Notes under the pieces: generated by a model | Databases searched by the model: none | Told to the model about the DNA's origin: nothing | The model's input: only the letters and a program-made list of their open reading frames with translations | Origin: Catajapyx aquilonaris | Lineage: Eukaryota | Reading direction: 5' to 3' | Length of the DNA stretch: 46,505 bases | Assembly (NCBI GenBank): GCA_000934665.2 | Contig: JYFJ02003084.1 | Span: 1 to 46,505, forward strand | In this document: positions 1-46,505 of the stretch, piece after piece | How the letters are laid out: each line of letters opens with the position of its first letter | Position numbering within the stretch: position 1 is the stretch's first letter | Position numbers and translations under genes: made by a program

Positions 1-204
1 CACGACCAGTGTTCGGACATCGTCATGTGGAGAGTGCTTAGCGTTCTTTCTGTCTTTGCCACTGTTTACAGGTAGCGATTGATGCTGGCAACGACAGAAA
101 GAACGCTAAGCACTCTCCACATGACGATGTCCGAACACGACCAGTTGCCAGGTAACGCCAAAGTCGTTGTTTACACTTGTTATATGCTATTGTGTCCAGC
201 ACTG
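1..204. mobile_element. Right part of a palindromic MITE, same family as 5449-5610 and 8159-8500
   Basis: Inverted arms 9-54 and 93-138; ends TGTCCAGCACTG followed by TA (205-206); shares TTGCCAGGTAACGC with the 8159-8500 copy; left end lies outside the window. Confidence 0.7.
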
Positions 205-230
205 TACTACGGTTACAATAATGCAAAATA

Positions 231-341
231 AGTGTTACCAATCAGTACTCTGAATGATGCACGGTTTGATATGAATGATGTACAGTACTGTACGAGTGAT
301 GGACGAACAGTGCATCATTCAGAGAACTGATTGGTAACACT
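231..341. repeat. Inverted repeat or hairpin with ~32-bp arms
   Basis: AGTGTTACCAATCAGTACTCTGAATGATGCAC (231-262) versus GTGCATCATTCAGAGAACTGATTGGTAACACT (310-341), one mismatch. Confidence 0.85.
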
Positions 342-404
342 CATTGTTCCCTATTGTAACCCTAGTACCCGAATTGCATTCCCGAATCCCCCAAACCACC
401 GATA

Positions 405-495
405 GTACGGGGGGACAGTGGAAAACCACAGTAAACCACGGTCAGGGTAGCCGGCCCCAGGAATCGAACCCAGGACCTCCCGATTAGCAGTTGAA
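405..495 (-). mobile_element. tRNA-derived SINE fragment
   Basis: B-box-like GGGTTCGATTCC on the minus strand (~461-472) next to GGAAAACCAC...GGTCAGGGTAGCCGG, a layout typical of insect SINEs. Confidence 0.55.
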
Positions 496-1088
496 CTCCT
501 TCACCAATAGTGGTATCAATTTGTCTGAGAAGCCTCCTCACTCAAATAATCAAATCCAAACCAAATGTATGAACATCCTTGTAGATATGCTTCCCTTCTA
601 GCAGCCTTGCAGTTCTAATTTAAAATGTGGCCGTAAAATTTGAACTTAACTAACGATCTTATGGGATGTGTCAGGCGATAGAAGTGTCCTGGGCTGTATC
701 CGTACCATAGAACATGGTGTAATGCATTCCTCTGAATAATAATAATTTTCATAGATATCGTAAGACAACCTCGCCTTATACCAACCAGCATACCTCGCTT
801 AAACCGGCATGCCAGTATAGCTACCAGATCGTGCATTTCTGAAAACTGGTCGACCTCGACTACCCCGTCATGCCGCTTAAGTGAGGTAATACGGTATGTA
901 GATGGGACTCCAAAGGTGGATGTCTGTGGTCTAACCACTACACCATAATGATGCCTGTTGCTCAAGGAAAATATAGCTCAGTTGCATTTATTGACTTTTG
1001 TAATTATTATTTCACATCAACTTAAATTACTGGCAAAAGCAACAACCAACCATTCTTTTGAAACTGTTGAAGCATTTTCAGGTGCTCA

Positions 1089-2263
1089 TTAGATGCAAAT
1101 TCCCTTCCTTCCGAGCTCCATATTATGCAGAATGCAGCAACTCATAATCACATCTGAAGCACTCTCTGTATCTGATTGCACCAAATATTTGAGCCTTTTA
1201 AATCTGGACTTGACAGAGGCAAAGGCATAGTCAATTTTAGCATAAGTTTTGAAAAGCTGGTTGTTGTACTCAACTTCTTCCATGTTGATCGGTCCTTCCT
1301 CATCAAACGGAACCAAGAGCCAGCCTTTGAGAGGGTAAGCACAGCTTCCAACCAGATGGTACTGGTTGTCTGGGAACATCTCCTTCGAGTGCTGGTACAG
1401 ATCTGATTCTTGCAACACACTTGAAATGTTGGTATTCCCTGGTTCTCCACATGTGCAGCTGGTAAATATCAACTTGGAAGTACATGTTCCTTGCAAAACA
1501 ACGGCTGTTTCAACTTCGCGCCGGTTTCCCTTTGTGAGTAACACTGCTACGGAGCATGCCCCAATCGTGCCTACCACACCCGGCAGCCCCGATATTTCCT
1601 CATACCCCTTTGCAATATTTTCCAGCTGATGTGCTTCTGGCCACTTGATAACCTCTGAATGCTTGACATTACAGACAGTCCCAAACACTCTCCTAACACA
1701 CAGCAACACATGCATCCGCCTCAGTCCGCCAAAGTTCCTTGGTATAATGGGCTGTCCTGTTGCCATGTAATGTAAGGCCACCGCTACCTGCTTCTGCACC
1801 CCCAAGCTGCGGAGGACCTTCGAATGTTCAATCTCAGCCCAGGCATTGCCAACTATGCATGCAACTTCCTCTGCTGTGGAAGGGCTGACGCCAAAGCACT
1901 TTTCAAAGCCGAAAGAGTCAGCAGTGTTGAGATAGATCTTCAAAAGTGGTGATGATGCGCTTGGCTCCTTCCTTTCCTCTTCTGGCGTCTCATCAGTGGC
2001 GTGTTGTTCTGTTGTGTGGAAGTAATGCATGTGTAAATAACAAATTGCATAGTTAACCATGCATGTGAGCTACTCGTACCAGTTGGCTGCATGCTTTCTT
2101 TGTCCTCTAGGCAAGCCTGCAGTATCAGCTGCATAAGAAGCTGCCGACGACGCTTCCTCCTCAACCGCTCCTGCAGAAAGGCAGCCACCAAGGCTACTAT
2201 CTCCTCTTCATCTGTACCACCAGCTAGCACAGACGTAACTGCAGCCATTGTTGCACTATCCAT
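1089..2263 (-). CDS. Harbinger/PIF transposase-derived (HARBI1/ALP1-like) protein, ~367 aa, DDE residues substituted
   Basis: Exons 2263-2080 and 2008-1089 joined by a phase-1 GT-AG intron. HTH region QKQVAVALHYMATG; motifs GVVGTIGACSV, HLVGSCAYPL, YNNQLFKT, IDYAFASVKSRFKRL, CCILHN align with DDE_Tnp_4 (GAIDGTH, GDSGYP, ERAFGxLKxRFR, CCxLHN). Confidence 0.85.
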
Positions 2264-3469
2264 CTCCCCACCTATAAAGATGATAACAATGCATACATTC
2301 CTATGCCAATGTACGGTGCATGACCCTAAAACAATGCGTAAACCAAATGTAATACCAATCCAGAATATTTTCATGGTACAGTACTAGGTTACCTGTAAAG
2401 TAACTGTCAGCTGAAATTCCGCTTCTAAAGTTGCCGCCGCCTCAGTTCAGGTCATTTCTCATTCTTAGAACTGTTTGGAACATCACAGGGTGATCCACAA
2501 GTAACATTCAGTTTGGCGTTGAGTTGGTTCGGAGCTGGTGTGAGTTTTTTGCCGGTGGCGGCGACACCATCGCTGTGCAAATTCTTTTCGAACGCACCCG
2601 GCGTCAAGAAGATCCCGATTTTAATCACCAGACTGGACGATTCTACTTAAAATAATCATATTTTAATTTATATTCACATCACAGGATTTTACTCGTAGTT
2701 ATTTCTATAAAAATAGCCATCTCATATAGTATGATGTGTAGCAGTTAGAAATTGATAGCGACCAATCTGGAACGAGCTGGAATCATTTATGCAAAATTAT
2801 GGACATGTGGTTTTTAAATTTGCGTGGTTAATTAGTTCACAACTATCATCAGCCGCCGATTTGTTCTGTGCTAATAATTGGCGTATGACTGGTTTATGCT
2901 CATATTAGTCAAATATAGAAACCAGAGGCGAATATAACAGCTCTACCTTTTGAATACGAGCAGATATGTTACTTTCGGTCCCGCCAACCCGACTCCTACG
3001 AACACCGGCGGTTCTTACTTCTTTCTTTGGCACTTCGGAAGCGAGAATAAGAGGGACCTTACGAGAACCTGAGAAGCACGTTGCACAGGCAACCACCGGC
3101 CGAAAAAGTAAGAAACCGTTGGAGTTTGTGCAGAAAGGCAGGGGCGGCGATTTATCATAAATTATAATTGTTTGTGGCGGACCTGGGGGACGGACAGCCC
3201 CGGGATCGGGGCTGGCTATTTAATACCAGCAGTCAGGAGACTGGACTTGGGACTTATCCTCTTACTGTCCAGAAGCAAATTAGGATGGGGTGGACCAGAG
3301 CTTATTGCCTTATTCTAAGCAATTGTTAGAACTGCGCAAAAGTCATGTTCAACTTATTGTCAAAGTAGGGGATGAAATGAGAAAAGTGTGAATAAGCATG
3401 CTGCTAGTGCCGCAGGAAGTTGTTCTTGTCTTCAATAAGCTGTGGGACCGGAAGTGTGTGTTTTTACTG

Positions 3470-3665
3470 CAACTGTGGGGACTACTGTTCCCACAATTTT
3501 TCTTGTGGGGGACATTTTGGGACCTCACATCTTCACACACCGCAGGACGTTACCATTATAGTGGGGACATGTCCCCACAATATTTCGATTTGCAGGGTTT
3601 CACAAAAGTCCATTTCTCTCAGCCTAGGTTAGTTAGGGTAGGTTAGGTTAGGTTACATTAGGTTA
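3470..3665. repeat. GTGGGGAC/GTCCCCAC motifs followed by (GGTTA)n; probable non-autonomous element or interstitial TTAGG-type repeat
   Basis: Repeated TGTGGGGAC, palindrome GTGGGGACATGTCCCCAC at 3561-3578, and degenerate TAGGT repeats at 3625-3665. Confidence 0.45.
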
Positions 3666-4144
3666 CACTAGCTTCGAAAAGTTGAGTTTTCGACGTAGTC
3701 CCCATAGCTTGTTGAGTGCAACTCTGTGTGTTCAAGGTCACACAAGCTTAGGTGAATGTAACTGACAAAGTACAGTGGAATCCTGGCTCCTATACTGTAA
3801 GCACATCGGATATAAGCAAATACTGTAGCAAGGTCGGTCCATTCATATTTCCAGCAGTGACAATGTACAGAACGCATAATTTTGGAAAAATTTGCGTTCA
3901 ACTGAAAGAAGTTGAGGTTCTAGTTCGAATCATACTACACATCCAACCTTCCATTACATTCCATCAACAACATCAATCAATTTTTGTTATTGCATTATCT
4001 TTTGAGTATGTGCTGTAGTTGTGAAGTGTGGAGATCGGATTGACTGCCAGTTATTGTTGCATGCACTTTATTCCAGTAGACTGAAGCCTATCAAGCACAA
4101 GAAGCACTGGTTGTCCAAGTATTTTGCATTAAATTGTTGTGGTG

Positions 4145-6483
4145 ATGGGTTCTGCACTTTCCTTGCCGACACTTCCTTGTGACACCAATAAGTCGGACTG
4201 TTTCGTTTGCGGTCTTTATTGCGTGCGTGAAGGAATGGTGATAGTGGGCTGCCTCACAATTGTTGATTGGCTGATTGGTGATGATGAAGAGAAGGAGGAG
4301 GAGGAGGAGGAGGAAGAAGAGGAAGAAGAAGAAGAGAAGGAGAAGGAGGGGAAAAAGGAGAAGAAAAAGCCACCTACCTATCAGTCAGAGTCCATAATGC
4401 AGTTTCCTGTACGTACTCTTCCCCCATGTTGGGATTTTCATGAGAAAGGTGGATGCAAGGCTCCGAGGTGCCGAAGGGTGCATGAAGTCAATGGGCTCAC
4501 GTAAGTAAAGCTGATGTGTAAGGAAGTTGTTTATGGAGGTTATGAAGGAATTAATATGGGGAACACAGGGTTAACCCCTTTGTGTCAGGGTCTTCCATCC
4601 ATAAGCAAAGGCTTAATGACAATTATCCCTCAGACGGTGACGTGCGAAATGTTCGCTCTCCGGTGACGTGGGCACTTTTTGTGACCAAGCCATATTTTTT
4701 GTTATATGTGGCGAAATATAGCACATTCGGGCTTCACTTTTGAGACAATCATAGTGTGATTCCTTCTACGACAAATAGCGTTTAGTTTACATTTTTTAAG
4801 GAAATAGTGCGATCAGAAAAAAATCGGAAAGAAAATCAGTCGGGGCCAACTCCCGGGGGTAGGGGGATTCCACCCCTTGGCGGCCTGGGATGCCACCGGG
4901 AGCCGCCAGACCGGATCTTGGTTAGGCCCCATCTACGCATTGCCGCCTAATTTATTTTTTCCTGGTCGTGCTAATTGCTCAAAAAATTTAAACTAAACGT
5001 GATTCATCACAGAAATAGTCAAACGAAAATGTTCTCAAAGATGAATCTCGAATGCCCTAAATTTGCCAAGTTATAGCAAAAAAGGGTCGTTGGTCACAAA
5101 AAGTGCCCACGTCACCGTCCGAGGGTTATACAAGTAGTATAATAATTATAGTAGTAGTATTTATAACTACAAGTAAATGTAGCATTTGTGAATTTGGGTG
5201 GATGTGTTGGGAAGCACTGCATTGTAAGTTTAAGATCAGTAGTGTATTCCGCAGAATGGAGATCTTACACAGAAAATTGTGATATCGATAGTGTGGCATA
5301 GCAGATGACAAACCTTTGCAACAAGGAAATTGCCTACAAACACTTAGGCTGGTATATGGTGCCCATGTAACCTAGACTGGTATGAAGTCACTTATAAAGA
5401 AAGACACTGGGTACAAAAGTACCATGTACCAATCTATGCCAAATAGTACAGTGTTGGACATAAATCGAGGCATATTGCTAGCGACATTTTCCGAAGCGGC
5501 AGAAGAAGGAATCGAAGATAAGGATACTGCAAGTCGGGCGAGCAGGATTCCTTCTTCTGCCGCTTCGGAAAATGTCGCTGGCAGTATGCCTCGATTTATG
5601 TCCATCACTGTACAGAACTAGTTCAATATTACTGTACACTTGTGCACTTACTTGTATACAGTATGCAGAAATTGCTACAAATTCTTTTAAAAAATCTTGA
5701 GCAGATGGCCTCTGACTGAGGCTGCAATTAGTGCACATTTACTGAACTTGGTGTGTATGTATCAGCCGTGTGACACTTAGAAATCATGTAAAATTTGTAG
5801 CAATATGAGGATCATATTTTTGAAATGCTCCATAAAATCTTGGTTTACTGCAATTTATTTGATTTGATAATTTTGGAAATAATAACTGTATAAACAGACC
5901 TAGGATACTGTACACGACTGTGATTTTGGAACATCTCTCTCCGTATGATGCTGTATGGTCTGAAAGTATAATTTGGAATTATTTGCGATTTTAAAAATCC
6001 AATTCTGTTCTTTGCAGAAAGTTGCGCAGCCACATCCGCTCTGCCAAGCAGACTTTGGACGTTTGCGTCTACAACGTATCTGCTTCAGACCTGCAAGATG
6101 CTGTGACAGATGCACACAAGAGAGGGGTGAAGGTGAGGGTGATTAGCGATGTCATGCGAGGAAAGTCTTCTGGTACGATTATAGAAGCATGCATAAAGTA
6201 TGGCATTCCATCAGTCTTCAAAGTGCCTGCATCACACTCAGCTGTCCATCACAAGTTCATAATTGTAGACAGGAAGGTATTGCTCTATGGTAGTCTTAAC
6301 TGGACCACAGGAGGGATATACGAGAATAGGGAGTGCCTCAGGGCCACAGACAAACAGGACGCTATTGTTCAGTTTGAAGCTGAGTTCATGCAGTTGTGGG
6401 AGAAGTTCAAGGCTTATGATGACGAATATGAGCAGGTTTTCATGTCACGTGACAAGCCTGCAAAGAGCCTGAAGCAGTCCTAA
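4145..6483 (+). CDS. zuc: Zucchini/PLD6 (MitoPLD) phospholipase D-family nuclease, ~273 aa
   Basis: Exons 4145-4500 and 6018-6483 (AC|gtaagt...ttgcag|A, phase 2). CCCH zinc motif CWDFHEKGGCKAPRCRRVH, IRSAKQTLDVCVY, RGVKVRVISD and a single HKD motif HHKFIIVD followed by GSLNWT. Start codon uncertain (4145 or 4397). Confidence 0.88.
4627..5125. mobile_element. piggyBac-like foldback MITE (499 bp) in the zuc intron
   Basis: TIRs CCCTCAGACGGTGACGTG and CACGTCACCGTCCGAGGG; TTAT on both flanks (4623-4626, 5126-5129); long imperfect internal inverted symmetry. Confidence 0.8.
5449..5610. mobile_element. Palindromic MITE with TA target duplication in the zuc intron
   Basis: TA|CAGTGTTGGACATAAATCGAGGCATA...TATGCCTCGATTTATGTCCATCACTG|TA; arms ~63 bp. 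Confidence 0.85.
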
Positions 6484-6847
6484 GAGCCATGTATTGCAGT
6501 GAAGAGATTATGTAAAATGGTCTACTTTCTGCATACATACCCCCAGTCATGCGTAATTACGCCAAATACTGACCAATAATGATAGGAAACTATAGAATAT
6601 ACAGGGCTGTTACTTTCAGGGTTGGTCATAACATTTTCAAAGTTAGCATTTTAATGATTGTGTAAGCTGTTACCAATTGGACTACACTGGTTGGTGTTTG
6701 ATTGACGAACATGATGGATTTTTTAAAGGTAAAAGGGCAGATGAAAATTATTGCCAAAATGTACAGTACAAAGCACTGTCAGTGGTATTGTGTAATTCCC
6801 AAGCTAACTTGCCTCATTCCAGTTTATATCCTTTGCTTACATTAAGG

Positions 6848-6895
6848 CAGTGGTTCCCAACCTGGGGGTCCCAACCCCCCAAGGGGGCCATGGAG
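6848..6895 (+). mobile_element. hAT/Charlie-type MITE end, truncated
   Basis: CAGTGGTTCCCAACCTGGGGGTC...CCCC terminal motif typical of hAT MITEs; no partner end found. Confidence 0.5.
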
Positions 6896-7418
6896 CAGGT
6901 CCCATGTAAGTGAATTTCATCCAAGATTGGGTGTATACTCCTTATTTGTACCAAGCCCTGTAATCAGTATTTTGTTTAAAAATTGTATGTCATGTTTTTG
7001 TTTTTTTTTGGTTCCTCAAATTGTGTTAGCAGATTCCAAAGAGTTGACACATTAGTGTGCCAAGTACTGAATTATACATTTTAAGAGCGTGAGTAACTGC
7101 ATATGCATTTATGCCAACATGTTTATTTGTTTCCTTGCCTGTTTTTTTGTCAAAGTTGTCAGCAAGCATTTTAAATAGCAGCCTGAAAAACCATTTGCGG
7201 TTTGATTCCAAGGCTGGATTTGGGATGAATTGCATTGAAGACTAAGTAAGAGTATTTAGAAAACTATCCTATATGCAGCTGTGTTCAAAGAATCAAAGAG
7301 TACCTTCAAGCAATGATTTATTTTCAATGTTTTGATTAGGACAGGTGAGTCATTCCAGGCCATATACTCGTAATATCTAAGGGATGTTATTCATAGTTTA
7401 TTTATCACTGCCAGCAAT

Positions 7419-7630
7419 CAGCGCCTGATTAACCCCCCTGGCCCCTGGCCGCCCTGAGGCAGTTAAGATCCACCCCTCCCCCATATGTCACTTAAAAATT
7501 CCATTTTTCTCCTACGTTCTCGCATGTTTTGTTTTGATTTGATTTATTTTGAAAAAACTATATATTCCAACTTCTGGCCGCCCCTAGGCAATTGCCTACT
7601 CTGCCTAAATAATGGGGAAAGCCGGCGCTG
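7419..7630. mobile_element. hAT-type MITE with 8-bp target duplication
   Basis: Ends CAGCGCCTGATT and AAGCCGGCGCTG; flanks CCAGCAAT (7411-7418) and CCAACAAT (7631-7638); internal GGCCGCCC...AGGCA repeats. Confidence 0.75.
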
Positions 7631-8158
7631 CCAACAATGAATGACATCCATTAATTCCTGGATAGATCATCTACTCTGAATGGTGCTAGACATAAGTAGA
7701 GTTATGTTCTGTTAAGGAAAGTGAACTGCAAAAGTCCCAGTGTCATGATGTGCTAGAAAAGGTACAGGATTACTGTTGTTATTAATCAATTAATTATGTA
7801 ATGTCATGTAAAACAAGGATTATGGCATACCATGTGTTAGGGTAGTGCAGTTGTCATTCAGGATAATATATCGTTTGTTAATGAGATGTAATCAAATCAA
7901 AGGGATTACGCTCTGGAAATGCAGATCTGGAGATCTGAGATTTACAAGAAGTGTACACTTTTCCTGCGGGGATTTCCCGCTTAGATGACAAATGGGTTTG
8001 TAAGTGTGCATATTTTGGATCTTGTCATGATTTTCATTAGGAGAAAGTTCTTTTGCATCTTAAAGGCAATTTTTGCACATCTTTTGTTAGTTTTAATTTT
8101 GTGGCATTTAATCATGGTTGTTTGTTATGTCATTGTCTAACCAAATGGTTGTACTGTA

Positions 8159-8500
8159 CAATGCTGGACATATTAGCAGTCGCTGAATGTTTTTTTCCGG
8201 TGGTGGTGGTGGCTGCGTTACCTGGCAACCCCATCCGGCAGGCCAATTCAAACATCAGCCCATGGAGAGCGCTTCCATTGTTGCCGCTGTTTACAAATCG
8301 AGTGAGTGAGTGCGCAGGCAGAAGAGACCCGTCGCTGGGTCGTCCGCGGCACTCACTCGATTTGTAAAGAGTGGCAACAATGGAAGCGCTCTCCATGGGC
8401 TGATGTTTGAATTGGCCCGCCGGACGGGGTTGCCAGGTAACGCAGTGCCGTCGCCAACGGAAAAAAAACAATTCAGCGACGGCTAATTTGTCCAGCACTG
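8159..8500. mobile_element. Palindromic MITE (342 bp) with TA target duplication
   Basis: TA|CAATGCTGGACA...TGTCCAGCACTG|TA; arms ~150 bp around a ~40-bp loop. Confidence 0.88.
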
Positions 8501-9144
8501 TATGGTAGAGCTCAAAATTGGTTACTTTTGATAAAAGGAAATGAACACCAATATATGGGTTTTCTAAACAGTGGATGACTATGTTTTGATGATAATTACA
8601 TATATATTGGAAACTATGTTCAAGTTGAAGAGTTCTGCTCTGGTATTAGTATAAGAAACTAGAAACAATTTATTCGGAAAGGTCCCTGTGCTAATGAGAA
8701 TATGTTCTAACATTTAAAAAAAATTATTGTATGCAGACAAATACGCAGCTAACATTTTATGTTTTCTTTATATTTTAGTTGCAGTTATTAGTGCCAACGT
8801 TTTTCTAAACTGAAAACTCCTTCCTAAGGCTGTGATTGTGGTAGAAGGTAAACAGAACTGTGATCATTCAGAGTTATATAAGTGGCTATAACAACTGATT
8901 ATAATTATAGGGATAAGTGCATAATTTTCTGTAATTTGATCATGAGAAATGAACAGTAAATACGTGTGCAATTTTGACTTGTTGTCTTATTATTAAAATC
9001 GTTTGTAATTAGTGACTTCTTCCAAACCCATCTGCTTGTTGTTGATAAACTGTTCCTGCCACCCGAGCACAACTGTTCGCTTTGGTTTTGTTACTGGCCT
9101 CCCCTTTCACATAGCCATATTATTGTTCAGCCTAAAGTGAGGCC

Positions 9145-9178
9145 AGCTGAAAGAAGTTAGTGCTAACTTCTTTCAGCT
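9145..9178. repeat. Perfect 16-bp inverted repeat with 2-nt spacer
   Basis: AGCTGAAAGAAGTTAG-TG-CTAACTTCTTTCAGCT. Confidence 0.9.
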
Positions 9179-9732
9179 AGACTCAGCCTCAGTGACCTAG
9201 CCATTAACTGTTCTATTGTTACTTGAACATGGCATGATTCCAGCTCAAACTTGTACATTGCTTAATTTTTGTAATACTGTCCAGTCTCACATCAGCAGTA
9301 TCTTTGAAATAGAGAGTTGTTTGTACAATACAAGTAGTCTTTTACTCTTTAAAATGGCTCATGAAATTCCCATGATGAAGTCGTGTCATGCAGTCTGGAA
9401 TTTATTTCAGGAAAATGTACCCTACACCCGTAATGTATTCATGACTCGTTCAAAAATACTGCTATTTTGAAACGTACTCCCAAATTGCTAGAGAGGACAC
9501 TGTAAAGCAACGAATATGACAGGTAGAGCAGTTGTTACATTTATTGCATGGTTATTAACACCAGCATCTTCAAAATAATAAATATAAATAAATTGCACAA
9601 TTCGTATAAAGGTGGTACTTCAGGAAGAACTTGTATATCCCATATTTCTTGCCGCATTCAGGAAAAGTCATTATCATTCAACTCCATCAGCCACATGGAT
9701 GTAGCTGTCAGTCAAGTCCTTTACATGATCAC

Positions 9733-10652
9733 TCATTTCTTGCCACCTGTGTATTAAAAAAGGGGATTAATTATGGCAAAACGTGAGATGTATTCATTAC
9801 GATCACACTGGGATTTGTTTTTACTTAGTTTTTACAGAGTAGGCTAAGCAGACATATAATACAACATGGGCTACCAAACAAAAGTCTGCTCATGTATTAT
9901 TATCAGGGCTGGGAATAAAAGGTGATGGGTGATGCAATGCATCTGATTGGTTTTACCAGCAACCAATTTAAAGAGAAATGACCTGTTAATTAGCACCAGT
10001 ATGTTTTTCCCCCCCTCTCGACATGCAGTAAATTAAAGTATGAGTCTTTTCTTACACACTTGAATTACTGTATGTGCCAACTACATGATGCACAATATTA
10101 CATCACTCTTGAAGGTCTCATGCTGGTTAAATTAAGTTGCAAAAATTATGACAAGATGACGAACCTTTCTTGCCGCCCCCCTTATCGCCGCCACCTTTGC
10201 CCCCCTTGTCACCACCCCCTTTGCCGCCACCCCCCTTTTTCTGAAACAAAACAGCCAACACTACATCGCCTGTGACGCGCTCAAAATATTTCGGCTGCAA
10301 GCACACACTATTTTGGTTTGGAAGGTCGACCTTGCCGGATATGTGCCAGGTTACGCAACCACCTGCATGCAATTCGGCACTAAGCTATAACCATAACTAT
10401 ATTTTGCCAATAAGTCGCGGATGTATGATCAGGAAATATTGAGGAGGGAAAAAAAGTGGCGAACTTACCTCATCTTTGCCACCACCACCGCCGCCACCAC
10501 CCTTTTCGCCTGTTGTTTAAAAAAAAAAATTATTTTAAAATGTGTGCACTAGTAATCATCAATGCACTGATATTATTTCCTTCATAATTCACCTTTTCAT
10601 ATATGTATGTTTTCTGAATAACTAGATAGCACGTACCTTTTCCCTTGGCCAT
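9733..10652 (-). CDS. Gly/Lys-rich 48-aa micropeptide encoded by four small exons
   Basis: Exons 10652-10637 (16 nt), 10509-10469 (41 nt), 10240-10165 (76 nt), 9746-9733 (14 nt); all GT-AG with phases 1,0,1 matching. Product MAKGKGEKGGGGGGGGKDEKKGGGGKGGGDKGGKGGGDKGGGKKGGKK. AATAAA on the minus strand at ~9540-9545. Confidence 0.78.
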
Positions 10653-10873
10653 AGCCGCTGAAGGTGTGTTGCTCCTCTGTGATGCTGCTGCTTCCTATCT
10701 GTTCTCCTGAAGCTATATGTACTCGAGGATTTGACAGTCTTGTTGTTGAATCCCTGCCAGTAAGCAACCTGGACCATTCCGTGTGTCTTATGCAACAGAA
10801 ACACGGGTATCTCAACGAGGAAACCGTGCCTCGAAGCAGTTGGTTGATTGGGAAGAAGCCAAAGCAACAACAT

Positions 10874-10900
10874 ACTGAGGCCATGCAGCAGTCTTATATA
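10874..10900 (-). promoter_or_regulatory. Candidate TATA box plus TCAGT initiator for the micropeptide gene
   Basis: Minus strand TATATAA (10900-10894) then TCAGT (10878-10874); spacing ~24 nt is somewhat shorter than the canonical ~30. Confidence 0.35.
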
Positions 10901-11880
10901 CGCCGTTGTAAAATACATCATGCTGTAGTTAGAATAATGGATGGTACAGTGCCAATCGAGATGTCCAGGTGCGTCATTGCAGTTATTTTATTGTACTGTT
11001 GTCGGAATTGACGTGGCGGAAACTAATGCCAGGTTTCTTCAATCTTTTATACTATTTAGAGCCATGGTAAAGAAAAAAAACACGCAGTTAAATCTAAATG
11101 TCAGAAAAATTATAGAAGTCGATTATCCTGGAAGAGAGATGACCCAAGCGCTTCTCTCGTCGTGCTGTGTTGCGGGCATGCAGGGGTAGCCTTTCTAAAT
11201 GTATGAAACAAGTGGTGCATGACATAAAATTGACGATAATAATAATAATATTTAGATCGTCTTGTTAGTAGTCACTCACGTGACACACGAGAAGTCATGA
11301 GCTCAGTAGCCTACATAATATGAAGTTTCATTTTTTCATTAACTAGAGTCTGCCATAAACAGTTGTATTAAATGTACACAATTTGTACAGTATTTATTTC
11401 ACGAATAAGTGCAGTACGGTATAATTATACATTGCAACATACAAGGTATTGTATAAAATTTAATATAAAACATTATGTTCAGTGACTATGCTGGTAGTGA
11501 GTGCTTAAAAAAAATGGAGGTCTAGATGGCCTTGGCAGAAAGGAGGAGCAATGCACGTCTGACCGAAGTGATAGGCGGAATAATGCAGTTTAGCTAACAT
11601 ATTTTTATATTCATTACAGAAGAATACTGAAATGGGAGAAATATTTTACCGGCGCGGCGTTAGAATAACTGCGTTAAGTTATTATTGTATTACACGCAAC
11701 ACGCTGAATATTACCATACGTCGTAATGTTTCATTACTATCTACTGTGGCACATGTATAAAAAATAAATATCTGAGCAAGAAATTTATTAATGTGACATA
11801 TGGCATATTGGTAAAGCATAATAGTGTAAAAGGCAACTGCATACAATTTTTGGATTTTGAAAAGTGTCAGATGCCACATG

Positions 11881-11969
11881 ATAATTGAATGCTCGCCCGG
11901 AAAAACGTTGCATGTCACATAACATGGTGTTGGCGCTTGCAACGTTTTTCCAGGCGAGCATTCAATTAT
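11881..11969. repeat. 89-bp hairpin with 32-bp arms
   Basis: ATAATTGAATGCTCGCCCGGAAAAACGTTGCA versus TGCAACGTTTTTCCAGGCGAGCATTCAATTAT, one mismatch. Confidence 0.9.
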
Positions 11970-13237
11970 GGAGAATATTTGCGAGATTTCCGGAAATGCT
12001 CTTTGAAGTGTACTGTTTTTGTCAAATGTTAAAACTCCATCAATTATACCTGTACAAATGCTTAGCTTTTATTGACAATAATTATAATTCATTCATCACG
12101 GGTCATGTTAATACTCGACTTAATATTACTTCTGCTGTAATAACACTTTTGACTCATTTCGGAGTTATTAATATCACAAAGGCTGTATTACAATCATGCT
12201 ACAATTTAACACATCTTGCAGGTTAACTATGTGGTCCTTAACAAGTTACAATAAAGGCCTACCGTATACTCTGTGAGGTCCAATTAACTTCATCACAGCT
12301 GTCATTGCTTAACCAAGTCCAATAACAATGGTAACAATAGTGTTGTAATATTAGTACCTCATACAAATCGGAGTATATACAGTAGTTTATTACGTAACGG
12401 ACTACAAAAAATCCGAACATCGACACATATCACATAAGAGGAAAAGTTGTTTTCTGTTGTGCAATGTCCTCTCATATACTTGTAGCTTTTGTTCCAAGTT
12501 TTATAAGCACCTTTAATATAATAATATTATCTTCTGAGGCCTTATACGTGCAGACTTGAAAACCACATAACGGAAATGACATTGCAGCAATATTGCCGTC
12601 CAGGCTATAGCGCATAAATAATTAACGAGTATGCTTACGTAGTCTTACGATAGTGATCAGTCAACTCAATACAGGCGGAAGGCATTTTATTGAACATCAA
12701 TGTACTGTACGTTGCTGTGTTTGTGCAGTCATTTCTGTGGTTGTGGTAGCAACTCTCATGCTGAATCAACGCTTTTTTGAATGTGGTTTATCACACCAAG
12801 TCTGGCTTTCTCATAAACACGTTCATGCTGTACTGAATGTAACAAAAATAAATACCATACAGAAATTCAAACGAGCTTTCAAAATACCATGATAAATCTC
12901 CGCTTTGCAAAAAAAAATTAGTAATAATATGCAGCACAAAACAATGCTTTCAAAATGATTGTCATGCACTACAATAATTTTAGTCCGATTTGGTCAATAA
13001 CTGATTAATTCTTACCTAAGTCCGACGGACTTAACGAGGCTTTTAGTGAAGACGGATTTTTCAGGTATATGAATATCATTCTATACATATTATTCATCTT
13101 TTGCAAAGAATTGTCTTCAGTTTTATTAGTCTAAATAGCGAAAAATGCTATTTCCGTCGGGTCATTCGTATGGTCAAGTAATATGTATAATATTCCGCAC
13201 AATTTTGCACGATGCTGAATGCGCTGAGAAGAACCTG

Positions 13238-16200
13238 CTAGTTGTCTTCAGGAAATTTTAATCGTGGTGCTTCGACGAGTTTCTGTGGTCCAACTGTGGT
13301 CACCCCATCCCCACCTGGAGCGTAATTTGAATGTTCGATGCCAAACGACGATATGATGATGTTGAGGAGTGAAGTGATGAACACTAGCAGGAGGATGACG
13401 TCGTTAATTATGCTTGCTGCTCCTTGGTTTTTTTCTTTGTTGATATTTAAGCCTCCGATCACTATGTAAAGGATTCCGACCACAACCTGTCACATATAAA
13501 AATTGCTTGATATGAACTGGAGGAATACTTCATGACGCTGAAGGTACAGTTGCATCTTTACAAATGAATGAAATGAAATATCATTGTTGTCGGCACACCA
13601 TACGGTATTATTAGGCTACGTGTTTTTATTAGTCCCATATACAGCATGTCGTTAGTTCATCAATTATATTGTATTTTGTAGCACAGTTGCACACCGAATC
13701 ATATCACAGCCATATTTGAAATGAGATCGCAGGCAAAAAGTCATGTTTAAAAGGCATTCGAAACTTACCTAAGTATACGCATGAGTGTTTTTTTTTTTTT
13801 TGCTTCTTGCCACAGTCGCCTAAACTGCAGAAATGTTGAGCTATTACTATCCATTTATTTGGAAAATTTTGTATTGCACTATACTATAAAGCATGTGGGT
13901 AAATTACGAGATATTCTTCGCAGTAACTGCAAGCCAATGAAATTGTTTATTGACAACTTCTATGTTCTATCCCAAATCGTTTAATATCAGTGACGTATGG
14001 GTTGATAAGCTTTATAAGTGTAGAAGCTTGTCTCGCATTTTTCTTTGTAATTATCCCTGACCAAATAATATTTTATTTCTCAAAATCAAGAATATGATAC
14101 GTCACTCTTTGGGAGTTATGGCAGTTTCAAATGGTATTTAAAAAGTAGTTGATTGCACCTTGATTGCACGTGGTGTAGCCTACTAGATAATTTTAGTTTT
14201 TCTATTATATTGCAGTAAAAGTAAGACAGGTTATTTGGGCAAGTCATTTATTTGTGCTCTCATTTCTACTGAAGCTTTCTTCTGGCCTAATATTTTAAAC
14301 TGAAAACAAAATAAATTCTTGCTGCCCATAATGAACAATTTAGACGTGTCATCTACTTCCAAGGTTAGTTAACGCGTATATGTGTACTGAAACCATACAA
14401 ACATGACACATAGAGCCCAAGAAAACGAAAGCAGGAGCATGTCTGCACTATATGCTTTCTTGGATGTGTCGAGTCGCATAAACCAGATGTATAGTTAATA
14501 TTTTAAAAATTCGTCTTGCGCATAAACCAAAACGTAAATAAGTGCACATCTATTATACTGTATGTCTCACAAGCACCAAACGCACCAACTAACAGTGAGC
14601 ATCAAGTCATACAGAATGTTCATAAACATCAACCGATCGAGTAATTAGCGCCAGTCCCTCCTCTCGATAGTCGAATCCCACTCAAAGACGGACTTGAAAA
14701 TGTCGACGACCATCAGTGTGAACGTCAAGATGAGAACCACGAGATTGATGATGTCCACTGCCCTCTGCTGCGCCACAGAACCCATGTTAAGCGCCACTTG
14801 CACCACGGTGAAGATGGCCAGCAACGACTGATGGGCACCCAGCAGCCAGTCACATCAAAAGTAGTCAGCATCAGCTACAATTTTTTTTTCATCCAACTTT
14901 CTTTGGGGGGGTTAGGTAGTAAGGTCCAGGTTTGGAAGGAACAGGCTGGGATTCACTCTCTAAATTATTATTATTTTTTCATTTTTTTCTCCAATTGATA
15001 TAGAACTAATATTTGTGAGTGCTCTTTCAACTATATTCTCTTAGAACCAGTTGTATCAACTCAAATGAGAAGGAAAAGCTCTAATTATATATGTATTGTG
15101 AATATCTGCATACAACCGTTCCTAATAGCGATTTCCCTGAGAATTACATTTGACTAAAAAAACTAAAATTGCATTTTTTTATAAAAAATAAATTAATCAA
15201 TGATATTGCTTAATAAATAAATTTAGATTTATTTAATCACTTTGGAAAGGAGCAGGTGCCATTTGTAGTGTAGAAATAGTGAAAACCCACTAATTGAGCA
15301 GAATTCCACTCGTGTTGTAACAGGGCATTATATGCAATGCATGTGCAAAAGATGTGGTGAGAGAAACTCGTGTGGTCATTACATCAGGGGAAGGGGCCCC
15401 CTGAGGACGGAGACAGGGTCGAATGCGCAGATGAGGATGTTGAGGACGGAAACTAGGAAGGATGCGGAGAGTCCCACGTAGTTGAAAACCAGAGCTGACG
15501 TTTGGTAGGGTATCAAGTGCAGGCGGCAGTCCCTCAGGAAGTTCAGGGTAACGCTCAGCGTGGCCATCACCACCTATTATATACACATGCATATACACAC
15601 GGTGATGTAACAACCACAGAGTTTTCCTCACGAAACACTGCTTTCCTTTACATATACATTTACACGTCTAACTTTTAATCGAACTTGTATGATTATATTG
15701 AACAGATCACAGCTTAAAAATAGATCTACGATTGACAGAAGCCAGATCGACTTGAAGTGAAGAAAGCAAAAGAGCACGCGATGGAAAGTAGGCTATGCCA
15801 TCATGCTCGTATAGGACAGGAAGGGTTATACAGTGTGGAAGGGGCAATGCCCTTTCCAGCAGAAAGTGCGGGTCGAAGATTTAAACCTGGCTGACTTTAC
15901 TACAAACAAACAAAACCGAGACCAAGATGAAACCCAGGCAAGGTGAATGTCGAGGGTTATCATTTTTATGATAAATGGTGTCAGTCATTATAATAAAATT
16001 GGTTCATGCGTGTCTTACGTGCGTTTCGTGAAACGCGGTGCATTTAGTTCATTAACGCTGCTGTTGCTGTCAAAAAATGGGGACAACAAGACTGTGGGCA
16101 TCGATTTCCGGTTGACCACGGCGGTGTCTTGTGTTTGCCTTTGAGGTAAGGTCGTCGTCTAGGCGACCTCATTTCTTATTGGCACTCATATTGCCCACCA

Positions 16201-18427
16201 TGTATGTGACCATTGATCCGAGGTGAAAATGAACGAAGGGTGTGCAGACAACAATAGAGCTCACTTCACTTCATGCGAGGTTTAAATCTGATTACGTACC
16301 ACGTTGCATTACGATCATAATCATAATGGGAGTCAATTTCATGGTATAATTTCAGCCAATATGTAGTTGACCATTAATCGCTGCAATATTTGGTAATTAT
16401 GCATGATTGAGGTAAAAAAAAGGACTGCTACACTATTTGTCATGTTGCGTAATTATGCATCAAACTTTGTGAATAACTCTATTGATATATTGTATATTAT
16501 TAATGCTCCAAAATACCAAAAATGCAATGCAGTAAAAGAGAATATTGTTAATTAATTATAATGTAGTTAGTACGTTGTTTTTTTGCTGAAGAGGAGGTGC
16601 GCCAGGTCACAGTTAAAAGAACACAAAGCAGTAGGTGGAATTAAATAACACAGAATGAGCTCTCTGAAGGACGCAAACAGTGCGAAGAACAGACAAAAAA
16701 ATGTTTAGAATAAAAGATGATAATAATAATGGGACAAACAATATATTTGTACTAGTACTGGAGCCACAGTCAAGTGTTGTAAAAGTAATTAAAATGGTCA
16801 TCCAGATTACGATGTACTAAAAATAGTCTATGGATCCTCTCCTTTATTTTGATTTCTGTTTTGCTCGATTTGAATGTATCGTTTCCATTCTGCCTACACT
16901 TGAAATATGACCCGCTTATTTTCAGAAAATGCGGTATATTCTCACAATTGATTCACAATCAATACTGGCAATAGCTTTTTGTCGATTTGGCTAACCTTTT
17001 TTCATAAATTGGATGTGATAGGCCCTTCTACAATTTTATTGTGCATTTTTCGTCAAATAGCAGTTCCCACTCATCACCAATAAGTTAATGAGTCGAATAA
17101 AAGTAATGTCCAAAAAGGATTTCATGTGAAAGAGTGAAACATTACTCGATGTAATTTAGTGGGTATACGTTAGTATACTTTAATTTAGTCGACTTTTAGT
17201 GTACGTGACATATACTCGTATAAGCAGCTAATTCACTCCACTATCTTGAGAGTAACATAAATCGATGCAAGATCCAGTGAAGATTTTGACAACCAGGTTT
17301 AAACCTCGCCTCCTTAATAAGTACTATAATGAATTTTGATAATCGAATGATGTATAGAGTATTAAAAAATAATGACAATAATCACCTGCAGTATGATGGA
17401 AATGGAGATGAGGGAGACAAGCACTGTGTAGAACTCGTGCTTCTCTCCGACCTGGAGGACATATTTGAGTTGGCTGGCGTTGGCGGTCAGCAAGGCAATG
17501 TCCAGCATGCCCTGGGCAATGGTTTTCCTCGTGGCATACCTGTTGGCGTCCAGCCCAGGTTTGCCCTGCCAGCCCCATAGGTGAAAGGGAGAACAAAAAG
17601 ACAACTTTCAGGCCCACATTGCAACAATGCTACAAATGCACGGTGCAAATTTTGTTGCGATTTTTTTCGTCCAACACATCGAATTTATTTATTTTGAAAA
17701 CGTTTGATCTATATGCAGCTGTGCTATGCAGAGAGTCAATGAGTCATCCCCGCTAAAAGGTTAGAGGTACCTGGTATCACACCATTGTCTGGTAGAATTT
17801 ACGTAACGGCCGTCTCCTAGGCGAGTGCCATCGATCAATTTCCTTGTAATATTTACCACCTGCCATTAGCTTCGACCATTTTCATAGGAATTGCTATTTG
17901 CTAGTCGATACGGATGGTACGAACCTCAAACTGTAGTACTAATATTGAAAGCATTTTTCTTATTGAACAATAACTTCTTGTGACATGCGTGATAATGTAC
18001 GGTATATATCTACAAAGCAATTAGGCTACTCCAGCAGCCACCAGAAGGGTTTTTCATTGCAGGTTTATTGTGACTTCATTACCCAAGTTCTGATACTGTA
18101 TACTACCAATGAATAGGTCATTATCAAAACCAGGATATCTCATGTTGTCAAAAGCGTGTTAATACCTGGTTACAGGAAGCAACTCGACGCTAAATTCATA
18201 TTTCAAATAATATGGAAAATTTTCACATTGGATTCACCTCCCATTGGGCAAAGTCACTTTGAGCGTGAAAAGACTTAGTTAATCTGAATTACCTGTTTTC
18301 TGAAGGATTCGTACGGATAATGAGTTAATGACTATACTCAAATAAATGTTGGGCGATTTTCAATTGAGCACAAATTGTGTTAAATACATACCACTCTTCC
18401 ATCGTCAGGAGATATTGACGTCATCAT
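13238..18427 (-). CDS. NijC: Ninjurin (NijC-like) gene: common exons plus distal terminal exon 3d
   Basis: Exon 1 18427-18392 (MMTSISPDDGRV, less certain); exon 2 17565-17386 (DANRYATRKTIAQGMLDIALLTANASQLKYVL...ISISIILQ, ninjurin signature); phase-0 splice to 13486-13238 (VVVGILYIVIGGLNINK...INDVILLLVFITSLLNIIISSFG). Confidence 0.88.
14645..14827 (-). CDS. Ninjurin alternative terminal exon 3c (absent from the ORF track)
   Basis: catcag| phase 0; SLLAIFTVVQVALNMGSVAQQRAVDIINLVVLILTFTLMVVDIFKSVFEWDSTIERRDWR*; two hydrophobic segments homologous to exon 3d. Confidence 0.8.
   Translation of the reverse strand, partial: SLLAIFTVVQVALNMGSVAQQRAVDIINLVVLILTFTLMVVDIFKSVFEWDSTIERRDWR
15379..15573 (-). 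CDS. Ninjurin alternative terminal exon 3b
   Basis: aatag| phase 0; VVMATLSVTLNFLRDCRLH...FNYVGLSASFLVSVLNILICAFD...*; minus-strand AATAAA at ~15228. Confidence 0.82.
   Translation of the reverse strand: MVMATLSVTLNFLRDCRLHLIPYQTSALVFNYVGLSASFLVSVLNILICAFDPVSVLRGPLPLM
16613..16816 (-). CDS. Candidate divergent ninjurin alternative terminal exon 3a
   Basis: ctatttttag| phase 0; YIVIWMTILITFTTLDCGSSTSTNILFVPLLLSSFILNIFLSVL...*; keeps the N-x13-N spacing of the other three exons. Confidence 0.55.
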   Translation of the reverse strand, partial: YIVIWMTILITFTTLDCGSSTSTNILFVPLLLSSFILNIFLSVLRTVCVLQRAHSVLFNSTYCFVFF

Positions 18428-20265
18428 GAGGCGTCACCACTACCACCAACTCCAGGTATAATATCCTAGTCCTCTGGACGGAGTCCCCAAGCTCACTGTA
18501 GTATATGCCCCGCTGCTTCCAACTGCACAGCCCAGTGGCCCAGTTGTGGGCGGGGGGGCCCCTCTACTCTTGGATCGGCAGTCACGCAATAATCATCGAT
18601 CCTTAAAAAGACCTCGCTTTCACTCACTCACTGCTATGCTACAGTACCTGCATTAAAATTGCGACATGGAAGTCCCAACAACCGGCTCCTAGGAAAATTT
18701 TTGTACGTATCTCAGTCTGCCCTGTTGGTCGATCTGTTGTATAGAAAAGGTCGATCTTCCTCTACAGGCATGAATCATGGCATTGACTGCCTAATGCGGC
18801 CTCCAACACCGACGGTAGCCATGTTAAGGCCACCTTTAACACGGTCTACTGGCCATGCGGTTTATGGGTACTATTGTTCTTCATACAGCCTGGCCTTTCT
18901 CTCCTCCGTTTTTTGCTTCTTTATTTTTACGACAGTCTGATTCGAGAGGTGGGATCTTTCGAGGTCGACAGGAATCATATCCTTCACAATTATTATGACT
19001 TGTTTTTGTTTTTATTTAAAGTGACAGGTGTGGTTGGTGACAGCGACAAGTGTAAGCTCAGTTCACAATAATTCATTTCCTGAAAGTAACTTTCTATAGT
19101 AGTCATTAAAGCCATCAACCAATAGACTACCAGTCTACCAACAGCAGAGTCGCGAATTTTATTTATTTATTGTCCAGGTGCAATAAACAACAACAACAAC
19201 AACAATATACAACATTAAACTGTACCGTGCACACTACTGTCCATCATATACCGGTATATAATTGGCTAGGCGTGACTTTGTCCCTTTACTATAGGTGAAG
19301 GTGACTCATCACCTGTGCTGGGCAGTGTCGCTTACGTTAGTTGAAGCAGAAAGAATTGTACCAAGGTAAGTTATTGCAATATTCTTTGTGATGATTGGTA
19401 CACCATGGTAACATATCCGAACTTCCATTGTAAGACGCCGCATATTATTACAATGCTGCACGGTAGTACCTATGCACTGTGCAACGCGCTGTTGAAGTGC
19501 CAAACGCAATGACACAGGCTAGCTCTGTTGTGGCCGGAGTTCTCACCAGAGATGTCATGGTGGGTCAAATAATTTCCATTATTTTTAATTAATTTCCTTA
19601 GTTCATAACCCACCATGTTTTTCATCCCTTTCCTCCAGATGGCAGCACCACCTCCGCATGAACCGTAAACTCCGATACGGTAGATCTTTCTCCCGAGCTT
19701 CCCCAAGAGACGTCCAGTGGGCAGCATCTCCCGGGGCATCTCTCCTCCCCACATTGCGATATTATATATCCTTCTTCGCCAACCTCTCTCGGGTTTCCTC
19801 TTCCTCCACCACTTGCTGGACACAATTAAATGCACTGAATCATCGGTCCAGACGGGAACGATGAAGCTGGACAGACGCCCCTGAAAAGCGACCCCACACA
19901 CACGTGAGTTCATGGGAAAAAAAAAAAGTGTTGCACAAACTGGTTAGGCCTAATAGGATGGAGTCAAAAATTACAAGTCATTATTAGTCATTATAGTCAT
20001 TAGGAGAACAGACGTGTGCTGGAGCACCCTGCAGACTCAAGGGCTGGTAAGCACACCTGCACATTAATTGGCGTGGCAATCAGGTAACTGGCATTAGTAC
20101 GACCTCTTGGTACGACGTATGACAGCAATGCCGGGGCATAATTAGACACTTTCACTAATTGGAGTACTTATACGGCATGCTTATAAGCACTGCTAAGTGG
20201 CCGTTATCGGGGAAGAAAGCAAGTGATTTAATCACCATCTGACTGTCCTGTTTCCAGGTAGCGAC

Positions 20266-23200
20266 ATGTACAGCTTTGAGGGAGAGTTCCGCACGCGTCC
20301 GCACCAGAACCTGGGAGGACTGCGGTCTCGCCCTGAGCGGGAGAAACTTCTTCGGCATGCCCACGAGGAGCGGCAGAAGCGACAGACTGAGCGTAGGCGG
20401 TTGGCGGCCACCACACATCTGCAGGCGTTTGCGAGGGGATGCCTGCAGAGGACCAACTTGCGGTCCAACCTGCATATGCAGTTTGATTCCGCTATGGCCT
20501 CTCCTCAGAGCGAGATTGATGCCAGCTCCTTTCTTAGCCAGCAGATGTGCCGCCTTCTGTTCCTGTATCGTGGGGAGGAGGATGCAGGGAGGCTGATGGC
20601 TTTGTCCAAACAGATTCTGAAGCAGAGGGACAAGGTGGTGGCGGAGACTGCGGCGGAGGTTGTGTCTGGAGTGAGAGTAGGGGGCGGGTGGATACACAGG
20701 CTGCGGAGGCTCCTCTGGCGTCACCTGCAACTTTTAGTCCACCTGTCCAAGGAGGCGCAACCGGGAGACTCGCCGGCTATCTCGCTAAGGATATGGGAAG
20801 TCTTCGGCATGCCCAAAACCTGGGTGGAGGTGGTCGACGAGGCAAAAGCTACTGCGCTCTTGGTCAACGTGTACACCTTCATTATTTTTAGAGGTATGTG
20901 GAATTGCAGGGCTGTGAGAAGAATGTGGGTATTGTTCTTCCTGCAGGAAAATAATCTGGAACATTCGACGTGGCAAATTGTTGCAACCGATAGTGTGGGT
21001 TGACAATGGGAGTTAATGTTGAGGTCACAAGCTGAAAGAAAAGTTACTATTTTTCCAAAACATTTCATCCAGAAAATATAAATCCTCTGTTCATAGATCG
21101 ACCTTTTGTTTTGGACAGCATGTTTTGGCCAGATCACTTGCATATCACATGAGAATTTTGAGTCTAAGTTTGATTTTGGACGAAAATTTTGATGGAGTAT
21201 CATTTTGATGACAGTACCAAGGACAAAATGTCGTTTAAATATTGTTTGATGTGGTTTTGGCTCATTGTCAGTGGTACAACACCACAATTACTAGTGCAAT
21301 CATGCATTAATTTCAGTTCATGTGCAAAGGATTTGAATAGAGGACTTGTTGATATTTGTTTCGCTTTCAAGGTCTAATGTTGGTTAAATGTTGTTGCAGG
21401 CTACTTTCACGACATACGTTTCTTGCTGGAAGCAAAGGTTCCTCCGATGTTGGAAAAATCTCCGAGGCCGCCAACTCCCCTTTCAGCCAGCATCCTCGCC
21501 ATGTTGTTTCAGCCCCTAGACCTGTTCAGAGCATCCAGTGACCAAAACTTCCAGTGAGTTTCTCAATTTGTTATTGTATTGAATCACAGCTAAGTGTCTG
21601 TCCCTGAGTGCGTTGTTGTAAACTACACCTCTTCATTTTACAGAAAACTTGTGTCAAGAAATCTTTGCGCCGCTTTACTCGCCCCTCGTCCTTCTGAGAC
21701 AGTGAGCAACCTGGTGATCCCTGCTCTCTGTAACTGGCCGCAGCTTCCCTTCTACCTGCTGGTGGACACTCTAGCCGGTGACCCTCCCCCCACGGATACC
21801 TCCTGCTCTCCTTGGCTTCTACGTTCCCTGCTGCAGCTGGCCCAACTTCATCTTGACACTCCGCATGCCTCCAGCTTTCTTCGGGTCTTGGTGCACACGC
21901 TGGACTCCATACCACCTCCACTGCCTTCTTCTGGCTCGGCAGGTGACCAAGGAACAGATAGTGACTCGGAGGATGAGGAGGAACCTTCCCTCACTGAGGG
22001 CATTTCCCGCGAAGAAAAGCAGTGTCTGGATGAGGGCATGGAGCTTTTGAATGACCCCCGCATGGTTACAGCACTGATGACCTGGCTTGATCAACTGGAT
22101 GGGAACTGGTCACTTGAAGCAGTGTGCCGCCTCTGCCACGTGCTTCTGTTGTCGGACCGCCTTGCAGCCCACCGCTTCCCACTCTTATACACCCTGGCTT
22201 TCCGGCCCCACTTTCTCCATCGGCTGTGGGCAGCTATGGCGGGCATAGGAGCTCCCAGGCTTCTACAGGCTGTGGCAGAAGGTGTCCATCTTTCACATGC
22301 CCAACAAGAGAGGCTCCTTCCGCCCCTGGCCACCTTCTGCTCGCTGTTTAGCTACCTGCTGGTGACACTCCATGACTCGGAGTTTTACGGCGAGGAAGCA
22401 GCAACAGCCATGCCCTTCACCCTTGCGGAGCTGCCTGGGGTGTGCAGGCAGCTGCGTGACGTTTGCTTAGGATTAGTGGACCTGGCATTTCCCGACCAGC
22501 GTCCAGCATACAGGGAAGCAACAGGGTTGCTGGAAGAGAGCAGCGTGCGCAGGCAGTGGGTCACGTCCTCTCAGGTGTGGAGCCACCTGCTGAGGTCCTG
22601 CGTGGGACTCTTGGCCCAGCTGCATGCCAGGGACGCCAGAAGGCCATTCTGCCCAGAAGGACACTGGATATCCTCGAAAGTGTCCCTGCCCTTTGACCGA
22701 CCCACAGACCTCAGCTGCCAGAGGCAGCGGTTCAGAGGATATCGGCCCTTTCATCTCTACCACATCACCAGGCAGCAATTGGGTAAGTCTTACCAGTGTG
22801 TAATGATGTATTACATGGGCAGCCTAAGAGGAATGCGATTGCAAGTCCAGGTCATGTACATACATTTTGAAACAACTACGTACTCGACGAAATACGTTCC
22901 TAATCTCTTTCAGAGCAAGATGGTCCTCCCCCTTCAATCCGTGAGGTGCGTCTGATGACTGTTCTGCGTGAGATCCCCTTTGTGGTTCCATTTGCGGAGC
23001 GGGTGGAGGTTCTCCAGCAGCTTGTTCTTCGTGACCGTGCTCAGCAGCAGGGTGGAGAAGCCGCGGCATTCCTTCAGGGCCCTTCCATTCAGATTCTGGT
23101 GCGTCGTTCCTATCTGTATGAGGATGCGTTTGACAAGCTGAGCCCGGAGAATGAGCCCAACCTGAAGTTGAAGATGCGGGTGCAGTTAGTGAATGCAGCT

Positions 23201-24713
23201 GGGGTGGACGAGGCAGGAATAGATGGCGGAGGACTGTTCCGGGAATTCCTTTCGGAAGTGCTTCGAACTGGGTTTGATCCCAATCGAGGCTTCTTTCGGC
23301 TGACTCATGACAACCTTTTGTACCCCAACCCCAGTGTACACCTCTTGCTCCCACCTGACCAATTCCCACGCCACTACTATTTTCTGGGCCGTCTGCTTGG
23401 GAAGGCATTGTATGAGAATATGCTGGTGGAGCTGCCACTGGCCCACTTCTTCCTTGCGAAGTTGCTGGCAAGGAGTTCGGCCAACGTGGACATTCACCAC
23501 CTGGCGTCTCTTGACCCGCTCATGCATCGCAATTTGCTTTCTCTCAAGAACTACCCAGGAGATGTGGCTGACCTTGGGCTTGACTTCACATTGCTGGCTG
23601 AGGAGCTTGGAGAGACAAGGGTCAGTGTCTCTTTAATAATGTAATTGTGTTGCTGTAGTGTGCCTTTAAAAGTTATGTGCAAGTAGACCTACATTTACAT
23701 GTTGGCAAAGATGATTTTCGCACTGGTACCAAGGAGTCTTCAAATTTCAACTATGTTGCCTGCACATATGTGAGAATGTTGAGATATTGACGTAGTGTTG
23801 TATAATTTTTTTGAACAGGTCGAGGAGCTGAAACTTGGTGGAGCCCAAATTCCTGTGACAGCATCGAATCGTATTGAATACATTCATCTAGTCGCTGACT
23901 TCAAGCTCAACAGGCAGATACGAGCGCAATGCAATGCATTTAGACAGGTAAGGCAGTACAACTCGACTAGTTTTTGTAAGACTTGACACTTCCTCTTCCA
24001 AAAATCTACAACTTTGGAATTTCTGTGATTTCTGTTTGCACGGATTTAACAAACATCGCACCTTCTTAGTTGAAGTCTTGTTCGGAACTGTTGTTATGAA
24101 AACTGTCCTTGACTCTTTGCCTGCTTGGGCCTGTGTTATTTTTACTTTGAGCATACTTCCTCGCTGAAGTCAATATCATTGAAACAATATATCAAACGTG
24201 ATGACCTTTCTGGTGTCATTAGTGCCTCGTATTCCCACAAGTCGGCTAGTGCATACAGGTAGTAAATGTGGAACTCTTAACCTGCAGGGCCTGGCCAACG
24301 TGATCCCTCTTGAATGGCTGCACATGTTCAGCTGCAAGGAGCTTCAGGTTCTCATCTCAGGGGCCCGTGTCCCGATTGACGTGGATGACCTGCGAGACAA
24401 TTGCGTGTATTCAGGAGGATACACCTCTGAGCACCCCACCATTCGACTGTTCTGGAAGGTGGTGGAATCGTTCACAGACCAGCAGAGGAGGCAACTCCTC
24501 AAGTTTGTGACGAGCTGCTCTCGACCACCGTTGCTAGGCTTCCGGGAGCTGTATCCACCATTCTGCGTTCAGAGTGCTGGGAGTGAAGAAAGGCTTCCAA
24601 CCGCCTCCACATGCATGAATTTACTGAAGCTGCCAGAGTTTTCAGAGGAGCATGCTCTCAGAGAGAAGCTGATATATGCCCTGGAGTCTGGCTCTGGTTT
24701 TGAACTTAGTTGA
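20266..24713 (+). CDS. UBE3C: HECT E3 ubiquitin ligase UBE3C, ~1060 aa
   Basis: Exons 20266-20893, 21400-21553, 21644-22782, 22914-23620, 23819-23947, 24288-24713, all in phase. N-terminus MYSFEGEFRTRP..LGG, IQ-like LQAFARG, HECT motifs EAGIDGGGLFREF and RLPTASTCMNLLKLP, C-terminus GFELS. Confidence 0.95.
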
Positions 24714-25625
24714 AGAATAATTACGGTGCAAAATAATTATTATACCCCCAATCCTTATGACCCTGAACTCTCAATCATTGTGGCCCCCCTCATTCAATAC
24801 ACTGACATTTTTTTGTTTTTTTTTGTTTTTTACTTTACATCACAGCAGAAAGAGTCTGCAAGAGTGTAAATAGTGAATTAGGTGATGGTTGAGTGTGGGA
24901 ATAAAGCGCATGAAGTGTGCATGACAAAAGAGTGGCGCATCCCTTCTAATTTAAAGTGTGTTTTAGGCTTGTCTGTCATTGAGTCATAGGAGTGCCAAAA
25001 ATGTTTCGGACATGCTGATAAATTTCTCCAGTGATTTGTGACAACAAAAAGTAAATGGTTAAATGGGATATTTCCACGTGATGTGACATTTCAAAGTTAC
25101 CATCAAGATTGTTGTATTATGTTCGTAAACGCATTAAATTTTTTGTAATTCCTATTGTAGACGATCTGTGAATCTATTTGCCAGCAGCTAGTGGAGTTTT
25201 TCCACTACCGTACCCGTCATTCATGAATCAGTCATATGCAAGTTGAGAAGAATAAAATATGTCACTTAATTTCGCACATGAGCTGGGCCTAGTAGAAAAT
25301 ATTTTGAGTTAAGTTGAACCTGAAATATGCCAATGGAATGCTCTACATACAAGAAAATAGTTCACGCATCATTATCATCCATGGGAAGTGGAATGCTCAA
25401 GTTCACAGTTCATGTGATGGATAGGTTTAATTTTCATTTGCTTACACAGTAATTTAAATTGCTAATTGTTTCAAGGAATCGAAATGTATTTGTGAAACAT
25501 CCCAAGAAAAAGTCCTGAGACAGATTTTCTGCTCTTTCTCTCTGGCATTACATTGCAATATTTACATGTTACATATAGTATATCAGCTACACCAACAATT
25601 ACTTCGTAGCGCCAGTATTCTTGTT

Positions 25626-26560
25626 TCATGGCCAATCTGCTCGGAGTTCCTCCAAGAACAGTACCACAAACAATGCCACACCATTGAGAATCATGGTCAC
25701 CAAGTTCATATCGAGAGAGCGCTTAGCTGAGATCTTGATGCGAGAGGGTGAGCACGGAGATGGTGGGACCCTGCCAGGTACTGCACTGTCCATGAAAAGG
25801 ATGAGGGCTGAGAAGAGGGAGAGGGCAGCTCCTGAGAAGGCAGGCATCAAAAACCACCTTCCTTTGGCCCATACTTTGGAGGCCAGCTCGGACACCTGGT
25901 TAGCTGACCCAAGCACAGCATGAGCAACTAGACCAAGGGATGGATAGGCCTCCGTGACATTTGACGCCAGTGAAGCCACCCACTCAGAGCCCCAATAAAC
26001 TGGCTGGAACATGACAGCTGTGTGCAGAAAGGATTACTTGTAGTAATTGAGGTCAGTCATGCAGTGTATGAGAAAAACAATTATGATGTACTTCTAGGAA
26101 TAACCATTAGTAGCAAATGCACTATTCAGCCATATTTAAAGAAAGCAAAACATTTATTTTTGAAAAATCCATACTTTTGATTGTTGTCACCTATGATTGA
26201 TATGGCAATTCTTGTTGTAACCAAGATGCTAAATTATAACCTGGTCAGTTAAACCGGCCATTATCCAAACAATCAATGCTTACTCCAATCGTAGAAATGA
26301 CTGAGGATGAAGACGGCTGCAAATAACCCGAAGATCGAAGCCTTATTGGACATGTAAGGTTCTTGCACAAAAACGCAATCAAGTGTACGAATCCTCCGCA
26401 CTGGCACTCGTGCATCATCCGAGTCGCTGTTGTCAGACTGCACATCCCCATTCTCAGCGGTGGTACTGCTCCAGGAAAATTCACTCGACGCCCGCTGCTC
26501 AGGGCTTGCAACGTAGTGCAATTGCCTATTAATTGCTTGATATGGCATCATTCTGGCCAT
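25626..26560 (-). CDS. ARL6IP6: ARL6IP6-like membrane protein, ~222 aa
   Basis: Exons 26560-26284 and 26017-25626 (phase 1). C-terminal DSAVPGRVPPSPCSP...ILNG matches the recalled ARL6IP6 motif DSxxPGxxPPxPxSP...AILNG; three hydrophobic segments. Confidence 0.82.
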
Positions 26561-26568
26561 ATGCCACC

Positions 26569-26627
<59 letters not shown>

Positions 26628-26660
26628 GACTACTACTACTATTATTAGTAGTAGTAGTAG

Positions 26661-26695
<35 letters not shown>
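26569..26695. repeat. Compound trinucleotide microsatellite (AAT)n(ACT)n(ATT)(AGT)n(GAT)n
   Basis: Read directly from the sequence. Confidence 0.95.
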
Positions 26696-27257
26696 CAATT
26701 TAGAGTCTGCCTGGTCTGCCTATGATTGATCCTCTTATAATTCCGAACACAAAGGTCATTGACCTGACCGTGGACCTGACCTTGTCTTGTTCTCAGCAGA
26801 TATGCCCTCTTTTTTTGGCAGGTGGTCAAGCACTGTGCGGGTCACTCTCGGTTAGGCAAGTACGGGTGCGCCTGGACCGCCTGGACTGAAATAGGGCCCG
26901 AGATGGCAGATTGGCAGCCGAAGACGAGAGGGGAAAATTTTGAATCTTCGTTCCTCTTCGGCCCTTGTGCAACTAATCAGGGTTGCCAACATTCGAATGC
27001 GACCAGTGCGACACATCAGGAAACAATATTTTACTCATTTCCTGTAAAACAATATTGGTGTTTAGAGCTCATATACATTTTCATATGCATTTAAATTTAA
27101 ATATATGTTTATTAAATTGTAATTGGGTACATTGCAGCGTATATGAAGACAAAACGTTATTTGCAAAATAGCTGCGATCACTCGCAAGATAGCGGCGATT
27201 TGAGAGTAGCGACTATTTGTCACCGTGACGTGATTTGAGTCCACTAGGTATTTAAAG

Positions 27258-28486
27258 ATGGAGGCCGAAGATGTGGTGATCACGACGGAGCGTGGATTCC
27301 GCAAGAAGGTGACCGCTGCTGAGCAAAAGGCGGCTGCGGAGAAGGAGGAGAAGGCCAAGAAGAAGGAGGAGAAGGCCAGGAAGAGGCTGAAGGCTGTGGA
27401 GGAGAGGACGGGCAAGAAGAGGGAGGACGGGGGCGAGAAGAATACGGAGGAGCAGCCAGAGCTTGTGTTCGACAAGCCGTCGCAGAAGAGGCACAAGGGA
27501 GAGGACCAGAAATACGTCCTCTTTGTGGGGAACCTCCCTTTCAAGTATGCATCGGGATGCTTCATGGACACGCTGTGGCTGGGATCAGTAGTTGTAAAGA
27601 ATTTTATTATTTCAGGGCGACAAAAGAGGACGTACTGGAACACTTTGCAGATGTGGGCGAGATCAAGAATTTCAGGCTTCCCAAGGACAAAGACACTGAT
27701 CAGCCGAAGGGATTTGGCTTCCTTGAAGTTGCCGATGCCACAGCGTTTGAGGTATGACTGCGACTTTAACCTCTGGATTTTGGCTGTTTAAACTGGGGTT
27801 TCTCAGTCGTGTTACTCTTGAGGAACCCTTGAAATCATATTCATGTCTCGGGGAACCCCTACAGAAAACTTATTATTATTAAACTGTATATCAACGATTA
27901 AAAAATGAATTTACATGCCGGTATATGTAATTAGCCTTTATCACTATTTCACATGGAACCCCTGGCAATGTTGCTCGTTGAACCCTTGTTCAAACTGTAA
28001 TGCCCAAGTGCACCAACGAAGTTACCGTTTAGATAGCTCCTCACAAATCGTTAAGGACACCGTTTTAACGAGTGCTAACAATCTGTTAGGAGCTATTGAA
28101 TCGGTAATTTCATTGGTGCAATCGGGCATGAGTGTAGGGCACAGTAATGGCAAGGTACTGCAAGAAAAACCTGTGTTAGATTTTATTACAAAAATGCAAT
28201 GTAGGCTACTGCTGTTTGAAACTTCTGGAAAAATCTCTCATTTAGGACAGTGTGGACTGGATATGATGGCGACTATTAACAATGTTATCTATGCTTGCAG
28301 AATGCAGTGGGCTTGCACCATTCATACATGATGAATCGGCGTATCAACGTTGAGTGGACGTTCCCAGGCGGTTCTGGCAGCACGCGGAGGCGACATCTCA
28401 TCAAGAATAAATCCAGCAAACTTCACCAACTTTCCAAGAAGGGAAAGATAAAGCGGCTCGCAGGCAAAAGGGAACATAACCGGTAG
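27258..28486 (+). CDS. Single-RRM RNA-binding protein, Nop6-like, ~202 aa
   Basis: Exons 27258-27544, 27616-27751, 28301-28486. Lys/Glu-rich N-terminus, RNP2 LFVGNL, RNP1 KGFGFLEV, LHHSYMMNRRINVEWTFPGG and a basic tail. Confidence 0.85.
27793..27990. mobile_element. Degenerate hAT-type MITE in intron 2 of the RRM gene
   Basis: CTGGGGTTTCTCAG start and four (G)GAACCC(C)T subterminal repeats. Confidence 0.45.
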
Positions 28487-29113
28487 TAATAAAAGGTTGA
28501 CTGTATTTTTACTACAATTCTCCATTTATGTCTTTCTCGGAGATTTCCCTGAGATCCATCACTTTGCATGCAGTGCAATTTCAGCACACACATGTTCAAT
28601 CAAAGTCACATGCGAATTGCATAGAGGAGACTGGTTCAGGCAACCTAATTCCGATGTAGGACTCTTGGAAAATTCTTGCCTTAAATCACACTCCTCCAGA
28701 GCAAACGTTTCTGACTGAATTGAATTTTCTTCATGTGAAGCAGACTGCAAGTGCATCTTATGTCCAATCTTCAGGTGTAATAAAACCGTTTTATTCGTGT
28801 AAAAAGGATGAACACTTACTCATTAGCTCCATTCAACAAGCAGTTATTTCATGGATTTTTTTATTTCACATATAATCTTGTATCAATGCAGTAGAAATAT
28901 ACGAAGGCTATATTAATGTTACATGCAATATATTGCAGGCAAGTAACAATTTTCAACAATCAATAATGACTATATTTGAGACTCCCATCACCTGCTTGCA
29001 ATCAGCCCCATCTCTGCCAAATGTGCAAATACTTTGTGAACACAATCACAAACTGATGCGGAACTGCATGTGCAAGCATACTTAATAACCTGGATAATAC
29101 AATTGTGTTAGTA

Positions 29114-29290
29114 CAGTCGACTCCGGATATAATTGCCTTGGCTGTAACAGACTCCCAGTTATAGCCAACTTGAAAGGCTGGTCCCAGCATACTTCTATAT
29201 ATGGCCTGGGTATTTGGATATAGAAAACTTTGATTATAGGATACTGATTTCTGCTGGTCCCTTGAAGTCTCTTATATCCAAACTCGACTG
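29114..29290. mobile_element. pogo/Tigger-like MITE with TA target duplication
   Basis: TA|CAGTCGACTCCGGATATAA...TTATATCCAAACTCGACTG|TA; contains CTGGTCCCTTGAAG. Confidence 0.8.
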
Positions 29291-29321
29291 TAGTACGTGG
29301 AATGAGGTCATGAGCTTGTCT

Positions 29322-32300
29322 TTATCCCATCATCTGAAAAAAAAGGAGAGGAAGTTAGAAAATTGGTTATTTGGGGATGAACTAAATATTCAAGTTATGC
29401 AGAATTATTCATGTGTTTGCACGTCTATACGTACCTGTGAAAAATACCGGTACAACACAGCAGCCAAGATTCCCAGCATGAAGAATCCAAGGTCTCTTGA
29501 CCAAGTGAGAAAGAACCACTTATGGTAATCGTAGATAAGTGCCATCATGCGGATGTTGTTTTCTGTGTACTTCGGGTAGCGGAAACGACCCACTGTTTCA
29601 CCCCAAGCCTGAAGAGTTCTCCTCATGGCTGGCTTCTTGTGTGAGAATGTGTCGAAGGTGAACTTGCCATGGTAGTTGCCCATACCACTACTTCCAACAC
29701 CTCCAAATGGGAGCTGATCAACTGAAAGAGATGACACTTTCATGTAAGACAAGCTGGTCTCGTTGAGGATTCACTAATTCAGAACTACCAAGCTTATTAC
29801 AAACATTGTGTTGATGTTAACATGGACGCCAAGTAATGGTGGTGGACAAGGTGAACATGTGACAGCTACTGTTAACACAACTTACCAATACACTGGAACA
29901 ATGTGTCATTAACGCAAATCCCTCCGCACGAGACTTCTTTCATCAGCTTGACCTGTGTCTTTTTGTCTTGTGAGAATATGTAAAAAGACAGCGGCTTGTC
30001 CCTGAAAAATTACAACCATCAGCTCACTAATCATTTGCTGAACAATAGGCCCTTTGTAGTCAGGCAAACCATGGCAAATTCTCTTTCAAAATTAATGAGG
30101 TTCTTAATGCCCTGGAGATAAATTATTCTTGAATTGAAAATGGCATGTCGGACAAACCTGCTGGTGATGAACTTGACAGCTTCTTCAGCAGAATTGACTG
30201 TGACAACTGGTAGGATGGGTCCAAAAATTTCTTCCTGCATAAGGGGATCATCAGGTGAGACGTCAACCACAATGGTTGGTGCAATCCACCTCTCTGAAGC
30301 ATCAGTATCTCCACCAAGGGCAATGTGGCCTTTTGTCGTATCCAGCAAGTTCTTCAAACGTCTGAAAATACCCAGCATTTGCGTAAACAGCATGAAACAT
30401 GATATTACCAATTCAGTAAAACCTCGATATAAAGCTCCCGCATATAACTCTATCCCGCTTTTAACGATCCTTTTTCCGGTCCCTAACTAATTCCCGCTTA
30501 TAACGCTAATGTTGTCTGGTCCCTTGAAGAGCTTTATATTGCGGTTTTACTGTATTATTAATACATAAATAATAACTTGTGCCCGGTGATAATCCCATGG
30601 GCTTGTTGGGGATAATTTCTTGAATGTCCAACATTATTCATAAACTTATTCTGATACGGTATGAAATGACTTACGCATCATTCTAAGCTTGTAAGCTATT
30701 GCCCAAAATTTGCATGCTGTAATAAGTATAGAAGAAAAAAATCATACTTAAAGTGGTTGTCGTTGATAATGCGGCACAAGTCAGGGGATGCCTTAGGGTT
30801 GTCCCCATACCAGCCATGCAAGGTGCTCTTGGCGTATGTCACCAGCTTCTTCTGAGCTTCCTTAGAGCACAGTAGATAGTCTGGAGAGATACAGGTCTGG
30901 CCCATGTTCATGCATTTGCCCCACATTAGGCGACGAGTTGCCATCTCCCATTCCACAGTTTCATCCATGTACACCGGGCTTTGAAAGAGAGGAACGACAG
31001 CAACAAATAAGAATAAGATTAAAAACTTGAGCATCACACAGTACTGTTGGAATATTGTTTTACCTCTTCCCACCAAGTTCAAGAGTGGTTGGTGTCAAGT
31101 ATTTGTTTGCAGCAGCATGAATAATGCGGCCTACTCGTGTAGAGCCGGTGTAGAAAATGTAATCAAATTGATGTTCCAGTAGTTTAGTGACAACTTGTGG
31201 ACCACCTTGTACCACTTGATAGCATTCCTGTTAAAGCAGAAAAAGAAGGAGACAATGAAGGACAGATTTATGATCCACATTTCATACTCTCAAGGTACTC
31301 ACAGGGTCAAGGTATTTTGGAATGAGCTTGGCCATGACCTGAGCAGCAAGAGGTGCAACTTCCGAAGGCTTCAGAATGACACAATTTCCAGCAGCTATGG
31401 CACCAGAAAGTGGCAGCAGTGTCAGATGGAGAGGATAGTTCCACGTACCAACAATAAAGACGACGCCATATGGTTCACTCACAATGGACCCAACGTCCGT
31501 AGGCAAAACCAAATTCTTTGCAATCTGCAACAATTTCCTTCATTTAGTACAGTTCCAGATGAAACATTGCCACAAACATACCAAAAAAAGAGGAGGGATT
31601 TCCCAGAGTATCATAAACAAACATTACATAATAATTGTGTAAGAATTGCAGTACTTGAAATATTCCAAAACAGGTCTAGGTACTTACATATTCGACTTTT
31701 GTCCATGTGCGCAACTTTTTCAATGCTTCTTGGGCATCCACTTTCAAGTACAGAACCTCAAACATGTACGACTCCAGCTTAGGCTGCAAGAGATCACTCA
31801 TAAAAATTGCTTATACAGTACTTACGGCCTTCAGGAAAACCAACAAAAAATTGTCACTACCAACTCACCTTACATATGCCTTCCTTGAGGGCCTCACAAA
31901 GCATCTCCTTGTTTTCTTCATACATTCGCAACAAGTTACGAAGTTGCTGCTCACGGAAATTGATGTCCCTGGTCCGACCAGATTTGAATGCCTCTCTGGC
32001 TCGTTTGACTACCTGCAATGCAAAATTAATTAAATGAAAATATTTAAAATCATGCAACTGTTGGATAATTTTGAAATTCACAAACATCTGAATCTCAGGA
32101 AGATTTCTGGACCAGCACGGACAATAAATGTGTGGGCCTACTGCATACATTTTCAATAATCACCATGCTTTACTTTAGTATTATTTCATGAATTTCAAAA
32201 AAACAATATGCTCACTAACCCAGTTGCACAATCTCATACTCTCTTTTTCATAGTCACCTCAGAAAATGGAAGTATTGTGATAAGTACCGGTACCGGTACA

Positions 32301-33283
32301 TTCTAATAATTGACAGTCTAATATTATTTCAAATTTTCTTTCTGGTGACATGTGTGAATAAAGCTGGCAAAGAATAACAGAAAAACTGCCAAACTTAGCA
32401 TGGTACTCACTTCTGCTGTATCCATACTGGACATGTTTTGGCCAAACTGATAGAAAAGAGGAGCTGTATGTGATGCTGAAGTAATCCTACCAGTTGACTG
32501 CGCCTTCTCACTGCTGATCAACTTTGAGTATGCGACACCTGAAAAAATATGTATAATTAGTTGCCATACCTCATTTCTTGGGAGCTCTACACAATACGCA
32601 TTGCACCGATTGGAAGTTACGCTAATGGGTTATTTGCATCCCCTTAATAATTATTCTGCAGTATGCGTACACTATTCTGCTGCTGGGATCTGGTATGAAC
32701 CACCACTTGCATTAAAAATATACCACAAACCTGAGTTACACAGTCACATGTTGAGTTAGTAGGAGGATGGAGGAGAGAATAGGTGCTCATGTAGTGTCTC
32801 AAGTGACCCTTTTGCCTATTGCCTTGAGTGTCAATTACGCCAGCTGCAATTAACATGCAGACCCAACTCTGCATGAATGCAAAAAATAAAAGTCCTTGGC
32901 CTTGGATCAAACACGGCACACTACCTTTGGATGAAAATGTTCCGGGTTTGATCCCAAGCCCAGGAATTCCCCCCCCCCCCCCCNCCCCCCAATCTCATGC
33001 AGAGTTTGGGGTCATCTCTGGCTTTGTTTCGGATGGTATTTCTGCCAGACTAACCACCCAGGGGAGTTCACAAAATGACCACAGCAATGACATTACACTT
33101 GCACTTTGCACATCCCCTCCCAGCTACCCCAAGGAACAGTGAATAGGCCGGAGGGAGCTGGCATAGCATAGGTGTAGTCAGTAATCTTTGAGCTACCCTG
33201 CCCTCAGACCAGGGTACTGTGTCGAGAATGAAAAACTACTGTAACCTTGATGAGGCAAATAAAGGTCCGTGCAAAAACACCCA

Positions 33284-33321
<38 letters not shown>

Positions 33322-34415
33322 CATCATCATCATCATCATCGATTCACTGCATATGTCAAATTACAGTAAGAGACTCAGTCCTAGTACTACTTGATAATGA
33401 CTTTAAAATAAATACAAATAATAAGGCAATTTTATTTATGACAGTCCATCTTCATCCAAACATCCAACATCCAACAATTTATTCATAAAAATTGTACCAG
33501 ATTTAAGCTACCAATCATAGCAGACATTCTTATGGTTTCTGTATTGTGCAAGCTCACAGTGCCAACCTTACAGTTATATGAACCTAACTAGTCTTATCAA
33601 AATGGTAGCAGTAAGGAATGAACGTCACATGTCCATGACTGGCACAGTTATCAAAGTCTGCAAAATAAGAAACCCAATTACGTAATAATCATTTCTCGTC
33701 ATAACAAAAAAAAAAATATCAAACCAGCCTACACGGCATGAGACACCCAGAATACTGGTAAAAACCCCACAATAAATAACGTAATGTTGTGATTTTTTTC
33801 CATGTTAAAGAACAAAACTAATAATGTAATTAAGTATATAAATCATATCCATGTACACTATTTCCTTTAAATATGCTATATTGGCACTGACTGTCAGTGA
33901 GACATTAACAAATAAAGGCAACTAGTTCAAGTCATCTGACATCAGTTAAACTCTCACTGGGCAAGAATTTTCTGCTTTAAAATGTAACAAATTACATAAA
34001 TGAAAAATAAATAATCAAAAACACATTTTCCTTTGTAATTCGTAAGCACTTCACTTAACAAAATGTAAAGTCATAATTGCAAGGAAAATCTTGTAAGAAA
34101 GTGTCACTCATCATGAGTAATTTTCCTACATATCACTACTTCATGTTAGCCTTGAGTTTTAGGCCAGCCGTCATGAGGCCCTCAGGACAATGGAATGGGC
34201 AAAATTCTTGGATAGTAGGGGAAATGAAAAGCTCCAGTACAACAGGTCTTGTACAAAATTACAATTACAGTGCCTTTAGCTTGAATGCGGCCCAGCCTAT
34301 CCGACAGTCATGCAACTGATATATGAAGCTCCCGTAACTTTCTCACGTCCTTGTACTGTACATAAGTCTTTTGGTGTTCCCTGCTGCATGCTATGTATTC
34401 AGTACAGATTTGCAT

Positions 34416-34487
<72 letters not shown>

Positions 34488-36760
34488 GATACCTCGTGAT
34501 AAGCATCCTTGGGCTTTTCAGGGGATCATCTTTTTAATTGACAGTCTTTATTCATTGCCTTTGCTGTGATGGATTTGATAGTGGGAGGAAATGGGAGAAC
34601 CCTAAGAAAACCCACGCGAACACGGAGAGATAGAGGTGGAAGGTTGCAGCGCTAACCACTACGCCACCGTGTTGCCTGTTGCAGATTTCCATTTAAGTTA
34701 TGAGGTAAAGCTGCTGTAATGAGTTTAAATCAATTAATGGCAGATAAATAGTTTCATTAATCAATTCAATAGTTACATAAAAATCTTAACCTTGAACCAT
34801 GAGCAATAAAATAGTTGACGTTCTCGTTGATGTTTTTAATATCAACATACACATCTCTGATTTATTTGTTCACTATCTTAAACTCTTAATTGTTCACTTG
34901 TAATAAATCATCACATGTGTCCAACATGTGGTGTAGCTGCAGCATGCAGGGCGATTGTAAAACCTGCAGCTCTAGCTTCTTCATACTAAGCAATAAACCC
35001 CAGTGGTAAAGCAAGTTTTCAAATACTACCTACTACCCTCAATTATGCTTATTGCTTACCATCCTACTACATACTCATTCTCTCATAGGCCTAATTCTAG
35101 TGCACACAATGATGCAACATGTGAATAGTTCCCTATAAAAATATTTGAAACTGTAGCTGCAGCAGCATTGCTTTCAAGCTTTAAATATTTGGACCCATGA
35201 TTTGTTTACGTGCACCCGAAGAAATGTTGTGACAATAACTTCCAGGTCTTTTCGTTGTAGCCTGCACACAAATCTTATTCACAAAACCCACGCTGAGAAA
35301 GTAAAAATAGCGAATAATTACTGCAAGTTGTGTAATAAACAGTTGTCATGCCTTCTGATTTGCTAGAGGCCATGTATATGTGCTCCACATAAAGTAAATT
35401 AATCAAGCTTAAAATGACACAAATTCTTTAGTAAGTACGCATTTTGGAGTGAGAGTTTTTTTTAAAGGGCAGAAACAGTAGTCCCACAAACAATACCCCA
35501 GTGCCGTGATGTTTGTGATGCCCATACATTAAATGGGCCATTATTATTTCGTGACTTATTATAGTCGTCCAAACACGCAAGTTTTAAAACGCAGCACACA
35601 AACAAATAAATATATGCACGTTCAGTATTCTCTTTCACTATCTGCATGTGAAACATGTCACAAATTATGATGCATGGGGATACCTTGGGGGATACATCCC
35701 AGGATCTGGCGCGAAATCTTCAACTTCTGAAGCACCCATAATTTCCACAATCTATTGAGCAATGTGAAACTAAAAATATCATGTAAATGAGTAGGGCACA
35801 CTCTAGTCGTTTCGTCCTCCAATGGAAAGGTTCCAGGTTCGATCCCAGCACCTGGTCTGTTCTCCTTCATATCTTATCTTCAATTTTCAGTCGTATGGGG
35901 GAATCATAATTCACTTCCTTGTCCACCATCAGGTCAAGGTCAGGCACGACAAATCCACTCCGACATTACCGTATATTTCAACATGACAAATTTCGTCAAG
36001 TAACTTACGCGTTACGAAATCCAAATTTTAAGCATGATTTCCCTCTGGTGAGTCACGTATTTGCGGTCTGCCGCCGGGCAGAAACAAAGAAAAAAATACA
36101 CCACAGTTCACTGGAATGTGCAATTGTCTATATTTCCAATTGTTCCGCGAAACGATCTGTTTTCGACACCTTTCTCGACTTCTAATAATTCCTCGGGAAT
36201 CCCAGGGCATCGGCATAGCTGTTAGTTAAACAATCGTTTTAGCATTAAAGTTCTCAAATCATGTCGATGTATTTCAAGTCTGAGTTAGGTTATGCTACTT
36301 AAGCGCTGAAAATAATGTATTATACATACTGTAGTTTTTATGCCATCAAGATAAAAAAAATGACCCTACATGTACCTTCCGGTACACATAGTGACAGAAA
36401 AAGTCGTCACGCTTGCTTGATTGAGCTTTGATAGTCAGCCAGGCGTATTATGGCTACTGCACAATCCATGCATTAAATATAGCATTTTAACAACTGTTAA
36501 GGATATATTCACTGGCACAATTATTTCGGACAACAATCAAGTGCACCAATTTCTATCCGTAATAAACTAGAATATGGCAACCTCGAGTCCGGCCAATGTC
36601 ATCAGCCCCAAAAAAGGCACGAGGACAAACCTTCCTCGTCGTGGTCCTGTGTCCCCCAACAGGAGCACAGTGCCCCTCTAAGCCAGGCCGACAACTTCTC
36701 CCTGTGCTTCCGCCTCTTCTTCTTCCTGGGTCGCGGGACAGTCCTGCTCAAGTGGGACAT
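29322..36760 (-). CDS. ALDH3-family (fatty aldehyde dehydrogenase-like) protein with C-terminal membrane anchor
   Basis: Exons 36760-36631 (candidate first), 32538-32411, 32012-31869, 31783-31688, 31524-31303, 31227-31064, 30978-30748, 30361-30158, 30001-29886, 29721-29435, 29333-29322. Motifs [32 protein letters not shown] (catalytic Glu), GQTC (catalytic Cys), [17 protein letters not shown]. Confidence 0.92.
30414..30552. mobile_element. pogo/Tigger-like MITE in an ALDH intron, related to 29114-29290
   Basis: CAGTAAAACCTCGATATAAAGCT...AGCTTTATATTGCGGTTTTACTG|TA; shares CTGGTCCCTTGAAG. Confidence 0.8.
32935..33145 (+). mobile_element. Probable SINE fragment
   Basis: B-box-like GGGTTTGATCCC at ~32945 followed by a poly-C run (containing an N) and a non-coding body. 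Confidence 0.35.
33284..33340. repeat. (ATT)n(ATC)n microsatellite
   Basis: Read directly from the sequence. Confidence 0.95.
34418..34676 (-). mobile_element. tRNA-derived SINE with V-domain-like core and (TTA)n tail
   Basis: Minus strand GGCAACACGGTGGCGTAGTGGTTAGCG (A-box), then GTGGGTTTTCTTAGGGTTCTCCCATTTCCTCCCA, ending in (TTA)n at 34418-34486. Confidence 0.65.
35795..35870 (+). mobile_element. SINE head fragment
   Basis: B-box GGTTCGATCCC at ~35836-35846 without a complete tRNA cloverleaf. Confidence 0.4.
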
Positions 36761-37099
36761 TCACTACCAAATTCCGCACCAACCACTATTACAGACTCGA
36801 GTCCGAGTCTCCAGCACGTATCTCCGCCTGTCCGGCCAAGAGGGCTCCTTCCCAAAAGGACCTTGAACCGCTTTTTTTTTTACACCAACCCTCGCACAAC
36901 CAACCAGCAGCCGCACCTCAAGCTGCTCAGCAAAACCTGTTCGTACAATTTCTCAGACAAACGCGACATATAGGATCAAACTATTGCGTCACGATTCACT
37001 TTTGACCATCCGATGCGGCCTGACATTACGTCAACCAGCTCTCCTTCGTAGGCGCAGCTCATCTATATTCCCTCGTGAGTGGTGTCTGCTGTCAGGCTC

Positions 37100-38470
37100 A
37101 AAAAGTGAAGGGAATGTTGAAGTATGGGGCAGGTTACAAAACGACAATGGAGTTGTCGCAAGGGCGCTGCGGCTTTTGTTGGTCACCACAGGAGGGGTTA
37201 TTGAATGTGGATATTTTTACGAGGAAAGATAAACTATGTGACACTACACCCTGAGAAGTTATTGCCAACATTGGCCTGGGTCTCCCTTGGTACAGGTATG
37301 ACGAGACGGTCAACATTGCGTGCCAGCAACAACAAAAAAGGGATTTCACAATCCTGGGATGCATCATGAAGGACTACTTGGCAGGAATCGGATGAAGGTG
37401 ACCTCCACAGCAGATTTCCTCCTGAATTTTATCGCACTTTTTTGTACGTCTACATATGAATAATTGATTTAAAAAAGAAACATTTTATGCAAATTATGTA
37501 GGTCACTGCCACGAGGTGAGCTGCAATTATATGGTAGCAAAAGTACAATCCTTCTTACGGTGTAATAGCTCAATGACATGTTCAGTTAATAAAGACAAGC
37601 TAACTGTCCGTATAACACTGGCAGTTTCTACATTCCCATATACGCTATGCATAAAGTCCAACCAAACATGTTTTTAGGCCGAGTGGGGAAAAAAATATAG
37701 CTATAATTCTCTGGGGGCAACTAACTATACCTAGTGACACATCCTGCACTACTTTGATTGAAAATAAACAAGCCAATTCCTGAAAGACCGGATTATCCAC
37801 AAACTCAGAGCTATTCTTGCTTCACTAGGCCCAAAGGGGGCCCCCGATCACGAAGCAGAATTGGCTACCTTTTCAAGATTCCTTGCCAAGTTTGAGCAGC
37901 AAGCACTTGGGACATACAAGTTGGTGACAAAGTGGAAAAAGTGTACGAAAGTGAGAAAACTCGTGATCGGCGTTCGTAAATATTACCAGGTGAAGCGGCA
38001 TGTAATGAGACGATTTTGAAAGGAGCAGATACTGTAAGTGGAGTGTTTCTATCCGATTACAGACAAGCTGCGGGTTTGCAAGGAGTCCCGCTTTGGTGGG
38101 TATAGAGTACAATGTTATACCGACAAATTCAGTTTCATAAACATGATGGGGAAGCATGATGGGGAATGCAGATATTATTTCCTCGGATAAATGATTTTGC
38201 AAATGTTACCCATTGGATGTTGAAGCTACATTTCCTGATCAGTTCCTACATTTTACTAACTTTATGCAGCAAAATTCATCTTCTTCAGCGGAAGGTTATT
38301 TGAAAGACATCAGGTCAAACAAACTGGGAAGTGTACAGGGAGTATCCTGCCACACTCACTATCCGTCGCCCATGACTGCTACGCGGGTGGCGTGACATGA
38401 AGGATATTTCCTAACACGATAAACCAAATGAGAAAATTACCTGCCATTGCACATCGTAATGGTGCCTTTC
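37100..38470 (+). pseudogene. Decayed hAT (ZMYM1-like) transposase fragments
   Basis: Broken frames read QWSCR (cf. TRWSSR), LPGEAACNE..VECFYPITDKL, YPLDVEATFPDQFLHF...IRSNKL...PMTAT, resembling the hAT C-terminal dimerisation region; stops and frameshifts throughout. Confidence 0.5.
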
Positions 38471-41400
38471 AGACAAAAATTGACCATGTAATATTTACGT
38501 ATGACACTGACGAGCGATAGACAGTACAAAATATGTATTATTCTGTGAAGTGAATGAAAACAAATATTTTGTTCTTGTTAGAAGGACCGAAATGGAAGAT
38601 ATCGCCTTATCTGCCGGAAGCAAATTCGGGAGTTACAATCGAACCGTGGTTACTGATGGTTATAACCTTCTAAGTCCGTGGTTATAACTGATCCTAGGAT
38701 GTACGCTACTGTAGTTCAAAATTGCTACGAATTGCATTGTTTCTCTCGCACCTTGCCTTTTTATGGCTCAAGGTCTAACGATTCCGATTAAATCGCGTTA
38801 CTTTTTACTGTGTGTATACATGGTCCGTTAGCTCTTATTATTGCTGCATTGCATTCTTCTGACATTTGTAGCACGTTACTGAAGTCCTATTGTATAATGT
38901 CAACATGGCTGGAGCCATGAAAAAGAGTCACCTACCAACTTAGCCTTGGTATGGCTTATTGCGACCTTGCAGGTAAGCAGGGCCATGTGACGGTCTTGAA
39001 CTCTTGATTGCACAATTTGGCTAGATTCTTCTCAAGTTTATCACTACAGCTATGAGGATATGACTAGACTGCTAAAATCCTCGTCCAGAGTCACCACATG
39101 AGTAACTGTTGTATAGTACAGAATAATGACTACAGGCATTCGTTTGTAATACTGTAATTATATTATAAGTAGGCAAGGCACTCGGCCACGCAACACCCGC
39201 ACGCAAAGTCTTGAACTAGATAGTCCATTGAGCATTGAATCGCAAAAAAAGATAGAAAGTTTACGTTATCAAGCATTTGGTTAATTCATGAAAAGGGTCT
39301 TTTCCGGTATTCAGGACGGGGTACTGTGGGCACGGGATTTATTTTAATTTAATTTTTTTAAATGAAGGTTCGCGTGTAAAGGGCAGGGGCAACATATTGC
39401 TCCTTTTTGTTGGAAGTAAAAACGTGAAAGCAATGTTTATTTTCCCTTCAGATGAGAGGAACCCATAGTGCATCCGATTTTACAGTTGCAATTTATGCAA
39501 GGAAAATTTGATATTGTTAAGTCATACGGAAGATGTCGTTATATTTGTTGGAAGTAACCATACTCCATTTTCAAATAGGTGCCACTGCAATGTAATAAAA
39601 GAACTTCAATCAGTGTAGTGAAATATGTGTCACTGGATCCGTCAATGCTTGAGAATAATATTATATTAGTTGTAATCTTTCGCTGAACAGTCCATACACT
39701 CACTGATTTTAATGGATGACTTTAAAAGAACGCCTAAACGTTACAGGAAAGGTACGACTTGTGCTTCGATTACGCTTTGAAATAGTTAACTGCCGATGAA
39801 CAACTGCTTCCTCCAGCCTTCATCTCAAATGGAGCGGGTAAAAAAAACAACAACAAAAACCCGAAGATGAAATGAGGAAAATCTGCAGCATCCTCACCGT
39901 GCCTTAAAATAATAGAACCGGTTGACGAGATTGTTTACTCTAACCCAGATGTTACATGAACATACGGACTCACATTGATTTATGACTACCTATCAAATTC
40001 ATGAATTTAGGCCCACTTTCATGAATCATCTCGGCCATATAGCAGATACCTGGCGAGTCTTCTGTAATTACAGGGGAGGGGATACACCCATTATGCAACT
40101 CGTGCATCCCGATTACTGGATATAAGTGACCTTCACGTAAAACCTACTCGTACGCTCGTACAGTGCTGTGCACATTGCAGAATGAAAGGCGCAAGGTGTG
40201 CGACGTGCATTGTATATAATGGAAAAAAGTCGCTCATTTACACTCGCCACAGCTGCCACCTCACCTTCAAATGTGGAAGTGCGCTACATTGTACAAGTCT
40301 TGCGAAAGCCAATTAAAATGGGTTTGCCAACGATAGGTATTATTTCTAGTCGAACAATAGCACTGTACCCACAGTATATTTCTCTCACGCCGATGCAGGA
40401 TGAACGGGTATTAAATCAGGTCAAAATTGCACAAGTCTTCCCATAGTCCAAATCGCTCAAACTAGCTCACTCGATTATTATATGGATGCAATAATTTAAT
40501 AACGTTCTTAAATCAAGTACAGCACTTCCTTCAAAAGCCCTTATTGTGCTTAAAAAGGAAGTTACTACTATATACCTGACGGGGTTTATTACAAATCTGA
40601 AGGTCAAGACGCGTGCTAAGTGCTCCGAAAATGTATAGTGCCATTGTTTGTGACATTCTTCATGAACAGCTGGACCTTACGTCACGTACATTTTCGCCAT
40701 TGTCCCACTTGCATTTAACGGTCACTTTCAAAATGAAAGAGGAAAAAACAAGGATATACGGTGAATTCACGCCACTTCCTATTTTTCAGGGTATTATTAT
40801 TCCCAAGCTCCTTATGAGTTGTCGCAGTGACTGTATAGAGCACGCAGGACATTCGTTATTTTGTCTCCTTCATACCCAAGTGAATTTTTAGACCGTGAGA
40901 ACTGCAGTAATTACAGTAGTGCACATGAACCGTGGAAATGCATCTGTTCCGCCTATTTCCACTGTGAAATGCAACAAGGATAATAAGGATGGTAGCCGAT
41001 GTGTGAGAGTGTGACATTAGCTCCACAAACCAACTTCGTCATTCACGTGAGTACCAAAACTGCTCAGTTCTAGTTATTTGTTCACATTCGTGGAGGTCGT
41101 CATTTTTTTTAGGGATGTTGAATCTGCAGTTAGAATTCACCTGCTCATTACTTCTACATTGCCATACTGATTTTTGTTATTTTAGTAATGCTTACGTTAC
41201 ATGTCACGAGAGAACATTGTAAAAACCACTAGGAAAAGCAACATGTCTGCAACTTCTTTTTATGTAGCCATAAACCAATCTGCTATGAGGTCCACACGCT
41301 CGGGCCCACATCACTTAGGTCGCCATATACGTGCTGTATCTCCATAAATGTGATGACATCTGGTTATTTTTAAATTACCTCTTAAATCGAAATGTGTCTT

Positions 41401-41880
41401 TGTCAAAGTCTTTATTCGCAATTACGCTAGGCGTGTTCAGAATTCATCAACCCTATCGTCTTTGTTTGCAGATTGTTTGTTATTGTGACAAGGCTGTACA
41501 CCTGTAAGTACTGTAGGCTACTGCATAATACAGGCGGATACCCAGGTTTCCTAGCCTTAGAAAAACTCTCTCCCAGTCGTTTTATTAATAAATATATCCT
41601 GCACTAAAATGCCAAAACAATGCCTTTTTCTACCTTCGTTGCAGTCTATTCTCATAAGTAAGCAGGCACTGCTCAGGAGCATAAAATGACCCCCATCAAT
41701 TAGTATTGAGCCGCAGCTTATTCCATATTTGCCTATTCTGCAGCCTGAACCTAATATGAAATTTATTTTGTGGCATGTCAGTAGTAAATATTGATTATTA
41801 TCAATATAATATAGCCTTCGTATGGGTAATGTACAGAAATAACGCCAAGGTATTCTGTATGACTGAGGTAACTTCTCCAT

Positions 41881-41883
<3 letters not shown>

Positions 41884-41950
<67 letters not shown>
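41884..41950. repeat. (AAT)n microsatellite
   Basis: Read directly from the sequence. Confidence 0.95.
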
Positions 41951-44900
41951 TTGCCATTAGTAAAAACACATGGAACTTGCACCACTAACTAGAATAGGCA
42001 TGGTGTTATGTCTATACAGTAGCTCTTAGCTGTGCAGTACAGAAGCAATGCCTTGCTGTTTTCATTCAAGTGAAGACAAAGGAATCTAAAGACAATGCAT
42101 AATAACCATAAAGGGTTGGACAAGGGTGGAGGAAGGTGACTGAAGTCATACACTACCTTTGGATGTGCCACCTAGAGTTAGTAAGTTTAGTTGGAGTACG
42201 CCTGCGCAGTGAAGTAGCCTAACTGGAATACCCCTAGGCTAGTTTTCTCCTTCACCGGTGCAGGTGTATTTCTAATTCCAACTACTACTGAACCTACTAC
42301 CAATGAAAAATAGTAAAAACTGTACAAGCAGCTACTGGTGCTGGTCCAGGGCACCCAAAAGTAACACACACTGAACTTCAGAACTGCCAATTGAAGGTTA
42401 AAACCTGCATCAACATAATATGAGGAACACTTTCCTCCACAGTATTATAAGTACATATCAAAAATATTCCCATAATGACCATAAAACCTAAAAGTAAACT
42501 GGCCCAATGCGTCAAGGTACTCACTTGTTTCCAGTAAATGAACCCTACTTGAGCAAAAGGAGCTGATGCAATAAAATGTCCATTTTGAGATTTCCCAGCC
42601 TGCATTCCCAATAACATTAACACACACTGACTTAGCATGGGAAATAGCAACTGCAAACAATTCAAACTGCTCAGTTGCTACATCAACAGCTGTCACAATC
42701 CGGACAAAAATAAAGATGTCATTTCAGTTCTGCTGCAAACATGGTTAGCCAATATTCATATGCAAATGATTGCTTCATATGCTAACCAGTTGCACATGAT
42801 AAGCTGGTAGATTATTACACACTGTAACATGGGGCAGAGAATCCCAATTCTATAAATGTAATTCCATGATGATTCAAAAAGCTTTAGCAAGCTGCAAGGA
42901 CAGCCAATAGGTTGGGCAACTCTATGATTACCAAGTGAAGGAGGGACTCATGCAATTATAAAGTATTCTTGGCTGCCAAAAGGTCCACAGGGTCAGATAC
43001 CATTATTTAACTCCTGTCCTTTCAGCCTTCTCTACCTTACTCTCGGTTTCTCTTAATCTATCTGTCTATCACATTACAGCCCGGTAGCTACATGGCTTTT
43101 TCCATTCAATTAATCAGTCAACCTGTTATGTGAATCTTGGTGCTGTGTGGCTCTATGAATTAACCTACCTTGAAATGATTGGTTGCTGTTCTTGCTAAAG
43201 CTGCTACAAACAGAATTTGGCACCCCAAAACGATTCCTATTACTTACAAGCTCTCAGAAAGACTTCAAATCCGTGCAATTAAATTATCAATTAGGTTGTT
43301 AATGAAGGTTTTTATTTTCGTTAATGAGAGCTATAAAGTATTACAGGTCAATTCTCCGCAAGGTAATTGAAACAAAGGTTCTAAAAAACCTGATACACCT
43401 GTCCCACTGATTGGCAGGACACTTCAAGACTGTCTTGCTTTTATTGCTAATTTGCATTTGCAATCAAGTTGCAACCAACCCAAAAACAATTCATTGCCTT
43501 TCTGCTACCAATTCCTTATTGTCTGTCAGTAAACACCATCAATGTACATACAATTTTATTGTCACTCATTTCCAACACTAACCTAGTGCTCATTCATATC
43601 AGCAAACCAACACTCACCAGTGCTGCACCTTGCATTTATGAGTCATAAGTCATAACACATTCCACCCCAGTGTAGTGGCAAGCAAAACACAAAAGAACAT
43701 ATGTGAGTTCTGGCTCAACATATGGCAGCATTACATGCCACAATATTTCCTCTGAAAGGGTGAAACCCGATGGCTGAACCATTCATCACCATTGGCCAGA
43801 CCAATCCCCCAAGCTCTCAAGGATCCATCCAACAAATAACTTACTCTTTGAATGTGCAAGTGCTGCAATTAACTCTTATGATGAAACCACATCACCAAGT
43901 ACGATGCTTTTCGAGTTCATTTTTCACTAGCTATTCCTTTATAAATTGCCATCATTTAATTTTATATGTACCTGATGATGAGGTTCTGTGGTAATGTTAG
44001 CTTATGAAATCAGCTTAAGAGTATGTTAGGCCATGGTCACACGTGCAACAAAACTTACAGGACATTATAACAGACAATCTGCGACACCCCTGGACAAATC
44101 TCATGTTGCAAAAGCCATGTTCCTAGTCATTAAATGCATGGGGCTCGATGGTGGCCAAAATAATTGTTATACCTTTGGGAGACTCGTTACAAGCACTTGT
44201 ATGTTAGTGAAGACTGCTGCTGTCACATTTATATTGTCGCTAGCTCTGGATTATTGCTGCACATATGACAAGGGCAAAAACTTTCCTACTCTACCCTTGC
44301 AATGTACGTAACTGAACATATGCAACAATCGCTACGACTCTTTTTGTCTATATATTACTTCCCAATTCCAATTTCACAACCACAGGTACGTAGGTGCACC
44401 AGCACATATCATCACCCAACGGAAGGCCTTCTAGTTAATAGACACCCATCCTGCAGCAATGCATGTTCCAAATGGTGTCTCCCACCAGGAATTGACTGAT
44501 TTAGTGACCAGCATTGCTATTATGCATCATGCACAACAATGCTGGTCACAATATGCATGAAACTATAGAATGTTACTGATATGACCATTCTTATAGAGTT
44601 GACATAGTTGGCCATTGTGACTGTCTGCATGCGCAATTCTTTGATAAAAATCCTCCAAGTCCTACCTTACTTGACGGCACGTGCTGACTGGCAGGTGTGC
44701 GTCTCCCAACCCTGTGATTATATGTATTATCAAGGTCGGTATATGGACAGCTGATTCCCGTGTGAGCGAGTCCTCCCGGCTCCAACCGTGTCCTGGGACG
44801 GTCTGGCTGGCTGGAGAAAAAAACTTCACAGGCCGGAAAGGAAGAGACTTCAATGGTGAAGTGTTGGTTAATCGTCCGGAACTGTTCTTCGGGTGGCTGA

Positions 44901-45394
44901 CCGACCCTCCCCCTCCAGCTTTCTCTCGCAGCTCTCGATTGACCTCTTCGTCTTGTTGGATTCTAATAAGCAGTCTCATCCGATTTCTTTTTCTTGTGCT
45001 CCTTTTTTTCCCCCCGCCCCTCACGTTCTTTTTTACCGTCCTTTTAATGCGACTTAACCAGTCGAACACCCAATGTGATTTTATCAAGGTCAATTCCTGG
45101 TGGTTCATTTCGTGGTCGAGAGGTGGCGTAAGTGGGCTCCAATCTGCAATGGGGTTAATGCGAAAGGAAGACGACAGATGGGATGGTTGCGTACAATGCC
45201 AATATTTTGCTTGATGGTGGCACCACCTGGCGAGGATCAGTGTTACTATGCGGATATACCGCGTGATCCAAATGATCCAAATGATTTCATTCCTTGAAGC
45301 AAATAACTTTGAAAATTGATATACCGGTATTTGCATTTTTTTGGTTCATAAAATATTGCAACGTTGCTTTTAGTCCGGGTGCTAAGGGGTTGAA

Positions 45395-46505
45395 CTTCGC
45401 ATTTTGTGACAAAAGTATGAAACTCGGTACACTTGTCCTTTGGACACTTCTGATCATATCTGGACGTGGAGCCACGATGACCCACCCCGGTGGTGGTCCA
45501 TTTCGCAGGGTTTCCATAACTACCAGATGCAGCATCCTTTTAGGACCTTGTATTGGGTGACAAAAACATGAAACTCTCCACAATTGGTCATTGGACACTT
45601 CTGAACATGTCTGGATGTGGAGCCACGATGACTGACCCCGCTGTGGGTCACTTGCAGGGTTGCCAGATCTAACGGACCAAACATACATCTCTGCGAGGAT
45701 CATGTGAATTGGGAGCTTGCATTCGGTGATAAAAACGTGAAACGCGGTACGGTAGTTCTTCGAACACATCTCAACATATCTGGACGTGGGGTCACGGTGG
45801 GTGACCCGTGGTGGCCTCGCCAGGGGTCACTATCGCGGAGTTGCCAAATCGAACATGTGTTGCACACCTTTACATGAATAAGGGCCTTGCATTCGGTGAT
45901 AAAACACTGCTAAAACATGAAACTCGCCCCAATTGGTCTTCGGACACTACTGAACATGTCTGGAAGTGAGGTCACTATGGATGACCCCGCTGGGGGTCAC
46001 TCGCAGGGTTGCCAGATCTAATGGGCTCTCTAAGTAAACTATGTGAATAGGGAGCTTGCATTCGGTGACGAAGACGTGAAACTCGGTACAATATAGTTCT
46101 TTGCACACTTCCGAACATATCTGGACGTGGGGCCACGATGACCCACCCCGGTGGAGGGCACTATCTGGCACTATGATGGTGTTGCCAAATCTAACAGACT
46201 GTGCAACATGCGTTTATATTTTGATAGGGAGCTTGCATTTGGTGACAAAGACGTGAAACTTGGTAGAATTGTTCTTTGGACACTTCCGAACATATCTGGA
46301 CTTGGAGCTACGATGACCCACCCCGAGGGAGGGCACTATCGCAAGGTTGCCATATCTAACAGAATGTGCAACATGTGTTTCTATTTGAATAATGAGCTTG
46401 CATTCGGTGACAAAGCCATAAAACTTGGTACGTTAGTTCTTTGGACACTTCCGAACATATCTGGACGTGGGGCCACGATGACCCACCCCGAGGGAGGGCA
46501 CTATC
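45395..46505. repeat. Diverged tandem array, unit ~165-178 bp, about 6.5 units, running off the window
   Basis: GCATTCGGTGA...TGAAACTCGGTAC...GGACACTTCCGAACATATCTGGACGTGGGGCCACGATGACCCACCCCG recurs near 45399, 45550, 45719, 45889, 46058, 46236 and 46400. Confidence 0.92.

Follow-up and report, generated by a model that had tools for sequence, protein, structure and literature searches.

Does a chain of four very short exons, found on the minus strand of a contig of Catajapyx aquilonaris, belong to a genuine microprotein gene, or does it consist of repeat tracts that happen to be surrounded by splice-like signals? The chain lies at positions 9733 to 10652 of a 46,505-nt stretch of DNA, which was analysed at its full length and is called the window throughout. 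A sequence-only reading of the window had joined the four pieces into a 48-residue peptide made largely of glycine and lysine, and had proposed that it represents a real disordered cationic microprotein. We examined the gene model, the signals around it, the origin of its coding sequence and its possible relatives. The explanation that we tentatively prefer is a real, independent, lineage-restricted microgene with two alternative ends, giving a soluble 48-residue form and a lipid-anchored 56-residue form that bears a CaaX box.

Candidate gene structure and coding sequence

The four coding pieces of 16, 41, 76 and 14 nt are located exactly where the sequence-only reading had drawn them. Coding piece 1 (10637..10652, 16 nt) encodes MAKGK plus one nucleotide; its ATG stands in the context gcggctATGG, with G at both -3 and +4, and its donor is aag/GTACGT. 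The first intron (10510..10636, 127 nt) has a GC content of 0.26 and a long T-rich tract ahead of its terminal cag. Coding piece 2 (10469..10509, 41 nt) contains a run of eight glycine codons, all GGT or GGC, and ends at the donor gag/GTAAGT. It is followed by intron 2 (10241..10468), whose length of 228 nt is a multiple of three and whose acceptor sequence, gttttgtttcag, precedes coding piece 3 (10165..10240, 76 nt). This third piece contains two 24-nt units, each encoding KGGGDKGG, and terminates at the weak donor aag/GTTCGT. Intron 3 (9747..10164, 418 nt), which might be either removed or retained, carries the acceptor ccccttttttaatacacag, and coding piece 4 (9733..9746, 14 nt) completes a glycine codon before GKK and the stop codon TGA. 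All three introns begin with GT and end with AG, as had been claimed, and the pieces join in phase into 147 nt, or 48 codons. The GC content of the introns ranges from 0.26 to 0.45, compared with 0.43 to 0.64 for the exons.

The conceptual 48-residue product is composed of 27 Gly, 14 Lys, 3 Asp, 2 Glu, 1 Met and 1 Ala, in accordance with the earlier count. It would be a Gly/Lys polycation without fixed structure, with a pI of about 10 and a net charge of about +8.5 (computed values: pI 10.1, charge +8.5 at pH 7, GRAVY -1.65; the GRAVY of the 56-residue form discussed below is -1.21). Apart from Met1 and Ala2, the product lacks hydrophobic residues, and a signal peptide, which the sequence-only reading had not seen either, is impossible.

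The flanking elements listed in the sequence-only reading are also present. An in-frame TAG (10697-10695) precedes the ATG by 15 codons. Further upstream, a TATA-like box, TATATAAG, occupies 10893..10900, and 24 nt downstream of it lies the initiator-like motif TCAGT (10874..10878). The A at 10876 is the candidate transcription start, which would leave a putative 5' leader of 224 nt (10653..10876). On the other side of the locus, a candidate poly(A) signal, identified as a sequence match to AATAAA (9540..9545), is located 188 nt past the stop codon. The four-piece model is thereby confirmed as an observation on the sequence: its anatomy and phases, the strengths of its signals and the synonymous pattern described below are shown. 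Transcription and translation, the two splice outcomes, prenylation and any function considered here are what we infer.

The GT-AG borders and the fitting phases of all three introns also favour another explanation, the model as the sequence-only reading had drawn it, in which a single four-exon mRNA would encode the soluble 48-residue peptide only and the alternative ending in CNLI, described below, would be a coincidence.

Signals weighed against chance

A chain of 48 codons can be assembled from tiny exons in almost any DNA, and for this reason each element of the model was tested against the window itself. Splice sites were ranked by our own crude consensus score among the 5450 GT and 5393 AG sites compared. 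The first two donors were matched or beaten by 0.7% of the GT sites. Donor 3, off-consensus at +3 and +4 and the weakest of the three, was matched or beaten by 4%, which speaks against a transcript that is always spliced to piece 4. For acceptors 1 and 3 the corresponding share of the AG sites was 2.7%, and for acceptor 2 it was 23%.

Blocks in which at least 10 of 12 residues are Gly or Lys occur only twice in the six frames of the 46.5 kb. The two blocks are exons 2 and 3, which lie on one strand and are separated by the 228-nt phase-compatible intron. Downstream of exon 3, we considered the 54 candidate AGs within 2.5 kb that have a fair pyrimidine tract; the acceptor at 9746 shares the top score among them and is the only one that yields a multi-residue end made entirely of Gly and Lys in the required phase, namely GGKK followed by a stop. 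A rough estimate of our own under uniform composition puts the chance of such an end at about 1.5e-5 for each site and at about 1e-3 for all 54 together. The quality of this acceptor and its in-phase GGKK end are further points in favour of a gene that makes the soluble peptide only. Upstream of exon 2, 20 candidate donors reach a score of at least 4 within 2.5 kb, seven of which offer an in-phase frame starting with ATG; the nearest of the 20, which is also joint best, gives MAKGK.

Promoter-like elements were compared in the same way. The window contains 18 TATAWAWR sites on both strands, and a TCAKT initiator 24-33 nt downstream accompanies just one of them, the site at 10900 on the minus strand. 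The sole TATA and initiator pair of the window is thus on the correct strand, approximately 225 nt upstream of the start codon. Taken together, the coincidence of signals at the locus is beyond what random sequence gives.

These comparisons bear on a very different explanation, according to which the locus is an untranslated GGY microsatellite next to a 24-nt minisatellite, either intergenic or within a non-coding RNA, and its gene-like signals are fortuitous or serve a non-coding transcript. A model of very small exons that was built by eye risks over-fitting, which lends weight to this explanation. The two donors ranked in the top 0.7% nevertheless sit precisely where the Gly/Lys blocks end, both tiny end exons carry on the Gly/Lys composition in phase, and the only paired TATA box and initiator are oriented toward the chain, all of which argue against untranslated repeats.

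Repeat origin, codon use and frame constraint

Exon 2 is a microsatellite-like (CCA)7.7 tract, and in exon 3 TRF found a repeat with a period of 24 nt in 2.1 copies. We therefore regard the coding sequence as repeat-derived; the microgene would have grown from GGY and 24-nt repeats. The same tracts are what the untranslated explanation predicts, and so is the codon use. The sequence-only reading had pointed to mixed glycine codons as an argument against a simple microsatellite. All four codons do occur (GGC 12, GGT 10, GGG 4, GGA 1), but 22 of the 27 are GGC or GGT, and the argument holds in a weak sense only. GGA accounts for one of the 27 glycine codons here, compared with 33% in the conserved open reading frames of the window (chi-square p = 0.0014; the comparison set comprises eight conserved pieces, some intron flanks included). 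This codon use fits a young repeat and less a tuned gene.

The two 24-nt units of exon 3 differ at four bases, and in the Gly/Lys frame all four differences (4/4) are at third positions and synonymous. By our own arithmetic, four differences among 24 positions would all land on the eight third positions with a probability of C(8,4)/C(24,4) = 70/10626 = 0.0066. Read in the +1 frame, these differences would alter four residues. From these differences, the Gly/Lys frame is the constrained one. The pattern is small and independent of model building, and it is the sole internal evidence of purifying selection. It argues against untranslated repeats, and it backs the reading frame also for a gene with the soluble product only.

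The +1 frame deserves separate consideration. Three ATGs, which the sequence-only reading had not mentioned, are found ahead of the proposed start, at 10884, 10873 and 10777; the last has a strong context, with G at -3 and G at +4. Those at 10873 and 10777 lie within the putative leader in the +1 frame relative to the main ATG. Their frame overlaps the main start, is open through all four exons and stops just past the main stop. If transcription begins at 10876, scanning ribosomes would reach the ATGs at 10873 and 10777 first, which disfavours the main start and counts toward the untranslated explanation. On this evidence as a whole, we consider untranslated repeats conceivable but somewhat doubtful.

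The early position and strong context of the ATG at 10777 could alternatively mean that the locus encodes a +1-frame product of about 90-125 residues, rich in Arg, Lys, Val and Ala, initiated there or at 10873, with the Gly/Lys frame as a by-product. A frame that is open along the whole chain would be consistent with such a product, but openness of this kind is automatic for a sequence made of GGN and AAR codons. Since all four differences between the 24-nt units are residue-changing in that frame, since its unspliced upstream part has no Pfam match, and since the transcription start on which the order of the ATGs depends is only inferred, a +1-frame product appears highly improbable.

A possible alternative end with a CaaX-type tail

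If intron 3 is kept, the Gly/Lys frame runs on for 12 more codons and yields 56 residues ending in GSSSCHNFCNLI. The read-through continuation occupies 10127..10164, reads GSSSCHNFCNLI together with the last base of piece 3 and closes with TAA at 10129-10127. The tail ends in FCNLI, so that a cysteine stands fourth from the C-terminal end; the spliced 48-residue form carries no cysteine there. Within CNLI, the a2 residue is the aliphatic Leu and the X residue, Ile, is of an accepted type, whereas Asn at a1 is non-canonical.

The same tetrapeptide has been assayed. In a Ydj1 reporter expressed in humanised yeast, CNLI was a substrate of both human FTase and human GGTase-I, and it was termed non-canonical by those who tested it (PMC11152559). 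According to a review of prenylation, Leu, Ile or Phe at X leads to geranylgeranylation, and the second membrane signal of such proteins is either a polybasic domain or palmitoylation (PMC9141697). The 56-residue form has 14 lysines upstream of the tail, and the tail itself holds another cysteine, placed four residues ahead of that of the CaaX box. The lysines are thinned by glycines and five acidic residues, and the nearest KK stands 5-6 residues ahead of the first cysteine of the tail.

How often such an ending arises by chance was estimated from the 2652 frames of the window that end in a stop and comprise at least 10 codons. A cysteine at position -4 occurs in 116 of these frames; 55 (2.1%) end in C-x-[LIVMFAT]-x and 19 (0.72%) in the stricter C-x-[LIV]-[LFIMVSQAC]. 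The CaaX ending was spotted post hoc among many tails that might have seemed interesting, and its chance value has consequently to be discounted several-fold.

These frequencies return us to the single four-exon mRNA. Endings of the CaaX type arise by chance in 0.7-2% of the window frames and any motif could have been noticed, which is a reason to take CNLI as coincidental. In the tail, however, an experimentally prenylated tetrapeptide, a polybasic run and an additional cysteine come together, which counts against this explanation. We consider a gene for the soluble peptide only to be doubtful.

Both possible ends look non-random, the spliced one for its GGKK and the retained one for its CaaX box. 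The simplest view that requires no coincidence is hence that both are used, as in the two-ended microgene that we prefer.

Read coverage

The locus is contained in one public run (X1, kind unrecorded), which includes 0.43 of the sampled words; no RNA run containing the locus is listed among the public runs. One X1 contig of 619 nt matches positions 9563-10181 of the window without a difference. In unspliced form, it runs across the border of exon 3 and intron 3, through the entire intron and exon 4 and on to 170 nt past the stop codon, and it ends 18 nt ahead of AATAAA. If X1 is an RNA run, this contig shows intron 3 retained; if it is a DNA run, the contig says nothing about splicing. The second contig (189 nt, 10267-10455) lies inside intron 2. 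No exon-exon joint was seen in the X1 contigs over the locus, again from a run of unrecorded kind, and the missing joined form is a point against a single spliced mRNA and also against the two-ended microgene. X1 cover is absent at 9300-9562, 10182-10266 and 10456-10950, and we draw no inference from these parts. The contig depths were 73 and 4.3; contig depth cannot rank the parts of a gene and was not used as evidence.

Genomic neighbourhood

The locus lies between a Ninjurin gene, upstream on the same strand, and a PLD6-like gene, downstream on the other strand. The N-terminal part of Ninjurin (17362-17607, minus strand) was recognised by Pfam with an E-value of 4e-27, and its two alternative C-terminal exons (14645-14854 and 13238-13489, minus strand) both end in stops. 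A sequence match to AATAAA at 13127 follows these last exons. An exon of the PLD6-like gene (5995-6483, plus strand) is at most 42% identical to the proteins compared. The window further contains a UBE3C orthologue at about 20.2-24.7 kb, one exon of which reaches no more than 74% identity to insect proteins, as well as an aldehyde dehydrogenase (about 29.4-31.1 kb) and a Harbinger-type transposase ORF at 1089-2069.

This arrangement raises the possibility that the four pieces belong to a longer gene, either as alternative 3' exons or as its tail. Ninjurin would be an example, since its exons are on the same strand and it already has two alternative last exons. A cag 5 nt before the ATG could even serve as an acceptor for such a join, but the tract upstream of it is purine-rich, as judged by eye and not scored. 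The in-frame TAG 15 codons upstream of the ATG and the TATA and initiator pair of the locus itself are also at odds with a join to any longer gene, and we regard this explanation as the least credible of those considered.

A tail of the Ninjurin gene in particular is contradicted by the stops of both last exons, by the AATAAA at 13127 and by the locus having its own promoter-like signals; the candidate gene starts more than 2 kb farther along.

Searches for relatives

Homology and family searches were performed with a contiguous stretch of 40 residues (10130-10249, minus strand; exon 3 plus the read-through tail) or with residues 1-25 of P0001. Such searches are insensitive to Gly/Lys low complexity, since composition filters suppress matches of this kind, and the following results are to be read with this limit in mind. 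None of the 97 candidates (22-70 residues long) retrieved by a word-index search with the 40-residue stretch reached E <= 10, a weak result for a low-complexity query. Phmmer with the contiguous exon-3 stretch gave no matches in 1.84 billion representatives, which is equally weak for low complexity. Pfam returned no family at E <= 10 for the 40-residue stretch, the SERF/4F5, TMA7 and KGG-repeat stress proteins included, and the ESM Atlas provided no usable match to the contiguous exon-3 stretch.

Within the window, self-BLAST of 9300-10950 revealed no second copy, the only match being that of exon 2 to exon 3. A scan of 9000-11500 against Rfam gave just a weak match of a palindrome at 9129-9195 to mir-8536, which scored 25.7 bits where the gathering score is 100. 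The open reading frames that cross the locus on the plus strand matched no Pfam family and contained nothing protein-like. In the 1 kb upstream, no HSE, kappa-B, CRE, AP-1 or FoxO sites were found. Our literature search turned up no described Gly/Lys-rich micropeptide, a text search yielded no occurrence of the eight-residue unit KGGGDKGG, and a search for papers combining microprotein, CaaX and prenylated returned none in the literature covered, a looser version leading to general prenylation papers only.

The searches with the exon-3 stretch yielded neither homologue nor family, which is what untranslated repeats would lead one to expect and which weighs against the microgene. For the claim of a real disordered cationic microprotein, the outcome is divided: the gene-like anatomy (splice sites, phases, promoter-like and poly(A) signals), the independence from Ninjurin and the constrained Gly/Lys frame speak for it, but homologue, family and RNA evidence were not found. 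Chromatin packaging, a methylation substrate and an intracellular antimicrobial peptide, all suggested as roles in the sequence-only reading, gained no specific support.

Proposed products and their significance

In the two-ended microgene that we prefer, pieces 1-3 would be as originally drawn and the end is probably alternative. Use of the weak last donor would give the soluble 48-residue form ending in GGKK, and retention of the last intron the 56-residue form ending in GSSSCHNFCNLI. CNLI would then act as a CaaX box and be prenylated, presumably with a geranylgeranyl group, as the Ile at X suggests. The 14 lysines and the second cysteine four residues upstream would provide the second membrane signal. 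The 56-residue form would accordingly be expected on the inner face of acidic membranes, in the manner of K-Ras4B or Rac, or in a MARCKS-like manner, and RNA, DNA, ribosomes or other polyanions would be the binding partners of the soluble form. The mechanism to which we commit is electrostatic: a flexible polycation would associate with acidic surfaces, tethered to the inner leaflet when prenylated and free for nucleic acids when spliced.

A bolder version of this proposal, which we consider unlikely as it stands, would make the protein a free-standing membrane anchor. Roughly 56 residues of Gly-spaced polylysine with a prenylated CaaX end, and with no folded domain, would have arisen by recent birth from the GGY and 24-nt repeats, and a splice-donor toggle would convert the anchor to the soluble 48-residue form. 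Such an anchor could adjust the surface charge on the inner leaflet, or make acidic lipids more or less available.

If real, the locus would be a clean case of a protein-coding microgene overlooked by standard annotation, being split into four pieces of 14-76 nt and having a low-complexity sequence that every search tool discards. It would likewise illustrate the path from a repeat tract to a constrained coding sequence. The retained-intron form, if true, would be a domain-less prenylated polybasic microprotein and a minimal natural model of combined electrostatic and lipid membrane targeting. If the locus is not expressed, it would serve as a caution that strong splice-like signals can surround repeat tracts.

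Comparison with known systems

Glycine-rich cationic antimicrobial peptides are known from arthropods and include acanthoscurrin, armadillidin and the ctenidins. The candidate resembles them in its very high glycine content and net positive charge. Unlike the candidate, they are made as precursors whose signal peptide directs secretion, and they contain His, Arg or Tyr; the N-terminus of the candidate, MAKGK, is followed by Gly, Lys, Glu and Asp only and includes no hydrophobic segment.

Hydrophilins are a physico-chemical class defined by a glycine content above 6% and a hydrophilicity index above 1.0 (PMC11277543). A further mark of hydrophilins is induction under water deficit or osmotic stress. 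With 27 Gly among 48 residues (56%) and a GRAVY of -1.65, the 48-residue form has the composition of a hydrophilin, and it is likewise small and without a hydrophobic core. Membership of this class is set by composition and not by descent, and no HSE or stress-type elements are present upstream of the candidate.

In size and architecture, the candidate may also be set beside known families. SERF/4F5, TMA7 and RPL41 are small, lysine-rich, disordered proteins encoded in tiny exons. The candidate shares with them a length below 70 residues, a very basic composition, the lack of a fold, very short exons and a likely electrostatic binding of polyanions. These families are not glycine-rich and are driven by housekeeping promoters, in contrast to the TATA and initiator pair of the candidate locus, and the exon-3 stretch has no Pfam match at E <= 10.

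Tails that combine a polybasic region with a CaaX box are found in K-Ras4B, Rac1 and Rap1, while MARCKS, GAP43 and BASP1 represent disordered basic proteins with a lipid anchor. The 56-residue reading shares with these two types the C-terminal C-a-a-X with Ile at X, the many upstream lysines, a further cysteine near the CaaX cysteine and the absence of a folded domain. Its lysines are spaced by glycines, unlike the clustered lysines of the small-GTPase tails, and its anchor would be a prenyl group instead of the myristoyl group of the MARCKS type. The candidate has its CaaX end only if the last intron is retained. Compared with the small GTPases, the 56-residue form has no GTPase or other domain to be anchored; the whole protein would be the tail.

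Read depth at the candidate microgene locus

The two contigs of run X1, the only public sequencing run (of unrecorded kind, DNA or RNA) found to contain sequence from the locus of the candidate Gly/Lys microgene, lie only 86 nt apart, and their mean word depths are 73 for 9563-10181 versus 4.3 for 10267-10455. This 17-fold gap would fit an RNA run in which the last intron of the candidate microgene is retained; a library of the peak type, or a repeat at this place, would also fit.

The Ninjurin gene

The Ninjurin gene, identified by Pfam profile matches, occupies 13238-17607 on the minus strand. It has a single N-terminal exon (17362-17607, minus). The C-terminal half of the profile is matched twice by separate minus-strand exons, weakly at 14645-14854 and again at 13238-13489. 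Each of the two ends in a stop; they may represent mutually exclusive last exons, or else a partial duplication.

Repeats, mobile elements and a hairpin

A 326-residue open frame at 1089-2069 (minus strand) contains a DDE_Tnp_4 domain of Harbinger/PIF-type transposases (E-value 5e-18). At the end of the window (45246-46504, both strands), several open frames share a recurrent peptide pattern (...KLG..VLWTL..ISG.GATMTHP.GG...), which suggests tandem copies of a mobile element or repeat. Long AAT/ATT-type microsatellites, which translate as poly-Ile or poly-Asn in open frames, are located at 26273-26841 and 41557-41988, and one N occurs near 32.98 kb. The palindromic hairpin at 9129-9195 weakly matches the mir-8536 model on each strand, scoring 25.7 and 20.1 bits where the gathering cutoff is 100, and is probably an inverted repeat by chance.

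The PLD6/Zucchini-like gene

The plus-strand PLD6/Zucchini-like exon at 5995-6483 (region 4133-6483) matches PLDc_2 with an E-value of 6e-26. The upstream open reading frame at 4133-4504 (plus strand) includes a run rich in Glu as well as a segment rich in Cys and His, and it yielded no match to zf-CCCH. The best relatives of the exon, sharing at most 42% identity with it, carry CCCH zinc fingers N-terminal to the PLD domain.

Follow-up and report, generated by a model that had tools for sequence, protein, structure and literature searches.

In the arthropod genes Dscam1, Mhc and ABCC/MRP, homologous exons produced by duplication stand in arrays, and each transcript takes one of them; the arrays are old and conserved among arthropods, and their exons are internal, frame-preserving and mutually exclusive. 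Within the ninjurin family, Drosophila NijC may have alternative C-terminal isoforms, as was stated in the preliminary description of the locus studied here. Ninjurin isoforms with alternative tails are already present in automatic gene annotations: the RefSeq/Gnomon sets of Plodia, Culex and Pollicipes are characterised by a common exon ending in ...ISISIILQ, by tails of types A, B and D, and by a stop codon in each module, and some of these multi-isoform genes are named 'ninjurin C' in RefSeq. Such records are the product of automatic annotation, and no paper describing or testing them was found. More generally, alternative C-terminal exons in ninjurins are not described in the open-access main texts that were searched, nor in the available parts of two Drosophila papers (PMC11664169, PMC3460944).

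Ninjurin filaments have been solved for the mammalian NINJ1 and NINJ2 (8cqr, 8sza and 8szb), which have a four-helix layout. In the accessible portion of the study by Degen et al. 2023 (PMC10307626), helices alpha3 (79-103) and alpha4 (114-138) of NINJ1 form the filament core, with alpha3 paired with the alpha4 of a neighbouring subunit at interface III, and among co-evolving pairs G95-F127 ranks first. The same portion of the study (PMC10307626) reports that lysis is reduced or abolished in the G95L, T123L, I134F and A138L mutants, and lists the K45-D53 salt bridge, K65 and Q91 of human NINJ1 among the residues involved in polymerisation.

The window, i.e. the whole 46.5-kb stretch of Catajapyx aquilonaris DNA analysed here, carries on its minus strand a ninjurin gene of the arthropod/pancrustacean type, a further case of alternative tails, which as a kind are annotated but unstudied. 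The reading preferred here, with a probability of roughly 0.8, is that of one gene in which a shared exon is followed by three alternative final coding exons (first B, then D, then A), which would exchange the membrane hairpin and make the behaviour of the isoforms hairpin-dependent. While in mammals the hairpin has diversified through two separate genes, here a single gene would exchange the residues from position 92 to the end by means of alternative exons. Unlike in the Dscam1, Mhc and ABCC arrays, each of the modules bears its own stop, and would therefore be used either as an alternative last coding exon or as a stop-containing cassette.

The common exon and its three modules

The features of the gene are collected in Table 1. 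The strand, the phases and the coordinates of the five exons named in the preliminary description were reproduced, although only four of these five belong to the gene in the present reading.

Table 1. Features of the ninjurin gene in the window
Feature	Position	Strand	Details
Tentative first coding exon, one of several candidates	18392..18427	-	MMTSISPDDGRV, donor GTG|gtatgt, phase 0
Common (constitutive) ninjurin exon	17386..17565	-	60 codons, both ends in phase 0, donor CAG|gtgatt
Alternative C-terminal exon, type B	15379..15573	-	64 codons + TAA
Candidate poly(A) hexamers ATTAAA + AATAAA	15228..15237	-	142 and 146 nt past the type-B stop
Alternative C-terminal exon, type D	14645..14827	-	60 codons + TAA
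Alternative C-terminal exon, type A (canonical ninjurin module)	13238..13486	-	82 codons + TAG
Likely poly(A) signal AATAAA of the last exon (presumed)	13122..13127	-	111 nt past the type-A stop

The common exon matches positions 1-54 of the 102 positions of the Pfam Ninjurin family (PF04923; E 5e-26, 91 bits, against a curated cutoff of 26 bits), and its identity to arthropod ninjurins is 79-89%. It aligns without gaps to residues 36-91 of human NINJ1 (8uip_A) and encodes the equivalents of the two amphipathic helices alpha1 and alpha2 and, of alpha3, the N-terminal half, with the counterparts of K45, D53, K65 and Q91 of the mammalian proteins retained. As had been proposed, it ends in phase 0 inside the first hydrophobic helix (...ATA CTG CAG|gtgatt), its last residue matching Q91 of human NINJ1 in the middle of alpha3. 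The first coding exon is less certain, as there are several ATG...GT candidates in the window and the one given in Table 1 has no homology support; the first exons of relatives are comparably short and unconserved, ending just before GKP...

For the identification of the modules, type profiles were built from the tails of database isoforms and scored against the 1182 open reading frames (ORFs) of at least 25 aa in the window. The top-ranking ORFs were 13241-13489 for type A (E 1.2e-24), 15382-15573 for type B (E 2.4e-21, 71 bits) and 14648-14854 for type D (E 1.3e-4, about 18 bits with the insect D profile). The type-A profile also matches B (E 8e-6) and D (E 5.8e-5), tying both to A. When scanned individually, the A exon is recognised as Pfam Ninjurin positions 55-102 above the cutoff (E 8.6e-8, 32.5 bits) and aligns to residues 103-156 of NINJ2 (E 2e-6) and 94-143 of NINJ1.

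The B exon has no Pfam match on its own, and a word-based protein search with it gave nothing (0 of 43 candidates), which is a weak negative; by tblastn it is matched to isoform X4 of Culex (E 3e-14). It features an LRDCRLH loop motif and a second helix of the form ...NY..F..N...AFD. The D exon alone remains below the Pfam Ninjurin cutoff (E 0.013, 15.8 bits) and is strongly diverged from its counterparts in the RefSeq/Gnomon sets, but an enlarged type-D profile raises its score to 30.9 bits (E 9.2e-9), compared with 18.8 bits for the type-A profile. An exhaustive search with the D exon returned one match, ORF P0121 of a relative (72% identical, E 8.5e-18), which spans exactly from the proposed D acceptor to the stop; the C-terminal stretch is identical, while the upstream intron frames are unrelated. 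The D exon has no tblastn match in the 35 related metagenome loci (E<0.01). Its second helix is marked by D42, K45 and ...F-x-x-D; at the helix-2 positions occupied by Asn and Ile in the other types, type D has Asp and Lys.

All three modules consist of two hydrophobic stretches flanking a polar loop and carry residues diagnostic of their type (RDCR and NY in B, D42 and K45 in D, FGIE in A). The conserved N-x13-(N/D) spacing described earlier recurs in A (N28..N42), B (N31..N45) and D (N28..D42); in these columns, N accounts for 0.57-1.00 of the residues and N or D for 0.97-1.00 across the module types. All three modules retain equivalents of N119, F127 and N133 of NINJ1, although type D has D in place of N at the N133 position. 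On the grounds of sequence homology, the B, D and A exons are genuine alternative C-terminal modules, and the earlier proposal of interchangeable exons which complete the first helix, add a loop and a second helix, and close on a stop is borne out for all three.

The modules measure 195 (B), 183 (D) and 249 nt (A), each starting right behind an AG and closing on its own stop, and they are neither internal exons of like length nor frame-keeping into a shared downstream exon, as classical mutually exclusive exons are. Across the window and 16 loci, no consistent pattern of a conserved donor directly past the B and D stops was observed. The two hexamers downstream of B (Table 1) would be a possible poly(A) signal if B serves as a terminal exon, a role that they support only weakly, given how frequent hexamers of this kind are in the AT-rich DNA of this region. 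Third-position GC content (GC3) is 0.48 in the A exon and 0.77-0.79 in the other three (common, B and D), with a GC content of 0.33-0.39 in the introns. A tblastn search of 16 isoforms against the window (E<0.01) gave matches at three places only, namely 17568-17410, 15573-15400 and 13540-13325. Insect RefSeq sets also include a type C, whereas neither a type-C exon nor any extra module was detected by profile search among the 1182 ORFs of the window.

Isoforms of relatives and age of the array

Database isoforms from single species (Plodia, Culex, Pollicipes) have their N-terminus in common and split directly past ...ILQ. Isoforms X1-X4 of Plodia interpunctella correspond to types A, D, B and C, isoforms X1, X2 and X4 of Culex quinquefasciatus to A, C and B, and isoforms X1-X3 of the barnacle Pollicipes pollicipes to A, D and B. 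On a broader scale, two to four module types are present in 13 of the 23 groups of sequences sharing an identical common segment.

Related loci recovered from metagenomes (35 in total) offer a view of both genomic layout and splicing. Among them, 14 are genomic and include modules; B comes first in 13 of these, and the full B-D-A order is found in eight. A further eight loci are cDNA-like, with the common exon fused in frame to A (4), to B (2), to D (1) or to B then A (1). Two of the loci, L005 with B and L023 with A, are 98.4% identical over 495 nt, and the identity stops exactly at the exon boundary. Both modes of use of a stop-bearing module are represented, since in L013 the B module is a 205-nt cassette followed by A, and in L005 and L010 it has a long 3' UTR of its own. 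From this splicing in relatives, together with the layout of the window, we infer that in Catajapyx aquilonaris the single donor at 17386 would be joined to any of the three paralogous 3' exons.

Modules group by type rather than by species; insects and a barnacle have types A, B and D in common. In a quick tree, the B exon is placed inside a B clade of 22 rows (SH-aLRT 98) and the D exon within a polytomy on the D side; with 63 columns and many open forks, this tree supports clustering by type, but no precise position for the D exon. The array of alternative modules is thus old as judged from these comparisons, being shared with insects and a barnacle, and the module exons would stem from an old duplication of exons in tandem. 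The fused gene models of Lepidoptera point to B-A-D, in contrast to the B-D-A order of the window, so that the orthology of 'D' across lineages is tentative.

Alternative readings of the locus

The preliminary description counted four swappable exons, of which B, D and A are confirmed by the profiles. The fourth, ORF 16816-16613, could be regarded as a young or fast-evolving module, given that it follows an AG in phase 0, encodes two hydrophobic stretches with an N-x13-N spacing (N24..N38) and closes on its own stop. This reading is nevertheless very improbable in view of the composition and isolation of the ORF. Its GC content (0.33) and GC3 (0.35) are at the level of the introns, its best profile match has an E of 4, and it is devoid of a Pfam match; no tblastn match was found in the 35 related loci, and a word search, itself a weak negative, scored one candidate, which did not pass. 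No poly(A) hexamer is found within 930 nt of its stop, and in the 13 genomic loci starting with B no further module separates the common exon from B. Moreover, an ORF of 67 codons or more that follows an AG occurred in 71% of 300 dinucleotide shuffles of these introns (mean of 1.1 per shuffle). ORF 16816-16613 is therefore probably a chance ORF lying outside the gene.

It could also be argued that Catajapyx aquilonaris uses the canonical A exon only, B and D being decaying relics of an ancestral array. The divergence of the D exon, which scores only 18 bits with the insect D profile and stays below the Pfam cutoff, is in line with decay. Decay is at odds, however, with the open frames, AG acceptors and type-diagnostic residues kept by both exons, with their GC3 of 0.78-0.79 compared to 0.34-0.39 in the flanking introns, and with the 72% identity of the D exon to P0121 and its identical C-terminal stretch; the relic reading is accordingly held to be slightly less credible still than a fourth module. 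Least credible of all is a row of separate ninjurin paralogs in tandem, in which every module would have 5' exons of its own, an arrangement which the preliminary description had named as its refutation: whole-gene tandem duplicates do exist, e.g. the tick model P0003 with two complete domains, but the 46.5 kb hold no second N-terminal ninjurin exon, the modules are spaced by 0.55-1.2 kb with no N-terminal ninjurin ORF in between, and the cDNA-like contigs of relatives join one common 5' part to different modules.

The proposed hairpin exchange and the filament core

In the preferred reading of one gene with three alternative modules, the exchanged segment corresponds to residues 92-152 of human NINJ1, which make up the larger part of the alpha3-alpha4 hairpin. 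Both residues of the intermolecular G95-F127 contact lie in this segment, as do the lysis-critical positions G95, T123, I134 and A138. Each module would supply the second half of alpha3, a loop, the second transmembrane helix, a short tail and the stop, and the result would be three proteins sharing one N-terminal 'trigger' part and differing in their membrane hairpins. Because the exchanged segment is equivalent to residues of the NINJ1 filament core, the isoforms probably differ, by analogy, in the packing of the ninjurin polymer (self- versus cross-assembly, filament geometry) and hence in their lytic or adhesive behaviour. The mapping on the NINJ1 interfaces likewise makes it reasonable that the modules could tune lysis, partner choice or localisation, as initially suggested.

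A more far-reaching and rather doubtful extension is that the array, dating back to the first Pancrustacea or further, may be a means of making polymers of different kinds from one gene. As every exon encodes the two sides of the alpha3-alpha4 contact between neighbouring protomers, each module type would favour its own kind, and type D may be non-lytic or chain-terminating. A type-D subunit, with Asp and Lys in its second transmembrane helix, could restrain or redirect membrane rupture; if this were true, type D would represent a built-in regulator comparable to the split between NINJ1 and NINJ2 in mammals.

One aim of NINJ1 research is to find the features of the alpha3-alpha4 hairpin on which membrane rupture by a ninjurin polymer depends. 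Arthropods may be considered a natural experiment in this respect, as the same trigger helices are combined with three or four hairpins conserved from barnacles to insects. Isoforms with differences in lysis, co-assembly or localisation, should these exist, would provide ready-made chimeras for structure-function work, and such differences would account for the difficulty that can arise in interpreting constructs of a single isoform or knockouts of the whole gene in insects.

AlphaFold2 models of a B-type isoform from Culex and a D-type isoform from Anabrus are both helix-turn-helix past the common part, with low confidence (pLDDT of 53 and 61, respectively). The best PDB matches of both models in Foldseek are NINJ1/NINJ2 chains (E of about 1e-3, target TM 0.56-0.62), to which the shared N-terminal half contributes and which, in light of the low model confidence, serve as a sanity check only. 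With regard to annotation, the B and D module exons escape Pfam when scanned alone, and hydrophobic ORFs in AT-rich introns can mimic module exons.

The common exon and its probable alternative partners

As far as can be read from the genomic sequence, the ninjurin modules of the window belong to one gene and not to several; matches of tblastn with 16 isoforms (E<0.01) were confined to the common exon and modules B and A, and no second N-terminal ninjurin exon was found in the window. The common exon corresponds to positions 1-54 of the 102 of Pfam Ninjurin (E 5e-26) and aligns without gaps to residues 36-91 of human NINJ1 (8uip_A, E 1.5e-13), retaining the equivalents of K45, D53, K65 and Q91. 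The preliminary description had it stop within the first hydrophobic helix, which is confirmed by the helix limits reported for NINJ1 (alpha3 79-103, alpha4 114-138; Degen et al. 2023, PMC10307626), placing the boundary in mid-alpha3.

Coordinates of the ninjurin exons and of other features of the window
Feature	Position	Strand	Remarks
Common exon	17565-17386	minus	preceded by ...ggctggcag; ends ATA CTG CAG, then gtgatt; 60 codons
Module B	15573-15379	minus	
Module D	14827-14645	minus	
Module A	13486-13238	minus	
DDE_Tnp_4 match	1092-2069	minus	E 5.4e-18; 326-aa open frame
PLD-like domain	5995-6480	plus	PLDc_2, E 5.8e-26; HKD motif; exon-sized ORF
Large HECT-domain E3 ligase gene	20227-24710	plus	HECT E 4.5e-52, last exon
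Aldehyde dehydrogenase gene	29408-31094	minus	several exons; Aldedh, E 4.6e-12 and 5.5e-4
Long trinucleotide-type simple repeats	~26.3-26.7, 33.2-33.4, 34.4-34.5, 41.9 kb		poly-Ile/poly-Leu/poly-Asn in several frames
Repeated ORF pieces	45290-46504		recurring peptide ...LVLWTLPNISGRGATMTHPEGG...

A database search with the common exon returned 920 candidates, 905 of them at E<=0.001, and the best 120 of these 905 are arthropod ninjurins of at most 89% identity, many being RefSeq isoforms X1-X7. Isoforms of the same species have their N-terminus in common and diverge directly behind ...ISISIILQ (Plodia X1-X4; Culex X1, X2 and X4; Pollicipes X1-X3). When 119 of the 120 proteins were cut at the ...ILQ boundary (P0003 has no such motif), the tails sorted into four types: A, canonical, with ...FGIE; B, with LLRDCR...NY...AFD; C, with FNIN...LNN; and D, with ...CDVIKMxFGLDPA. 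Eleven tails were set aside: six fitted none of the types, and five came from models that are fused or truncated. Several database gene models (P0004, P0115, P0100, P0035, P0025 and P0037) run modules together, as B+A+D, D+C or half of A plus D, and are probably mis-joined alternative exons; for Lepidoptera they reveal the module order B-A-D, for Aedes and the flea D-C.

Profiles of types A, B, C and D, built from 24, 16, 36 and 22 unique tails, were scored on every window ORF of 25 aa or longer, 1182 in total. Type A matched 13241-13489 (E 1.2e-24) and type B 15382-15573 (E 2.4e-21), while ORF 14648-14854 was weakly matched by two profiles (A 18.8 bits, D 18.0 bits); no type-C exon or additional module was found among these ORFs. 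For the exon at 14827-14645, exhaustive phmmer against 1.84 billion representatives gave a single match, P0121, a 101-aa ORF on a 1194-nt contig (72% identical, E 8.5e-18), in which the aligned stretch starts at precisely the proposed first codon and extends to the stop, the residues preceding it being unrelated. Against an enlarged D profile of 33 sequences, which included the D modules of metagenome loci and excluded both the window exon and P0121, it scored 30.9 bits (E 9.2e-9), higher than against every other type. It also carries both positions separating D from A, B and C, namely Asp in place of Asn (0.97 vs 1.00) and Lys in place of Ile (0.89), the latter followed by F-x-x-D, and on this evidence we call it type D.

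Four interchangeable exons had been proposed in the preliminary description. Three of them, A, B and D, are borne out by profiles and GC3, and D also by P0121. All four ORFs begin right behind an AG and extend to a stop; in 71% of 300 dinucleotide shuffles of the introns, an ORF of 67 or more codons arises behind an AG. GC3 is 0.77 in the common exon, 0.78 in B, 0.79 in D and 0.48 in A. ORF 16816-16613 was rejected because of this shuffle result, its best profile score (only E 4, at 16616-16816) and its GC3 of 0.35, near the intron GC of 0.33-0.39, and is very unlikely to be a genuine fourth exon.

Module order, splicing and age

A scan of metagenome contigs with a common-region alignment yielded 35 partly redundant loci, sorted by profile scan into 14 genomic (modules on separate ORFs), eight fused (common exon joined in frame to a module), ten with the common exon only and three weak partial matches without a profile match. 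B is the first module in 13 of the 14 genomic loci, none of which has a module between it and the common exon, and eight show the full B-D-A order (L017, L018, L019, L022, L026, L027, L029, L030). Three of these, L017-L019, which may be one species, hold two tandem type-D exons between B and A (e.g. L017 1647-1892 and 2074-2304), which makes an array of four modules possible even where type C is lacking. L020 has B-D and then the contig end, L031 and L032 have B-A, and L014 and L028 only B. L025 has two A-like modules (2643-2900, 3062-3226) and neither B nor D; its common exon is more distant (69% identical), and it may represent another lineage in which duplication took place independently.

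The fused contigs join the common exon to B (L005, L010), to A (L012, L016, L023, L024), to D (L021) or to B then A (L013). L005 and L023 are 98.4% identical across 495 nt, stopping exactly at the boundary, and then continue with B and A respectively; this pair is the clearest sign of alternative splicing of one ninjurin gene, in an organism other than Catajapyx. The cDNA-like contig L013 aligns with L012 in the 3' UTR as well as in the common and A exons, with an extra B exon of 205 nt inserted (317-521), whose stop lies 7 nt ahead of the junction to exon A, which then becomes 3' UTR; B can therefore act as a cassette that bears a stop. It can also have a 3' end of its own, since 640-950 nt follow it in L005 and L010 and contain no A module. 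Poly(A)-like hexamers, which are common in the window DNA, lie 142 and 146 nt past the B stop, 393 nt past the D stop and 111 nt past the A stop. In the window, either mode may apply.

Modules cluster by type in a quick tree that covers 93 of them in only 63 columns and has many open forks (142 unique modules, thinned by dropping every second database tail, the rejected ORF excluded). The B clade comprises 22 rows including the window B (SH-aLRT 98), the window A falls in the A group (support 88), and the window D pairs with P0121 (support 99) and sits with the D rows, beyond the A+B+C branch (support 87). Insects and a barnacle both have types A, B and D, and the duplications are therefore older than that split. 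The order B-A-D implied by the fused lepidopteran models differs from the B-D-A of the window.

The swapped segment

The A exon aligns ungapped to NINJ1 residues 94-143, and hence the alternative exons replace residue 92 to the end. As described in PMC10307626, the filament core consists of alpha3 and alpha4, alpha3 packing against the adjacent protomer's alpha4 and alpha1 touching its alpha1, alpha3 and alpha4; G95-F127 is the top co-evolving pair, and lysis is lowered or lost in the mutants G95L, T123L, I134F and A138L. The equivalents of G95, F127, T123, I134 and A138 all lie within the swapped segment. A skeleton constant across types comprises the positions equivalent to N119, N133 (Asp in type D) and F139; those equivalent to G95/F127 are type-dependent (A has G/F, C mostly A/I and insect D G/T). 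Since both partners of this intermolecular contact come from one exon, it is a reasonable inference that self- versus cross-assembly, or the geometry of the filament, would vary between module types. For one B-type and one D-type isoform from other species, AlphaFold2 gives helical hairpins with low confidence (pLDDT 53 and 61); in the PDB, NINJ1 and NINJ2 match these models best.

Alternative ninjurin isoforms are already in the automatic RefSeq annotation of many species, and no description of alternative C-terminal ninjurin exons was found in the open-access papers searched. In excerpts of PMC11664169 and PMC3460944, Drosophila NijA, NijB and NijC are treated as genes and such isoforms are not discussed. 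The gene of the window belongs to an annotated yet apparently unstudied kind.

Other features of the window

The HECT gene lies within a GC-rich stretch at 20-24 kb (GC 0.50-0.53). It and the ninjurin gene are on opposite strands in a head-to-head layout, in which they may have a promoter region in common at ~18.5-20.2 kb. The frame with the DDE_Tnp_4 match probably encodes a transposase of Harbinger/PIF type, or else a domesticated relative, and the PLD-like ORF is one that we take to resemble small mitochondrial PLD/Zucchini-type nucleases. At least one N occurs near 32.9 kb, appearing as X in ORF translations. The repeated ORF pieces suggest a tandemly repeated element at the window end.

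What the first reader, a model, noticed from the sequence alone, without database searches (positions are those of the whole stretch)
15876..17309. Docking-site/selector-like competing RNA duplexes in the ninjurin introns
Seen: about 76 nt past the common-exon donor lies element D (17290-17309; transcript GCGAGGUUUAAACCUGGUUG). Two downstream intronic elements complement it: S1 at 16275-16293 pairs 18 of 19 nt, and S2 at 15876-15893 pairs 18 of 18 nt. Four of the five deviations are G-U wobbles only on the transcribed (minus) strand. S1 and S2 are also perfectly complementary to each other over 12 nt. I saw no other extended copy in the window. Known: competing docking/selector pairing controls mutually exclusive exons in arthropod Dscam1, 14-3-3 and Mhc. 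Inference: D:S1 or D:S2 loops out exon 3a and brings the donor toward 3b, while S1:S2 frees D, giving a three-way splicing switch that I do not know to be described for ninjurins. Caveats: the core is palindromic, and only weak selector candidates precede 3c and 3d.
Basis: partly seen in the sequence, partly recalled or inferred. Interest (0 to 1): 0.78.

Follow-up and report, generated by a model that had tools for sequence, protein, structure and literature searches.

The report
Competing RNA helices in ninjurin introns
An arthropod ninjurin gene with three alternative last exons carries several strong intronic RNA pairings placed where they could steer exon choice, a plausible but untested new example of a mechanism already known from other insect genes.

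Summary
The three elements exist exactly as described. D lies 76 nt past the exon-2 donor and pairs with S1 (18 of 19) and S2 (18 of 18). Such a two-partner hub arose in 1 of 282 intron shuffles. It is less special against real sequence: the window holds about two comparable non-repeat hubs per strand.

The interpretation needs revision. "Exon 3a" shows no ninjurin similarity (profile E 8.6). The supported cluster is 3b, 3c and 3d, each with its own stop, in an order shared with two other arthropod loci. S1:S2 pairing is negligible (probability 0.00). No D-complement precedes 3c or 3d.

New findings:
- S1 abuts one arm of a 31-bp inverted repeat (-38.4 kcal/mol). The other arm ends 82 nt before 3d.
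- A 28-bp stem encloses exon 3b. An unrelated 18-bp stem sits at the same place in another arthropod.
- Folding predicts D:S2 (p about 0.94) before 3d is transcribed, and D:S1 plus the repeat in the full intron.

Conservation of D, S1 and S2 could not be tested. My verdict: a plausible new member of the known competing-pairing mechanism at 3' variable regions, confidence about 0.4.

The parts
17386..17573 (-). Common ninjurin exon 2, covering Pfam Ninjurin profile positions 1-53. The donor GT lies at 17385-17384.
   Evidence: Pfam PF04923 E 8.8e-25. A spliced X5 contig joins 18515..18391, 17573..17384 and 13484..13157.
17288..17310 (-). D, the donor-proximal docking-like element. Its core is a 12-nt palindrome, and it starts 76 nt after the donor.
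   Evidence: It pairs with S1 (20 pairs, -26.0 kcal/mol) or with S2 (22 pairs, -31.0 kcal/mol).
16613..16816 (-). It is an open frame behind a TAG acceptor-like site and is not supported as a ninjurin exon.
   Evidence: No Pfam hit. 0 BLASTP hits among 120 ninjurins. Profile E 8.6.
16275..16295 (-). S1, the first partner of D, about 1 kb downstream of it.
   Evidence: It is paired with D in the minimum-energy fold of the full intron.
16239..16274 (-). E1, the upstream arm of a 31-bp inverted repeat. It starts at the base directly after S1.
   Evidence: RNAduplex -38.4 kcal/mol with 28 Watson-Crick and 3 G-U pairs. Local alignment score 21.5 against a maximum of 16.5 in 500 shuffles.
15871..15895 (-). 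S2, the second partner of D. Its core is 15876-15893, and it ends about 300 nt upstream of the 3b acceptor.
   Evidence: D:S2 probability is 0.66-0.95 in the 1,881-nt fold.
15603..15631 (-). 5' arm of the stem that encloses exon 3b, lying 29-58 nt upstream of the 3b acceptor.
   Evidence: 28 pairs, -38.8 kcal/mol, reached by 0 of 40 local shuffles. The stem is present in all four full-intron minimum-energy folds, the unconstrained one and the three constrained ones.
15379..15573 (-). Alternative last exon 3b, including its stop codon.
   Evidence: Profile E 1e-6. It is 50-55% identical to the C-termini of mosquito, stick-insect and moth isoforms. Acceptor sequence shown.
15357..15386 (-). 3' arm of the stem that encloses exon 3b. 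It starts 5 nt before the 3b stop codon.
14645..14827 (-). Alternative last exon 3c, including its stop codon.
   Evidence: Profile E 1.9e-5. BLASTP to 3d E 1e-5. Pfam E 0.0039, below the cut-off.
13568..13599 (-). E2, the downstream arm of the inverted repeat. It ends 82 nt upstream of the 3d acceptor.
13238..13486 (-). Alternative last exon 3d, coding part with its stop codon. The 3' UTR continues downstream.
   Evidence: Pfam E 9.1e-9. Profile E 1.3e-12. The exon 2 to 3d splice is seen in an X5 contig.

Best explanation
The locus is the 3' variable region of an arthropod ninjurin gene. One common exon is spliced to one of three homologous alternative last exons, 3b, 3c or 3d. Each has its own stop codon, and polyadenylation signals follow 3b and 3c. 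In this species the intron before 3b has grown to 1.8 kb, and the whole region carries a small set of strong intronic helices that I propose bias the choice.

(1) D, 76 nt after the donor, pairs either with S2 or with S1, never both. S2 lies about 300 nt before 3b, so D:S2 brings the donor close to 3b.

(2) S1 is physically continuous with E1. E1 is one arm of a 31-bp inverted repeat whose other arm, E2, lies 82 nt before 3d. D:S1 plus E1:E2 therefore forms a two-helix relay that shortens the path from donor to 3d from 3.9 kb to about 160 nt and loops out 3b and 3c. D:S2 and E1:E2 cross each other, so the two states exclude one another in nested folds.

(3) A 28-bp stem encloses exon 3b together with its probable branch-point region. 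It would hold back the proximal exon.

What is shown: the sequences, the energies, the geometry, the exon homology, the exon 2 to 3d splice, and the recurrence of a 3b-enclosing stem in a second species. What is inferred: that these helices form in vivo, and in which direction each one shifts splicing.
For: - Geometry and energies: D:S1 20 pairs at -26.0, D:S2 22 pairs at -31.0, E1:E2 31 pairs at -38.4, 3b stem 28 pairs at -38.8 kcal/mol.
- Against shuffles of the intron: a two-partner hub at or below -23.5 occurred in 1 of 282, and three or more helices at or below -23.5 in 0 of 282. Eight extended duplexes at or below -28 compare with a shuffle mean of 2.3, and 0 of 118 shuffles reached 8.
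- E1/E2 is a genuine inverted repeat: alignment score 21.5 against a null maximum of 16.5 in 500 shuffles. Of the 5 rows with separated arms scoring at least 20 in the 46.5-kb window, 3 are simple (ATT)n repeats, so it is one of only 2 that are not low-complexity.
- Folding: in the 1,881-nt partial transcript D:S2 has p 0.66-0.95 and D:S1 has p 0.05. The full 3,971-nt minimum-energy fold (-956.5) has D:S1 directly stacked on E1:E2. Forcing D:S2 costs 20.6 kcal/mol and abolishes E1:E2.
- Random placement of 3-5 helices gives a donor-to-3d path of 158 nt or less in 0.6-1.0% of trials. Together with a path to 3b of 379 nt or less, the figure is 0.01-0.06% (a post hoc statistic).
- The cluster is real and old. 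3b, 3c and 3d match a ninjurin profile. The order 3b-3c-3d recurs in metagenome locus L004, and 3b, a weak 3c-like exon and 3d recur in L005. Two Culex isoforms are identical for residues 1-76 and then carry 3b-type or 3d-type ends.
- Independent recurrence: in L004 a perfect 18-bp stem of unrelated sequence joins the exon 2-3b intron to the bases right after the 3b stop. Its energy is -33.4 and 0 of 40 shuffles reached it.
- The mechanism is established for other insect 3' variable regions: PGRP-LC, CG42235 and Pip (PMC6191721; abstract, passages and section 17 read).
Against: - No conservation or covariation evidence exists for D, S1, S2, E1 or E2. The D core motif is absent from all five related loci, though these come from distant species.
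- Real sequence in the same window is rich in comparable helices, about 2.2-2.4 per 3.9 kb at or below -23.5. It has about two non-repeat two-partner hubs per strand, including another palindrome-like triple at 35690-38704.
- Extended duplexes at or below -32 number about 100 per strand, mostly in the GC-rich parts of the window.
- The core is palindromic, so three copies of one motif pair by construction.
- Strand asymmetry favours the transcript only for D:S2. D:S1 and E1:E2 are almost as stable on the other strand.
- L005, a third species with the same cluster, shows no significant intron-intron pairing and no 3b-enclosing stem. The same number of shuffles or more did as well: 15 of 25, 25 of 25, 5 of 25 and 16 of 40.
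- Only the exon 2 to 3d junction was seen in RNA.
- Minimum-energy folds of 2-4 kb pre-mRNA are unreliable. They ignore bound proteins and co-transcriptional splicing.
- Pan et al. argue that competing pairings should be less common at 3' variable regions, where a scanning model suffices (PMC6191721, section 17).
Confidence: 0.4

Rival explanations
1. The elements have no function. D, S1, S2, E1 and E2 are neutral leftovers of short palindromic or inverted repeats, from small duplications or decayed mobile-element ends, in an expanded and repeat-prone intron. Their positions near splice sites are coincidence, noticed after the fact.
For: - The window is rich in foldback and inverted-repeat elements and carries a Harbinger-type transposase ORF.
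- Comparable helices and two-partner hubs occur elsewhere in the window.
- A palindromic core makes copies complementary automatically.
- Each pairwise motif match taken alone is weak against 300-nt shuffles: 11 of 200 and 14 of 200 shuffles reach the score.
- D:S1 and E1:E2 show no strand preference.
- L005 has no such pairings.
Against: - No flank similarity extends beyond about 19 nt.
- DNA-run depth across 15608-17509 is 38.1-40.5, about the 31-41 seen in most other bins, so these sites are not part of a recent repeat family.
- The joint geometry is improbable under random placement, at 0.01-0.06%, though this statistic is post hoc.
- An unrelated stem at the equivalent place around exon 3b in L004 argues that structure matters in this gene cluster.
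Confidence: 0.4
2. It is a three-way switch in which D:S1 or D:S2 loops out a coding exon 3a, and S1:S2 pairing releases D.
For: - The pairings exist.
- S1 and S2 share a perfect 12-bp complementary core.
- An open frame with an acceptor-like TAG lies between D and S1.
Against: - 3a has no ninjurin similarity by Pfam, by BLASTP against 120 homologues, or by a profile of those homologues.
- 3a is absent from L004 and L005, where 3b is the first alternative exon.
- S1:S2 probability is 0.00, and its energy of -16.5 compares with -26 to -31 for the D pairings.
Confidence: 0.07
3. The motif works at the DNA level. Three copies of a palindromic site would bind a dimeric protein, as in an intronic enhancer, silencer or insulator, rather than pairing as RNA.
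For: - The core is a 10-12 bp perfect palindrome, the usual form of a site for a dimeric DNA-binding protein.
- D:S1 is equally stable on both strands.
- The three copies cluster within 1.4 kb.
Against: - I can name no known factor for this motif, and nothing was available to search it against.
- Similarity extends asymmetrically beyond the palindrome in the sense needed for D:S pairing.
- All 3 deviations in D:S2 are G-U on the transcribed strand.
- This reading does not explain E1:E2 or the 3b stem.
Confidence: 0.08

Closest known systems
Competing RNA pairings at 3' variable regions of Drosophila PGRP-LC, CG42235 and Pip (Pan et al. 2018, PMC6191721; abstract, passages and section 17 read)
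   Same: - A common 5' splice site is joined to one of several tandem 3' cassettes.
- A docking element sits in the intron after the common exon, with alternative intronic partners upstream of the cassettes.
- Pairing is proposed to activate a nearby 3' splice site, and the partners compete physically.
- The pairings are specific to a lineage rather than deeply conserved.
   Different: - Ninjurin is not mentioned in that paper (0 occurrences).
- Here both partners of D precede the same cassette.
- The distal exon would be reached through a second helix fused to S1.
- There is no experimental or comparative support here.
Dscam1 exon 6 docking site and selector system, and the related 14-3-3 and Mhc clusters (as summarised in the abstract of PMC6071210 and section 17 of PMC6191721; other details recalled)
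   Same: One docking element next to the constitutive exon. Several mutually exclusive complementary partners. A tandem cluster of homologous exons.
   Different: - Those are internal mutually exclusive exons with one selector per exon. Here the exons are alternative last exons.
- No D-complement precedes 3c or 3d.
- Conservation is untested.
Bidirectional and long-range pairings in srp and in Dscam exon clusters 4 and 9 (Yue et al. 2016, PMC4691838; abstract read)
   Same: Several long-range helices act together. Approximation of splice sites is the proposed effect. The outcome depends on relative pairing strength.
   Different: Those cases rest on upstream and downstream pairings around internal exons and were validated by mutation. 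The two-helix relay proposed here (D:S1 next to E1:E2) is only predicted.
Duplication model for the origin of competing structures (Ivanov and Pervouchine 2018, PMC6071210; abstract read)
   Same: Two similar selectors competing for one docking arm is the pattern expected when one arm of a stem-loop is duplicated.
   Different: No similarity around S1 and S2 beyond the motif supports a duplication. The S1 against S2 flank alignment is at null level, with 99 of 200 shuffles as good.

Membership tests
Docking-site/selector competing pairings (Dscam exon 6 type) | Tandem cluster of homologous alternative exons, of which one is used | tested here: met
   3b, 3c and 3d match a ninjurin profile at E 1e-6, 1.9e-5 and 1.3e-12. 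The exon 2 to 3d splice is seen in RNA. Culex isoforms share residues 1-76 and then carry 3b-type or 3d-type ends. Use of 3b and 3c in this species was not seen directly.
Docking-site/selector competing pairings (Dscam exon 6 type) | A single docking site in the intron next to the constitutive exon | tested here: met
   D starts 76 nt after the exon-2 donor.
Docking-site/selector competing pairings (Dscam exon 6 type) | One selector upstream of each variable exon, all complementary to the docking site | tested here: not met
   S1 and S2 both lie upstream of 3b. The best D partner before 3c or 3d is -17.8 kcal/mol with large internal loops.
Docking-site/selector competing pairings (Dscam exon 6 type) | Docking site and selectors conserved or covarying in related species | not testable with these tools
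   No genome is held. Run and read caps are spent. The five related loci come from distant species and lack the motif. Scans of the genome and viral collections found nothing.
Competing pairings at a 3' variable region (PGRP-LC type) | Alternative 3' cassettes, each ending the transcript, spliced to one common 5' splice site | tested here: met
   Each of 3b, 3c and 3d runs into its own stop codon. None contains a GTRAG donor-like site. AATAAA or ATTAAA signals follow 3b (15237/15233) and 3c (14252-13630). Actual poly(A) site use was not shown.
Competing pairings at a 3' variable region (PGRP-LC type) | Mutually exclusive intronic pairings that bring the common donor near alternative 3' splice sites | tested here: inconclusive
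   The geometry and predicted folds fit, but real-sequence background is high. There are no in vivo or mutational data.
Exon-enclosing (looping-out) stem | Strong inverted repeat flanking an alternative exon, found again in another species | tested here: met
   Window: 28 pairs, -38.8 kcal/mol, 0 of 40 shuffles. L004: 18 perfect pairs of unrelated sequence, -33.4, 0 of 40 shuffles. L005: none, -18.9, with 16 of 40 shuffles as good. That makes 2 of the 3 loci that contain 3b.

The most novel reading that the evidence does not exclude
Arthropod ninjurin genes choose among their alternative last exons through lineage-specific RNA architecture. In this species that architecture includes a relay: a 55-nt adapter strand (S1 plus E1) binds the donor-proximal docking site with one half and a site 82 nt before the distal exon with the other half. 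One docking decision, S2 or S1, would then select the proximal or the distal exon, and it would flip as transcription proceeds. I did not find a docking site read out through such an adapter helix, instead of through one selector per exon, in the papers I searched.
Probability: 0.2. Interest if true: 0.7.

Novelty: new member of a known kind. Interest (0 to 1): 0.45.

Why it matters
Ninjurins are membrane proteins tied to cell adhesion and, in vertebrates, to plasma-membrane rupture in cell death. In insects the second transmembrane half is swapped by alternative last exons, and a butterfly study reports stage-specific ninjurin-A isoform use (PMC12518556, passages read). How that choice is made is not described in the literature I could search.

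If the helices act as proposed, ninjurin would add a compact and experimentally tractable case of RNA-structure-guided choice among alternative last exons. Few such cases are known (PGRP-LC, CG42235, Pip). It would also show how pairing can offset intron expansion and link splicing choice to the progress of transcription. The recurrence of a 3b-enclosing stem with unrelated sequence in a second arthropod is the best hint that structure matters in this gene family.

Tried and rejected
- Whole-genome motif count: no genome is held for this window, so \"common dispersed repeat\" could only be tested inside the window and indirectly from DNA-run depth.
- RNA runs: no RNA holder is listed. Run X5, of unrecorded kind, turned out to hold spliced contigs. 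It had no cover over 15608-16875, which includes 3a, S1 and S2, so it says nothing about them.
- Orthologous introns: the metagenome scan gave 5 loci from distant species. L001 to L003 contain only exon 2. The genome contigs and viral-contig scans found no relative. Earlier-findings look-ups gave nothing relevant.
- RNA.duplex_subopt on whole introns gave meaningless giant duplexes. A first extended-duplex scan used too strict a complexity filter and dropped E1:E2; it was redone.
- A hub count without an energy threshold was uninformative, with 172 of 500 shuffles showing a \"hub\". It was redone with energies.
- In one search exon 2 was translated in the wrong frame, so that row is void. In one search the D:S2 register was off by one; this was corrected.
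- Rfam: 0 matches in the window.
- TIR idea: I considered D and S1 as terminal inverted repeats of a 1-kb element. By eye there is no target-site duplication, and no multi-copy depth, so I left this folded into the neutral rival.
- Literature: six searches found no paper linking ninjurin to docking/selector or RNA pairing. One search listed one unrelated review (PMC12828087, on FGFR splicing) that holds the three words ninjurin, mutually exclusive and docking site. Hatje and Kollmar 2013, which lists Drosophila 3' tandem clusters, is not held. It, and the supplements of Pan 2018, which I did not open, could mention ninjurin.

Full report
**1. The observation**

On the minus strand, exon 2 of a ninjurin gene ends at 17386 and is followed by a GT donor. 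A spliced contig of run X5 joins 17384/17386 to 13484/13486, with GT..AG ends on the gene strand.

- D (17309..17290) starts 76 nt after the donor.
- S1 (16293..16275) pairs with D at 18 of 19 positions, with one G-U and one C-A mismatch.
- S2 (15893..15876) pairs with D at 18 of 18 positions, three of them G-U.
- The S1 and S2 cores are exact complements over 12 nt.

A search for the 15-nt core with up to 3 mismatches finds only these three sites and one 3-mismatch site at 42394. That is 6 strand-wise matches against 1.35 expected, and 1 of 100 shuffles reached 6.

**2. Is it more than chance?**

Against dinucleotide shuffles of the 3,899-nt intron, one helix of this strength is not rare. A helix at or below -23.6 kcal/mol occurs in 14% of 150 shuffles. 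A site with two partners, both at or below -23.5, occurred in 1 of 282 shuffles. Three distinct helices at or below -23.5, as in the real intron, occurred in 0 of 282.

Real sequence is a harsher control.

- The window has 26-29 distinct non-low-complexity helices at or below -23.5 per strand, or 2.2-2.4 per 3.9 kb.
- It has 4-5 two-partner pairs per strand. Several belong to foldback repeats. About two per strand do not, including a second palindrome-like triple at 35690-38704.
- The three sites share nothing beyond about 19 nt.
- DNA-run depth over 15608-17509 is 38.1-40.5, like most other bins. They are therefore not pieces of a recent repeat family.
- The claimed G-U strand bias rests on D:S2 alone (-26.1 against -17.1 kcal/mol). 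D:S1 is symmetric at -24.5 against -25.2.

**3. The gene**

Pfam places exon 2 on Ninjurin profile positions 1-53 (E 8.8e-25) and places 13489..13241 on positions 54-102 (E 9.1e-9). I built a profile from 120 insect ninjurins found with exon 2. That search returned 837 proteins at E<=1e-5 among 891 candidates, the best 120 were listed, and they were 75-89% identical to the query. The profile scores the pieces as follows.

| Piece | Profile E-value |
|---|---|
| exon 2 | 2e-47 |
| 3d | 1.3e-12 |
| 3b | 1e-6 |
| 3c | 1.9e-5 |

BLASTP of 3a against the 120 proteins gives 0 hits at E<=1, against 46 hits for 3b, 19 for 3c and 89 for 3d. I therefore treat 3a as an unsupported open frame.

The supported exons start at phase-0 acceptors at 15573 (3b), 14827 (3c) and 13486 (3d). 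Each runs into its own stop codon and contains no GTRAG donor-like site. Poly(A) signals follow 3b and 3c. These are tandem alternative last exons.

The cluster is old.

- Metagenome locus L004 has 3b, 3c and 3d in the same order, with tiny spacers.
- L005 has 3b, a weak 3c-like exon and 3d.
- Two Culex isoforms are identical for residues 1-76 and then carry a 3b-type or a 3d-type end.

**4. New structural features**

A scan of the intron for ungapped helices puts D:S1 and D:S2 at the top. It also finds 16256..16239 paired with 13599..13582. When extended, this is a 31-bp duplex (E1 16274..16239, E2 13599..13568) of -38.4 kcal/mol, with 28 Watson-Crick and 3 G-U pairs.

- It is a real inverted repeat. 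The alignment score is 21.5 against a maximum of 16.5 in 500 shuffles.
- Of the 5 rows with separated arms scoring at least 20 in the window, 3 are simple (ATT)n repeats. It is one of only 2 that are not low-complexity.
- E1 begins at the base directly after S1.
- E2 ends 82 nt before the 3d acceptor.

A second strong helix (15631..15603 with 15386..15357; 28 pairs, -38.8 kcal/mol) encloses exon 3b. Its 5' arm lies 29-58 nt before the acceptor, and its 3' arm starts 5 nt before the stop codon. None of 40 local shuffles reached its energy.

In L004 the equivalent places, the exon 2-3b intron and the bases right after the 3b stop, form a perfect 18-bp stem of unrelated sequence. Its energy is -33.4 kcal/mol and 0 of 40 shuffles reached it. 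L005 has nothing comparable: -18.9 kcal/mol, with 16 of 40 shuffles as good. Two of the three loci that contain 3b thus have such a stem.

**5. Predicted folding**

In the 1,881-nt transcript from exon 2 to the 3b acceptor, D:S2 has pair probabilities of 0.66-0.95, D:S1 has 0.05 and S1:S2 has 0.00. In the 3,971-nt transcript reaching 3d, the minimum-energy structure (-956.5 kcal/mol) has D:S1 directly next to E1:E2, together with the 3b stem.

| Constraint on the 3,971-nt fold | Energy (kcal/mol) |
|---|---|
| none | -956.5 |
| D:S2 forced (E1:E2 is lost, because the two cross) | -935.9 |
| D kept single-stranded | -939.4 |
| E1 kept single-stranded | -929.9 |

Random placement of 3-5 helices gives a donor-to-3d path of 158 nt or less in 0.6-1.0% of trials. 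Together with a path to 3b of 379 nt or less, the figure is 0.01-0.06%. This statistic was designed after seeing the data, and multi-kb folds are rough guides only.

**6. Most likely mechanism (confidence about 0.4)**

D is a docking-like element with two exclusive partners. D:S2 brings the donor near 3b. D:S1, extended by E1:E2, forms a relay that brings the donor to within about 160 nt of 3d and loops out 3b and 3c. The stem around 3b restrains the proximal exon.

Because E2 is transcribed last, the balance could shift from D:S2 to D:S1 plus E1:E2 as transcription proceeds. The sequences, energies, geometry, exon homology, one splice junction and the recurrence of a 3b stem are shown. Formation of the helices in vivo, and the direction of each effect, are inferred.

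**7. Rivals**

- *Neutral leftovers (0.4).* The elements are remnants of palindromic or inverted repeats in a repeat-prone intron. Supporting this are the high real-sequence background, the foldback-rich window, the palindromic core, and the lack of any pairing in L005.
- *DNA-level palindromic protein sites (0.08).* This reading does not explain E1:E2 or the 3b stem.

**8. Comparison with known systems**

The closest known system is the competing pairing at the 3' variable regions of Drosophila PGRP-LC, CG42235 and Pip (PMC6191721). It shares the common donor, the tandem terminal cassettes, a docking element after the common exon, and lineage-specific pairings. That paper does not mention ninjurin. 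It also argues that such pairings should be uncommon at 3' clusters.

The Dscam-type rule of one selector per exon was tested here and is not met. The site works like a docking system, but it is not a canonical member of that type.

My six literature searches found no paper linking ninjurin to RNA pairing. Hatje and Kollmar 2013 is not held, and I did not open the supplements of Pan 2018. Either could bear on this.

**9. Verdict**

The finding is best filed as a candidate new member of a known kind. It would be of moderate interest to specialists in RNA-structure-guided splicing. Conservation and mutational tests are still outstanding.

Noticed in passing
window 17573-18392 (minus strand): The X5 contig joins 18515..18391 to 17573... 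The allowed 2-nt shift gives a GT donor (18391-18390), but the intron then ends in GG rather than AG. The junction reads in frame from an ATG at 18402, which would give a very short N-terminus before the conserved ninjurin region. A canonical CAG acceptor lies a few bases downstream, at about 17566.
   Followed up: partly
window 13591-13630 (minus strand): An AATAAA at 13630 lies just upstream of E2, and an unspliced X5 contig (14585..13591) stops inside E2. Contigs cannot show RNA ends, but E2 may overlap the 3' end of the 3c transcript. If so, E1:E2 could also affect cleavage and polyadenylation.
   Followed up: no
L004 719-981: In this other arthropod, the intron between exon 2 and 3b is 66 nt long, in frame and free of stop codons. 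It holds the 5' arm of a perfect 18-bp stem (743-760 with 964-981). That stem loops out 3b and ends about 50 nt before the 3c acceptor.
   Followed up: partly
window 35690-35708, 37350-37366, 38688-38704 (minus strand): A second set of three mutually complementary, palindrome-like sites lies within 3 kb, with helices of -25 to -28 kcal/mol. It is the same kind of two-partner hub as D, S1 and S2, in a region I did not annotate.
   Followed up: no
window 8138-8524; also 4661-5117, 5446-5613, 9-138, 204-368: These are foldback (self-complementary) elements. The one at about 8.1-8.5 kb has a summed DNA-run depth of about 29,000 against about 38 elsewhere, so it belongs to a very high-copy repeat.
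   Followed up: partly
window 1089-2069 (minus strand): An open frame with a DDE_Tnp_4 (Harbinger/PIF-type transposase) domain, Pfam E 5.4e-18.
   Followed up: no
window 20227-25216 (plus strand): The neighbouring gene encodes a HECT-domain ubiquitin ligase (Pfam E 4.5e-52 and 1.7e-19). X5 contigs show four GT..AG splice junctions in it. It lies head to head with the ninjurin gene.
   Followed up: no
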